Assembly: GCA_012295275.1 (NCBI GenBank)
Contig: CM022679.1
Coordinates: 4,774,001 to 4,838,000 of the forward strand
Length of the DNA stretch: 64,000 bases
Direction of reading: 5' to 3'
From: Chrysomallon squamiferum
Lineage: Eukaryota; Animalia; Mollusca
Shown here: piece after piece, positions 1 to 64,000 of the stretch
Layout: each line of letters opens with the position of its first letter
Numbering within the stretch: the first letter of the stretch is position 1
Made by a program: the position numbers and the translations under genes
Notes under the pieces: model-generated
Database searches by the model: none
The model's input: only the letters and a program-made list of their open reading frames with translations
Told to the model about the DNA's origin: nothing

Positions 1-4
1 CTGT

Positions 5-39
<35 letters not shown>

Positions 40-350
40 TTACTACTACTGCTACTACTACTACTACTACTGTTACTACTACTACTACTATTACTACTAC
101 TACTACTACTATTACTACTACTACTGCTCCTGATACTATCAAATACTGCAGCTACTATCATTACTACTGTTCTAGCACTACTACTCCTACTACTACTGCT
201 ACTGCTACTACTACTACTACTGTTCTGTTACTGCAACTAGTACAACTACTGCACTGTTACTATTTTTACTGCTCCTAACATAACTACTAATCTGGCCCTA
301 TGACTACTTCTACTACAGCTGTTACTGGTACTACTACCACTGCTGTCAAT
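1..350. repeat. Degenerate (CTA)n microsatellite
   Basis: Direct reading: ctactactact... with increasing degeneracy. Confidence 0.95.
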
Positions 351-1199
351 ACAATTATGACATTTTACAGTGCACACGAGTGGTGGAGCACTTAACCAGA
401 GAGTGTTTGATAAATGATTTTATTACAGATTAATTGCCCTGAAACTAGGAAGAAACAAATCCTAGGTTGTTTAGTGGAATGTAGTTTCAGCTCTGTTGTC
501 TTCAGTGATTGGTCAGTTGAAACAACTAGGAAGTGTGGGATGTAACAGAAAAAAAAAAACCTCTAAAACAAAAAATAATAATAATAATTAAAAAAATAAA
601 GTAATAATAAACTGAAATAAATATTTTGAAAGTATATTTTTTTAGATGTATACACATGTGTGAATGTGTGAATGTTTGTATGGAAGAGTATGTGTATGCA
701 TGCATATTGATGTATGTATGTGTGTATGTATGTGATATGTATGTATGTTTATGTGTGTTTGTGTGTGTGTGTGTGTGCGAATATGTATGTATGTATGTAT
801 GTATGTATGAATGTATGTATACATGTATTTTCTATCTATATAGACACTTAGATACATATTGATCCAGACAGAAAAAAGAAAATACACATTAGAACTCAAA
901 TTTAACTTATTGATCATACAATACCAGTCAAACCAAGATAATTAATTTGTTCTAGCATTGTTCTGATTTTGATAATAATAACAATGACAATAAAAAGAAT
1001 AATAATAAGTAATAAGTAATAAGTAATAATAAATAAATAAATAAATTAATTAATTAATTAATTTTTACACTGCAAGTTAAAAGAAAATAATAAATTAGTT
1101 AAGTAAATGTGTGAAAATGTTATCAAATGATGTAAATAATATACACTGACAGCTGAAAGTACTAGCAGAGAAAGACCATTTTTCAATTTCTTAGAAAAC

Positions 1200-2990
1200 C
1201 ATTATTATTATTAATTGTATTATTATTATTATTTTTATTATTATTATTAATTGTATTATTATTATTATTATTATTTGTATTATTATTATTATTATTATCT
1301 TATTTTTTTTAATATTATTATTTTTCTTATATATTTTTTTTTTTTTTTTTTTTTATTATTAATTTTATTATTATTATTTTATATATTATTTTTATTATTT
1401 TTTATATTATTATTTTTTTTATCATTATTATTACTTTATATATTACTTTTATTATTTTTTTGTATTATTATTTTTTTATTATTATTATTACTTTTTATTA
1501 TTTTTTTGTATTATTATTTTATTATTATTTTATTCTTCTTCTTCTTCTTCTTCTTCTTCTTTTTTTATTATTATTATATTTTATTATTTTTATATTATTA
1601 TTATTATTATTTATATATTATTTTTATTATTATTTTTATTTTATTTTTTATATATTATTTTATTTTTTTTTTATTATTTTTTTATTATTATTAATTTTAT
1701 ATATTATTTTCTTATTTTTTTAAAATTATTTTTTTTATTATTATTATTTTATTAGTTTTTATATTATTCTTCTTATTTTTTTATAGTTACTATTATTATT
1801 ATTTTATTATTACTAATTTTTTTATTATTTTTATTATTATATTTCTTATTCTTATTATACATGCTATTTTATTATTGTTGTTGTTGTTATTATTATTAGA
1901 TTATTATTATTATTATAATTAATATTATTTTAGTATCATAGTTATGAGTGTGGCTATCAGATTATTATCTTTCTCATTATTATTATTTTATTAATAGCAT
2001 CCATTTATTGTTGTCATAATTATGACTGTTGTTGTTATTATTATAATATTATTATTGTTATTATTATTATTATTTTTTATTATTATTATTATTTCTGTCA
2101 TCATTATGATCATCATCTAATTTACACATCATTGAAAAAAATAAAATAAAATAAAAATAAATAAAATTGTACATCAACCTATGCAAGAAAGAAGAAAATA
2201 ATAAAATATGTAAGTAAATGTGTTAAATGGTATCAAGATGTAATAAATATATACTGACAGCTAAAAGTACTATGAGTGTAAAACTGTTTTTCAGTTTCTT
2301 AGAAAACCATTATTGTTATTATTTGTAGATTATTATTTTTATTATTTTTACCTAATTATTTCTGTTATTTTATTATTATTATTTTTATTATTTATTATTA
2401 TTATCATTATTATTGTTGTTGTTATTCATCATCATTTTAATTGCTATTATTATTACACTTATGTTTTTTGAATTATTATTGCTGTTGTTATTATTATAAG
2501 ATTATTATTATTAAAATTATCTTATCAATACCATTATCATTATCATTTATTATTGGTATAGTTATGAATGTTGTTGTTGTTGTAGTTGTTATTATTATTA
2601 TTATTATTGATATTATCATTTTATTATTACTATTTTTCATATTATTATTATTATTATTATTATCATATTTCTTCTTCTTCTTCTTCTTATTATATAGGTT
2701 TTTTATTATTATTATTATAATTAACATTATTTTACTATTATCATAATTTATCATTGTTATAGTTATCAGAACTACTCTTTCAAACTGCGTGATTATGATG
2801 ATGATCATCATTATCTCTATCATCATTATCATCATCATCTCCATCATCACCATCATCATTATCTCTATCATCATCATCATCATTTATATCTCCATCATCA
2901 TCACCATCATCATTATCTCCATCATCATCATCATCATCATCTCTATCATCATTATTATCTCTATCATCATCATCGTCATCGTCATCTAAC
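1200..2990. repeat. Compound low-complexity (TTA)n/(TCA)n tract
   Basis: Long imperfect TTA/TTC/TCA triplet runs; explains the poly-Y/I/L/D ORFs. Confidence 0.9.
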
Positions 2991-3420
2991 AGACACATCA
3001 GTGAACAAACTAAAAACTGTGTAGTAGTCGCTTGATCTGCTCTAGTTCACATTCGACTCTGAGACGACAAGAAAGGGTAGATTTAAAAAAAAAAAATCAA
3101 ATATCAAAACAGGCCACCTGCAAAGTGCACTATGAATATATATATTCAACAAAAACAGAAAGAGAATCTAAAAGACAACTTACTTATGTACGACACAAAA
3201 GTTGGATTCTTCCTGAACGCCATGCAGTGAAAATTGCTAAGAACTACCAAGTGTCATAAGTGTTCACTTGTGTGTTTAAAAATGAAATAATGCCAGCCGG
3301 AAAATATTGAATGCACAGGTAAGATATAAAGTTCTATAAATAGAATTTTTGTAGCGGAAATGGGAATTCCCCTGCAGTTTCACTGATGGCAGAGTTATAT
3401 TTCCTTATAGACTGACATGA

Positions 3421-3461
<41 letters not shown>

Positions 3462-3491
3462 GTGTCTATATATATATATATATATTATATA

Positions 3492-3577
<86 letters not shown>

Positions 3578-3639
3578 AAGAAAAAAAATGGCAGACTAAA
3601 TACTTCTTGTATTAAAATCTTTGTTAAAATTATTATCAA

Positions 3640-4147
3640 AACATTTGCTGTGTCATTGGTCGGAATAATATTGGCTTTTGCTTACTTCCTTTATTTTCAT
3701 GAGTCATAATTCTGATAAAAAAGAAGAAAAAAGCCCCTTATATTTACTGTAGTTATGTTTGTAACTAGTTATAAATAGAAACCATGTAACACTTCAATAA
3801 CTCTAGAGAGGAAAATCAACAACAAGTATATAGAAGATAAACACAGTTACACTGGCAATTCATAGAACAGCTGCTGCTACAACAACAACAATGACATCAG
3901 CAATTTGAACAAATAAAGTAGAACAACAACAACAACAACTTGAATAAATGAAGTAATACAACAACGACATTAGCAATTTGAACAATGAAGGACTACAACA
4001 ACGATAGATAAACAGACAATTTCAACAACTAATAATACAAAAATTCAATAATTTTTTTTATATCCTGATGTTTCAGAATTAATTTTTTTTTTAGTGATTT
4101 CTGCTGGCTTTTCAAGAAGTTGTTTGAAAAAGACACATCACATTTTT

Positions 4148-4209
<62 letters not shown>

Positions 4210-4235
4210 ATTTTGCATGATGCAAACACACACAT

Positions 4236-4270
<35 letters not shown>

Positions 4271-4514
4271 TTTGTTTAAAACTTTAAAACACTGAATATA
4301 AAATACTTAAAAATTGAATTAATTTTTTGAACATTAAAATAAAGGGTTTTTCTGACATATGTCTACTTACTGTACAGAAAAAAACACTAATATATAATAA
4401 ATATAATTAGGGTTTACAGAAATCTAAGACCATGGCCAGTACAAGCTTGTTTGAACATTACTAAATAAAAATCAGCTAAACATTTATTTTACCCTCACAT
4501 ACTCAAGTAGGTAC

Positions 4515-4597
<83 letters not shown>

Positions 4598-5440
4598 ACA
4601 AGACTGTCATTTCATTATGGCTGGTTTTAATTAAAAAATGATTATCTTACAACAAATATAATAAAATGTGAATGAAGTTGTATAATTATTATCAAAACAA
4701 ATAATGTAAGTATGAAGAGAACCAAAAATCTATTATTATTGTTTTTGTATCCCTACATCCAAAGGCACATTTGATAACAAGTAATAGAGTTCTGCTGCTT
4801 TGTTTTAATTAAACAATCAGGACGTTCTGTTTGTAGAAAATTGTTTAACTGATCAAAATAATTATTTCATTTGCTGTGTGATTGGTCAGAATAATATTTG
4901 CATTTGCCTGCTTCCTTTATTTTCATGAGTCACAATTCTAGAAAAAAAGAAGAAAAAAGTCCCTTATATTTACTGTACTTATGTTTGTAACTAGTTATAA
5001 ATAGAAACCATGTAACACAGGAAAATCACCTGGAATTACCTGTGTGGTTGAAAACTTTCTTATTTCTAATAACAACAGCAGATAAAAATCACAACACGTA
5101 GAAAGAAGATAAATACAGTTACACTGGCAATTCATAGTGCAGTTGCTGCTACAACAACAACAATGACATCAGCAATTTGAACAAATAGAGTACTACAACA
5201 ACAACAACAACAACTTGAATAAATGAAGTAACACAACAACGACTTTAGCAATTTGAACAATGAAGGACTACAACAACAATGAAAGATAAAACAGACAATT
5301 TCAACAACTAATAATAAAAAATTAAATAATTTTTTTTTTATCCTGATGATGTTGCAGAATTATTAATTTTTCTTTAGTGATTTCTGCTGGCTTTTCAAGA
5401 AGTTGTTTGAAAAAGACACACCACATTTTTAGAGAGAGAG
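3640..5440 (+). repeat. Local direct duplication: ~3640-4150 and ~4868-5440
   Basis: Both copies start catttgctgtgt(c/g)attggtc and share long near-identical blocks (e.g. cagttacactggcaattcatag, gtgatttctgctggcttttcaagaagttgtttgaaaaagacac), ending in (GA)n. Confidence 0.9.
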
Positions 5441-6308
5441 AGGGAGAGAGAAAAATTGGAACAATGGTTGGACCAACAATTAGAAGAAGAAGAAGAAAAA
5501 GGCTGAAATAAACAGGATTGATATAAATGTCTCTGTTTATGTATGGTTGTGAATTCATTCTCCATACCAATTGAGCTTTATAGGCAGAATGGGAACAATG
5601 GACTTTACACATTACAAAAACTTAGTGTTGTTTACCTATGTGATTATCTGTCATCGTTTTAAAGATTATATTTTATTTTTGAGATGATGATTTGTCTCCA
5701 AAAAATTCATCTGAGTTAAACCCTGATAAGATATTACTACAAAACCATGGAGTATTTACAAAACACTGGTCCAATAACTAAAACAGATAAAATCCTTTAT
5801 CTTAGAAATATAAAGAATATGTGGTTGTTGAAACAGTTCAAACAAAACAAAGGAACTGAAACAAAAACAACAAATCACAAATGATATAAAAATATATAAT
5901 AATAATTTTTTTTTTTTAATTCTTTTAAAAAGATTGTAACAAGATAAATGTCTAGACATATTCATTTTTCTTATCTTAAGAGTATACACTGATCTGTGAA
6001 AATTATATAAGTTGTTAATCCTGTAAAAAAAAAAATATCCCAGGTGTATACAGTTTTATATAATAAAAATATCATACTCACACAAACACAAACAGACACA
6101 GAGACACACACACACACAAACAGACACAGAGACACACACACATACATATAGATAGATACATATACAGATTTACATACTGAAAAAAACAGAGCAGTTTCAG
6201 TTACAATTTACACATGCTTAACTATGAACACATTTATCATCACATATTCATACATATCTGCACACAGTAAAAAAAAAAGAAAAAAAAGAAAAAACGTAAA
6301 ATCAGAGT

Positions 6309-6364
<56 letters not shown>

Positions 6365-6444
6365 TAAAATAAATCAGATGGAACACTTGACAAGAAACAA
6401 AAAGCCAGAGGTAGATGTTATTAATTTAAAGCTGGATTGGGAAA

Positions 6445-6479
<35 letters not shown>

Positions 6480-7077
6480 AAAACAAAATTATAAAAAACT
6501 AAAATAAATAAATATCGCTTTTAGGTAGACTGTAACTTATTTGAAAACAGAATTTGGAAAGTCAGGAAGGTGATCACAGAATTTACAGGCCGATAGAACA
6601 AGATGTATATTAAGTAATTAATTACTAGGAGTCGAGTCAGATAGAGTAACACAGACAAACTGCTTGTTCGCTGCGATGTAACACTGAGATTAGATCTGAC
6701 AGATTCGATGTAGATTCGTCACAAGTGAAATATCAGCGAAGCAGACGTCACTGACAACATGATATATCTATATATAGTATATATATGTGTGTTTGCATCA
6801 TGCAAAGTTACCCTCTCTCTCTCTCAGATTTTTTTCCAAAATTTAATTGATCTATTGTTGTTGTAAATTATATATATATATATATTATTTTTTTTCTGTA
6901 TTTGTTTAACTTTATGATTGCTTTTATTAATCCATATGCTGCCACTGTATATTAACCATTTACAGAAATCTAAGACCATGGCCAGTACAAGCTTGTTTGA
7001 ACATTACTAAATAAAAATCAGCTAAACATTTATTTTACCTTCACATACTCAAGTAGTTACATATATTATTATACATC

Positions 7078-7145
<68 letters not shown>

Positions 7146-7230
7146 AGACTGTCATTTCATTATGGCTGATTTTAATTAAAAAATGATTATCTTACATCAA
7201 ATATAATAAAATGTGAATGAAGTTGTCACA
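4413..7230 (+). repeat. Second direct duplication: ~4413-4690 and ~6960-7230, each with an internal (GA)n
   Basis: Shared tttacagaaatctaagaccatggccagtacaagcttgtttgaac...(GA)n...caagactgtcatttcattatggctg. Confidence 0.9.
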
Positions 7231-7420
7231 ATTTTGTTAAGTGATCGATTTTAAAACTGTATGATTATGTGATCGAAACACTGTAGTGCCATAAATATTT
7301 TTGTGTAGGTTCAGTTATTTGCACTCCCTCGTAAAAAGAATTTCCAAATTAATGAGCTCTTTATTTTTTGTAAAGTAAAATAATAAATATATTTAAATTG
7401 ACGAGAAACATTAACGGATA

Positions 7421-7507
<87 letters not shown>

Positions 7508-7524
7508 CAGTAAAACGTAACAAA

Positions 7525-7563
<39 letters not shown>

Positions 7564-7779
7564 ATACCTTGTACGTTTTTGTTAGAAGTTTTCCTCGTCT
7601 AATTAGTTTTTCAGCACGTATCAAAAACAAAAGTTTATGATGTTATACCACTGTGAACTACAGTACATTTAACAACGTATGACTGAATAAATATTCACTA
7701 AAAGTTTCAATGTATCAGATTTAAATGCAGATCTCTTGTAAACATATGAAGCAAAGGTCACACATATAACGGTGAACTC

Positions 7780-8040
7780 ATGAACGATGCTGATCCGAAA
7801 ATGATACCAACTTCCTAACTTTAGGATTATTTCTTCCGGGTTTGGGATTTCGGCCAATGAGAAGTATTAGTGATATTTTAGACCCACGTGCTTTCTCTGA
7901 CATGTCAATCAGTTTGTTTACCTTCGTATTCCGCTGACGTAGGCCGGAAACCTCGAGGCAGTAGCTACATTACGATTATGATTATTTCGTCAATACTAGA
8001 CATAATATTGACGTATATGGAATTTTCTTCATGCGCAATA
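7780..8040. promoter_or_regulatory. CpG-enriched promoter-like segment (ETS CCGGAA, CRE half-site TGACGT, CCAAT)
   Basis: Local CpG excess over flanks; cttccggg, ggccaatg, ctgacgtaggccggaaac. Target gene not determined. Confidence 0.35.
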
Positions 8041-8235
8041 TCAGTTATTACTTTATATGTTTTTTTTTTTTCATTCATACTTTTTCTTCTTTTTTATAGA
8101 TATTATTAAATCGTTGAATAATATTGGAAGAAACATATTTTCATTTATTTATTTATTTATTTATTAGTTGTTGAAATATTATATTTAGCATAAATAAAAG
8201 TTAAATATATAATTCGACGTACATTTAATCCTTAA

Positions 8236-8314
8236 TACTGTGGTACCTGCCTTATAGGGGCAAAAGTATCCCTGCTTCGCAGGTGTCCCCTCATCAAAGG
8301 GTTAACAATTGGAC

Positions 8315-8347
<33 letters not shown>

Positions 8348-9100
8348 ATATTATTATTATTATTATTGAACATATTTGCATGCACATGCACATGCACCAC
8401 GTACATTACTCACAACAAACATAAATCGTTATGGCCGGGCACTGACATAGCAAGCATCTTGGATTCCTACGAAAACACAAATGCAAAACTTCATTGATGA
8501 ATATTAATAAAAACATATTTTACATGTCACAAAACTCATAATAAGAATTAGGTATGTTTATGTTCTACAAAATATAGCGTTTGAACCCCCCCCCCTCCCC
8601 AAAAAGGAAAGAAAACGAGTTCCGATTTGTGTCAGATGCACAGAACCAACATTTCGATCCCGAAATACGAGGTGTTTATAAAACATAAGCATGAGCGGAA
8701 TGATGAAAATTATGAATCAAATTCTGAAAAATGGCATGACTTGGCGAGAAAAGCGTCTGGCGATTGTAATTCGCGGGCTTCTGTGATTTAACAAGAATAA
8801 CACTCCCAGAATGCACAGTGCTTGGCAGTCAGGTAATTAGGCGATGCGATCTTTAATTTAAAATATCGTTAAAAGCTGCCGTGCAACAGTAACATTATTT
8901 ATTTGGGTGAAAACAAATCCAAATCGGTATGACTGTCCGCTTTGACAGTGGGAATAATGATTTAAAAACAGCGTCCGTGTCCGCTGATCTGTATATCCAT
9001 ATGGACATATGGACTGAAAAACAATCGGGACTCAGAGAAAGTGTCCGAACATCGTGGTTGACCGCTCATTTAAGGGGCCGCTAAAGGCAGGTACCACTCG
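8236..9100. mobile_element. Degenerate non-autonomous TIR DNA transposon (Tc1/mariner-like MITE)
   Basis: Perfect 14-bp inverted repeat GTGGTACCTGCCTT (8240-8253) / AAGGCAGGTACCAC (9084-9097); left end preceded by TA-CT (CAGTGG-type terminus with one change); repeated gtccgc/gaccgc subterminal motifs; no transposase ORF. Confidence 0.6.
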
Positions 9101-12100
9101 ATCATGGTAATTAATCTGCTATAAGAACTGGTAAGAACTAATCTGGTATATGTATCTGCGACGGACGCGCCCGCTGACCTGTTTGCCCGTTATTGCTCTG
9201 ATTAGCACGTTAATTTTTTTCCATTTCCATTTCCAATCTGGTATGTTTATTATAACGCGTGGACACGCTAAAGGTTCGGCTTTGTCGAATTCTGCAGTAA
9301 CTGTAACCCACGTAATTAACTATTAGATTAATGACTCATTTCATTCTGGTCTTCCTGGGGCGAAGTTTGACGTCTTCTTCTTCTTCTTCTTCTTCTTATT
9401 CATGTTGTTGTTTATAAATATTAATTAATGTTATTTGAATTAATTTCGGTTTTCAGTAGCATGGGATTCACATCTTGCTACTGAATCGAGTGAAAAGCTA
9501 ATTATTTTAATAACATCTAGAAATTATAAAATTATACACACGTCCGGACCTGATGCAGATGTGAGCCTTTCTGTAAGAACTGAAAGAAAACAGTGTTAAG
9601 TATGTTCTACGATAATAGACGTATTGTATTCCAACAAATGTCCCCACTAATGAAGCAGTTTTTTTACTTTAAGAATTTTTTATTATTATTATTTCATCAT
9701 TTTTTTTTCTCTCCATAAAGTTAAAATTGAAATGGCAAGAAGTAAATATATAAAAATAAAAATAAAAAATAAAAATAAAAATAAAATAAATTTTAAAAAA
9801 TAACAAAATAAAAAAATAAAATAAAATAAAAATTATATATATAGTCTTTTTTATATAAAAAATAAATAATTTATTTTCTTGGTTGTATGGTATTTGTTCT
9901 CAGACCAGTCAAAAGAGTATCTAAAAGGAGGGGAGCAAACCCTCTTCACTTAGCTGGGAATAGCGTCTTACGTGTTACAGTTCCTCTTTCCTTCTCACAG
10001 AAAACGATAGCTAGATCGTCGTTATTTTATCAATTTTCGCTTTCATATTTTTTAACTTTAAGAAAACAATAATTATAATAAAGTTCATTTGTTATTAATT
10101 TAAATTAAACCCCTTTTGATTCCATTTTACAGGTGCGTATCGAAATCGTACTTCAAATTTACGACGAACGTACCTTCCAAAACTAATCCAGGCATAAAAT
10201 AAAACGATAGTGTCTTTAACTTCCAAAACTAATATTACATACAGATAATGTATTTGACTTCATTTTATTAAAAATATTACGAAAATCTGTCTACTGGCAC
10301 CGTTTGCATAGCGTCCACAAAAATTCATCTGATTTGTCAGTCGGAATCATAAACAAACCATTACCGCCTCGTTGTAAACCGCTAAATCACAAGAATGTTC
10401 GGATTTATAAAATTGCAATTACTGCATTATTTTTCGATATGATATTATATATTTGTTCCCCATGTTCTTTCCAGTGATACAATAATAATTTTAAAATGGA
10501 AACTTTTATGGGTTTTTTTTGGGGGTTTTTTTTTGTCAACTATCTAGTATATACTATAAATCGTTATTTTGTTTTTAGACGGTTTACGGTAACAGGAATA
10601 CATTTTCTGATAATCTAAAACTGAAGTGATTTTACGATCGATAACTGGATCCGGAAAAGAGAACATAAAATGTGCGTACAGACTGATGGTGATTTCTAGT
10701 ACGTATAACTGTAGATAAGTCCTAACAGATAATAAAATAGCTGAGTGTAAAGCAATTTTACATGGTCTGTGCTCACGATTGTATGTATTAATTACTGTGT
10801 CCCATTGTTAGTTGTTACGCCGATGCTCAGCTAATAAAACTAGCTATAACGTGATTCACAGCATCATTCAGATTAAATTAATATAAAATAATAAATTATT
10901 GAGAGAGAAAGAAAGAACCATATAGCTATTATTAATATAAATATAATATAATAATCATGTTATAACTATTTAACCGACTGCAGCCAAAGGAAAAAAAAAA
11001 AAAAAAAAAAAAAAAACCAAAAAAAAATCACAGAATTGAATAATAGGTAGAAGCTTAATTTTGTTCTTGAAATTTTCTTTTGTCTTTCATTCATTTGTAA
11101 ATGGCTAAATAGATATGTATTAAGTGTATTCCTTATTTATATTTTATTATATATATTATTTTATAGTAATTGCTAATATATATATATATATTGAGTTGTA
11201 AAGCAGATAAATATATCTTGACATGGTAAAGTTAAAATAACAACTGTACTGGGAGTCTTTCAATTTGATGTTTTCAGTGCATGTGTCTGTGTGTGCGCGC
11301 GCGTGTGTGTGTGTTATAATGTACTGTACAAATGAAAACATGTCACACACTGCTGATTTGACTGCAGCTCCAGCTGTTGTGATCATAAGTTCTTTACTTA
11401 GTGACCGAGGTACATTACTACGACTAGGTTAAATTACTATAGCTAGGTTGGGCAATAAGGGAGAAACTGCATGTTAACAATATTTCAAGCACTGGCAGTT
11501 GGATTGCATCAGCCATCTTTACTTACTTATTATTTTAATACACTCGTTTACCATTCATAGCATTTTTAGTAATATTTTTAAATGTTTGTGCAGTAGCTTA
11601 CTGAAAACTGTGAGACAGAGAATCAAAGAAATCAGTTCTAATATGCATTACTAAGGTTTGGATTCTGTAAGTAATGGTAAATGTTTTGATATATTCCGAA
11701 TGAAGAAACAGTCTAAAGGATAATTTTGTTTTAATTTGCATAATTCTTATAAAAGATAAAAATACAATCAGAAAAAAAATCACAGCATCTTGTATCACGG
11801 GCTGCAGGACAAAAGTAAATTTGTAGTTACACATGTCGCCTTGGAAACAGCATTAAATTTTTTTCCTGTTTTTTTTCATTTAATTGATTATATCTTTCTG
11901 TTGTCAGGTATTATCCAGATGTTGATGTTTATTCTGATGTTCTAAAATTATTAATCCACCAAATGAGAACAGACTAAGGTATGTATATTTATAATTACTG
12001 CCTGGTATTTGGCATTTTTGTATTTTGTGCAGGTATCAATGTGTGTGTTTAATGTGTGAGTGTGTTTGTCACTGTGTGTCTCACTGAGTGTGTGTGTGTG

Positions 12101-12629
12101 TGTGTGTGTGTGTGCACGTGAGTGAGTGAATGAGACAGAAGGATAGAGAGTTTGTATACAATTTGTAGAACATAATTTTCTAGTCTGTTTCAAAATATAA
12201 ATCATGTTCACATACAGCATATAGAGTTTTTGTAATATTTAAGTATTATGAATAAATTATTTGTTACTTATCTTTTTTGACCAAAATGTCTTTGTATTAA
12301 TTTTTATCTACATTATAATTATTTCAAATACAAGAATATAATTTTTTTAAATAGTAAAAAAAATGTATAAATAATTTATTATTTACAAATTTATTATTAA
12401 CAGTAAAAATACAAAGTAAAATATAATTTAAAAATATCTGCATGTGTTTTTTTTTTCATTTTATCATATGTGTTGTTCATTATAAAATTTAACAAAACAT
12501 AATTTTAATAATCTTTTTCATAAATCCTTAATTTTTTTAATTTTTTTAAATATATATTTTTATATTTTCTTAATTTTCTAATGCTTATATTTTAATATTC
12601 TTGTACTGATCAGTTCGTTTAGGTAAAAG

Positions 12630-13833
12630 ATGTTGAGAGATGTCAACAATGGCTACAGAGGTGTGTTTGTCGTCATTTCGGCCTTCATGATCCAGTTTGT
12701 CGCGTTTGGAATCGCAATGTCTATCGGGATCTACAATGTTGAGTTTCTCGATCACTGGCCGGTGGATGCTTTGTCTGTGTCACTTGTTGGTGCTATCAAC
12801 GTTGGGTTTTTTCTTGGAGCAGGTAAAGAACAGTAATATAAATTAAAAAAATATATATATATATATATAATAAAAAAAAAATTAAAAAAAATTAATATAA
12901 GAAGAAAAAAAGGAAAAAAAAGGAAAACAAAATTAATCTTGATTTGTGTTTTTTATCAAAAATATTACTATCAGTAATGCAAAGATTGATGTGAGAATGT
13001 CAACAGATAATACACATTGTTATTTTGTTTAATATATTAATCATAAACTTGAAGCCATCTGCTTCCTGAACTTAGAAAAAGTATTAAAGTATTTCTGAAT
13101 ATATATAGCAGTCGATTTTGTTATAATTACAATAAAAGTAAAAATTTTGTGCATGTTGTTCTACATCATAGTTAAAAATATTTATATATACAGATGCATT
13201 TTAATATTTTTTCTAAGTTGAGGAAACGGATGAAAAAAAAAAAAAAAATGAAGCTTCTTTCTTTTTTTAATGTTATTACACGTCATAGTCAAAAATAATT
13301 GTAATAGAGACAAATTTATAGAATAGTATTTGAAACAAAACACAAAAGGTACAACAAATTTTACTAATTTTAGTGTTTTAGTGTATATATATTAAAACTT
13401 ACTTATTTTACATGTATATGAAAATACACTTTTTTAATTTTAGCAAAAATACAACAAAAAACCCCATTAATATGTGTATGAAAACTTCCTTACTGTTCGC
13501 TGCATTTGTTAAAGTCGAAGCCTACCAATATTTTTAATTTTTTAATTTTTATTTTCTAATAATTAAACTAATAATGTGATACGTAATTTATTACACGTAG
13601 GTTTTGATATCTTGCAGGACCCATAGCAAGCTACCTGATGTGGAAATTTCACCATCGGACTATCGTAATCAGTGGCGCCATCTTGTCCAGTCTTGGAATG
13701 TTGCCGTTGCCATTCATGTCCAGCATCGGATATTTCTACGTTTTCTACGGCTTGTTAGCAGGTTAGTCTGTTTCTACCCTGTCAAGTATTTGTTCAGGAA
13801 TCAATACTGTAAAAAAAAACAAATTTAAACTGA

Positions 13834-13907
<74 letters not shown>

Positions 13908-14303
13908 TTATATATAATAATAATAAAAAGAAAAGAATCATTATTATTTAAACTAATGAGGCTGTGGATTTATTCAGGAATCAAAACTGTAAAAAAACAT
14001 AATATCATTAGATTTACTTGTCATTAAAACATTTATTCATTAATTAGTTAATATTGTTATTATTATTATTATTATTAGTTTGGCTATTGTTTTTTCAGTT
14101 ATTATTATTATTATCATTATTATTATTATGTTGTTGTTGTTTTCTTTTCTTCTTCTTATTATTTTATTTTTGTTATTGTTATTATTGATATTATTATTAT
14201 GTTATATTTGTTATTGCTGCTGTTATCATTACTGTATTTTTATATTATTATATTACTTTGTTACTGTTGTTATTATTACCATATTATCATCATTATCATA
14301 ATC

Positions 14304-14338
<35 letters not shown>

Positions 14339-16355
14339 CATCATTATCTTCATCATCATCATCATCATCATCATCATTATCATTATTATTTTATGACTGT
14401 TTCATTATGATATTGTTATTATTTATTTCCAATTCATTTTTTAATTTTTCTTCTTCTTCACCCACAGGTCTTGGGTTCTGCTTTGTGTACATTCCATCCC
14501 ATGTCATGAGTGGGCTGTACTTTGACAAACACAGAAGTCTGGCCACTGGTCTAGCCACAGCAGGGTCAGGTCTGGGCAGCAGTGTCATGCCAATGATCAT
14601 TTCATACCTGATAGAGAAATACAACTGGAAGGGCTCACTGTTGATAATGACAGGTCTGTGCCTAAACATGATAGTATTCGGAGCCCTTCTCAAGCCCCTG
14701 CCAGGAAGCCTGAAAGATGAGAATGTAAACACGATGAAAGAAGAAGAAGAAAGAAGTGAAGTCAGGCCAGATGTTGAAGCAGACGTATGCAGAAGTGAAC
14801 AGCAAAACATCACTCAGTGATAAATCAGATTATGTTCACTCAGATTATGGTAATGACTGTTGTGGAGATTCGGTGATGCAGAAAGAACAAAAATGTGTTA
14901 CTCACAACGACAGACTGGATTATGCAGATGAAGGTCAGGTGCTGATGAGTCGTGAACAGTCGGAACATTCTCCGATCTGTAGTCCTGTGACAGAAACTTC
15001 GCCTGTCAGAGATTCCCAGACTGTCAGGACACAGGACGGCAAACTAACAACCAACATGAAACTTCACAGACTCTTCTTAATTTTCTACGATTTCAAATTC
15101 GACGTGTTTTTCATCAACAATATTTTGTGGAACACGGCAATATTCATGGTCTTGGCGTTTGCACCCGAATTCTTTCTGACCAGACATCTAGACAAAATGG
15201 ATGGCGCTACCATGGTAACCTTAGCAGGCTTTGGTTCATTTCTGGGCTCCATCTGTGGAGGCTTTGTTGGAAACTTTGTTTGGGTGAATCGTCTCGTGTT
15301 GTTTGCGGTCTGCTGCCTGTTTCTTGGGGTGCCGCCCATAGTTTTACCTTTCATCGAGTCTGATTACTCGCTCTACGTTGCCTTGATGTTCGTCTTTGGG
15401 TTTGTTTTCGGAATGGTGCTTGGTCTGCTGGTCATCATCACTTCGGATCTCCTCGGTCCTGAGCGTATTGGAGATGGACTGGGCTTCCTCATGTTTTCTA
15501 ATGGAATCGGATCTTTCATTGGCCCCGTGTTGGCTGGTTTGTAGTCATAGATGGTCTAAGGTTTATAGTAAAAATAAAAAAAGTTGTTGTTAAGATTATT
15601 TTTTTTTTCTTCTTTTACAAGTTTATGCCGGTTTTTTTAATGGTTTATTATCAGTGATTTTCATTTTTTTTCAAGGAATTAATTTTGTATTAAAAACAGT
15701 GCACAAAAAACTAATGTTTATGACTTTATCAGAATGTTTTTAAAATAAAGTTGCATACATCACATCTTTTCACTCATTCTAACTACCATTTGATGTTGGC
15801 ATTGTTAATTCATTTTGCATATTAATACATTATTCATGGTTATATTGGAATTAAAACGTTTCCAGAAACGGTGCACCTTTTGCTTATATATTTTATTCAA
15901 GAACATATCTGCATATGTAAAGTATAAATAAAATATATTTTTAAAATTAAAATTCCAGTTTATTCAAGCTATTGAAATTAACAGTCTTTGAATTCCTCAT
16001 CTTCATTTTAATGAAACCATGATAATCATTGACAATCATTTGAAGTAACTGAGACATATTTTAACAAAACCAGTGAATGTTTTCATAAAATATGTTTCAA
16101 CTACTTTAAATTATTGTATCGTATCCCTGTTTATACACATTTAAATGTTTTCTTAACAAAAGTTACAGCTGACTGTTTGCTATTGTAGGATTCCTGCGAG
16201 GAGTAACTGGAAACTATGACCTGGTGATGGTCATTTCTGGACTTGTCTGTATAATCTCAGCACTTCTGATGATGGCAATTCCCTTACAGGCCAGGCTGAT
16301 TTGTCACAGATCAAGAATTTCCAGCAAAGATTCAGGAATTGACATTGACAGTTGA
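12630..16355 (+). CDS. Monocarboxylate transporter family (SLC16/MFS) protein, 4 coding exons, one frameshift in exon 3
   Basis: Exons 12630-12822, 13618-13761, 14468-15536, 16189-16355, all GT-AG and phase-compatible; MCT motif YFDKHRSLATGLATAGSGLG, hydrophobic TM segments around a large central loop; reading frame switches between 14738 and 14817. Confidence 0.9.
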
Positions 16356-16906
16356 TGCTACTGTGATATGAACCAAAGTGTTTTGTGACAGTTTGACATC
16401 TGTTGTTTTTGACAAGTCACAGTTCAAAAATATTTTTGATGAAGTTACTATACAAGTCTAGATCATATATTTAAGTATAAATCGTCCACTGAGGTTTGTG
16501 AAGGATGTCATTTCCTTTGTGTTGTATTATTTCTCACACAGAATATTATGTCTTACATTTGTTAAATAATGTTATTTGATACATGTTTCTATTTATTGTT
16601 AGACATAATCCATGTTGATAAATTAATAGTGAAGAAAACAATAAATGGAAAGTGTGTGTTTTGTAGGTATGTGTTTATGAGTGTATGTGTGGGTGTATGG
16701 GTGAGTGTTTTTATGTTTGTTAATATTTTCTATATTTTACATTATTTTGTGTGCAATAGTATTTAAGAATTTAACAGAGGTGTAAAATATTTTATCTCTT
16801 TATTATTACTTTATTCACAAATTTTCTGTTTAATATAAAAATAATTATTCTATTTTTCAACTGACATCTTGAACAAATTGTTTCATAGCAAATAAAATTG
16901 CAGTGA

Positions 16907-16942
<36 letters not shown>

Positions 16943-16947
16943 ACACA

Positions 16948-16984
<37 letters not shown>

Positions 16985-17001
16985 TCACACACACACACAC
17001 A

Positions 17002-17068
<67 letters not shown>

Positions 17069-17087
17069 TCACACACAGACACACACA

Positions 17088-17133
<46 letters not shown>
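16907..17133. repeat. (CA)n microsatellite
   Basis: Direct reading. Confidence 0.95.
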
Positions 17134-17135
<2 letters not shown>

Positions 17136-19509
17136 AGTCCAACTAGTAAACTGCCTAGGGCAGTTACAAGGGTCACAGTTTTATATTTTAAAATTTAGAT
17201 TTTGCATATCTAAAACTTTGTTGGTCAAACCAGTTGTTCATCTTTAACATCCATTCACACACTCATAAAGGGACCACTTTCTTTATCTTGCATTGTTAAC
17301 CACATGTCAAATTATTTTTAAGTGAAAGCCCATTGATCCCAAAGCATGGGTATCAAGATCACTGCCACATACAGGTGCTGTTGGCATCTTATGGTATTTA
17401 GACATGAAATTTAAAATAAATTTAACAATTCCAAGTTGTTTTGTTTTTAAAAGTTGTTGATTTTTTTTGAGGGATGGATACAAGTAATTGGCCTTCATTA
17501 GGATGCAAAACACTCTCTCCAGACAAAAAACAAAAAGACATTGCAGACAAATTAAGTGATATGGATGAATGAATAATTAACTTCTAATGCATTTCAGTAA
17601 CATATATTACAAACATGCAGTGGTGTGTTGTGTCACTGTTTGGCTATGTATTTGTATTAGCAGAAAGTGAATCTTTATACATACCTTCACATTCACAGGA
17701 TAACACCATGGTTTGAAGAAATGCATTAATAAATAAATAAATACAAATTAAAAAAAAAAAAATTATAAAAAAATAATTAAAAAAAAAATTCTGAATTTTA
17801 GAAATATCTTTAGTAGTCTATATTTCATGATTAATTTATAAAAAAAACAACACTGGTTTAAGAAATACTGTTTATTGATACAAGATGAGACATGAAATTA
17901 CTGCATGTAATTATGAGTAACTCACAAGATACATAATAAACATGGAATACTTAAATTTAAATAATTATTGAAGGCATTCTGAATCATAAATGTATCACAT
18001 TAAATTAATTCTTAAAACGTTTAATTTTTTTACTGGTATTCTGCTAATGTCAATTAACTCCAGAAAATTACTTTGTCTCAAAAAAAAAAAAAAATTTATA
18101 AAAAAAATAAAATTAAAATAAATAAATAAATAAAAAAGATAAAAGAATATATATATATATATTTTATATTAAGTATGCAAGTATGTAATAAAAAATATAT
18201 ATAAAATGTAATGATTAAAAAGTTTAAAAAAGGAAAATTCAAAATGTTATTCAAAGCTAACCAATGTTCATGCATGTTGGTTACAAAACTAAATTTAAAT
18301 TCTTTTGAAATATGTATGATATATATATATATATATATATATTTCATTAGACATTTGAGAAATATTCTGTTAATAACACAGATGATATGCAAGAAATGAG
18401 AAATAAAAACAAAAATTTCACAGAATACTATATCAAAGGGAAACAACTGCATCTGTTTTACACTACTATATTTTTACGATTTTTATGAGCACCTGTTAAT
18501 CCTTTTGTCATTGCACTGTGTAAAGTTTGAACAAGATAAATAAATAAAATGTTATTTAACAGGATATTTATTTAATTTTTCATGTTATGAAACACTAACT
18601 GTATGTCATAATAAAATTAAGCAAAATTTAAACCACATTGTGAATTGGTGAGTCATCTTATGACATCACGTGTATATTTGGACTTTGCTAATGACTTTTA
18701 TCTCTCAGTTTATTCACAAGCTTCCTCAACTTGGAAGCCTGCATCCCTTAGATTCACCCACCTCAAAGTGAGTGACAGTGCCAAACCTTCTTAATACTGC
18801 TGTACTGACCAGTCACTTGGAATGTTTAAACTGGAAATGATCTCAGACTGGCTAGGAATACCAGTGGTATATTTATCAAGAATGATTTTTCAAAAAGGCA
18901 TTTGGTCCAGAAAAAGAAAAACCTCCTTAACAAACACAAAGAAAACAACAAACAATGACTGAGTCCATTTAAAACAAGGCTCTCCTATTTCTGAAGACCA
19001 TTAAAATTTAAATATTTTTTATCTAATGAGTTCACAGGTTTGAGTACATGTTTGACAAAGGCTTGCCAAAAACAACCCTATCTACAAACCCTTATGTTAC
19101 AACAGTCGTTACTGGGTAAAATATTTATCTACACTCAATACTTTAGCTTCAGTGTAATTTTTAATTTTTGAGAAGTTGACAAAAGATAAAGAAAATAAAA
19201 AAAAAACCAAAAAAATAAACAATATAAATAAAAAGGAAGAAGTATCTTGTTTATTTTCTTACCTGAATTTCTCGGATACACTAGAATTATTTATGAATGC
19301 ATGTAGAGAGCAAAATTGATTTTGTCTTCTCAGCACTAGTATTATTACATTTCTGAAGTAATAAATTAAAAAACAGTGTATAAATAGGTAAAATTGCATC
19401 ATATACATGAAAACACAACAGGCAAATGAGAACAAAAACTTATATAGTTATTATTATTATTTAAATTAAAATAAAAACCACAATAATATTAATAATAATA
19501 CTATAATGA

Positions 19510-19544
<35 letters not shown>

Positions 19545-22500
19545 AAAAAAAAAAAAAAAAAATAACATTTTTTTTTTTTTTAAATTTATCTGTTATTTAT
19601 AACAACTCTGTACTGTTTTAAAAAAGTAACAGAATCCACATTATCACAATAACGATGGATGACAAAACAATTATATTAACATACTGAATAAAAACTTTAA
19701 AAAATATTATAAAACAGAGAAAATAAAATGTAAATTATGCATCTGTTTAAGACACTGATAATTAAGGCCTCAAAAGAAACAAATTACAACTAAGTGTGGC
19801 ACTTATCATGTATGAACATTTTGGCATTAACAATATTTTAGAACAAGACTGTTAATACTTAACCAATTTTAGAACTAATAATAATAATAATTAATAAAAT
19901 AAGAAATATGAAAAATAATAAAATAATTAATTAATATTTATAATTTATCAACAATCATAAAAATAAATAAATAAATAAATAATAAAAATCTGCAGTTTTA
20001 AATTCAAACTATCATATGAACAAATATGTATATATATATATATATATATATATTTTAAAATTCACCTAAGTCATGGTACATTATCTAGAATGAGTTCTTG
20101 GCCTGTGGAAGAAATATTTTTCACAAATCAGTAACAATAAATTTGTTTAGAGGAAAGACTTTGCATTGGTCATTCTATGAATATTAAGCCAAATCCTCTC
20201 GATGTAATTTGTTTTATCTACAAATATCAGAAAAAAAGTCTCTACATAAAATAGTAATAATAATAATAATAAAAATATAAAAACAGTCATATATATATAT
20301 ATATATGTATATTTTTTTTAAATATATGTAGTTCAAATGTTATAAGCATATTCACATACAATCCTCAGAGCTAAAAAATTATATAATATAAAATACAATA
20401 AAGAGGTTAATAATTTTTTTTTTTTAATGTTTTCTAATAAATACAAACATATATTTTACCACTCTAAGTGTTTTCATTACACATCCTACACAAAAAGGTC
20501 ACATTAAATATGTCATGAATAAAACATGTGTGAATAATATGATAAACATTTGTCGACACTATTATAAAACATTTGTCAGTAGTTATAAAACATTGGTACA
20601 AAACCGTAATAAACATTTGTCTACATCATTAACAAAAATAAATGTTGACACCATAAGAAAATATTAGTCAAAAACCACAGTAAACATTTGTCAATATAAA
20701 TACTGTTATAATAAATTTGTCAACTCAGTTACAAAAAAAATAATATTATAATGGAAACAGACTTGTGCGTGTGTCATGTCTGTGTTTGTATAATTAACAC
20801 ATGACTACTCAGTCTACAAAAATGTTATCTTCCATTAATAATTTAAATTTTATTACCTTTAAAAAAATACCTATAAAGTGAGACGAAATGATTTATTTTT
20901 TATCTGTAAAAGGATGTTATAAAAAAATCCTTCGTTTATTATACGAGATATTACATACTGAAAGTATGAAATCAGAATGTTTTTTTTTTTTTTTTTTTTT
21001 TATTTATTTCTGTAATCTGCATCAATGCTAAAATGCTAAATGTAAAAAGAGAAAAAAGGTTGTAAGCACGACAGCTGTAGAATTATTATTTTTCACAAAT
21101 CTTCAGTTTTATGTTGTTGTTTTTTTTAACTTGGATTAGATAAACACAATACTGAATTAGGTATTTTTGTTTTGTGTGTTTACACCTTTACTTAAAATTT
21201 GTCCTACAGAAAATAATAAATACTGTCAACATTTTACAGCACTACATAATTTGAGATACAAATTTTTTTTAACTGACTGGGATAAAATAATAAAATATAT
21301 ATATAAAAATGAAAAATTAAATGTTCTAGAATTTTTTTTGACCCTACCAATTTCCTTAGCAAGAAACATGATTCAAATCATAAATTGTAATATACATCAA
21401 AAACTTCTCTTTTTTTTTAACTCAATAAAGCAATAAAATTAAATATAAATTAAAAAATATATATAATAATAATAATAAATAAAAAATAAAATAAGGTAAA
21501 GTAAAATAAATATGTATATTATAGTTAAGCCATTAACAGTTACTGAGGTTGACAGTTCGATGTTTGTATGTCAAAACAGTAATTATGATACAACAAACAA
21601 TATCACACTGTATAGTAAGTAACCTAACATCATTACTGTGACTATGAAAAACAACTGGTAAAATAATGTCAAAATTTGTTTAAAATATAAAAACATTTCT
21701 ATGTATATTCATGAAGAGCAATTTTTTTTTTTTTTTGTGGTTTTGAGCTTAGCATCAATCAGCATATTCCTTGTTGTAGCAACAACTGTATCAAAATGAA
21801 TTTACACCTAAGTGGAATACATTTATTTCACAACAATACACACATACATACATAGCAATACACCCTCACAGCACACATACACACACACACACAAACTAAC
21901 ATAAACACAAATACAAATATGCATGCATTATCTACCTACATGCTCACATATACATGATAAAATTAAATAATTTTTTAAAATTAAATAAAGGTGTCTGAAA
22001 GGTTCACCTGTGGTAACTAATTCAGACTCTAAACAAAATTTCAGCAATTTCTTAATATTTATACTTCTGTAAACTTTCAAAAATTATTACTGTGATTTGC
22101 TTTATTTTAAGGAGTTGAAAATTTAACAACAAAAACACATGTAAGAATAATGAAAGAAGAAACATAGAGAAGTAATCATAACAATTGAGCCATTTAATTA
22201 AAAAAAAAAAATACAGGTAATAGAAATCAACATTTAAAAAAATGAATTTATAAAATAAATATTTATTTATTTAAGATAAAAATAGAGCAGTAATAGTAAG
22301 AAAAAAAAAAAAAAAAATTCATTGTATGCATAGATCTTTATATATTGCATATTTTTATACATTTAAAAACAGTTTAACAGACTGCATAATATAATAGATA
22401 TATTAAAAGGAAAAAGAGCAAATTATATTTTTAAAAACTGGTAAACTTTATATCAAATAATATTGTTTTAGGCACTGTATAATATTTAAACATTGTATTG

Positions 22501-23940
22501 AAGTCTTTAACAATTAAAAGAAAAAAGAAAACAAAAGAAACTATTTGATACATTGATTAAATTATTATTGAACATCAAAACATTGTTTTGATACTTTGTA
22601 TATGAAAATGCTGTTTTGTAGACAGAAAACTGCTTTCTGCATTGTTATTTAAAATAACATTGTTTTTATTATAAGTGTGTATACAACAGAATGTAAAAGA
22701 CTTGTGTAATTAAAAATGGCTCCCGGCAAAGACAGCAGGACTAGTAACCACTCTGCTGTCCTACAGATGGCAGCACATGCACAACTAGTACAAGTCTCTC
22801 ACAGCACAACAAAACTTTTTGTAAAAAATTTAAAATCTATTTTCTGCAGGTAACAGTAAAAAGAAAATTGAGGACATACTTCATAAGGAAAGGTTTAAGA
22901 TAATAAAATCTGAAGTTATTATGAGATTGCACTGATAATCTGATTAGGTAGAGACATTTTCAAATATTTACATCATTTAAAACATTCCAAAAAACAAAAA
23001 AACCCAAGCTCACAACACTTTAATATTGATATTCATAAGCTCTTTATCATTTTCAAACACATACTGAATATCATATGATTTTTTCATTTAAAAAAAAAAC
23101 AACATAATATAAAAAAAAACTCTTGTGTAATTCACCAGTTATTAATCAACACTGCAAACAATTAATCACATATTTTTGATTTCATTCAGTTAATTTTTAA
23201 TTTTTTATTTTTAAATCTGCTTGCTATCAACATAGGATCCTAGCTTTCTCATTTCTTTTCATAATTAATAACTGAGTCCAAAATTCATAAATAATGTTCA
23301 AAACATTATTTCATTTATATATTTATTTTTTTTTTTAGATAATAACCTATTTAGAATTTGAAATATATATATGATGCTAATATAAAACAACAACACTTCT
23401 GTCATTTATCTGTATGTATGTTCAGTGACATGTGTATTTGTGAATTTTATTAATATACATTTATGTTACGATGTTGTGATGTCCATAGGTGAGTATGTCT
23501 GTGTTTGTGGGTGTGAAACTAAAAACTATCAGTGGGATAACCAATACAATACCTTTCAACATGTGTTAAAATTAACTCACTTTAACGTAACAATTTTCCA
23601 GTATTTTTACAATAAAACTTATTTAACATCACAATACTGCTATTTCTACAATAAAACTGATTTAATCTGACATAACACTTTTTGGTTACTTTTAAAAATG
23701 AAACAGAACTACTACAACATAATAATTTTCTGTTTTCTGTAACAAAACAAAACCTAATTTAACACACAAAATGTTTCTGTTATTTTTGTGATAACATGTA
23801 TCCCATATTAATGTACCTATTTTATAATGCAAAGTGTGAACACAAACTGAAGTCACAGATTCTTTGAACAGCTGTGGAGATCTCTGAGATATTAATATTG
23901 GTGTGACTTAGACATAATTTCATTTTGTCTAAAGAAATGC

Positions 23941-24904
23941 TCATCTATTCTGAAATATGAAATAATTAGAAATAAAATTAATTTTGGTTCTTAATAATAG
24001 TCATTGCATTACACTTGAAATTAAAATATTAAGTGAAACACTGTTCAAATAAATTTCTTAAAAGCAGTTTTTATAAAAAAAGTGAATAATAATAATTACA
24101 ACAGAAATAACTGATAATAACATGATTTAAAAAAAAAGAGTAACAATAATGATAACAAAAATAATATATGATCATACACATACATAAACTCACATAAACA
24201 CAAAACAAATGCACCCACATACATAAAAAAACCAAATGCATACACGCTTTGACACATTCATGTACTTATGTGCATGTATAAATATATACGTAGACACATA
24301 GAAACAGACACACACACACACACACACACATTCTCTTGGATGGTGCAATATAGCTGCTACTAAATATTCCACATAAAGATAAGACTTACCAGTCTCCATG
24401 TGATGACTTCAATCCATTCCTTCATATCCTGTTCTGAAGATGCATACATGTAAAATGTCCTCCAGTCAAACACCAGCCTAACACAAACAGAAACAACAAT
24501 AACACACAGGTCCATGTATTCACATAAAATAAACAGTAACACACAGGTCCATGTATTCACATAAAATAAACAACAGTAACACACAGGTCCATGTATTCAC
24601 ATAAAATAAACAGTAACACACAGGTCCATGTATTCACATAAAACAAACAGTAACACACAGGTTCATGTATTCACATAAAATAAACAGTATGACACAGGTC
24701 CATGTATTCACATAAAACAAACAGTAACACACAGGTCCATGTATTCACATAAAATAAACAAATAGTAATACACAGGTCCATGTATTCACATAAAATAAAC
24801 AACAGTAACTCACAGGTCCATGTATTCACATAAAATAAACAACAGTAACTCACAGGTCCATGTATTCACATAAAATAAACAACACTAACACACAGGTCCA
24901 TGTA

Positions 24905-24940
<36 letters not shown>

Positions 24941-25488
24941 AATAAAAAAAAAATAAAATAAAATAAAATAAAATAAAATAAAATAAAATAAAATAAAATA
25001 AAATAAATATATAAATGAAAAAATAACTAATAATAAAAAATAAATGTATAAACAAATAAGTAAAGAAATAAAGAAAGAATGAAAGAAAGAAAAATGAAGG
25101 AGAACAAGAAAAAAGAAAAGGATAATTGTCAGAGTTACCCCTTCATAAAATGAGAATCGATGTTTGTTAATATAACAATGAAAACGACATTGAGAGGAAA
25201 ACAAAAGATACTAATACGACACACAGTTGTGTGGTGCTCACCTGAACAGATATGGTTTGTCTTTCTTTGAGAAATCTTGAGAACACTCCCTGCAGTCGTT
25301 CAGGTTCAAAACCCGCACTGGAGACTTGTCCGTTTTTTCTTTGAAGTACTTCAGTTCGTTTTTTTGTAGAACGAACCATCGTGTTTTCCAGTTCTGAAAC
25401 AACAGCAGCTAAACTTTCAGTGAAGAAGAAAGATGAAAGAATTTATATTTTTAAACAAAATGTTTTATAAAATTTGTAAGTTTAAAAA

Positions 25489-25541
<53 letters not shown>

Positions 25542-25610
25542 CTAAAGATTTCAGAATGAAGAAGAAAGAAAATAATTTCTGTCCATCTCATCTCACAGGT
25601 TTTTTTTCTT

Positions 25611-25659
<49 letters not shown>

Positions 25660-28600
25660 ATATACTTTTTTCTCTCTCTCTTTTTCTTCTCTTTTTGTAA
25701 CACTGTAGTTCAGGTAAAATACTGAAAGAAAAATGTCATGATCTGGTCTGTCCAGGACACAATAACCAGAATGACTGAAGCAGCTATTTATTTCTAATCC
25801 CACAGAGTAAAACATGCTTTTAACACAACAAACACATTAAATTAAAATCTTAATTAAAAATACTCACTGGTCTGTATTCTGATAATTTTTGTTTGTAACT
25901 TTATGTTTACAGATATATACAAACATATACATACATAGACAAAATATTATTTCCATTTTCTATTACATAAATAATAATCATAAAATCTGATGTATAATGA
26001 AAGAAATTAAAATATACAGCAACTCTTTGTTACTTATAATTATCTACAATGTATCTTAAATGATTTAATCTGAATGTCACTCTTACACATGCAAGTGAAA
26101 TTCAATAAATACAGTTACAGTTAAGCAATGTTATAAGGTATGAAATATTAAGGAATATTAAACAGTCACATATGTAGCACTGCATGCAAAATCAATGGGC
26201 AAGCAAGATCTGGATGCACTAGTATGAAATAGTATGGAGGAATATGTACATCTGTGTGTGGTATGTTATGTATGTATGTATGTGTATATGTTCATATGTG
26301 TATTGTATGTATATGTGTCTGTTCACATCTGTGTGTGTATTTATGTCTGTGTGTCTGTATGTCATGTACTTAACTGAGTTGTTAGCATATGTATGCTATA
26401 TTGAGGATATTATTCTCTTAATTGTTAATATTACATATGTATATCAACCATACAATAACAACACAATATATCTAATTTAACAATTCTTTTAGGTGTCAGG
26501 AATTTCAGTTGAAATGATTTAAATACATTTTATATATATATATATATATATATACTGTACACCAAGAATCACCAAAAAACTTTAAAAAAATTAATAGGTT
26601 TAAAAAGACTTGTTATCAGCATTGGTTTGTTAAGTTTTAAATTTCAGACAAAAACAGTAAAGTGAAAATAAAACAAAATTATTATTAAATAGAAAATAAA
26701 ACATAAAAATATTATTTTTAACCTTAAGATTTAAAAAAAAAAATTATATATAAATAATTATCTATTCACAAATATACTTGTATCCAATATACCATCAGAC
26801 TTATCAACAAGGCAATTAGAAAAATTATTTTCTAGGAATTTTAAAATGAAAAGGATGGTTGAAACATGCATAAAAATGAAATTATATGTTTACTGCATAC
26901 CAAATCCAGCTATTAAAAAAAAAAAAAAAAAAAAAATAGTTGTTGAAGGGAGCAGAATAAAATAATAAATATACTTCATGCAAGATATTATTGAATGCAT
27001 GCTGGAATAAAATTTTAAAAAAAGGAAATAAAATAATGCATATACAAAAGACAGCAGAAGAAAATATTGTATGTTATAATGACAAAAGTAGTCACCACAT
27101 CTAGCCGCACAAACTGTTTAAATTATTATTATTTTTCTTAGAACCGCACGCAATAAGGGATGTTTCTGGAGATTTTCAGTGTCAGTTACCTTAATAAAAC
27201 GACCCTCTTTGGTCAAAAAACCTTCTTTAGAATTTATCTGAAAGGAAAATAACAGGTATAATATTAATCAGTTATTAGACAGATGTCATACCTTGCACCT
27301 ATCTCCCAGTTTTGTCAAAAAGCCTTCCTTTGAATTGATCTGCAAATAAAAACAAATTCCAAAATTCCTTTTGGAACACAACAGTAATATAAATTACACA
27401 ATATGAATACAGCCTTTTTTAGGACATTCATTTTTTAAATATATTAATTTTAAAACATTTATTTTTTTTAAATAATTTAGAATTTGTTGATTTTTACAAT
27501 ACGAAAATTAAAAGATATATAAATATTATAATTATACCATATAATATCAATGGAATTTTACTTTCTGCAAAATAAAATCTATGTATAAATATGAAACTGT
27601 ACATTAAATGTATTCCAGTTAGTGTTTATCAAGGAAAAAAAACCAGAGAGAGCCACAATAATTTTGTCATGGTACTGGCACAAAGGCAAATGTAGAATAT
27701 CTATAAACACAAGCATATAAAAAGTATATATGCTTAGTATTAACATACTTTGCTTATAATAAAGAATAAGAATAATGAAGCAAGCTGACATCAATTCCTG
27801 GACAACAATAACAACTAAAATGTCAGCCTGAACGGTAAGAATTAAATGCTACTACAGCTTCAATTGTTACTGCTACAACAACATGGCAACAGATGCAGGT
27901 GATACTGTAAGGACCACTATTTTACCACTGGAAGTCAGATTGCTGTCATTTCTGAAGCATCTACTAGCAAACTACTGTTACCATGGTTACTGGTGCTGCT
28001 ATTACTGCAACTATTATTATTACTCCAATTCTACTAGTATTACATTACTGCTTCTACCATTACCACTTCTTCAGTTACATAAAATATTACTATTCCTACC
28101 ACTTTAACTGCTACAACTGCTGTAACCTTAACTGTTGCTTTAAACTGTTACTTACCACTGCTACTACTATCTCACTTCTATAATTATTACTACTAATGCC
28201 ACCACTACCTAACAACTTCTGATAATATTATTATTACTTTTACTACTGTTACTGTTATTGCGGCCGCTACTTTTAACATTACCATTATTCCTACCATCAT
28301 CATTACTACCACTACTACTACTTCTATTACTACAGCTTCTACTGTAATCTTCCTTCTCTTCCTTCTGCTACTACTACTACTACTACTACAACTATTATGA
28401 CTTCTACTACTTGTTTACTATCATTCTCAATCTAGAACTGACAAAGACAAAAGAGTTATCTTACAGAAAAGTCTGAGGTAATGTGACCAACTTCAGCTGT
28501 GCTAAGTTCCGCATGTATTGTGACATCTTCATACAAATCTGGTTCAGCAATGTCTCTCGGATATGGTCGACAGAGCAGAACAAGTTGTCCTGATTGTTAA

Positions 28601-30885
28601 AACAATAGAAAAAAATTAAAAAATTTAAATAAATAAAAGAGATTAAAAGGAAAACTAAAGAAATAAAATTTGTATCAAATAAATAAATAAAAGAGATTAA
28701 AAGAAAAACTAAATAAATAAATTTGTATCAAATAAATAAATAAATAAATAAATGAGAATAAAAGAAATAATATTTAAACAAATGAATTTGTATTAAATAA
28801 AGAAATAAAGAAAGAGATTAAAAGATAAGATATATTTAAACAAAGATATTTTTAGCAAATAAATAAATAAAATAACACATTAAAAGATCAAATAAAATAA
28901 AATAAAATATCTATCAATCCAAACACAAAATCTACAAAGTTTTTTCTTTCTATATTTATAAACCTATTTTGAATATTTCACAACACCAGATCAAACATGG
29001 CAACTTTGTATATTAATTTAAGTGTTACAATACTAGAATAAAAACTTATAAAAGTTTACAAAAAAAAAAAAAAAAATAAAATAAAATAAAATAAAAAAAA
29101 AAAGTAAAAAAAAGGGTAAAGCAATTAATAAAATAAAACAAACATGACTTTATTTTTACAATGCCTCTGATAATTCCTGATTTCCTGGAAACAGTGAGCT
29201 CACCTGACTCTCCTCCTATGAGAGGTTTGTTACTGAAGTGGGTAAGCAGGTCTTGCAGAGTTTTGAAACTTCCGTGACCAAACTGAAAATCGCTTCCTGT
29301 CCACCGGACGTTGAAATGTTTAACTGACTTGTCACATCTGTAAGTAAATAGTTCAACATTGAACTCTGACTGTACTTGGATTACTATACATCACAAAACA
29401 CAACATACATACATACACACTTGCTTACACAAACACACACTCACACACAGAAATATTTACATACTTGCCCACCTCTAACGTTAAAGGACTAGAATTTAAT
29501 TTGTCTGTCCTCTAACAAGAACTATATTCATTGCCTTACTGTAACATTTAAATTATTTCAATTATCTGCCCTCTGATAATTCTCTAACAAGAACTATATT
29601 CACTGCTTATACCATAACATTTAAATAATTTAATTCATCTGCCTGACGAGAACTGTATTCACTGCCTATACTGTAATATTTTAAATCATTTAACTTACAT
29701 GCCCTCTAAAAAAAAAACTGAACTCAATGCTTATACTGCAGTATTTAAATAATTTAACTAGTATACTGTCTTTCAAGAACTAAATTCATTGCCTAACTGT
29801 CGTATGCAAGACACTTCCAATTCCAAAATGAATTAAAAACATACCATAGATATGTTGATTAACAATAATAATATCAAAACCGTGATTTTAATCAATATAT
29901 TTTACATTTTAGCATCATGATGTTTAGCCTCAATCAGGTTTTATTTTGTTGAAATTTTCTAATTTAAAACAAGAAGACTCACTTGACAGACAAGGCATAC
30001 TCCGACTGTTCTCCTGATTTTGAACTTGGTCGCAGTAAGTAAGTACCGTCTGTACCGTTCTGCAGCAGCATGCTCTCTGCAGTGTGCCGGTTCAGGTTTG
30101 GGTGAAAAAAACTGAAAATTAAATTTGTTAAAATATGAAATTTTTTTAAACATTAAAACATGTTGATGCTGTATGAAATATTTCTATGGTATTATCAATT
30201 CAGTTGTTATAGCTTAGATATGGATAATTAAATTTCTGGTTTTTCAAATGATTGTGAAGAAGGATTAAGTAAACCGTTATAAAAAAAAAAATTAAAAATT
30301 CGGGTACGATTAGGTTTAAGATAAAGAAGGTTAAGTAAAATAAAAAATAATTATTAAATAAAGAAATTAAAAAATACAGATTTATTTTCAAAATTAAAAT
30401 CAACTGATATAAACATAATACAGGTATGAAAATTTCATTAAAGTTAACATTTTAAATACCTTTTTATTTATATCCAAAAATCTTGAATAATAATCTGCAT
30501 GGTATCTATGTAAAATGTGTTTTGGATGTTTGTAGCATATGAGTACATGTATATTAAAAATGAATACTTATGTGGGCATATGTAATGTATTTATATGGTA
30601 TGTCTGTCTAGTATGTGCAAGTGGTATGTGTGAAATTTGGTATAATATGTGGGGTTTCACATGCATTCATGCACCAAAAGGCTCACCGATACCTGTTTTT
30701 CCTCTGGGACTACTAATCTTCACTGAAACGTTACTTACAAACATTGTCTATCAACATAAAAAAAAAAATGTAAAAATATTTTTGGTTGATTTTTATTGGT
30801 GTTGTTCAAAGATTTACTTTCAATGGTAACTGCAATCTGATACTTACAAAAGATTTTCAATATCTTCAAGGCAAGGTCCCACCAT
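23941..30885 (-). CDS. DAPP1: DAPP1/Bam32-like dual adaptor for phosphotyrosine and 3-phosphoinositides (SH2 + PH)
   Basis: Minus-strand exons 30885-30848 (MVGPCLEDIENL), 30111-29983 (FFHPNLNRHTAESMLLQNGTDGTYLLRPS), 29337-29204 (SVKHFNV...HFSNKPLIGGES), 28589-28465 (PYPRDIAEPDLYEDV), 27339-27292 or 27237-27190 (INSKEGFLTK..), ~25393-25243 (NWKTRWFVLQKNELKYF), ~24477-24390 (FDWRTFYMYASSEQDMKEWI), 23949-23941 (NR*). Colinear with DAPP1 as recalled (WYHGNLTRHAAE, PYPRKVEEPSIYESV, KEGYLTKQGGLVKTWKTRWF). Confidence 0.9.
24497..24905. repeat. ~36-39 bp minisatellite (aacacacaggtccatgtattcacataaaataaacagt), about 11 copies, intronic in DAPP1-like gene
   Basis: Direct reading of tandem units. Confidence 0.95.
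27190..27237 (-). CDS. DAPP1: DAPP1-like PH beta1/loop exon variant B (INSKEGFLTKEGRFIK)
   Basis: 48 nt, phase 0/0, acceptor ttttcctttcag, donor gtaact. Confidence 0.85.
27292..27339 (-). CDS. DAPP1: DAPP1-like PH beta1/loop exon variant A (INSKEGFLTKLGDRCK)
   Basis: 48 nt, phase 0/0, acceptor tttttatttgcag, donor gtatga. Confidence 0.85.
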
Positions 30886-32498
30886 TCTTTTCCATTTCTA
30901 GATCACTAATACAGGTATCTTTTCTCCTACACAAGAAATATATAAAAACATACATACATACATACATATACACACACACATATATATATTATATATATAT
31001 ATGGATGGATGGATGGATATATATATGTATGATGTATGGATAGTTGGATGGATGGATGGATGGATGGATGGATGGATGTATAATTATAATGTTGATATTG
31101 GTGATGATGATAATTATGGTTATTATTACTCGTGGTGGTGGTATTATTATCGTGATGTCTCTTTACAATTCAAATTTATAAACATATTTTTTTCTTATAT
31201 ATTACACACAGAAATGCTAACATATGAATACATATGATATGCTCAAAAGAATTTAATGCAAATATACCAATACACATCCATACACAAAATTTAATTTATG
31301 AATTGGGACAGCTTCATGGTTATTTGTATTGATGCAAATGAGTGAATAGTTAAATTTTATAATTCATGAAATTAAACATAACATTTAATATTTATAATCA
31401 TGTAATATTTGCTTTTATTAAGATGAATGAGTATGTGTAGGCTTCATTTCAAGTATTCACAAACAAACATATACACACCCACATATGCAGAAAGAAATGT
31501 GCGCACAGACCACACACACAAGCAATATACATTAAACATACAATTATATCAAAATAACCAATATCTAAAGTAATCAATACACATAATAAACTGTAACTTT
31601 TACTCACATTTATTCAATATTTACTTGATATATCCATGAACAAACATATTTTCATAAAGAATACATATTTTGTACATGAATGCACTCAAGTTTCAAGGAA
31701 GTCATTTTAAAAGGATTAAGAAAAATAATTTGATCTATATGTATTTAGTAAGTGATGTTGAATACCAAACAACCTGGAACTGATAGAAATGGGAAATCTG
31801 GCTTTGAAGTGATTGATCAATATATAATTTGACAGCACCTCAAGCAATCAATCCTTATAACATGTATCACTGATACTTCAGTTAAGAAGCAGGATCATTA
31901 ATTATAAAGCATTTATAGAAATTTTCATCAGTAAAAGATTATACTTGTTAATTACATTATTAATAAATTAATTTATTATCATAAAATTTATCTGATTATT
32001 TATTATCATTATAATTATTATTATTTTCTATTATCAGTATTATTACCTTCATTAATACATTAAAAAACTTAGGTTAAAAAACATTTAATAATTTGATACC
32101 AGGTTTAATAAGATTGTTTTATAAATGCATACTATACTGTTAAATACTCAGATCATTTTGTTCAAAACAGCAATAATTTGTTTAATTATATATATATATA
32201 TATATATAGTACAAGTGTTTTCTGTTTTTTTTAAAACTTCTCTATGTTCTTTCTAATTAGTTTTTGATGACACAACTAGAATGAAGTAATAATCTGAATA
32301 TAACACCTATTTACTTATTTACCTTTAGGCTAATCATCAGTCTAGTACAAACTAATTACTTGTTTGTATGACAAATGGCAACTTCAAATACAATGAGTCT
32401 TCAACAAACAGCCTAAAACCTATTTTTATACTTTTTACAAACAATTATCTTATAAATATTCAGGTATCAAGGTGTTTTTTTTATGTTATTCTTGTGAA

Positions 32499-32529
<31 letters not shown>

Positions 32530-33061
32530 TTTAATTACTAATAATGAAACTTTGAAAGTATGAATTTGGAAAACGTACACACATAGCACATTATCTTACA
32601 AAGTGAATAATGTGAATCACTTAAAATTTTGAACCTATCATATAATGATGACTAATCAGGTTTTTTGATAAAAATAGAGTTAATTATTTAAGTAACAAAC
32701 ACTGAGACACTGACATACATATGATATATATTTTAAAATAAGATTTTTTAATTATTTCTCAATACATTTTTTTTTTTTTTTTTTTTTTAATAATAATTTC
32801 AAAAGCAACAAAAATGTATAGACGTGTGCGTCAACAGGCGATTATTTATGAAATAACTGTAATAACAGTGAAGTAAAATCCGTAAGTGAAGAATGTAGCC
32901 TGGTTCAAGTGCTTCGAGTCTTTTCAGTTTTATTACCAATGTCGAAATTCAGTTGATTAGTTTTATAAGAAGATACTCAAACGTATCCAGTTTCCTATGT
33001 TCAGATATAAAACTTTCGTCAATTTCAAAAAGATGTAACGTTTAATGATTGACATACTTAC

Positions 33062-33155
33062 GTCTGCTTAATTTTCTTTTAACATGATCTCACTTCTTTT
33101 CTTGTTTGTATTTTCCGCAACGAACGATAACTCATTATTTCATTTTCCGGAACAT
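33062..33155 (-). other. Probable non-coding first exon / promoter of the DAPP1-like gene
   Basis: Strong minus-strand donor (gac|gtaagtatg at 33061), local CpG enrichment, ETS-like ttccggaa near 33145; would splice to the acceptor at 30926. Confidence 0.5.
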
Positions 33156-33269
33156 TTCGATCTTTTTATAATAATTTTTTTCGCTCAGCTTTATTACATC
33201 TGATTTGAAATTGTAAAGGTGTATTGGTATTCTTTATTTGTTTGTTTATTTATTATTAATTGTTTTTGT

Positions 33270-33300
<31 letters not shown>

Positions 33301-33319
33301 TTATTATTATTATTATTTA

Positions 33320-33376
<57 letters not shown>

Positions 33377-34206
33377 TTTTTTTTTTCTAAATTAAACCCA
33401 CACCTTTCGTCTTACGGCATGGGTTTTAGGGGCAATCGGAAAGTTTAGAAAATGTATTTCATATTCATTAACGTTTTTCTTTAAAAAAATATATTACTGG
33501 AGACCTCATTGTACATGTAACAACCCATGTGCTTATACAATTTTCATCTACGTTTATGGGAATGCGCTTTTACCTGTAGTATTATTATGTCCATTATTTT
33601 TTTTTTACCTATATAATTAAACCGATTCTATTTATATACATGTAGGACATCTTTTTTTCCCATTATAAAGTTATGAATATTCATTTTATCGACAAAATTA
33701 ATTGTCATGCATAATTAGTAGGCCTGTAAGGAACATTTGTACATACATGTATATTGTTAAGCTGTCTATATAATTTTATAATCCGTTTAAAGATTAAGTG
33801 ATAAAACAAATCATCTAAATATGTTCTGTAGTCTCTCTTTCTCTCTCTTATACGTTTCAGTTCCCGTATAAATGCCATGTTACTTGATTTTTGATGTGAA
33901 TTTTTGTTGGTTTGGCAAAAACGCCGTTACCTTACGATGTGTGTTTATGTGTGTGTGTGTGTGTGTGTGTGCGCGCGCACAGTATCTTAATATCGTGCTT
34001 TTTAATAATTATTTGGATACTATTATTATTATTATTATTATTATTAATTTCCCCAAATATTTAACTTTTAAGCTTGAACACCGCCCCTTTAGAGTGCTAA
34101 TTTAATGTATTTTATACAAAAGTTTTGTCATGTTTATTATGTCGATTTTAATCATTTTGTGGGCAGCTGGAATGAAACCAGAAACACTCATTCTTAAGGT
34201 TTAGGT

Positions 34207-34222
34207 GGCCCTTAAAAGGGCC
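34207..34222 (-). terminator. Histone 3'-UTR stem-loop (GGCCCT-TTTA-AGGGCC) of the protamine-like gene
   Basis: Minus strand reads aagaaac GGCCCTTTTAAGGGCC accta, 43 nt after the stop codon; matches the metazoan SLBP-binding hairpin; purine-rich AAGAATGAG downstream. Confidence 0.9.
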
Positions 34223-34265
34223 GTTTCTTGACATAATATTTCTGAACATTTTACTCTAGTAATGT

Positions 34266-34577
34266 TCATCTTCTAACACCCTTTCTTCTTCCCTTTCGAA
34301 TTCTCCTATGTGACCTTCCTCTCCTACGTTTCTTCCGACTCCTTGATCGGGTTTTTCGCCTTTTTCTTGATCTAGATTTTGATCTGTGTCTAGATTTAGA
34401 CCTTTTACGTTTTTTTCCATGATGTCTTTTGTGTCGTTTGGCCTCTTCTATGACCACGGATGGCGATACGGATCGAGAGTGGTTTCCGGTGTTGGGTTCG
34501 GAATCTGATTTACTTCCGGATACAGATGGACTCTCAGATACCGGTGAAGCAGATCTGGAACTTCTAGCACTCTGCAT
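34266..34577 (-). CDS. Intronless protamine-like sperm nuclear basic protein (Ser/acidic N-terminal half, Arg/Lys/Ser-rich C-terminal half; PL-III/pre-protamine-like)
   Basis: 103-aa ORF with good start context (caaaATG), C-terminal KRKRSKSRHRSKSRSRKRRKTRSRSRKKRRRGRSHRR, non-microsatellite codon usage, histone stem-loop downstream, TATA upstream. Confidence 0.8.
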   Translation of the reverse strand: MQSARSSRSASPVSESPSVSGSKSDSEPNTGNHSRSVSPSVVIEEAKRHKRHHGKKRKRSKSRHRSKSRSRKRRKTRSRSRKKRRRGRSHRRIRKGRRKGVRR

Positions 34578-34748
34578 TTTGAATATTTCTTTATTTCTTT
34601 ATTTCTTTATTTCTTTATTATTATTGTTTATTTTTTTTTATTATTATTATTATTATGTTTATTTATTATTATTTTTTTTTATATAATAGCGTTTAGTGTA
34701 CGTACGTATTATGTATTTTAAAAAATAAAAATAAAAAAAATAAAGAAA

Positions 34749-34800
34749 TGACGTCACAAAAACCGCGGACTTTTTATAACCACCGCAGAACGGACGTCAC
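34749..34800 (-). promoter_or_regulatory. Core promoter of protamine-like gene: TATAAAAA (34771-34778) + CRE TGACGTCA (34749-34756) + second CRE-like site (~34792-34799)
   Basis: Motifs read directly; same arrangement as in the partner gene. Confidence 0.6.
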
Positions 34801-35859
34801 TGGAGTACTTAACGACACTTACTTATTGAATCTGTACATAACTGTGTTTCTTTTTCTTCTTAAATTACAAGTTGTGAAGCAAATATAATATTCATCACAC
34901 TTTGAAGTAATTAAATTAATTCCTAAAAGAAGCACTCTTACATTATCTTTTAAAATCGAGATTTTTCGTTTTACTGGGAAAAAAGTTAATTCTTAAAACT
35001 TAACAGAAATCACGCGAATTAAAAATAAATGAATTTTTGCAATGAATATATTCAAATTCTAAGACGTAGTAATTACATTGTGTTTATAATCGCAACATTA
35101 TATATAATAAAAATTGAAATGAAAAACAAATACAGTTGAAAGTTAATAAATAAATACTTCGCGATATAAAAAAATCAAATAAAAAGCTACACCTTTTTAC
35201 TACTATTATTAGAGGAATTATTACTATTATTTTGATTGGACAGGCAAATAAAACTACCTTCCTCTCATTCAAAACATTCTTTAACCCCCCCAAAATAGAC
35301 ATCCCGCCATAGAGAGACTGGTATACGTCACCAAATTAAACATGCCTTTGATCTTTATCAAGTAAACTAAGTCATAAACATGACTTAATATATATATAAA
35401 ACAACAATAACAACAACAACAACACTAAAATAAAAACAAGAAACAACAACAACAAAAGAACACACAAATAAATAAGGAAACAAATCAAGTTTCTAAACAA
35501 ATCCGATATGTATAGGAAAGTGATAATTACTTTTATAAAAAATTACGTTCTTTTGAAATATTAGAAGATATTTCTTAAGCGTTAACTCATATGTAAGTAT
35601 TATCTGGTGAGTTTAATCTTCTAAAGAAAATTAATTTAACACAACACGAGTTATAACAAACGCATTCCAGTGATGGTGTATAATTCATATGCGGCTGATT
35701 CTGCAAGTGTTATCAGTTTAAGGAAATATATTTTCCAGGTCTTTATTTTACGTCTAGCTAACTGTTTTAAAGAATTACAAATAAGTCATATAACTAAAAC
35801 GATATTCATATTTATTAACAATTAGGCAACGTTTTTTTCTAACGTTTTCAATGCCGTGT

Positions 35860-35914
35860 TTCCGTTTGCGTCCGCCACATATCTATAAATAGTGCCAACA
35901 AAGATGTGACGTCA
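35860..35914 (+). promoter_or_regulatory. Core promoter of H1-like gene: TATAAATA (35884-35891) + CRE TGACGTCA (35907-35914)
   Basis: Motifs read directly, 37-67 nt upstream of the ATG. Confidence 0.7.
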
Positions 35915-35950
35915 ACGTGTCATAGTGTCGAATGAAAAAAAGCGTTTTCT

Positions 35951-36523
35951 ATGATGCCGGGTTCTAAGGCATCTAGATCCCGGTCGGGCACTAGATCTAA
36001 ATCTAGATCTAGATCAAGGTCCCGATCCCAGTCGAAATCTGGGTCTTTAACACCCTCTGATCAAGAAGCGAGTAGCGAGGGCCAGGACATAAAGTTGAGA
36101 CCTAGTGGTGTGCCCAGCAAAACATCGTCAATGGTGATGAAGGTTGTAGATGCAATTAATAACATCCGTGACGAACAGGGAACATCCGCGCAGGCCATCC
36201 GCAAATACATCGCATCGACGACACCAATTCCTGCTTCCCAGTTGAAAATTCAGATCAGGAAAGCTTTGGCTGAAGGCGTTGAAGAAGGTGTACTTGTCAG
36301 ACCTAAAGGATCAAAGGCCACAGGTAGCAACGGACGATTTAGGGTAAACAATAACAAGGCTTGCCGGAAAGCCTGCATACCACGATGTCAACCAAAACCA
36401 AAAACATGTCGTCGCAGAAAGCCTAAATGCAAGAAGAAGAAGAAGAGGCGTTGCAGGAAAAAGCGAAAGAATAGATGCAAGAAGAAAAAACGACGATGTA
36501 GGAAGAAGAAAAAACGATGCTAA
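35951..36523 (+). CDS. Intronless histone H1-related protamine-like protein (PL-I type): SR-rich N-tail, H1/H5 winged-helix domain, Cys/Arg/Lys-rich C-tail
   Basis: 190 aa; globular motif VVDAINNIRDEQGTSAQAIRKYI...IRKALAEGVEEGVLVRPKGSKATGSNGRFRV matches the linker-histone fold; (SR)n N-terminus; histone stem-loop downstream. Confidence 0.92.
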   Translation: MMPGSKASRSRSGTRSKSRSRSRSRSQSKSGSLTPSDQEASSEGQDIKLRPSGVPSKTSSMVMKVVDAINNIRDEQGTSAQAIRKYIASTTPIPASQLKIQIRKALAEGVEEGVLVRPKGSKATGSNGRFRVNNNKACRKACIPRCQPKPKTCRRRKPKCKKKKKRRCRKKRKNRCKKKKRRCRKKKKRC

Positions 36524-36552
36524 ACAAGCACGTCCATCCATATGATAAAAAA

Positions 36553-36568
36553 GGCCCTTTTTAGGGCC
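36553..36568 (+). terminator. Histone 3'-UTR stem-loop (GGCCCT-TTTT-AGGGCC)
   Basis: aaaaaa GGCCCTTTTTAGGGCC acaaa, 29 nt after the stop codon. Confidence 0.92.
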
Positions 36569-36671
36569 ACAAAACACACACGAATGTTGTGGTTCTTTCA
36601 GTTAACATCCAAATTGCTGCCTAGAAAAAAATAAATATAATAATAATAATAAAAAATAATAATAATAATGC

Positions 36672-36717
<46 letters not shown>

Positions 36718-36984
36718 TAATAATGACAAACTTTCACTAACATGTTACTTAATAAATTATTATTATTCAATGACACAGAAACGTCACTTCAGATCTTTCG
36801 CTTACGTAATGACAAATCAAATAGCCATAAATAAAACCGACTTGGTGTTATTATTTTAAATAAAATAAAATAAAACGAACAAAACAACAATAATAGAAAC
36901 AAACAAACAAATAAATAATTAACAAAAACAATTAAAAAAATATGATACCCTTTCTCAAAAATAAAGTCAATAATTAAGTAAAAA

Positions 36985-37037
<53 letters not shown>

Positions 37038-38315
37038 GAAGAAGAAGAAGAAGAAGAAGAAGAAGAAGAAGAAAGAAATGAAAAACATAATACATTAGTA
37101 TTTAAGGAAAATATATTAATAAAAAATATTTAAAAAACAAAAATAATAATGTTTAATAAAATTTAATAAAACATTGTGGAAAGAGGGAGATAACTCTATT
37201 TTATTTATAAATAAGTCATTTATTAAAGAAGATAATAATACTCACTATCCCTTGCCTGTGAAAATAAATGTTATCAATAGTCTTTGTTTATTTTTGGTAG
37301 TAGTAATATTATTGTTATTAAATAAGTGTTTAAGAGAACTACAAATAAAATTAAATCGATGATTTGTGTAAACTGTTTTGTAATAAATATGAATGTTCTT
37401 GCTCGTTACATTTGTCAATAATAAGTATTAATTCAGCTTGTCATTTTATTGTCATACGCAGGCTAGAGTTGAGTTTTTAGGAGGCTTACTGCCGATAACG
37501 AAAAAACAACATTTGATATACCAAAAATTATTATATACAATTTTTAATGAAAGTGCTTGGATTAAACACTAAATGTATACCCGTGCACACACACACATAC
37601 ATACATCTAGTTATATTTATACCGTTGCTTGTGAGCATATATACAAATCGTATATATTTAGCACTAATTACACAAATATTTAATGAACAGTTTGAAATGC
37701 GGCCTAATTCAGGATCCGTACTGTTATAAGGCATAACTGGTCATGAAACACGAACAAATTAATCGCTTGTAAGTTTGCAATATTTATTCAAACAACATAA
37801 TGCAATGCAAAATAAATTAAATAAAAGGTGAAGGTGTCAATTTCTTTTTTTCTTCTTCTTCTTATTATTAGCAATGTATATTCATATTTTCTTATTGTTC
37901 TGAAAACAGAATAAAGAAAATAAATAAATAAATGAATAATACGATGAAGTAGCTGTGTCATATTTTTAAATGAACTGCTAGTATATTTTTAAGTTAAACT
38001 ATTAAGGATAATTCAAAATTGGAATGCCATTTATGCATTTATTTATTTTTTAAGTACAAAATACAATGTTTATATATGTTTTGTTGCATAAATATCTATA
38101 GATCTACAAACTTATAATGGCATAAATGTGGAGACAAGATGATAGATTAGTAGATGCCTCTCTAACAAAATCGAGAAACACCTACGTAAAACAGCTGAGA
38201 TAAATGCATTACAAACGGATAGAATGTTAGTAATATGTATTTTAAAGTAGAATAAATTGCAGGAAATGCTGACTATCTGTGTGTCAGAGTTTAAAAATAG
38301 CGCCTATTTGATACA

Positions 38316-38352
38316 TGCGCATGCGCGAATAATGTAAACACCAATATGGCTG
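38316..38352 (+). promoter_or_regulatory. NRF1-type motif TGCGCATGCGC (38316-38326) and YY1-like AATATGGC over the start codon
   Basis: Consensus matches immediately upstream of the BTB gene ATG (housekeeping-type promoter). Confidence 0.55.
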
Positions 38353-41300
38353 CTGCCGAAGAAAGTTCCTACTATGGAACCTGGAGAGTAAGTTATTTTT
38401 CATTTGTACTTACTGTGTCTCCTTATTGTTACTTATTTATAATGCAGCTGCAGCTGAATTATACATGTCCTTTACATTTCTTTTAGATTGTTGAATGTGT
38501 GTCATTAGCAGGAACCGTAGAAACAACAGGAATTGAAGGGTAAGTCATGGTCGAAGGACTGTTTCATTTTGTTATAATGTTATTATTGTCAAGTTAGCAT
38601 TGAACTAAGCAACGTAATTCATTATTAGAAAGAGAATATTAACCAAAATACTTCTTTTTGTATTGATCCTGAATACAACAGTCTTTTAATGATAACAGTG
38701 GTCACTGTGACTGTCCAATATTAAGCCGAAAATATTTTTTAATAAGTTAATAATTATTTATCTGTCTATAATTAAAAATAAATATAGAAAGAAATAAAGA
38801 AATAAAGAAGAAAAAATTATGCCTTTATACTTAAACATCCGTTGCACTGTTAAACTGGCTTAATTATTTGTAAACAAGTTTTTGTTGATTTGGTTTTTCA
38901 ACTTTTTGGGATGTTAAAATACGATGCACGCATACTTTCATATAACAGTACATCAGTTAAATGTATAGGATAATACAAAACATCTTTTCACTGTAGTCCA
39001 ATTTTTTAAAATAAATGAATAAAAATTATTATATTTATTAAAAAAATATAATAATAAAAAAATTAAAAAAACAAACAACCCAAAAACAAACAAAAAACAA
39101 AACATATATATATATATATCTCAGTAGTATAATAGACTTTGTAAACTAAATATCAATAATATATATAGAGTATGAATGGGAATAACTATAACTGATAACT
39201 AATGACTAGATATAATACTCGTCTATATGCATATAAATAAGCAAGAGAAATATCTGTTAATTAGTTTATCATTTCATCAAATAATTAGTATTAGGTGCAT
39301 AACCCCCACAAAAAACCCATGACAAATTCCCCCCCAAACAACAACAAGACGAGAAAAACACAACCCCCCCCATCAACACAGGTGGACATTAGGTTAATGA
39401 TTAAATGGTGAATTTTCATCAGAAATAATCCAATAATATTTTTTTTCATATTCAAAGCCATTATTAAAATCTGATATTATTGTCCTTTGACTTTGGAACA
39501 TGCACAGAAAGATATTATTAATTTTAAAGCAGGCATACAACAGTAATTACCAGTGTTTTTCCCCTTTTTTTAAAATTATTATCTTCATTATTTTCTAAAA
39601 GCTGCATTTACATAATCATAGGAAAACTGGTATTGTAAATTTTTGTTCTAATTACCAAAAAACTGACTGATTTAATTTATTGTTTGCTCTGTGTTTATAA
39701 TCAGAACTGAATTTCATCTTGATGAAAATGGCGATGTTTCCTGGAAGATTTCTGAAGACGCTGAGCCGATGCCGTTTTTCAACTGTGAAACATACGAGGT
39801 ATGAAAAAATGCTGTGCATTGTGCAGCTGAAACAGTTTTTTGTTTATTTACTGGGAAAAAAAAAGTATTTATTTTTAGTTGAAAAAACAAAACAAAACTA
39901 CTATCCCAACCTGTTTCAGAAAATTTTAATGTGTATGTAATAAATATATTTGTGTGTAACCGTATATTAATGTACATGTATGTGTGTATGATATGTAACA
40001 TACATGTATACATACAAGATGATAACACACACACACACACACATTATTTTTGCTGTAGTTGTATATTTAAAGCACTAGACATATCTGTTAATTTATGCTC
40101 ACTTACAGCATTTTATTAAATATTTTATTACACCAATGTTTGTGTTTAAAATACTGTTACTCACTACTACTCACTGGTTTGTTTTTTATTCTTCAAATAA
40201 TAAATATTAATTTTTCTCCCCCCAGGTTACACCTCGTGCCGGTACATCTCCAGCTGTTTTGAAGTTTATCTGGACGTACGAAGGGCACGTCATAGAGTTC
40301 AGAGTAAGTCACTCATAACTGTTTTATTTGTTATTTATTCAAGCAGACTGTGTAGTCATTTCACATGTTAAAAGAAAAGATTCTGCTTTCTGATCTTATT
40401 TAATGGCTCAGGGTGTGGGTGTGGGTGTGGGTGTGGGTATGGGTATGGGTCGGTGCGTGTGTGGGTGGGTGCATGTATGTGTGTGTGTGTTAATAAAGAT
40501 TCAGTTAATCTATATTTTAAGATGACAGGAGTAAGTAACTCAGATTACATGTAATATACTTCCTTGAAATTATTATTATTATTGATTTTTTTAAATATTT
40601 TGTTTCTTCTAGTAGTACAAATGAAAAGTTTCCAAAATAATGTTTTATTTATGTTTCTGTTTTTTTAGTCATGATACTGATTGCATTCTTTCTCCGTTCA
40701 AGTATTTGTTTTACTTTGATATAGACATCAGCCTTTGCTAACAATAAAGTATGACTGGTGATGTTTTCAGTCATTACACATTACATATAAATTTTCAGGT
40801 AGAAGTTGCAGATGACCTCATGTTGCTAACATATGAAAGGTGTTGTATGTTGCAGTGTCAGAAGGTAAGATTCATTTAAAAAATCATTGTGTGGCTATGA
40901 TTTGTTTGTCATTAAGTGCAGAATGTAGCACCTTTTTTGTAAGTGCTGTTGTGAAAGTAATCAGTGTCCTGAACATGGTTAATAAAATCCTAGTCTTTTT
41001 ACAAATAGTTTTTTTGTGATTAATTTTCTTTCCCCCTTTTTAAAAAGGCTATAAACCCAGATTAAATCTTGAAAAATCACCATGGGAATAAAATGTTTAT
41101 TTTCTGAAATACATCTGTTACAGCTTCCAATTATAATTAAATGATAAGCTTGAGCACATAATGTTTTCTTTGATTCTAACTTGAACTTTCATGTCAGATA
41201 ATTTTCAAAGTAAAGGAGTTCTCTTCTCACTGACTTGATCACTAATAAGTCAATCTCTGAACTGTCTTAACATAATATTGTTAATGTCAACAGATGAATA

Positions 41301-44187
41301 TCTATATCTATAGCTACATGTATCGCTCTATCTGTCTATCTATTTATATATATATGTGTGTGTGTGTGTGTGTATATATGTTATTACATTAATTAATTTC
41401 AGGTATCGTCAAATGGTCCAAAAGATGAGGTTCCATTTTCATTTCTTGGGGCTCTTGAAGAAGGGTACTTTTCAGATCTTGTAGTGAAAGCAGATTCTGG
41501 TAGAGAGGTAAAATTTTAATAATTATCTAACTTGAACTCGTTTTTTTTCCAAATGTGATAAGACCAGAGTATTTCTTGGCCATTAATACTAATGTTATGA
41601 ATGCACTGAGAAAATGTGAGAAAGGGTAGAATTTTAAATATAATTTCTGAGCTGGACTGTCGTCATATTCTTTTATTACCATGTTGAATGTCATCCAGTG
41701 TTGTGGGACATTTTAAGAAATATTTTGGTTTGACAGCTCAGATTTGCAATACCAAACTTATTTGGCCAGAGTTTGTCTTTTACCTGTTGGAAAAAGATTT
41801 TAAAATATTTGTTTCTGTTTTTTTCTTTATTTCTTCAAATGTTTCTAGAGAAGCCTGGCTAGTAGTGCCCCATTGTGAAAATAGAGAAAGGAATGTAAAA
41901 CCAAACTCATTATTTATAAATTTTTATAATTTCACTATATGATTCGTTGTACTTTTATGACCAGGGTAAAATCTAAGCCTGGGGTGTCAGCCTTCAATAA
42001 TATTGAAAAAAGGGCACTGAAAAGAAATACAAAAATAAAACAGGCTTAGAATATCATGTTTCAGAGAATTAAAAACCTTTGCACTAATCTGTCATCATCG
42101 TCATTCAGCTGAATTATGTTATGAGATGTTATTCTGTGTGAATTCATTATGATTCTTGGAGTTGAAACACTTTTTACACCTTAATCTTAAAGAGACTTTA
42201 TCACTGAAAGACAAGAAAATTGTATATTAGAATCACTTAAATACTCTCACAAAAGGAATCATTCATTTCACAAACCAGTCTTGAGATATCGCTTAATGAA
42301 ACCTCCTCCGATTTATTCTTACACACCAGCCCATTCCTGACATTCTTTGATTTTTTTTAAAAATTCAAAAATCTTTTTTTTTTTTTAATAAGTTCTAAGA
42401 TCATTTTTTTTTTTAATAATAACTTCAAAGATCTTTTTTATTTTAAAATTCAAAAATCTTTATTCTATTTTTTTTGTTTTTTTTTAAATTTTAAATTTTC
42501 AGTTTAAAGTACACTCAGTGATACTGCAGCTGAGTTGTGCTGAGATGGACTGGACTTCGAGCCCTCCCCCGCTGTCTGGACTGAAAGCAGACGTCCTGGA
42601 GGCGACGCTGCACTACCTGTACGCAGAGTGTCTGCCCCGGGGGATGTCGGAGGACACGGCCAGGGCGTGTATCAAGTCTGTGGGGAAGCTGCCGGGATTC
42701 GCCCGATTCTCCCAACTCTGTGATACGTTTCTGAAAAACGCTGCACTGAAACAACGTAAGTGAAAAACAGTCTGGGATATGTGAGTTAGTGATTGAAAAA
42801 CAGTCTGGGATTTGTGAATTAGTGATTGAAGAACAATCTGCAGGCTCACAGATTTGTGAATTACTGATAGAAGAACAATCTGCTGGCTTGCGGATTTTTG
42901 GAAATTAGTGATAAAACACAATTTAAATAATAATATAATGTTGTGACGTTGGCTCGAAAATTTTATATAACGATAAAATCTTGTGACTAGAATCGTATCG
43001 TGATAATTTTAGATGATAGTAAAATACTGTGACACTGGCAACGGTTTGAAAAGTATTCATAATCACACAATGGTGTGACCATTTTTTGTCTTGAAAATTG
43101 TCTGTAATAATAAAATGTTTTGACCACCGTGTTGAAATGTTTAGAATGAATAATAATTACATGTCATTTTGTTAATTAAAATTAAGAAAATTTAAAAAAG
43201 AAATGTATAAACTGTAATAATAATATTTAAGAATCATCAAACTATTTTGAAGTTTTTCATTTTTTTTTAAAAGGTTAGAAAGAAAAAAAAAATTCCAGAA
43301 AATGAAAAGCTGTTATCCATGAAAAAAAAAAAAAAAAAGTACCTAATAAGAACAAAATCAATTTAAAAAAGTCAAATTATTCAAAAACCAAGCATTTAAC
43401 TATTAAAAGCTTATAACAATAACAACAACAACAAGAAGAAAAAATAAAATGGTAAAATAATTCTGTAAAAGAAAAGAAAAAATAATCAAATATGTAAAAT
43501 AAGCAAACTTTTCCTTCGTCAGTCAGTGTGATCTTGATTTTGTTAGTGCACATTTTTAATACAAATTAACCTTGATAATTAAATGTAACAGTTACATTCT
43601 AACAAACTGTTTTTTTTTTCCTCAAAAACTTTTTGTTAATAACATTTTCTTTATTCCTACTGCAGAAATAATTAACTTAATAACTGACATGCATGGCTGT
43701 GCAGACAGAATTATTGAACTCTTTACTGTGAAGGGAGCTAACTCTGTCGACGGTCATTTTGCTGTTGACTGCAGTTTGGTTTCGAACCCAGCAAAACTGT
43801 GTTACGTGGTGAGACAGGCTCTGAGGGAAGCAGCTGTAGGTAGGTCATTAATAATTAATTTATGTTAATATTCTACTCTGATTGCTTAACTGATTTGTAA
43901 CAAAGACTGTAATAGGGTACAAATTTATGCATTAACTCTTCTGCTCTTTTAACTCGATAATGTTAATAGTTTGGTAATGTTAATAACTTTTTAATTTTGT
44001 ATTTCAGTGTTGATAATTAATTAAATATTATCCATATTGCTCATTAGTAATAAAATGATTTCAAACAGTAAATATTTTATGTTCCTGTTTTTATTATTAT
44101 TATTATTATTATTAATGTTGTTACTACCATTAATACTTGTATTATTATTATTATTATTATTAATGTTTTTATTACCATTAATGTTTA

Positions 44188-44259
<72 letters not shown>

Positions 44260-44294
44260 TGTTATTACCATTAATATTTGTATTATTATTGTTA

Positions 44295-44330
<36 letters not shown>

Positions 44331-47300
44331 TTTATTTCTCACAGCCTGTGCTAAGCTGTTAATTTTGTGTGACTTGTTTTCTAAGAGGAAGGGAGAATTG
44401 TCAAGAGAAGAGAGACATGAAATCATGAAATACGCCAAATCAAGGTTTGCTAAAAAAAAATAAAAACACATTAAAAAAAACCCCCAAAACACCTATTTAT
44501 GTTGATTTGGGTAACAGAAGACTATAAAAACTAAGAAATATGCCAAATCAATTTTTACTAAAATAATGCCATTTTTGTTATTAACAAAAGAGTTAAAATG
44601 AAAAGATCATAAAAAAAAATTACTTAAATGTACTTAATATATTTTACTAATCAAACTGTTGGAAAAGAATCAGATAAACCAAAAACAAGAACTTCGAGCA
44701 GTGAAGAAGAAGTGTGAATGAAAAATAGTTTTATTATTTTCAATTACTGAAGGTCAGATCTAGGCAAGACTGGAGTAATTTTCAGTTTTTGGTTACTACT
44801 TTTGTTTTCATTTAACCAATGCAATAGATTTTAGTTAATGGTTCACTTTCAGCTTTTATAACATACCAATGTGTGTATGTATGTTTTGTGTTAATATATA
44901 TGTATATTTATATATACACGTGTGTGTATACACAATTTTTGTTTTTGCTTCAGACTGCCAATCTTCATGAACCAGCTACACAGGTTTCTAGAAGTGTGTA
45001 AGGAACATGCTGACCAGCTGAGTGTGGCACAAAGAGAGGAGATAGCCAACTACCTAGTACCTGAGGTAAATTATGTACCTGCATGACAGGTAGAAATACA
45101 GGTGCGGGTCTGTTACAGGTTTTGAAATCAGTTGTGTGCTGAAGAAATCTAAGAGAATGTTGTGATTTCATGTTCTGCTAGATGTTGTAAAAGAATAAAA
45201 AAATAAAATTAAAAAGATGTTTAAAAATAGTCTTTATTCATTGACAGTCATATTAGAAAGGTATCAGAACTGGTTGTGAATATAGAAAAGAAAAGTGAAC
45301 TGATGTGTTCAGATGGGTTCAGTGAGTTTGTTTTGACAGAGAAGTGGAGTGAATTGTCTTCATTCTGTTTTAAACAAAAAAACCACTGACCTGTTTGTAT
45401 TTGTTAAACTCAGACTGGTAACTGTCTTCATATTGTTTATATTTAGTAACAATTTTTCTTTTGTTAAATGTTTCGTTTTGCCATTCTCTGTTGCAGCTTG
45501 TTGTTACACTGGAGATGATGTCTAAGTTTGCACAGGAGACGAAGGCAGCGTTGGAGCAGATTATTGCTGCCAGCAACGCTGCAGAGAAGTCAGAACGTGG
45601 AGACAAACACAAGAAAAGTCACATGGGCGATGTCCTCGGAAAGGCTCTGAAAAATGTAATCTTATTTTTTTTTGTATTATTATATTTTTTTTTAGATATG
45701 ATGGTTCATATTTAATAAAAAAAAATTAAAAAAAGCTTATTTTTACAACAAAAAAAAAAAAAAATCATCTTCAGAAGTTGCATTTTTTAATTTTACTTAT
45801 TTTTTAATTTAAAAGTTTATAAACATGTTTATAAATATTTAATATATTATTCGGTCTTATTACAAATCAATTGCATAAAGATTACATTTTTTTTTTAATA
45901 TATATATATATTAAAATTTATTCATAAAGTTGCTTAAAATGACTGAGTAATTACAAAATTTGGAAAACTTAATTGTATTCATGCACATTTCATTCAGGTT
46001 TTGTCAGTTAAAACATTCCTTTGTATTGAAGTTTCTTGTTAGAAAATAATCATATGTTTTTTAGTTTTTTTGGTATTTCATGAATAAGGATTCCATTCAA
46101 TTTTTAATAACATTAAAAAAAAAAAAATTTAAATGCTGATTTGTTTTTCAGTTTAAATTTCACCAAGATGCTGAATATAATGCCTTGCTTTCAGTTATTT
46201 AATACTTAAATCTGTGAAGTTACTGAAGAAAAATTATTTGTATTTCATAAAGGCGCTGCACATCAAAGAGTTGAAAAAACTCAAAAGTTTTCATGAGAGG
46301 ACAACGACAAGCTTCATGCATTTAATGCAGAAAAAGTAAGACTTGCAGTTTTATTTAGAATTATTTAAGTTTTCAGTTTTTAGGTACTAGAACATTATCT
46401 CAGTTAAAAAACTGAGTTAGTAGTTTTACATCTTTTTCGTGTTTTATGAATTTTACTGTTTTGTTAAAATGGTATTTTCTGAGTGTTGGAATTTTAGGAA
46501 TATGGTATTTTCTGAGTTTTGCTATTTTAGTTTACAATTTTAGCAAGTGTTAACATTTCCATCCAAACTCTTACAAATGTATGAAAAAACATTCTCATAT
46601 ATATATATATCTCAGGCATACCAATTACACACCTATCTCAATTAAGAATATAATCTGTGTACATTAAACACACAATTTTATATATATGTGTGTGTGTAGA
46701 GTTTAACAGTGGATATCTTTTCCACAGAGATCATTTTTGTATGATGTCACAAAGGGAAAAGGTTCGAGCCACATCTAAAAACCTAGAACAGTTAGCTGAC
46801 GAGGTAACCATTTAAAATCAGTTTTATTTTATATTTTGTATTAGTTTTTTTTTAGGATTATCTGTGTAATGAGGATGTTGTGTTAGTGAGTGTGCTTGTT
46901 TGTAATGTGCTGTGTTTCAGGATAAATCCTGCTGTAGGTTTTTCAAATTATTTTCATCTCTTGCCTATGTCAAATGATTAGTGTGTGTGTGTGTGTGTGT
47001 GTGTTTAAATGTATATATCACACCATTGTAATTTATCTATCTGCCTGCCTGTCTCTGTCTTACTGTCTGTCTATACAGGTATATATATATATATATATAC
47101 AAAGATAGACTGTTAGAGAGATAGATATAGATAGAATATATTTGTGTGACATATACATTTATATAGACTAGGAGAAAAGCATACAAACGGTTATTGCTTC
47201 TAATAAATAATTTTTGCAAACATATGAGTAAAACTTTGTCAATGCTCATCTGAAATGTCTGAACCAAATATTTATACCAAGACAGAAAAAGATATCATTT

Positions 47301-49144
47301 TTATTTTTTTTATAATTTTATTTTTTGTTTTTGCTGTTGGTAAGGTAAGTATAATGTTTATTTTGGCTAAAAGGAGAGAGTTTTATTTTCTTAGTCAAAA
47401 ATCTTCTGGGCTTTTTCTGTTTGAATATTTTCTGTTGATAATGTAAGTATAATGTTTATTTTGACTAAAAGGAGAGTTTTTATCCTGTGATAAATTGTTT
47501 AATTTTTTAAATGTTTTTGCTATTGGTAAGATAAGTATGTTTATTTTGGCTAAAAGGAGAGAGTTTTTTTTTAATTTCTGTTAAAATTGTTTGTCTTCAG
47601 GTTCCTCATTTTCTCACGAGGCTGAAGGAACTGATGTCAGCTCTTGACGAGAAGGTGACATGGAGAGAATGGAAATATCTCTTTAAACTCGGCACTTCCA
47701 AAGTTGTAAGTCATTTTGTACAGTTTACTGACAACAGAGGATTCAGATCTTAACGAAATGAATCACGGAATAATAGTTAGCTAGCAGTTGCAGGTCACGT
47801 ATCAATGTACTGCCATCTTATAAAATCCATGTCAAGGTCAAACAGTATTTCTCTTTAAAAAAAAACATTTTTTTTTTTTACTTTTTGATTTAACTGTATA
47901 AATTATAAAGTTACATCTTATTAAAATGCAAAATGACACAAAAAATAGGGAAAATAGGGAGAAAAAAGGGAAAAGTGTTTGTAAATTTACTTTAATTAAT
48001 AAACATCATTAATTGTATTACTATTCATCTGGACTGATTTATTTGGTAAGTGTAAGGAGAGGGAGACATTACAAAAGCTAAATTCCATGAATATAAGAGG
48101 AATATTGACAGGTATGAGAATGAGAATATATTCATAATTATTTTAAATTCTGGACAGAAAGGGAAAAAACAAGCTGAAATACATTTTACATAGTTTTAAA
48201 TTAGTATTTGATTTGTGTATTGTGGTGTCCAGTGTTTGCTAAACATATTTTACATACATTTAAATTTAGTATTTGATTTGTTTGTGGTGTCCAGTATTTG
48301 CTAAACGACTGTTTGTTTGTGTCAGGCGTGGGGTTTAGGCAAAGTGCTGGCTAACAAGTCGACAGTGCAGTCGCTGATTGACCAGGTGTGTGACATGGCA
48401 AACAGAGAACAGTTCACAATGTCGCTGGCCTCCCTTGGACTCGTCTCGAAAGAACCAAGTCAGGAGTCTCCAGCAAACTGCGCCAAGTCAATGTCACAGC
48501 CAGCTTCTACGAAATATGCACAGGTACAGAAAACTGTTCAATTTAAACATGCAAAGGGTTGTTTATATCCATCAGGATGTTCTCCATCTTCCAGGGTTTC
48601 ATCTGTTTGTGTGATCTCCCACATACTAGGGGTGGGTGTGTCTATCAGGGTGATTCTATCTGCTAGGGTGTGGTGGTCTGCAACTGCCAGGGCTTTTAAT
48701 ATCAAGGTCCAGGTTGTATATATTCCAGGGTGATCTCTCTTTACAAGGGGTATATCTATCAGTGTTCTTGATCTGGCAGTATGATCTGCATTTAACATGG
48801 GTACATCTACCAAGGTGGTCTCCATTTATTAGTTTGAGTCTGTTAGGATAATCTGTATCTACCAGGGGTTTGTCTTTTAGGGTAATTAAAAAATGACTGT
48901 ATAAAGGGTGACCCGGTGACTTCCAGCCACAAGAGAAATATCTGTCAGGATAAATCTCCATCTACCAGTGTCTCCTGTATCAGCTTCCTCTCAGACTTGA
49001 TAGTAAAAACTTTTAATATGTATGTTGTATCGTAATGTGAAAAACAATGTAACGTATGTATAGTTAATACAAAATGTTTATTTAGATGTTTATTTTTAGT
49101 TAACATCAAACACTATGTATGTGTAACTAATACATAATGGTTGT

Positions 49145-49187
<43 letters not shown>

Positions 49188-49314
49188 TTATAACATTTTA
49201 TGCATATTCTGATAGTATACAGAATATTTATTTATTTACTGTTAACATCACATGTTTAATAGTATACAGAAAAGTTATTTATTTATTTATTTATTTATTT
49301 ATATATTTTTATAT

Positions 49315-49361
<47 letters not shown>

Positions 49362-50943
49362 TATATTTTTATATTTACTTAATTATTTATTTACTGTTAA
49401 TATATCTCTAAAATATAGTATAGACAATAGTTATGTGTTTGTTTTCAGCTAAGTTCTATAGAATCACTATGCATACAGTCCTGTAATAGAATGGTTGTGT
49501 GTTTGTTTTCAGCTAAGTTCTATAGAATCACTATGCACGCAGTCCTGTAATAGAATGGTTGTGTGTTTGTTTTCAGCTAAGTTCTATAGAGTCACTGATG
49601 CATACAGTCCTGTAACATGAATGGTCGTATGTTTGTTTTCAGCTAAGTTTTATAGTGTTTTATTATTTTAATTCCTGTTATTGAGCAAAAAGAAGAGAAA
49701 TACATATCTGAGGATAAAATATTTTTCTGAGTCTGTATAGGTCAGGTAATTTTCACTGACATGACGTTTGAAATGGCAAGATGCATTCAGTAAAAGTTTA
49801 TTTTAATAATAATGTATTGTTTATTTAATCCTTGTTATTGAATAAAATAATATAACAATACATTATATTTCAGTGATAAAATAATAATTTTATAGAAGTC
49901 ATTATAGTTCAATAATAGTAATTTTCATAAAATGTTTAAATAATTTTAACAACAAAAAAAAAAATAATAAGAATAAAACACTTAATAAATAATAATATAT
50001 TGTAATAAGTGTCTGAAGTGCAACAATAATAATAATAATAATAACAACAACAAAAATAATTTTTTTTTTTTTTTTACAAGATGGAGGTGACATTGTGATT
50101 GACCACACAAGGGGGATGCTGTGACACGGGTGGAAGAAGGTGAGGTCGAAGTTCAGGAGGTCAGAGCTCACTGTGTGATAATAGCATCTAGATGTGACTG
50201 GTTCAGACGAGCTTTACTCAGTGGAATGAAGGAATCAATTCACAAGTGAGATTCTTTTCTTTTTCTATGTTATACACAATACATATAACTGAGACATATA
50301 CATACTAATTCCTATGCACAGAATTTATATTTAATCACCAAATTTTACATTGTAAACAGATGTAAAAAGACTTTATTCCATTTATTATTAAAATTTCAGT
50401 GTTGTTTTTTTTTTTTTTTAGTTCAAACAAACTGATTTATAGTATATGTAGACCAGTATATCCTGATCTGTTTTTATTTTTTTTCCCCTATTCTTTCTGT
50501 TCAGAATAGATTATGTTGTTTATATAAACAGTCAGTCCCATAAATATATACTATTCTAGAGTCACACATAAATAGATACTCATCTAGAGTCACACATAAA
50601 TAGATACTCATCTAGAGTCACACAAATATATACTCATCTAGAGTCACACACAAATATATACTCATCTAGAGTCACACACAAATATATACTCATCTAGAGT
50701 CACACATAAATATATACTCATCTAGAGTCACACACAAATATATACTCATCTAATCATATATACTCATCTAGAGTCACACACAAATATATACATCTGGAGA
50801 AAATATATACTCAAAGAGTCATACATTAATGAACGTTTATGCTGTCATAAATTAATTTTACACGTAAGAACTACATAAATGCATTTAACAGAAGCCTCGA
50901 TCAAATCAGTTAAACCCATCCATGCATATATACATACATACAT

Positions 50944-50992
<49 letters not shown>

Positions 50993-52413
50993 CAACAGAT
51001 GCATGTGCAACTTCTACAGATACATCTTCTCTCATACACAGACAATGTAACAAAACTTCACTTGTGTTGTATAATACTTTGGTGTTTTGATATTTCCAGA
51101 AAAATCACAGTGCACGACACAAACCCCTGAACTGTTCCAGCTGTTTTTAGAATATCTCTATAGTGGTTACCTAGACACGAGTGAACTGTCCACAGAACAG
51201 CTCGCAGACATGATGACTCTTTGTGATAGATATGAGGTTTGTTACTTTGCAGCCAGTTCTAACATGAAACTGGGTACCACTCAATAAACAGTTCTTGTAA
51301 AATAGTATTTTCATGTAACTGATAGAGGTAATACAAAACTAGATGTTACTTCAGAATCTGTTCCATAACACCAGTAAAATTATTTATTGTTCCAGATGTG
51401 TATCTGTAAGTAACAATTCATAATAATAATATTATATTATGATATTTAGATCATACTTTTGTTGCTAATAACACAAAGAAAATGATTATATTATGATAGC
51501 CTTATAAATGTTTCTTTATTGCCTGTAGCACTTGGGTCTCTCTGAAAATAAACGGCAAGTTTCATGTTTACAAATTAAATATTCACGTTCTCTCAAACGT
51601 ATGATATGAGATAAATAATATTCAAATGGACTTTAACACTGTATATATATATATATATATATATACATAAACGGCAGAATGTTGGTGTTAGTACTGACTG
51701 TTAAGGTGTGTTTTCAGACTGACAGTGTGAAGTACTTGTGTGAACACACTCTGAAAGACCACGTGGATGACGAGACTGCTCTTTACTTGTTGAGTCTGGC
51801 AGATCAGCTGCACTGCAAAGAGCTGAGGGTAACAAATAATCTGTTCTGTTGTTCTCCCACTGTTAAAGAAGCATTTTAATAATGCTTATACAGGAACTTT
51901 AGAACAAATGGTACTGCATCGTAATGTTATAAAGCTGTTAAAAGAATTAGTGTTAATACTGTTATGAATTCATGTAAAAGGAATGTTTTTAATTGTATTT
52001 TTTTCTAAATTAATTAATTATTTGTAAATTTACATGCAAATGAGATTCTTAAAATAGATATAAAATGTATGTGACAGAATACCTGGGTGTCAGACAATGA
52101 ACACACACACACATTCACACACACGTGTATGTATGTGTGTGTGTGTTTTTGTGTGTGTATGTTGATGTGTGTTTAAAATGTTTGAGTCTGTTTTCACCCG
52201 AGGAGACACTGTTTGCAGTATGTGACAGAACACCCGAGCCTGGCAGACAGTGAAGTGTTTGAAGATCTTCCAGATCACCTACAAGCTGAAGTGGAAGATG
52301 CTATTGCTTGGCATGGGTACGAAGTGTTGTCATCAGCATTTCAGTGAAGTGACAGATTATTCAATTTTAATAATATTAGAAATAATAACAACAACAACAA
52401 CAACAACAACAAC

Positions 52414-52459
<46 letters not shown>

Positions 52460-52482
52460 GTTATAATGGTAATAAAAACAAC

Positions 52483-52516
<34 letters not shown>

Positions 52517-53989
52517 GCTATAATGGTAATAAAAAGAATAACCATAATGACAAGTGATATCCACAGAAATAGAAATAATGCTTGGGAACAGATATACATA
52601 ACTGAAATTTGGTTCCTTTATTGTCAGTGAAAAGGAAAAACAAAAATAACAAAGAACAAAATGAAAATGAAACATTAAAAGTGTTATATAAACAGGTTTA
52701 TCTATGGTCACTTTATTAACTTTATTTGTTTTTTTTTTTTTTTAAAAAGACATTTAATTACATTTTGTAATTGTTACATTTTTAAAATTTATTTATTTTT
52801 ATAAACAGCCTGGAACCAAGAAACTTCAGATTGCCAGTTGCCGTAGAAACACCAAGCTCTGTGTCCCCCTGTGGTGACAGCGAGGTCGATGAACTTATGA
52901 ACAACCTTGACCTTGGGGATGCAGTAAGTCACTGTTATATTTTGTTATTTTTTGAACCAGGGTACTGCTTCTGGGTAAGTTAAATGATAAATGGTTTCTT
53001 GCTGTTAGACAATAAATTGTATTGGCAAGTTTTTTCTTTTGGATTTGATGAATAACTTAAACTATATAGTGATGGTAGGTAGTAGAATTAAACATTGGAA
53101 AGGAAGATTTTTTTTTTTTTTTTTTTTTAATTTTTTAAAATGTATTAATTTTATTATAGGCTCAAGATAATTTATTTTTTAGGCTTGTGATAATGAAAAC
53201 AATAACTTTAATGACATTGACAACAACAGAAATGTTTTCTTAATTAATAAATTATATTTTACTTTGAATGCAGTAATTTTATTTTAGGTTAATAGTATTT
53301 AATTTTAGACATTATTTAGAGTATGGTGTTTGTAGTAGCAACAGGATAATAAATTTGTTTGATACTCGTCATAATTGATTTTAGACTCAAGATTATATTT
53401 TTCTTCATAAGATTTCTTAAGACACGTAATTAATTTTAGAACATTAATTAATCATAATTAATTCTAAATAGAAGATAATTTACCCTCATAACTTTTGATG
53501 TGTATCATAATTAATTTTTTGATCAAAAATAATTTATTTATCCTAACAACAAATTTTATATGAAACATCACAATTAATTTTAGATGCAAGATATATTTCA
53601 TTTACCCACCACACATTTTAAGACAAATAATCAATTTTATTCTTAATATAAATAATTTATTTATCCAGAGATTGAGATAATATGTTTATTCTTGTAGAAT
53701 TAAAAATTTAATGTTTTTTTTTTTACTTTCAAAGACCAGAATTATATTTCACATTTCATAAAAATAATTTAAATTTTTTTTTTTTTTTTTTTTTCTGTAG
53801 GCTCAGGATATTTCTACATCGAGTTCATCAGATGAGATGCCTTTCATGGAAGACTCCACCAGACTGGAGAGGTGCATCGACGCGCTGAAGGACATCGTCG
53901 GTGACAGCGTTCCGAGAGAGGAGTTGGTGCGTGTCGCATTGGCAGCTGACTACGACATCAACAGAGCACTCAACTTCTTCTTTTCTTAG
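38346..53989 (+). CDS. Multi-exon BTB/POZ protein: lipocalin-like N-terminus, BTB, helical region, second BTB-BACK, C-terminal UBA/HBS1-N-like domain
   Basis: Exons 38346-38387, 38487-38539, 39705-39798, 40226-40303, 40799-40864, 41403-41507, 42503-42755, 43666-43839, 44345-44444, 44954-45065, 45497-45655, 46253-46335, 46728-46803, 47601-47705, 48326-48523, corrupted ~49643-49789, 50081-50245, 51100-51236, 51718-51828, ~52203-52316, 52809-52923, 53801-53989. BTB motifs FSDLVVKADSGREFKVHSVIL..LHYLY and FTDMTFE..VRAHCVIIASRCDWFRRALLSGMKES..FLEYLYSG. First 15 exons splice in frame. Confidence 0.88.
49430..49655 (+). repeat. ~64-bp tandem repeat containing a splice acceptor and exon start (4 copies)
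   Basis: gtttgttttcag|ctaagtt(c/t)tatag with exon-like starts at 49449, 49513, 49577, 49643. Confidence 0.9.
50555..50790. repeat. 26-28 bp minisatellite (tctagagtcacacataaatatatactca)
   Basis: About 8 tandem units, intronic. Confidence 0.9.
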
Positions 53990-55610
53990 CATTAACAGTT
54001 TCTTTAGTGACGTTTTTTATTTTTATTTCTTTTTTTTTTTTTTTTTTTTTATATATAAACCTTATTTTTTTTTCGAAAATGTCGTATTTATTGAACTCAG
54101 GCAATTTGTTTTAAAATTTACGATTTTATCAAGACTTTTTTTTTTTTTTTTTTTCGTTTGTTAAAATAGCGTTTTATGTGTAAAGTTCTTTTTAAATAAT
54201 TTGATTAAATGTTTGTGGTTTTTTTATAAATTTTTTTTTTTTTTAAGAATGTTTATTAATGGCATTAAAAACACAGGCATTAATACAATTGTACATGTGT
54301 TAATAAAAGTTAATTTTGGTAAAATATGGGGTTTTTTTGTATGTATAAAAGAAAATTATTAATGAAAAAACTAAATACAGGCTTTAATAAAGTTTCAAAA
54401 AGTATTGTTGAAAAATAATTATCTAATTTTAATATTATTTTTTGAATAATAAAGTTCAAACTAAATACCAGATGCATTTTCACCAGCATTTATACTTGAA
54501 AATATCTTAAAGTAAGGTATTTAGTTTTTAGTAATGGTATTGTTTCTCTGTAGTTATTATTATAATTTTTCTATAATCATTTAGCATAGTTTCAATTTAA
54601 ATTTAATTTATATTTATTTAAAGAAAAAAAAAAATGAAGAAGAAAAAACAGTGATAAGTAAGAAATGGTAAAGAGTCCATTGATTTATAATGGAACCCCC
54701 CAAAAAAGTACACAAATTTTTTAATCCTTCTGCAAAATCATAATTGTGAAACCTGTGTAAAACCCAAACAGAAAATATTTTGAAACAAAACCAAAACAAG
54801 TTACTTAAAATATAACCTATTTAAATATTCAAAAAGTGCAATTTTTTATATTTATTATTAGTACTTACATTTTTTTTTTGTCACTTTAGTCATACGTTTC
54901 TTTTTAATTGCAATTCATTATATTTAATATATGAAACTGTTTACAGAAAAAAATAGGAAGGAAGAAAAATTATTAACTTAAAACAATTTGTTTCTTAATA
55001 CAAGGGCATTAACTCTTAATACTGATTTTTCATTAGCACTCAACTAAACTAAATTAAAGCAAAACAATAAAATAAATAAATAAATAATAAAATGAAATAT
55101 AAAAAAATAAAAATAAAAAAGGAGAAACCCCCCAAAAAAACAACAGCAGCGATTAAAAAATAAAAGGCAGTAAATTAAAGAATATAATTTTAATTTTTTA
55201 ATAATTTTGTCAGTGGTAAATATATTGAGTTAAACTTTTACATTTGCATAAAAAAAGAGTTTATTTTAAACTTGTACATTGATGTTAAAAGCATAAATAA
55301 AGAATCTGTAAATTATCTTTATTTTAATTACTTTTTCTTGTGATTATGTTCATTGTTATATTTTTATGTTAGTTTAAAAAAAAAGAAAAAAGTTCTATGT
55401 TTTTCCATTCACAGAAAATGTGAGATTTATTTATTTACCTTTGTATACTGTACATAATAATTATGTTGGAGTTTTGTATATAGCTGATTATTATTAATCA
55501 AAATAGATTTTTATTTATTTTATATTTTCAATTTTCGCTTCTAGAAAGAAGTTTGTGATTATTATTTTAAAAATTATCAGTTGCATTATTTCAGTTCAGA
55601 AGACAGACAG

Positions 55611-55642
<32 letters not shown>

Positions 55643-56084
55643 ACAATCAGTAAAAATCAATTGTCCAATTTTTCTAACGAAATTTGGGATTATTTTGCAT
55701 TCTGATCTTTATGTATATAAATAAAAATTCAAAACACACACACACAGACACACTGCTGTATGCATATATTCTCACATATACAGAAAAAAAAGCCAAACAA
55801 AATATAATAAATTATGTTCCTTATGTGTTAAACCAATGAAAACCAGAAATGCTTTTAGATCCTATACTCGGAAGCACAGTTAATGAATGTTTCTGTTACA
55901 AACAATTTCTTTCTGCTTTCTCAGTTTGCTCAACTGCTTTTTGACATGTGGGCAAATCTTTAACAGGCCTTGTAAATTAAATAAATTAAAAAAAATAATA
56001 ATAATAATAAATCGATCAAAAAAAATAAATAAATAAAAAAATTAATCAATAAATCAATCAATAAAAAAAATAAATAAATAAAAA

Positions 56085-56152
<68 letters not shown>

Positions 56153-56702
56153 AAATAAAATCAATAAAGAAATAAATTAATAAATTAATTAAAATAAAAT
56201 AAAATAAAATAAATAAATAAAAAAAAACAGAAGAAGAAGATATATTATAAACCGTTATGATTACTATTCTGTTTTCCTCGCATTTCTTTTAATTTAATTC
56301 AATAGAACTGACTGGGTAGTTATTAGTTGAAAGAATGTTCTCTAAAAACAACCCAGATTTAATGTTTTAATTACAAGGGGCTGTTAGCCATTAACCAGAA
56401 GATCAAACGAATTAAAGAAAGGAAAAGAAATCTGTTACAGAAAAAGGAAAGACAATTGATACTCTTGGTTAGTCATTACTTTCAGTCCAAATCTTTACTT
56501 CAAATAAATAAAACTCTTTTTTTCTTCTTCTTTTTTTTTTTTTTTTATATACTGTAGTTGAAAAATAAGACAAATGAAACTACATAATGGGATGTAACCA
56601 AAATTAAACTCTGTTATTAGAAGTACAAAGATCTTAAATATATTTTATATGTTTTCTAATTATTTTCTATATTGGCATCAATCTTTTAATCTAATTGTTT
56701 GA

Positions 56703-56744
<42 letters not shown>

Positions 56745-59700
56745 TTTTATTTTATACACACACAAATAAACATACACACACAGATATCTTTAGATACACA
56801 ATACAGCAATTTTTCAATTATTTGCCACTTTCTTCTTGTAATTCTTTACAAGTACAAAATGATACCATGTTAAAGAACTTACTTTAGCTGACATCATTTA
56901 TTATTAGCAAAGATTGGTAGTACATCTCTCTGATTACTTGGAAGCATAAAATGTATTTAAACCAGCCATAGTACACATTAATATTTATATGCAGTAATAA
57001 AATTTATTATTAATTTATTTATCTATTTATTAGTTTATTTATATATTATTCTTTTTTTTTTTATCTGCTTCTAAACTCGATTTTGGGTCAATTAATTGAT
57101 TCTGTGACCTGAAGAAAAAAAAAAAAAAAAACACTATTTAAAAAACAAACATATTTATGTAATATGTTTATGTTGATAAGTTTATTATTTCTTTGCATTG
57201 ATGTATTTGTGTTCAAAAGTTTATGATATTAAAAATAATAAAACCACTGACTGTTAAATTTTATGATTAAACAAGAAAAAAAAAAAATGTTATGAACAGA
57301 GATGGTGTTTTGTTTGTATTTTGAAAATGTATGACTTGTGGATAACAATTGTCTAGTAATAACAATAATAATAATAGTAGTAGCAGTAGTAGTAGTAGTA
57401 GTGGTGGTAGTGGTGGTGATGGCAGCAGCAGTAGTAGCAATAGTGGTAAAAGTAGTAAATGTGGTAGTGTAGTAATAAATAATAGTTGTAGTATAATAAT
57501 AATCTGTGCTGTAAAATGAGAAATTCATTTGAAATTCACTGGGTGGAAACTAAGTTTGACTATTTATACAGTAACTGAAACTAACAGTTGCTTCACTGCT
57601 CGTGTCAGTGATAATGGTTGGCACTTTCCTGCCCATTATTTGAAATAAATAAATTTAAAAAAAAAAAAAAAAAAAGCCTAGTAATGCTAACCTGAAAAAA
57701 CTGATGGTTTATTAATACCTTTTAATAAATATCTAACAAGGGAGACAATTTTTGTGTGTGGGGGGGGAAGATATTTCTCAGTTTGTGTAGGTTATTTGGC
57801 AGGGTCACAACTCGTTAAGAATCGCTCATAAATACATTTTATAACAATCATTAGTTCTTTAGGAAGAGTGATATTGTTTTATAACTGTATACATACACTC
57901 CTCACTTAATACCACTGTTTAATGATCATTCAGACTTGCAACCATTCCATACTGTATGAGAATGCTGGTCACAAAAACAAGTGTGATGTCTTGATGTTTA
58001 GCATCTCATCTCATTTTATTTATTCTCAGCCTGTGTCATTCTGACAGTACAAGATTTTATAATTTTCACTCACTGTATTTTATATTCTGTAATACGTATG
58101 ATTTTTCTGCAAATTAAAACAAAGTTATCAAGTTGGAATTTTTTTTTTTTTTTAGATCTTTTCTTTAACTCAGAATAAATAAAAAATACTTACTTGCATT
58201 TACAGAATCCAAAGCTAAGTAATGAATATTAGAGCTGATTTCTTTGGTTCTTGTTTCTTCCAGTTTACAGTACACTATTGTACAAACATTTATAAATATA
58301 CTAAAAATGTTATAAATGGAGCAGAAGTGTATTAAAACAATAAATAAAGATGGCTGACACAAACATGCAACCAGTATAATTTTATGTTTGATGAATCAGT
58401 AAGGGAAGGCTTCTTGATTATTCTTGTTTAGTTGTAGACTCAGTTATTAAATTTGGAGAGCATATATTATGTTTAACTAGTAAATGTATCTAGACATTTT
58501 TCAAACTTAAATATATAGGAATAAATACACATACACAAAGCATTTTTATCTGTAAAATTAACAAAAAACAACAATTATTTCTTCAATTTTTCTTTATTTT
58601 ATGATCACGATTTTTTGCTTTTTTTTTTTTTTTGTTTGTTTTTTTTTTTTTTTCAAAATAATGAAAAATAATGACAAAAATGTTACCATGATTTCATTAC
58701 AAGAAAAGAAAAGAAAAGAAATAAAAAAGGCACAAATATTGACAAGTAGAGGTAACATTATTTTAAATTAAAAATGTGGAGAAATATCTCTTGTACAAGA
58801 TGTTGGGGCAAATCCAGGTGTTATTACAGGGGGGGTGTTAATGGATGGCAGATTTGATATCTAAGACTATCACCAGTATTTGGCATTTAAAAAATTCTAA
58901 TTAGAAATAGATAAATTAAAGGATTTAAAGAGATTCAGTTATTTAAGATCTTGAATTCAGGATCTTTTTTTTTTATAATCAAGCAATTATTTGTTAATTT
59001 TAATATAAAAAAAAAAATAAATAAAAACAGTAATAAAATAAAGAAATGAAAGTATTTTTAAAGAAAAAAAGAAAAAAAAAAAAAAAAAAAAAAAAAGAAA
59101 ATCAATTTAAAAAAAAAAAAAAAATGAAAAAGAAAAAAATCTGACATCTCCCTAAAAACATGCACAACTATTTAATAATTAACAAATTAATTTTTTTTAT
59201 TTTTATTTTTTTCAGTTTTAATGTGGAAATAATTAACAATAGAAACTAATAAAACTTTGAATATTCTGAATGCCCCAGATTAAAATTTAATAACTAGATA
59301 GAAGAAGTAATAATAATAATTCAAAAGAAATTACAAAATAAAAGACATAAAAATTAAAAATTTCTTCAAATAAAATGTTTAAAAATACACATTGTATGGT
59401 CAGAGATGAAGTTGTTTGAGGTAAATGTTAAAAATAAATCAATAATCTTAAATCTGAAAATAAAATGTACAATTTTAAAATATTCTAATAATTAATATCT
59501 GAAAAATAAATTTTTAATTTAAAAATTATTTTCCTTAACAATTAAAAAATAATAAATTATAATAAAGAAATTAAAAATTAAATTTATTCTGCACAGACCA
59601 ACATAGGCAACAACAACAACAATTATGATTATGTTTGATAATGACAGCATTATTTTGAAATATTTATCACAGAAATTTGTCAATTTTTTCATTTAAAAAA

Positions 59701-62340
59701 AAAAAGAAAAAAAAAAAAAGAATTAAAAGGCATCATATATCATCAACAACCATTTAAGAAAATATTAAAAAATAAAGGCATGAAACAAAAATGGTTAAAT
59801 ATAAAATTTTATGTCCTAATTCTTGTCATCCCTCGATTCTGAGGTAGATACTTCTGAATCTAACCCAAGAACAAGATTCAATTAAAAAATTATTGAAGAA
59901 AAAAAAAAAGAAATGAACTGGTACACAAATTTCAGTCCACTTTTTTGACAGTCAGCAATGAACTTTCATCAAGTCCTGTTCACAGAGTCATCTCTTGGAT
60001 CCATAAGAGTGACAAAATCTTCATACATCTGATGTGCCCATAGAATCTTCACAAAGACAATACGTTATTCTCTGTAATAAAGAATCTAGAATTGTCATAA
60101 TGATAGTTTTCAGATTATGTTGTTTGCAGTCTTCAAAGGATCATCACAAACAAGGATGATTGTTTTCTGTTGTTGCTTTTTCAAAAACTATTCTTTAAGT
60201 TTCATCATCACTAGTTCCATTCCAAACATTCTGAATACGTTTTAATGTAACATGCTACGACATGCAATCCACAACCGAACTGAACTTTCTTTTGTCAGTT
60301 ATTTTATCTTCAAAGTCTGTTTAACACTCTTGAGGTAAAGTATTCTACATAGAAGAAAAAAAAAAAAACAAAAAACCCTGATAAAGTTTATCATCACTTT
60401 GCCTCCATCTTCTTATTTTCCAAACAGAAAATATACCACATTTCTTTACACTCCACAGATTAAAAACTGTTCAAATCTTTCAGCAAAGCTATCAGTGTCA
60501 GTGTTCACTTTTCTTATTTTCAGTTCTCCCTAAATAAAACAGTTTACTAACAAAGTTTCAGCACAGTGTTTGGAAGAATCAGACGTCATTTCTGTAATTC
60601 AGTCAACCAGCATCATGTTACCACAGTCCAGGTGATCAGAGGAACTGGACAAACCTCGGTCACAAAACAACAGCAAAAAAAACAGTCATCTGTTTGTATT
60701 TTTGTCCTTTTTTTTAGATGACAATTTTCAGAATAACAGGAAGGCATTATTTTTTTTTTTTTTTTTTTTTTTTTTTTATCTTGGGATATCCTGAATCCAA
60801 AATGTGTCATTTACATATTCTGATCCATATACATGTACTTGCACTAATACTTCATGAAAGCACAAATCTTTATTTAATTTTTTTTTTTTTTAAATCTGCA
60901 GTAATTTGTGTTTCTTAAGCCAGACTTAATTTTCTCTAAAATCCTAACTGAAAAAAAAAAAAAAATCAATATTCAAGAACATTTTTCCCAGCATTCCACT
61001 GCCATTTTTAAATGTCTGTGATGATTAAATCTGACAACAGATTTCATCACTCTTTGAGTAGTTAAGCACAAAATAGAAAATTTCAAAACTTCAAATACAC
61101 AGACATCATCAACATCATAAAATGTTTTTTCTTCACAAAACATTTCTTACATACATTTCTCTCAGCAAAGCAGCAATATAAGAGCAGCTGTACCTGAAAC
61201 TCACAGCAGACCTGAATATTTGTAAGAATAAAATATTTTTATTCATTTTGGATAATATTCTGCAACATTTGAGAAATCTCTTGAACTCTGAAAATATTTA
61301 TCTGCAAGTAACTTGCCCACAATTTCTTTTTCATCTCTTCTTATTTTTCATTAACAGGATAATTCTAATTAATTACCAAAATCTCTTCTTTTTCCCATTG
61401 TCAGAATTTTCCACATGAACTGAAAAAAAAAAAGAAAACCTCATCTTTTTCTATTACCAGAATTTTCTATATAAAAAGCCAACAAGTTTTCTTCTTCAGT
61501 TAACAAAACCTTCCACATTTCATTTCTCTTTTCCTGTTATCAGATTTCTCACAAGGTAGTTTAATACATTTCCATTTCATTCTGTTTTCAGCTTGTAGAT
61601 ACCAATCTGCTGTTCTGACACAGAAAGGGACAGAAAAACATTTCAATCCACAGAAGATTCTTGTTTTCCAGAAATTCTGGATCTGAGAAAATGGAGGATA
61701 GCAGATCTGAGGATTTGAAATGACAGACAAAAGTTGTTTTTTTTAAAACTTTTTCTTCCCATCCTAAGATGAACATTTTGAATCATCTGAATGCAGATGC
61801 ACATTAACTTGAAGGAAAATAAAATTGTAGTCAGTTATTTATTTCTATGGGGGCAAAAATTTAAATGTAAATACTAACTGTTTTTATGGTAAAGAATGAT
61901 AAATGGTTTTTTTTTTTAAATGAATATAAATATATATTAACAAGTCCATTCTTTTTCGACACAGAAATTTAAAAAAAAAAAAAATGAAAATAAAAAATGA
62001 AAGAAAAATGAAAATTGAGGCACAATGCTGCCATTTCTGTTCATTTGCAAAAATGGCAGACAGTTATTGTATTATTTCTGGTAAATAATTGTTTATAGTT
62101 ATTTTAAAAAAAAAAAAAAAAAAAAATTTTGAGGTATATTAACAGGCATCAAGTTTGTAAAATCACAAAAGAAGAAATAAAAAAAAAAACGGAAAAAGAA
62201 ATATAAGACTGATAAAACGAAAAAAAAAAAATGTCTTGAATTCTTCAACAATGGAATTTCAGCTGTGTACTGTTGTTTATTTGTTGCATATTGAATCAAG
62301 ATGGATGAACAGACAGTGGTTTCACTGTTACAGGTGAAAA

Positions 62341-62402
62341 TCATGTGGGAACGAGGGAAGACCGGCCTCGGCGATATGATTTCATGCCCGATGGATTTGA
62401 AG
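62341..62402 (-). CDS. Possible terminal coding exon of a minus-strand gene entering from the right (..SNPSGMKSYRRGRSSLVPT*)
   Basis: Acceptor ttgtttttcag at 62403-62405, GC-rich island in AT-rich DNA; frame and identity uncertain. Confidence 0.35.
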
Positions 62403-64000
62403 CTGAAAAACAAATTTAAAAACATTCATCATGTGTTTTTTAATACAACTGAACACTGTTATTATGGCTTTATATATATATATATATATAAATTTAAAAA
62501 AAATATCTATATCTATATAAATCCTGATTATCTAAATGATGATAATAATTATGATAAATGAATGTGAAAATTATTTTTAAAACAACAGTTCCGATAAGTA
62601 ATAATAATAACAGCAACAATAATAAAAACAAAAAAATAATAAATATTCATAAATATTGTTTGTAATAGCATTAAATTAAAAATAAATGCCTTTTTCCAAT
62701 AAACAGTTCTAATTTCAGTTTGCTTAAATCAAATCTAGGTAATTTATATTTTTTTATTATTTTATTTATTTTAATTTTTTTTAAATAAAATTTTCTTAGC
62801 AACATTTTTACTGCCTCAAACATAAACTGTCTAAAGATGTCACAATTAACTTCTTTCTACATTCCTGCCAGTGTCAGATAATAATTATTTTTTTATTTTC
62901 TTGTATCTATGAAGCATATTTTTCAAGGTAATGAAGAAAATACCTTAAATTCATTATCATTTCAAACTGTCGTTTTATCTATTTTGCCTTTTATTATTTT
63001 TATGATGATACACTTTATTATAAAAAGCAAATTACTGGTGGTGTAAAAGTAATGCAACTTATTTACATATACACTTCAACTAGGTGTGTGTGTGTGTGTG
63101 TGTGTGTTTATTTAAAATAAACATCAAACTGTGCAAAGCACATTTCAAAAACGTGCTACACACAAAATGCAAAAAATATATATATATATATTAATAAAAA
63201 ATATATCATATATAAAATTATTTTCTAAAACATCTAACACATTTTCTTTTTGTAGCAATTTTGTAGTTTATTTAAATAATTTAAATTTTGATTAAAAGAA
63301 AAGACATAATTTTAAAACAAAATAATTATTAAAAAAATATTGTTAAATAAGTAAATAAACAAATATAAAAAAAATTAAATCAAAATCAAAATTGTAAAAA
63401 TCAAAAAAAATGGAATAAAAAAAAACATTTCAAATAAAAAAAAAAAAAAAAAAAAAATTGTAATAAAAATTATGTTTAAAAAAAAAAAATTAAAGAAGAT
63501 AACAAAAGAAATAAGATTAAAAATCTGCAAAGTTTCACTCTTTGAAAAAACTGGAAAAAAAAAAAAAAAAATCTAGGTAAACACAGGTAACACAGCATGT
63601 AACAAAGGTATTAGTAAACAAAGAAAACAGGTAATTGACGTGTGCTGACTTAGATTTAACATTTGTCTTCCAGATTCCAGCGAGACACTTTAGCTGAAAA
63701 CAACAATTAGTTTACATTAGGAAAAACTACCTAAATAAATAAATTTGAAAAAAAAAAAAAAAAAGAAAAAAAAAAGGAGGAAGAAGAAGAAGTATAAAAC
63801 ACCTAACTCCCAAAACATCACATAACAATGATAAGAAATAATAAAAAAAACAATAAATAAAAAAAATAAATAAAACATTGACTCTATATATTGATCTCAT
63901 AATAATAACAATAATAACAATAACAGTAACAACAACACAATTTTAAAATAATGATAATTAAATAAATTAATTTAAAATACAACAGTAATGTACTAAAAAC

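Follow-up and report, generated by a model that had tools for sequence, protein, structure and literature searches.

Two very probably either-or exons recode the beta1-beta2 loop of the PH domain in a snail DAPP1/Bam32 orthologue

Can a single gene supply its PH domain with two versions of the beta1-beta2 loop by splicing, and what would the choice between them do? This question is raised by a locus on the minus strand of the window, the 64,000-nucleotide stretch of Chrysomallon squamiferum contig CM022679.1 analysed here, where the original prediction placed a pair of duplicated, mutually exclusive exons in a DAPP1 gene and proposed that they act as a phosphoinositide-specificity switch. The gene model and the elements surrounding the pair are as follows (window coordinates, in the order of transcription).

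30848..30926, minus strand: first coding exon of the gene model
29983..30111, minus strand: SH2 exon (gene model)
29204..29337, minus strand: SH2 exon (gene model)
28465..28589, minus strand: upstream constitutive exon, encoding the SH2 end and a linker with a conserved tyrosine motif; covered and joined by RNA contigs
27292..27339, minus strand: alternative exon A, 48 nt, phase 0, encoding the end of the linker, beta1 and the beta1-beta2 loop (loop LGDRCK)
27238..27291, minus strand: GT-AG intron between A and B, 54 nt
27263..27278, minus strand: predicted branch-point-like motifs CTAAT, CTGAT and TTAAT
27190..27237, minus strand: alternative exon B, 48 nt, phase 0 (loop EGRFIK)
25242..25393, minus strand: downstream constitutive exon, encoding PH domain beta2 to beta6
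24390..24477, minus strand: PH domain exon for beta7 and the C-terminal helix (gene model)
23941..23949, minus strand: last coding bases and stop codon (gene model); the ending resembles that of the homologous protein P0001

With either A or B chosen, this nine-exon model yields a 240-aa SH2-PH protein which, judged by its sequence, is a gastropod DAPP1/Bam32 orthologue. The best sequence match in the PDB is human DAPP1 (1fao, E 4.4e-26); the same entry is the top solved structure for the downstream exon (E 1.4e-11), which also matches proteins named DAPP1-like in the protein collection. The modelled isoforms are 84-85% identical to P0001 and P0003, in which Pfam finds SH2 followed by PH, and 68-69% identical to the abalone protein. 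In a midpoint-rooted tree of 25 rows, the window protein groups with P0001 (support 100/99) within the gastropods, among proteins named DAPP1. The likeness to human DAPP1/Bam32 (1fao) and TAPP1 (1eaz) covers the SH2 and PH layout, an equal loop length, and the conserved binding Lys and Arg. We also note an ATG that lies 10 nt ahead of the modelled DAPP1 start, in another frame, and opens a 9-codon overlapping frame (30895-30866, minus strand), possibly an upstream ORF.

Elsewhere in the window lies a divergent pair of frames resembling sperm basic proteins: a 103-aa Ser/Arg-rich, protamine-like frame at 34266-34577 on the minus strand (no Pfam match), and a linker histone H1 frame at 35936-36523 on the plus strand (Pfam E 5.7e-17), whose N-terminus is rich in Arg and Ser and whose protamine-like tail is rich in Cys, Lys and Arg. 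At 14470-15544 (plus strand), the two halves of an MFS transporter lie in different, overlapping frames, each matching Pfam MFS_1. A stop stands at 14818-14820, and no strong intron is evident between the halves; a short intron, a frameshift or an assembly error are possible causes of the break. Finally, a multi-exon gene occupies 38347-48524 (plus strand) and presumably encodes a BTB-like domain, recognised by eye near 42503-42757.

Exons A and B are adjacent, homologous, equal in length and phase, and furnished with their own splice sites, each being preceded by AG and followed by GT. The predicted coordinates, 54-nt spacing, flanks and peptides were all confirmed, A encoding INSKEGFLTK-LGDRCK and B INSKEGFLTK-EGRFIK. 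Retention of the intron between them would bring in a stop after one codon; the remaining seven introns of the gene model span 440-1796 nt. The two exons are identical at 32 of 48 nt and were recovered as a direct repeat by the repeat search; elsewhere in the window, over both strands, the closest 48-mer matches at 27 of 48 nt. Their differences are unevenly spread: 11 fall in the 15 nt of codons 11-15, while codons 1-10 carry five, every one of them silent (6.0 of the 30 sites are silent; neutral chance about 3e-4). The ten identical residues of the original prediction were thus found, its "many synonymous changes" amount to five differences in 10 codons, and the purifying selection that it proposed for beta1 in both copies is supported by these five silent changes out of five.

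Both exons also lie together in one 2095-nt contig of run X5, which derives from another haplotype and another study and is probably genomic DNA; the pair is therefore not an artefact of the assembly. X5 and the window agree throughout 27100-27398 and show 26 clear differences in the following 1066 nt (nominal p 7e-4), a weak hint of constraint in data from a single haplotype pair, which are non-independent. The best explanation of the arrangement is a tandem duplication of the exon that encodes beta1 and the beta1-beta2 loop, which left the gene with two versions of it.

RNA evidence for how the two copies are used comes from assembled contigs of runs X1, X2 and X3 (three of the four RNA runs, all from one study). 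X1 and X3 each contributed one long contig that passes from the upstream exon through A to the downstream exon, and X2 contributed two contigs of 99 nt, one with B and one with A, in each of which the exon is flanked by 24 nt of upstream exon and a 27-nt tail. In the B contig of X2 this tail is the start of the downstream exon, and that of the A contig has no placement on exon B; the loose ends of A in X1 and X3, and of B in X2, likewise continue into the first letters of the downstream exon. The two junctions foreseen for the upstream exon, 28465->27339 and 28465->27237, were found in these contigs, at depths of 14.7 (X1), 14.2 (X3) and 9.38 (X2) for A and 13.6 (X2) for B. Exon A hence appears in all three runs, as the sole form in two, and B in one of the three. 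Each exon was found in mRNA without the other and joined to the same neighbours on both sides, the B form being represented here by one 99-nt contig whose flanks of 24 and 27 letters are shorter than the 31 letters of the bridging rule and which is flagged 'between: not known'. The junction 27292->27237, expected to be absent, is not among the 8 joints listed, nor is any other A-B joint or a double-skip joint, a gap that is no proof of absence in assembled contigs, which lose rare variants. Taken together with an isoform pair in a second species (below), the contigs with A or B support either-or use, and we consider either-or splicing of the pair very likely. Differences between samples in the use of A and B are only suggestive, because contig assembly can drop the minor form. 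In X2, a two-allele site in the upstream exon has depths of 6.2 and 17.9, and the A/B choice may be allele-specific.

What would keep the two exons from being joined? The original prediction pointed to ctaat and ctgat motifs close to the donor of A. Within the 54-nt intron, YTRAY adenines indeed lie at +17 (CTAAT) and +24 (CTGAT) from that donor, with an additional one at +28 (TTAAT). The predicted branch point would be too close to the A donor, which would block A-B co-inclusion. A further obstacle would be that U1 binding the A donor and U2 binding the B branch site vie for one short stretch, given the footprint of SF3b. Published minima provide a scale: donor-to-branch distances under 50 nt are too short in humans (PMC5740500, PMC7969005), and the limits in flies are about 35 nt from donor to branch and 15 nt from branch to acceptor (PMC5762160). 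No consensus motif in the 54-nt intron satisfies both fly limits. Flies splice introns of 40-50 nt (PMC5762160), and C. elegans introns down to about 40 nt (PMC4165533); the YTRAY motif is common in AT-rich DNA, and in 4 of the gene's 8 introns the last 60 nt before the acceptor contain none. Steric interference is the likely cause of exclusion.

Other ways of enforcing a choice fared less well. Co-inclusion (256 aa) and double skipping (224 aa) both stay in frame, so that decay of frameshifted messages cannot enforce exclusion and is ruled out; nor does the protein level forbid anything, because the co-inclusion product remains in frame and is left with a B-type domain. Incompatibility between U2- and U12-type sites is ruled out as well, the donors GTATGA, GTAACT and GTAAGA being ordinary U2-type GT sites and none of the donors of the gene fitting the U12 consensus. 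In the repeat search, of low power for this purpose, the inverted repeats among the 25 longest of 167 repeats were all of low complexity, so that no docking-selector pairing was found.

The same event is already present in automatic RefSeq gene models from another species. P0001 (three RefSeq accessions, loop EGRYFK) and P0003 (one accession, loop LGNYCK) form an isoform pair from a single locus (XP_041363514/6/7 and XP_041363515), orthologous to the gene in the window and with the same two loop classes, and differ at 3 of 243 residues (156, 158 and 160), all of them in the loop. Window A pairs with P0003, and window B with P0001. A thus groups with A and B with B across the two species, and the duplication therefore predates their split and both copies have been kept, through 15% protein divergence. 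Compared with the window, the relative has Asn-Tyr for Asp-Arg in A and Tyr-Phe for Phe-Ile in B. We infer that the pair comes from Gigantopelta aegis, a peltospirid vent snail, because accessions on both sides of P0001 carry that name (PMC9956218, PMC9570181). For scale only, G. aegis and the other dated peltospirid split 116 Ma ago (71-184; PMC7895826).

We then looked for the pair more widely. Among 158 homologues with a readable loop, out of 164 proteins fetched, there are 12,031 pairs with differing loops, and only between P0001 and P0003 do the flanks agree throughout (0 differences in 120 residues). These 158 proteins, which include the other molluscs sampled, hence show no second lineage with the exon pair. 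Unannotated copies in other genomes are possible, because the survey covered proteins. A search of 50% representatives added 49 more distant proteins with a readable loop, and the doubled motif is in none of them. Metagenome contigs searched with a 28-protein alignment gave at least 80 loci, with no identity above 52% and no close snail locus among the matches listed, and a search for short fragments bearing the A loop gave no candidate.

Within one oyster accession series of DAPP1-like proteins (P0067, P0071, P0027, P0131 and P0132), models P0131 and P0132 skip exactly this 16-residue unit, in frame, a skip that would remove beta1 and the binding Lys. Because they omit exactly this unit, they suggest that the exon boundaries are older than the duplication. 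P0067, P0071 and P0027 were rejected as alternative-exon forms, their flanks differing as well as their loops, and look like paralogues or species differences. In P0113 and P0035, the beta1-beta2 loop has three extra residues, consistent with an alternative donor at the exon end.

Where does the swapped segment lie? The structure model of P0001 (mean pLDDT 77; 85-92 over the PH domain) places beta1 at 149-156 and beta2 at 163-171, with the residues that differ between the isoforms at 156, 158 and 160, and superimposes on DAPP1 bound to inositol tetrakisphosphate with an rmsd of 0.6 over 95 columns. The model, this overlay and the alignment to 1fao agree with the proposal that the exon encodes beta1 and the beta1-beta2 loop. 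Furthermore, the 1fao alignment puts the Asp/Arg site, as had been proposed, opposite the second Gly of human KQGGLVK, which is the site of TAPP1 Ala203. Ala203 clashes with the 5-phosphate, and Gly at that position admits PIP3 (PMC4746654). Human DAPP1 has one loop form in its solved domain, with Gly at the 5-phosphate site, whereas this permissive Gly is absent from both snail isoforms.

Not all loop differences have been conserved alike. The charge reversal that was claimed for this site, Asp against Arg, is present in the window and does not hold as a conserved feature, the relative having Asn and Arg; net loop charge is equal in A and B of both species, because B gains Glu along with Arg. 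The two species have in common the differences Leu/Glu, Asp-Asn/Arg and Cys/Ile-Phe. In the 51 distinct loops found among homologues, the Asp/Arg site (loop position 3) holds 15 residue types, with Gly in 14 loops, and position 4 holds 9 types and differs between the species in A as well as in B. Arg and Asp each occur at the site in homologues for which only one loop form was found. Position 5 is Phe in 39 of the loops, Val in 5, Ile in 4 and Cys in 1, and position 1 is Glu in 2. The Cys versus Ile/Phe difference falls in the two-residue loop tip, which is fully hydrophobic in B of both species (Phe-Ile; Tyr-Phe) and partly loses its hydrophobicity in A (Arg-Cys here, Tyr-Cys in the relative). 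DAPP1 is among the PH domains whose loop tip carries two hydrophobic residues, a pair that constitutes the insertion motif of FAPP1, although such a pair does not by itself guarantee membrane binding (PMC4704004).

Thus, it seems somewhat more probable than all other outcomes taken together that the swap tunes the strength of membrane recruitment without flipping head-group specificity, a reading drawn from sequence comparison that we rate above a head-group switch, redundancy, a role for the Cys or a partner, and artefact. Docking would be stronger for B, whose Arg is combined with a hydrophobic Phe-Ile or Tyr-Phe tip, than for A, which has Asp or Asn and a Cys in the tip. Both isoforms would probably retain a preference for PI(3,4)P2, because the permissive Gly is missing from both.

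The main competitor is the switch that was originally proposed, which we regard as unlikely, if worth serious attention. The Arg of B would reach the 5-phosphate and admit PI(3,4,5)P3, and the Asp or Asn of A would exclude it and keep the domain on PI(3,4)P2; splicing toggling between DAPP1-like and TAPP1-like behaviour would be an equally doubtful consequence. In its favour, the site is the one at which Ala-to-Gly opens TAPP1 to PIP3, and for an oomycete PH domain with Lys in this place modelling suggested that the residue helps to bind PIP3 (PMC4746654); Arg is retained in B of both species, and the cytohesin microexon offers a precedent (PMC6314551). However, the oomycete loop is six residues longer, and the snail loop is as short as that of TAPP1, where even Ala clashes (PMC4746654). 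The Asn/Arg of the relative, the unchanged net charge, the variability of the site, and the presence of Arg and of Asp in homologues with one loop form also argue against it. Accordingly graded, it is improbable, though conceivable, that the vent-type snail lineage evolved, independently of the cytohesins, a DAPP1 splice switch between reading PI(3,4)P2 alone and reading PIP3 as well; that such a switch is governed by tissue or condition, with A alone in two samples and B slightly above A in the third, is a similarly tentative proposal.

Near-neutral redundancy, in which both exons are used, beta1 is kept and the loop drifts so that the isoforms are alike, would fit the high variability of loop positions 3 and 4 and the change of position 4 between the species in both exons. 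We consider it quite unlikely, since an unneeded duplicate is expected to decay and both copies outlasted the divergence of the two species; moreover, the rare Cys of A and Glu of B, as well as the Arg of B, are common to both. A role outside lipid binding, with the Cys of A as a redox or acylation site or the loop binding a protein partner, is less probable still: A has kept the Cys in both species, and it is found in 1 of 51 distinct loops, but in the matched DAPP1 structure this loop forms part of the wall of the lipid pocket. That there is no alternative pair at all, by assembly artefact, a dead copy or routine co-inclusion, is extremely improbable given the X5 contig with both exons, one exon per RNA form and both forms in the second species, even if B here is one short contig and co-inclusion keeps the frame.

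The exon swap, like the proposed exclusion mechanism, can be set beside known systems. As in the cytohesins, whose microexon is located in this loop, the splice change falls in the beta1-beta2 loop, whereas a change of length by a Gly microexon was not found here. The diglycine/triglycine microexon of cytohesins 1-3 likewise alters the ligand-binding region of the PH domain by splicing, but it is a cassette of 3 nt that alters the length of the loop, and its PIP3/PI(4,5)P2 switch has been measured (PMC6314551); the snail case is a duplicated 48-nt exon of DAPP1 that swaps residues at constant loop length and whose effect on lipid binding is a prediction. The loop-length change in P0113 and P0035 is nearer to the cytohesin case than the A/B swap is. 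With regard to mechanism, exons 2 and 3 of alpha-tropomyosin are a cited case of sterically enforced homologous mutually exclusive exons, the kind proposed for A and B. OGDH 4a/4b is likewise a tandem duplicate of 3n length, with a donor-to-branch distance below the steric threshold as is predicted for A and B, and differs in its distant branch points and longer intron, whereas the A/B intron itself is 54 nt and its branch point is predicted (PMC7969005). C. elegans let-2, egl-15 and gly-5 belong to the same steric class of exon pairs (PMC4165533), and duplicated either-or exons with a branch point that is too close account for 57 of 629 human clusters (PMC5740500).

In the literature searched, outside which most subscription papers lie, we found no description of mutually exclusive exons in DAPP1, of mutually exclusive exons that give PH isoforms for phosphoinositide binding, or of alternative splicing of Bam32 in invertebrates or molluscs. 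Either-or exons and splice control of the lipid preference of PH domains are each known, and their combination in DAPP1 was not found in that literature.

As PH domains, the two isoforms constitute a natural pair, with differences at three or four residues of the loop and both kept over the 15% divergence, and they offer a cheap and clean way to separate the part of the beta1-beta2 loop in head-group choice from its part in membrane insertion. If affinity alone differs, the pair is a well-made, lineage-restricted example of a common kind of splicing. If specificity differs, splice-controlled phosphoinositide reading would have arisen a second time, independently, and the pair would offer a handle on PI3K signalling in molluscs, whose DAPP1 is absent as a subject from the literature searched; a switch, if true, would let one locus supply these snails with both DAPP1-like and TAPP1-like readers of PI3K signalling.

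Follow-up and report, generated by a model that had tools for sequence, protein, structure and literature searches.

Sea urchin sperm H1 and H2B and mammalian H1t are sperm-specific histones with stem-loops, and the squid protamine mRNA is reportedly polyadenylated, from a promoter said to contain CRE and TATA elements. In Hydractinia, the sperm-specific histones H2B.2-6 are encoded by intronless genes with a 3' stem-loop, which form a small germ-line cluster separate from the main histone array (PMC5011920). Histone mRNAs carry the hairpin 25-60 nt after the stop codon (10.64898/2026.10.14.759114). PL proteins have been described as kin of the replication-independent H5 (PMC13251019; PMC11607694), and removal of a leader is common among protamine precursors (PMC12216123). 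What is known of the passage from H1 to protamine comes mostly from the cleavage of PL precursors and from composition.

The gene pair reported here, designated A and B and located in a 64-kb window (the whole stretch of DNA that was analysed), resembles Hydractinia H2B.2-6 in its layout. However, the Hydractinia genes keep the histone fold, in a species without P or PL proteins (PMC5011920), whereas gene A has no such fold. Because hairpin-bearing sperm-specific histones have already been described, the hairpin on B is less surprising and represents a modest extension of these known cases. A search of the literature revealed no case of a histone hairpin on a fold-less protamine or PL gene, and PL 3' ends are not described in the available portions of PMC5550673, PMC13525598, PMC13113032 and PMC3256202; since the literature covered excludes the primary Mytilus PL and squid protamine gene papers, the novelty of A's histone ending is provisional. 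A stand-alone fold-less gene with a histone 3' element and the promoter core of a neighbouring PL-H1 would support the H1-to-protamine route at the level of genes, and gene A would be a natural substrate without a histone fold for SLBP/U7 processing, a pathway reported to act on histone mRNAs specifically.

The gene pair, its surroundings and its transcripts

Two divergent ORFs for basic proteins were found with start codons separated by 1373 nt, in agreement with the distance of about 1.4 kb given in a preliminary description of this DNA (Table 1). The pair is flanked by the SH2-PH gene and the BTB-like multi-exon gene, both of which have their 5' ends towards it. Searching the window by tblastn with H2A, H2B, H3 and H4 gave nothing, and an H1 query matched only B; the earlier statement that the window holds no core histone genes was thus upheld. 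A transposon origin of the cassette was also considered and was without support: the repeats listed around the pair include no terminal repeats beyond microsatellites, and tblastn of four hairpin-associated non-histone proteins against the window gave no match.

Table 1. Positions of features in the 64-kb window and, under labels beginning with L, of gathering-level hairpins in control loci
Feature	Position	Strand	Remarks
MFS transporter gene	12600-16400	plus	
SH2-PH gene	24300-33100	minus	name DAPP1 from the preliminary description
Candidate histone downstream element of A	34187-34195	minus	AAGAATGAG; 8/9 purines; begins +12 after stem
Histone-type stem-loop of A	34207-34222	minus	Rfam RF00032, 34.3 bits; 43 nt past stop; predicted mRNA end near 34202
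Gene A CDS	34266-34577	minus	ORF call and RNA contigs; 103 aa, 12.0 kDa; probable protamine/PL-III-type precursor
Promoter core of A	34749-34778	minus	TATA box at 34778; TGTGACGTCA at 34758-34749
Promoter core of B	35884-35914	plus	TATA box at 35884; TGTGACGTCA at 35905-35914; RNA contig starts 35928
Gene B CDS	35951-36523	plus	ORF, PF00538 and RNA contigs; 190 aa; PL-type H1 by sequence
Histone-type stem-loop of B	36553-36568	plus	Rfam 32.6 bits, E 1e-6; 29 nt past stop; predicted mRNA end near 36573
Weak candidate downstream element of B	36580-36589	plus	best 9-mer 6/9 purines
Multi-exon gene	38300-54000	plus	weak BTB match (E 0.0013); C-terminal UBA/HBS1_N-like matches
Control locus L065	1496-1541	plus	behind Harbinger-type DDE_Tnp_4 transposase ORF, apparently intron-bearing
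Control locus L033	132-177	minus	behind MADF ORF
Control locus L009	129-175	minus	behind MADF ORF
Control locus L069	141-186	minus	behind RING ORF
Control locus L059	90-135	minus	behind unknown 120-aa frame
Control locus L015	1443-1489	minus	PIF1 helicase ORF ends 8 nt upstream

Eleven sequencing runs were listed, nine of which contain part of the stretch; two of the runs, X7 and X8, from a single study, are on record as RNA. In both RNA runs, most of each coding region is covered by gap-free RNA contigs (34279-34582 and 34322-34582 for A; 35928-36375 and 35934-36505 for B). The intergenic bins (34670-35838) showed zero RNA contig cover in either RNA run, indicating that the RNA signal is not DNA carry-over. 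Both A and B are transcribed. The two genes had been called intronless; their ORFs are indeed uninterrupted, and the coverage shows an unspliced state for the coding regions only, the 5' UTR of A lying in a skipped repeat. Contig depths were 3274 and 6159 in X7 compared to 12 and 14 in X8, a contrast that fits tissue-restricted expression, with the limit that depth is a poor measure of expression and that both runs come from one study. The RNA contigs, which were filtered and likewise come from this one study, end about 65-80 nt before both predicted 3' ends, so that the hairpins and the downstream poly(A)-like sites are uncovered; these contig limits are given no weight in judging where the mRNAs end. 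Four coding differences were seen in the sequencing runs in A and B together, three of them synonymous and one Lys99Thr in A, and none breaks a frame. On the 5' side of A, RNA contigs were also observed to extend 46 and 112 nt past 34582 without alignment to the window.

Promoter cores and histone-type hairpins

The promoters of A and B are separate, about 1.1 kb apart. The element TGTGACGTCA is present in exactly two copies in the window, 20 and 21 nt past the TATAAA start before A and B, respectively. A local alignment of the promoters alone was modest (8 of 200 shuffles scored as high), and the weight of the shared core therefore lies in the position and uniqueness of TGTGACGTCA rather than in the alignment score. 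This shared TATA-plus-TGTGACGTCA core points to co-regulation or a common origin of A and B. We take TGTGACGTCA to be a CRE-type palindrome. Protamine promoters carry CRE elements, with which the palindrome of A and B, placed downstream of the TATA box and close to the predicted start site, may be compared. For A, a 5' UTR of about 170 nt is predicted (34583-34750); it consists mostly of A/T microsatellite and is long for a histone-type mRNA.

Both genes are followed by a perfect 16-nt hairpin with a 6-bp stem and a 4-nt loop, as had been described, at distances from the stop codon that lie within the 25-60 nt range of histone mRNAs (10.64898/2026.10.14.759114). When the window was scanned with Rfam Histone3 (gathering cut-off, 34 bits), the hairpin of A passed the cut-off as the sole gathering-level match in 64 kb, and that of B scored just below it. 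The strict hairpin motif is present in two copies in the window and in none of 100 order-2 Markov simulations, and the pair is well beyond chance. The hairpin of A is present in both the MFE and the centroid folds and is identical in the two DNA runs of the same organism that cover the site, one of which is possibly the source of the window. The flanking 3' UTRs of A and B have no similarity to each other (190 of 200 shuffles scored as high), and stems that are perfect despite such unrelated flanks suggest that selection acts on both hairpins. In the downstream elements, GAATG is common to A and B at +14 to +18; with eight purines per 9-mer in A and six in B, compared to 5-9 at 17 sites of histone-bearing loci, B is at the low end. 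One contig from a second organism, 190 nt long, agrees with the stem and candidate element of A (34188-34222) at 31 of 35 positions, giving weak support as it was chosen by match.

The preliminary description took the stem-loop pathway to be essentially restricted to histone mRNAs, a premise that was weakened by a control. A search of prokaryotic assemblies for the exact hairpin pattern yielded 72 loci, some of them apparently stray animal contigs; 52 were scanned with Rfam, the other 20 being further pieces of four histone-gene contigs. The scan gave gathering-level matches at 15 of the 52 loci and none at 37. Histone ORFs are upstream at six of the 15, non-histone ORFs 19-27 nt upstream at five, a PIF1 ORF at one, and no clear ORF at three. 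The five non-histone loci score 37.6-43.4 bits, and these five and the PIF1 locus, all apparent animal contigs in bacterial MAGs, carry purine-rich downstream elements. Judging from these sequences, the histone hairpin element is not confined to histone genes, which lowers the claim of uniqueness and provides a rival origin for the hairpin of A. The sequences also suggest that mobile elements may exploit histone 3'-end processing, possibly so as to be expressed in S phase. No report of histone hairpins behind such non-histone ORFs was found in the literature, including the available text of the Harbinger paper PMC9179366, and the hairpin pattern gave no match in viral contigs.

Coding products of A and B and their relatives

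Gene B was correctly described as encoding an H1 winged-helix protein: a Ser-Arg arm is followed by an H1 winged helix (about aa 59-135; PF00538, E 5.4e-17) and a 55-residue tail, which is 40% Lys and 25% Arg and contains all nine Cys of the protein and no Ser. The Ser-Arg arm, the LVRPKGS..G..GRF wing motif and the basic tail are common to B and the mollusc PL-I/PL-II* (PHI-2B) H1 proteins, whereas the Lys/Arg/Cys make-up of the tail, its Cys spacing of 4-8 residues and its lack of Ser differ from the PL-I/PL-II* (PHI-2B)/Gigantopelta family. The closest relatives of B are Gigantopelta aegis proteins, the best of which show 44-53% identity, and three Gigantopelta relatives have 6-12 Cys. This kinship points to a gastropod related to Gigantopelta as the source of the window. 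In an H1-domain tree of 46 rows and 78 columns (44 of 155 proteins, selected by us, with B and one H1 from control locus L029), B groups at 98/97 with six Gigantopelta proteins (five PHI-2B-like and one H1.4-like) and the long-branched P0030. The canonical H1 group, which contains one hairpin-bearing H1, is separate (99/97), and the wider link of B to Mytilus PL-II* is weak (88/54). With a PL-clade winged helix, a Ser-Arg arm and a basic tail, B is by its sequence a PL-type H1. PLs are tied to the replication-independent H5 (PMC13251019); B, by contrast, bears a replication-dependent-type 3' element.

B is likely to be a sperm protein. This role is graded likely rather than proven because protein B4 is the solved structure closest to B (E 2.3e-10) and because an oyster gene named PHI-2B is active in embryos and in primordial germ cells (PMC12551290), so that the PHI-2B label is insufficient to prove a sperm role.

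Two observations concern B and its relatives. The Cys residues of the tail (36356-36520) are set amid Lys/Arg runs, and the tail follows VNNNK. A cut close to NNN, as in Mytilus PL-II/PL-IV, would free a 55-residue Cys-rich protamine. At least seven diverged PHI-2B/H1-like proteins are present in Gigantopelta aegis (P0001, P0002, P0005, P0006, P0008, P0021 and P0102), several with Cys-rich tails, and to judge from these proteins the PL family is expanded in this snail lineage.

Gene A encodes a 46-aa Ser-rich leader of Ser/Pro/acidic character (net -1) and a C-terminal 57-aa basic domain (7.4 kDa, net +37) that is 65% Arg+Lys (Arg 42%, Lys 23%); the whole protein is 26% Arg, below typical protamines. 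The Pfam search gave no credible match, and the winged helix is absent from a single-sequence structure model (pTM 0.21), in line with the earlier view that A has no histone fold. No hydrophobic signal peptide is visible. No homologue was found among 161 near-length and 2197 longer candidates, an Atlas search gave no usable match, and neither the protein of A nor that of B was found in a 5.8-billion collection. Small, very basic, with Arg clusters and no folded domain, the product of A is of protamine/PL-III type in sequence. Leader and basic domain are arranged as in cleaved protamine precursors, which lose a less charged N-terminal part of the kind that A possesses (PMC12216123). Mytilus PL-III (phi 1) and the cleaved precursors of squid, Murex and Monodonta are, like A, of about 100 residues, basic and rich in Ser, Arg and Lys, and Mytilus PL-III is 11.3 kDa (PMC11607694) compared to 12.0 kDa for A, a likeness in size and composition.

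The pair had further been proposed as a snapshot of the H1-to-protamine transition. The sequence comparisons give this no support: neither at the protein nor at the DNA level does A significantly resemble B or any of 153 H1/PL proteins. Among these 154 proteins no alignment with A exceeded a z of about 3.5, composition aside, and H1 or PL homology was not detectable, in a test whose power is limited by low complexity. The best match of the leader, P0021, was top of the 154 at z 3.5 and is only suggestive. The heptapeptide RSKSRSR is present in A and B and in none of the 155 other proteins compared. Among 72, 21, 26 and 26 pattern matches, no orthologous DNA of PL relatives was confirmed.

Two more specific candidates were rejected. 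The derivation of A from Gigantopelta P0002 by removal of the winged helix, considered for the common KKRKRSKS, gave z 0.5 and is unsupported. The match between the coding DNA of A and B, over the shared RSKSRSR, looked significant against base shuffles, only 1 of 200 of which scored as high, but not against synonymous shuffles (75 of 1000; local codon shuffles, 21 of 1000).

Proposed mechanism and rival explanations

The explanation that we favour, and consider rather probable, is joint activation of the two genes in the male germ line, with SLBP/U7 cutting both mRNAs, B working as a linker histone of PL type whose tail can be cross-linked, and A being trimmed to a protamine. A and B would thus be gastropod sperm chromatin genes, likely co-regulated and switched on together. 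SLBP would bind their mRNAs and U7 would cut them some 5 nt past the stem, in place of polyadenylation, by the pathway described in 10.64898/2026.10.14.759114. B would be held on chromatin by its winged helix and Cys-rich basic tail, and cleavage may free the tail, with cross-linking also possible. The product of A would start out as a precursor; phosphorylation and trimming of its uncharged Ser/Pro leader would yield a protamine of some 57 residues. In the weakest step, A may descend from a duplicated B-like PL gene, with promoter and 3' signal retained and the winged helix lost. The compound claim that A is a true protamine precursor from such a PL-H1 duplicate, with a non-polyadenylated mRNA made via SLBP/U7, is tentative and in our view rather doubtful. 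Several points speak against the favoured explanation: the hairpin of B under the Rfam cut-off and its weak downstream element, the long 5' UTR of A, the Arg content of the whole A protein, the compositional nature of its likeness to H1/PL proteins, the expression of the oyster PHI-2B-named gene, and the failure to find orthologous DNA among the pattern matches. From the SNBP cassette with histone-type 3' processing that had been proposed, a transcribed pair of basic chromatin-type genes away from core histones remains, whose promoters share one design and whose histone-type 3' elements stand at the canonical distance; the sperm role is one that we infer.

Three rival explanations, compatible with one another and non-exclusive, were weighed. 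The hairpins may be inherited and the spermatid mRNAs mainly polyadenylated downstream, through dual or vestigial signals, which we consider unlikely. AATAAA lies 68 nt past the hairpin of A and 61 nt past that of B, but it occurs 370 times on the + strand of the window, so that copies near the hairpins carry little weight. Protamine expression is usually post-meiotic, which would favour polyadenylation, as would the weak downstream element of B. Some replication-dependent histone mRNAs are, moreover, polyadenylated in non-dividing tissues (PMC13525598). The perfect stems amid unrelated 3' UTRs, with the selection they suggest, argue for use of the hairpins. It is similarly improbable that A uses the histone ending as an independent basic protein not derived from H1, its hairpin having come from a mobile element or a short histone-gene copy. 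The lack of detectable H1/PL homology in A favours such an origin, and the full-score hairpins behind Harbinger transposase, two MADF, RING and unknown ORFs imply that the element can travel with non-histone genes. However, A and B have in common the promoter design, the GAATG position and RSKSRSR, the terminal repeats near the pair are only microsatellites, and the four such proteins compared with the window were unmatched.

That the pair has no sperm role is quite unlikely. B would then be an oocyte, embryo or germ-cell H1 of B4/H1oo type, and A another basic protein of dividing cells, for example a nucleolar or antimicrobial one. B4 as the nearest structure and the expression of the oyster PHI-2B-named gene (PMC12551290) are in its favour. 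Nevertheless, the Ser-Arg arm and Arg/Cys tail of B and the Arg clusters of A fit sperm proteins, B falls in the tree with PL-named proteins and apart from B4-like rows (weakly, at 88/54), and A shows no hydrophobic signal peptide.

The favoured explanation raises the question of whether a hairpin-ended mRNA is kept and translated past S phase or is made earlier. If both the descent of A and its SLBP/U7 processing were true, histone hairpins would tag and date H1-derived protamines that are missed by similarity searches, and scans of mollusc genomes for orphan histone hairpins should reveal protamine genes absent from annotation.

In the control hairpin search, animal histone clusters were also observed filed within bacterial assemblies, as host contamination (L006-L008, L020-L025, L029-L031, L039-L047, L050 and L062).
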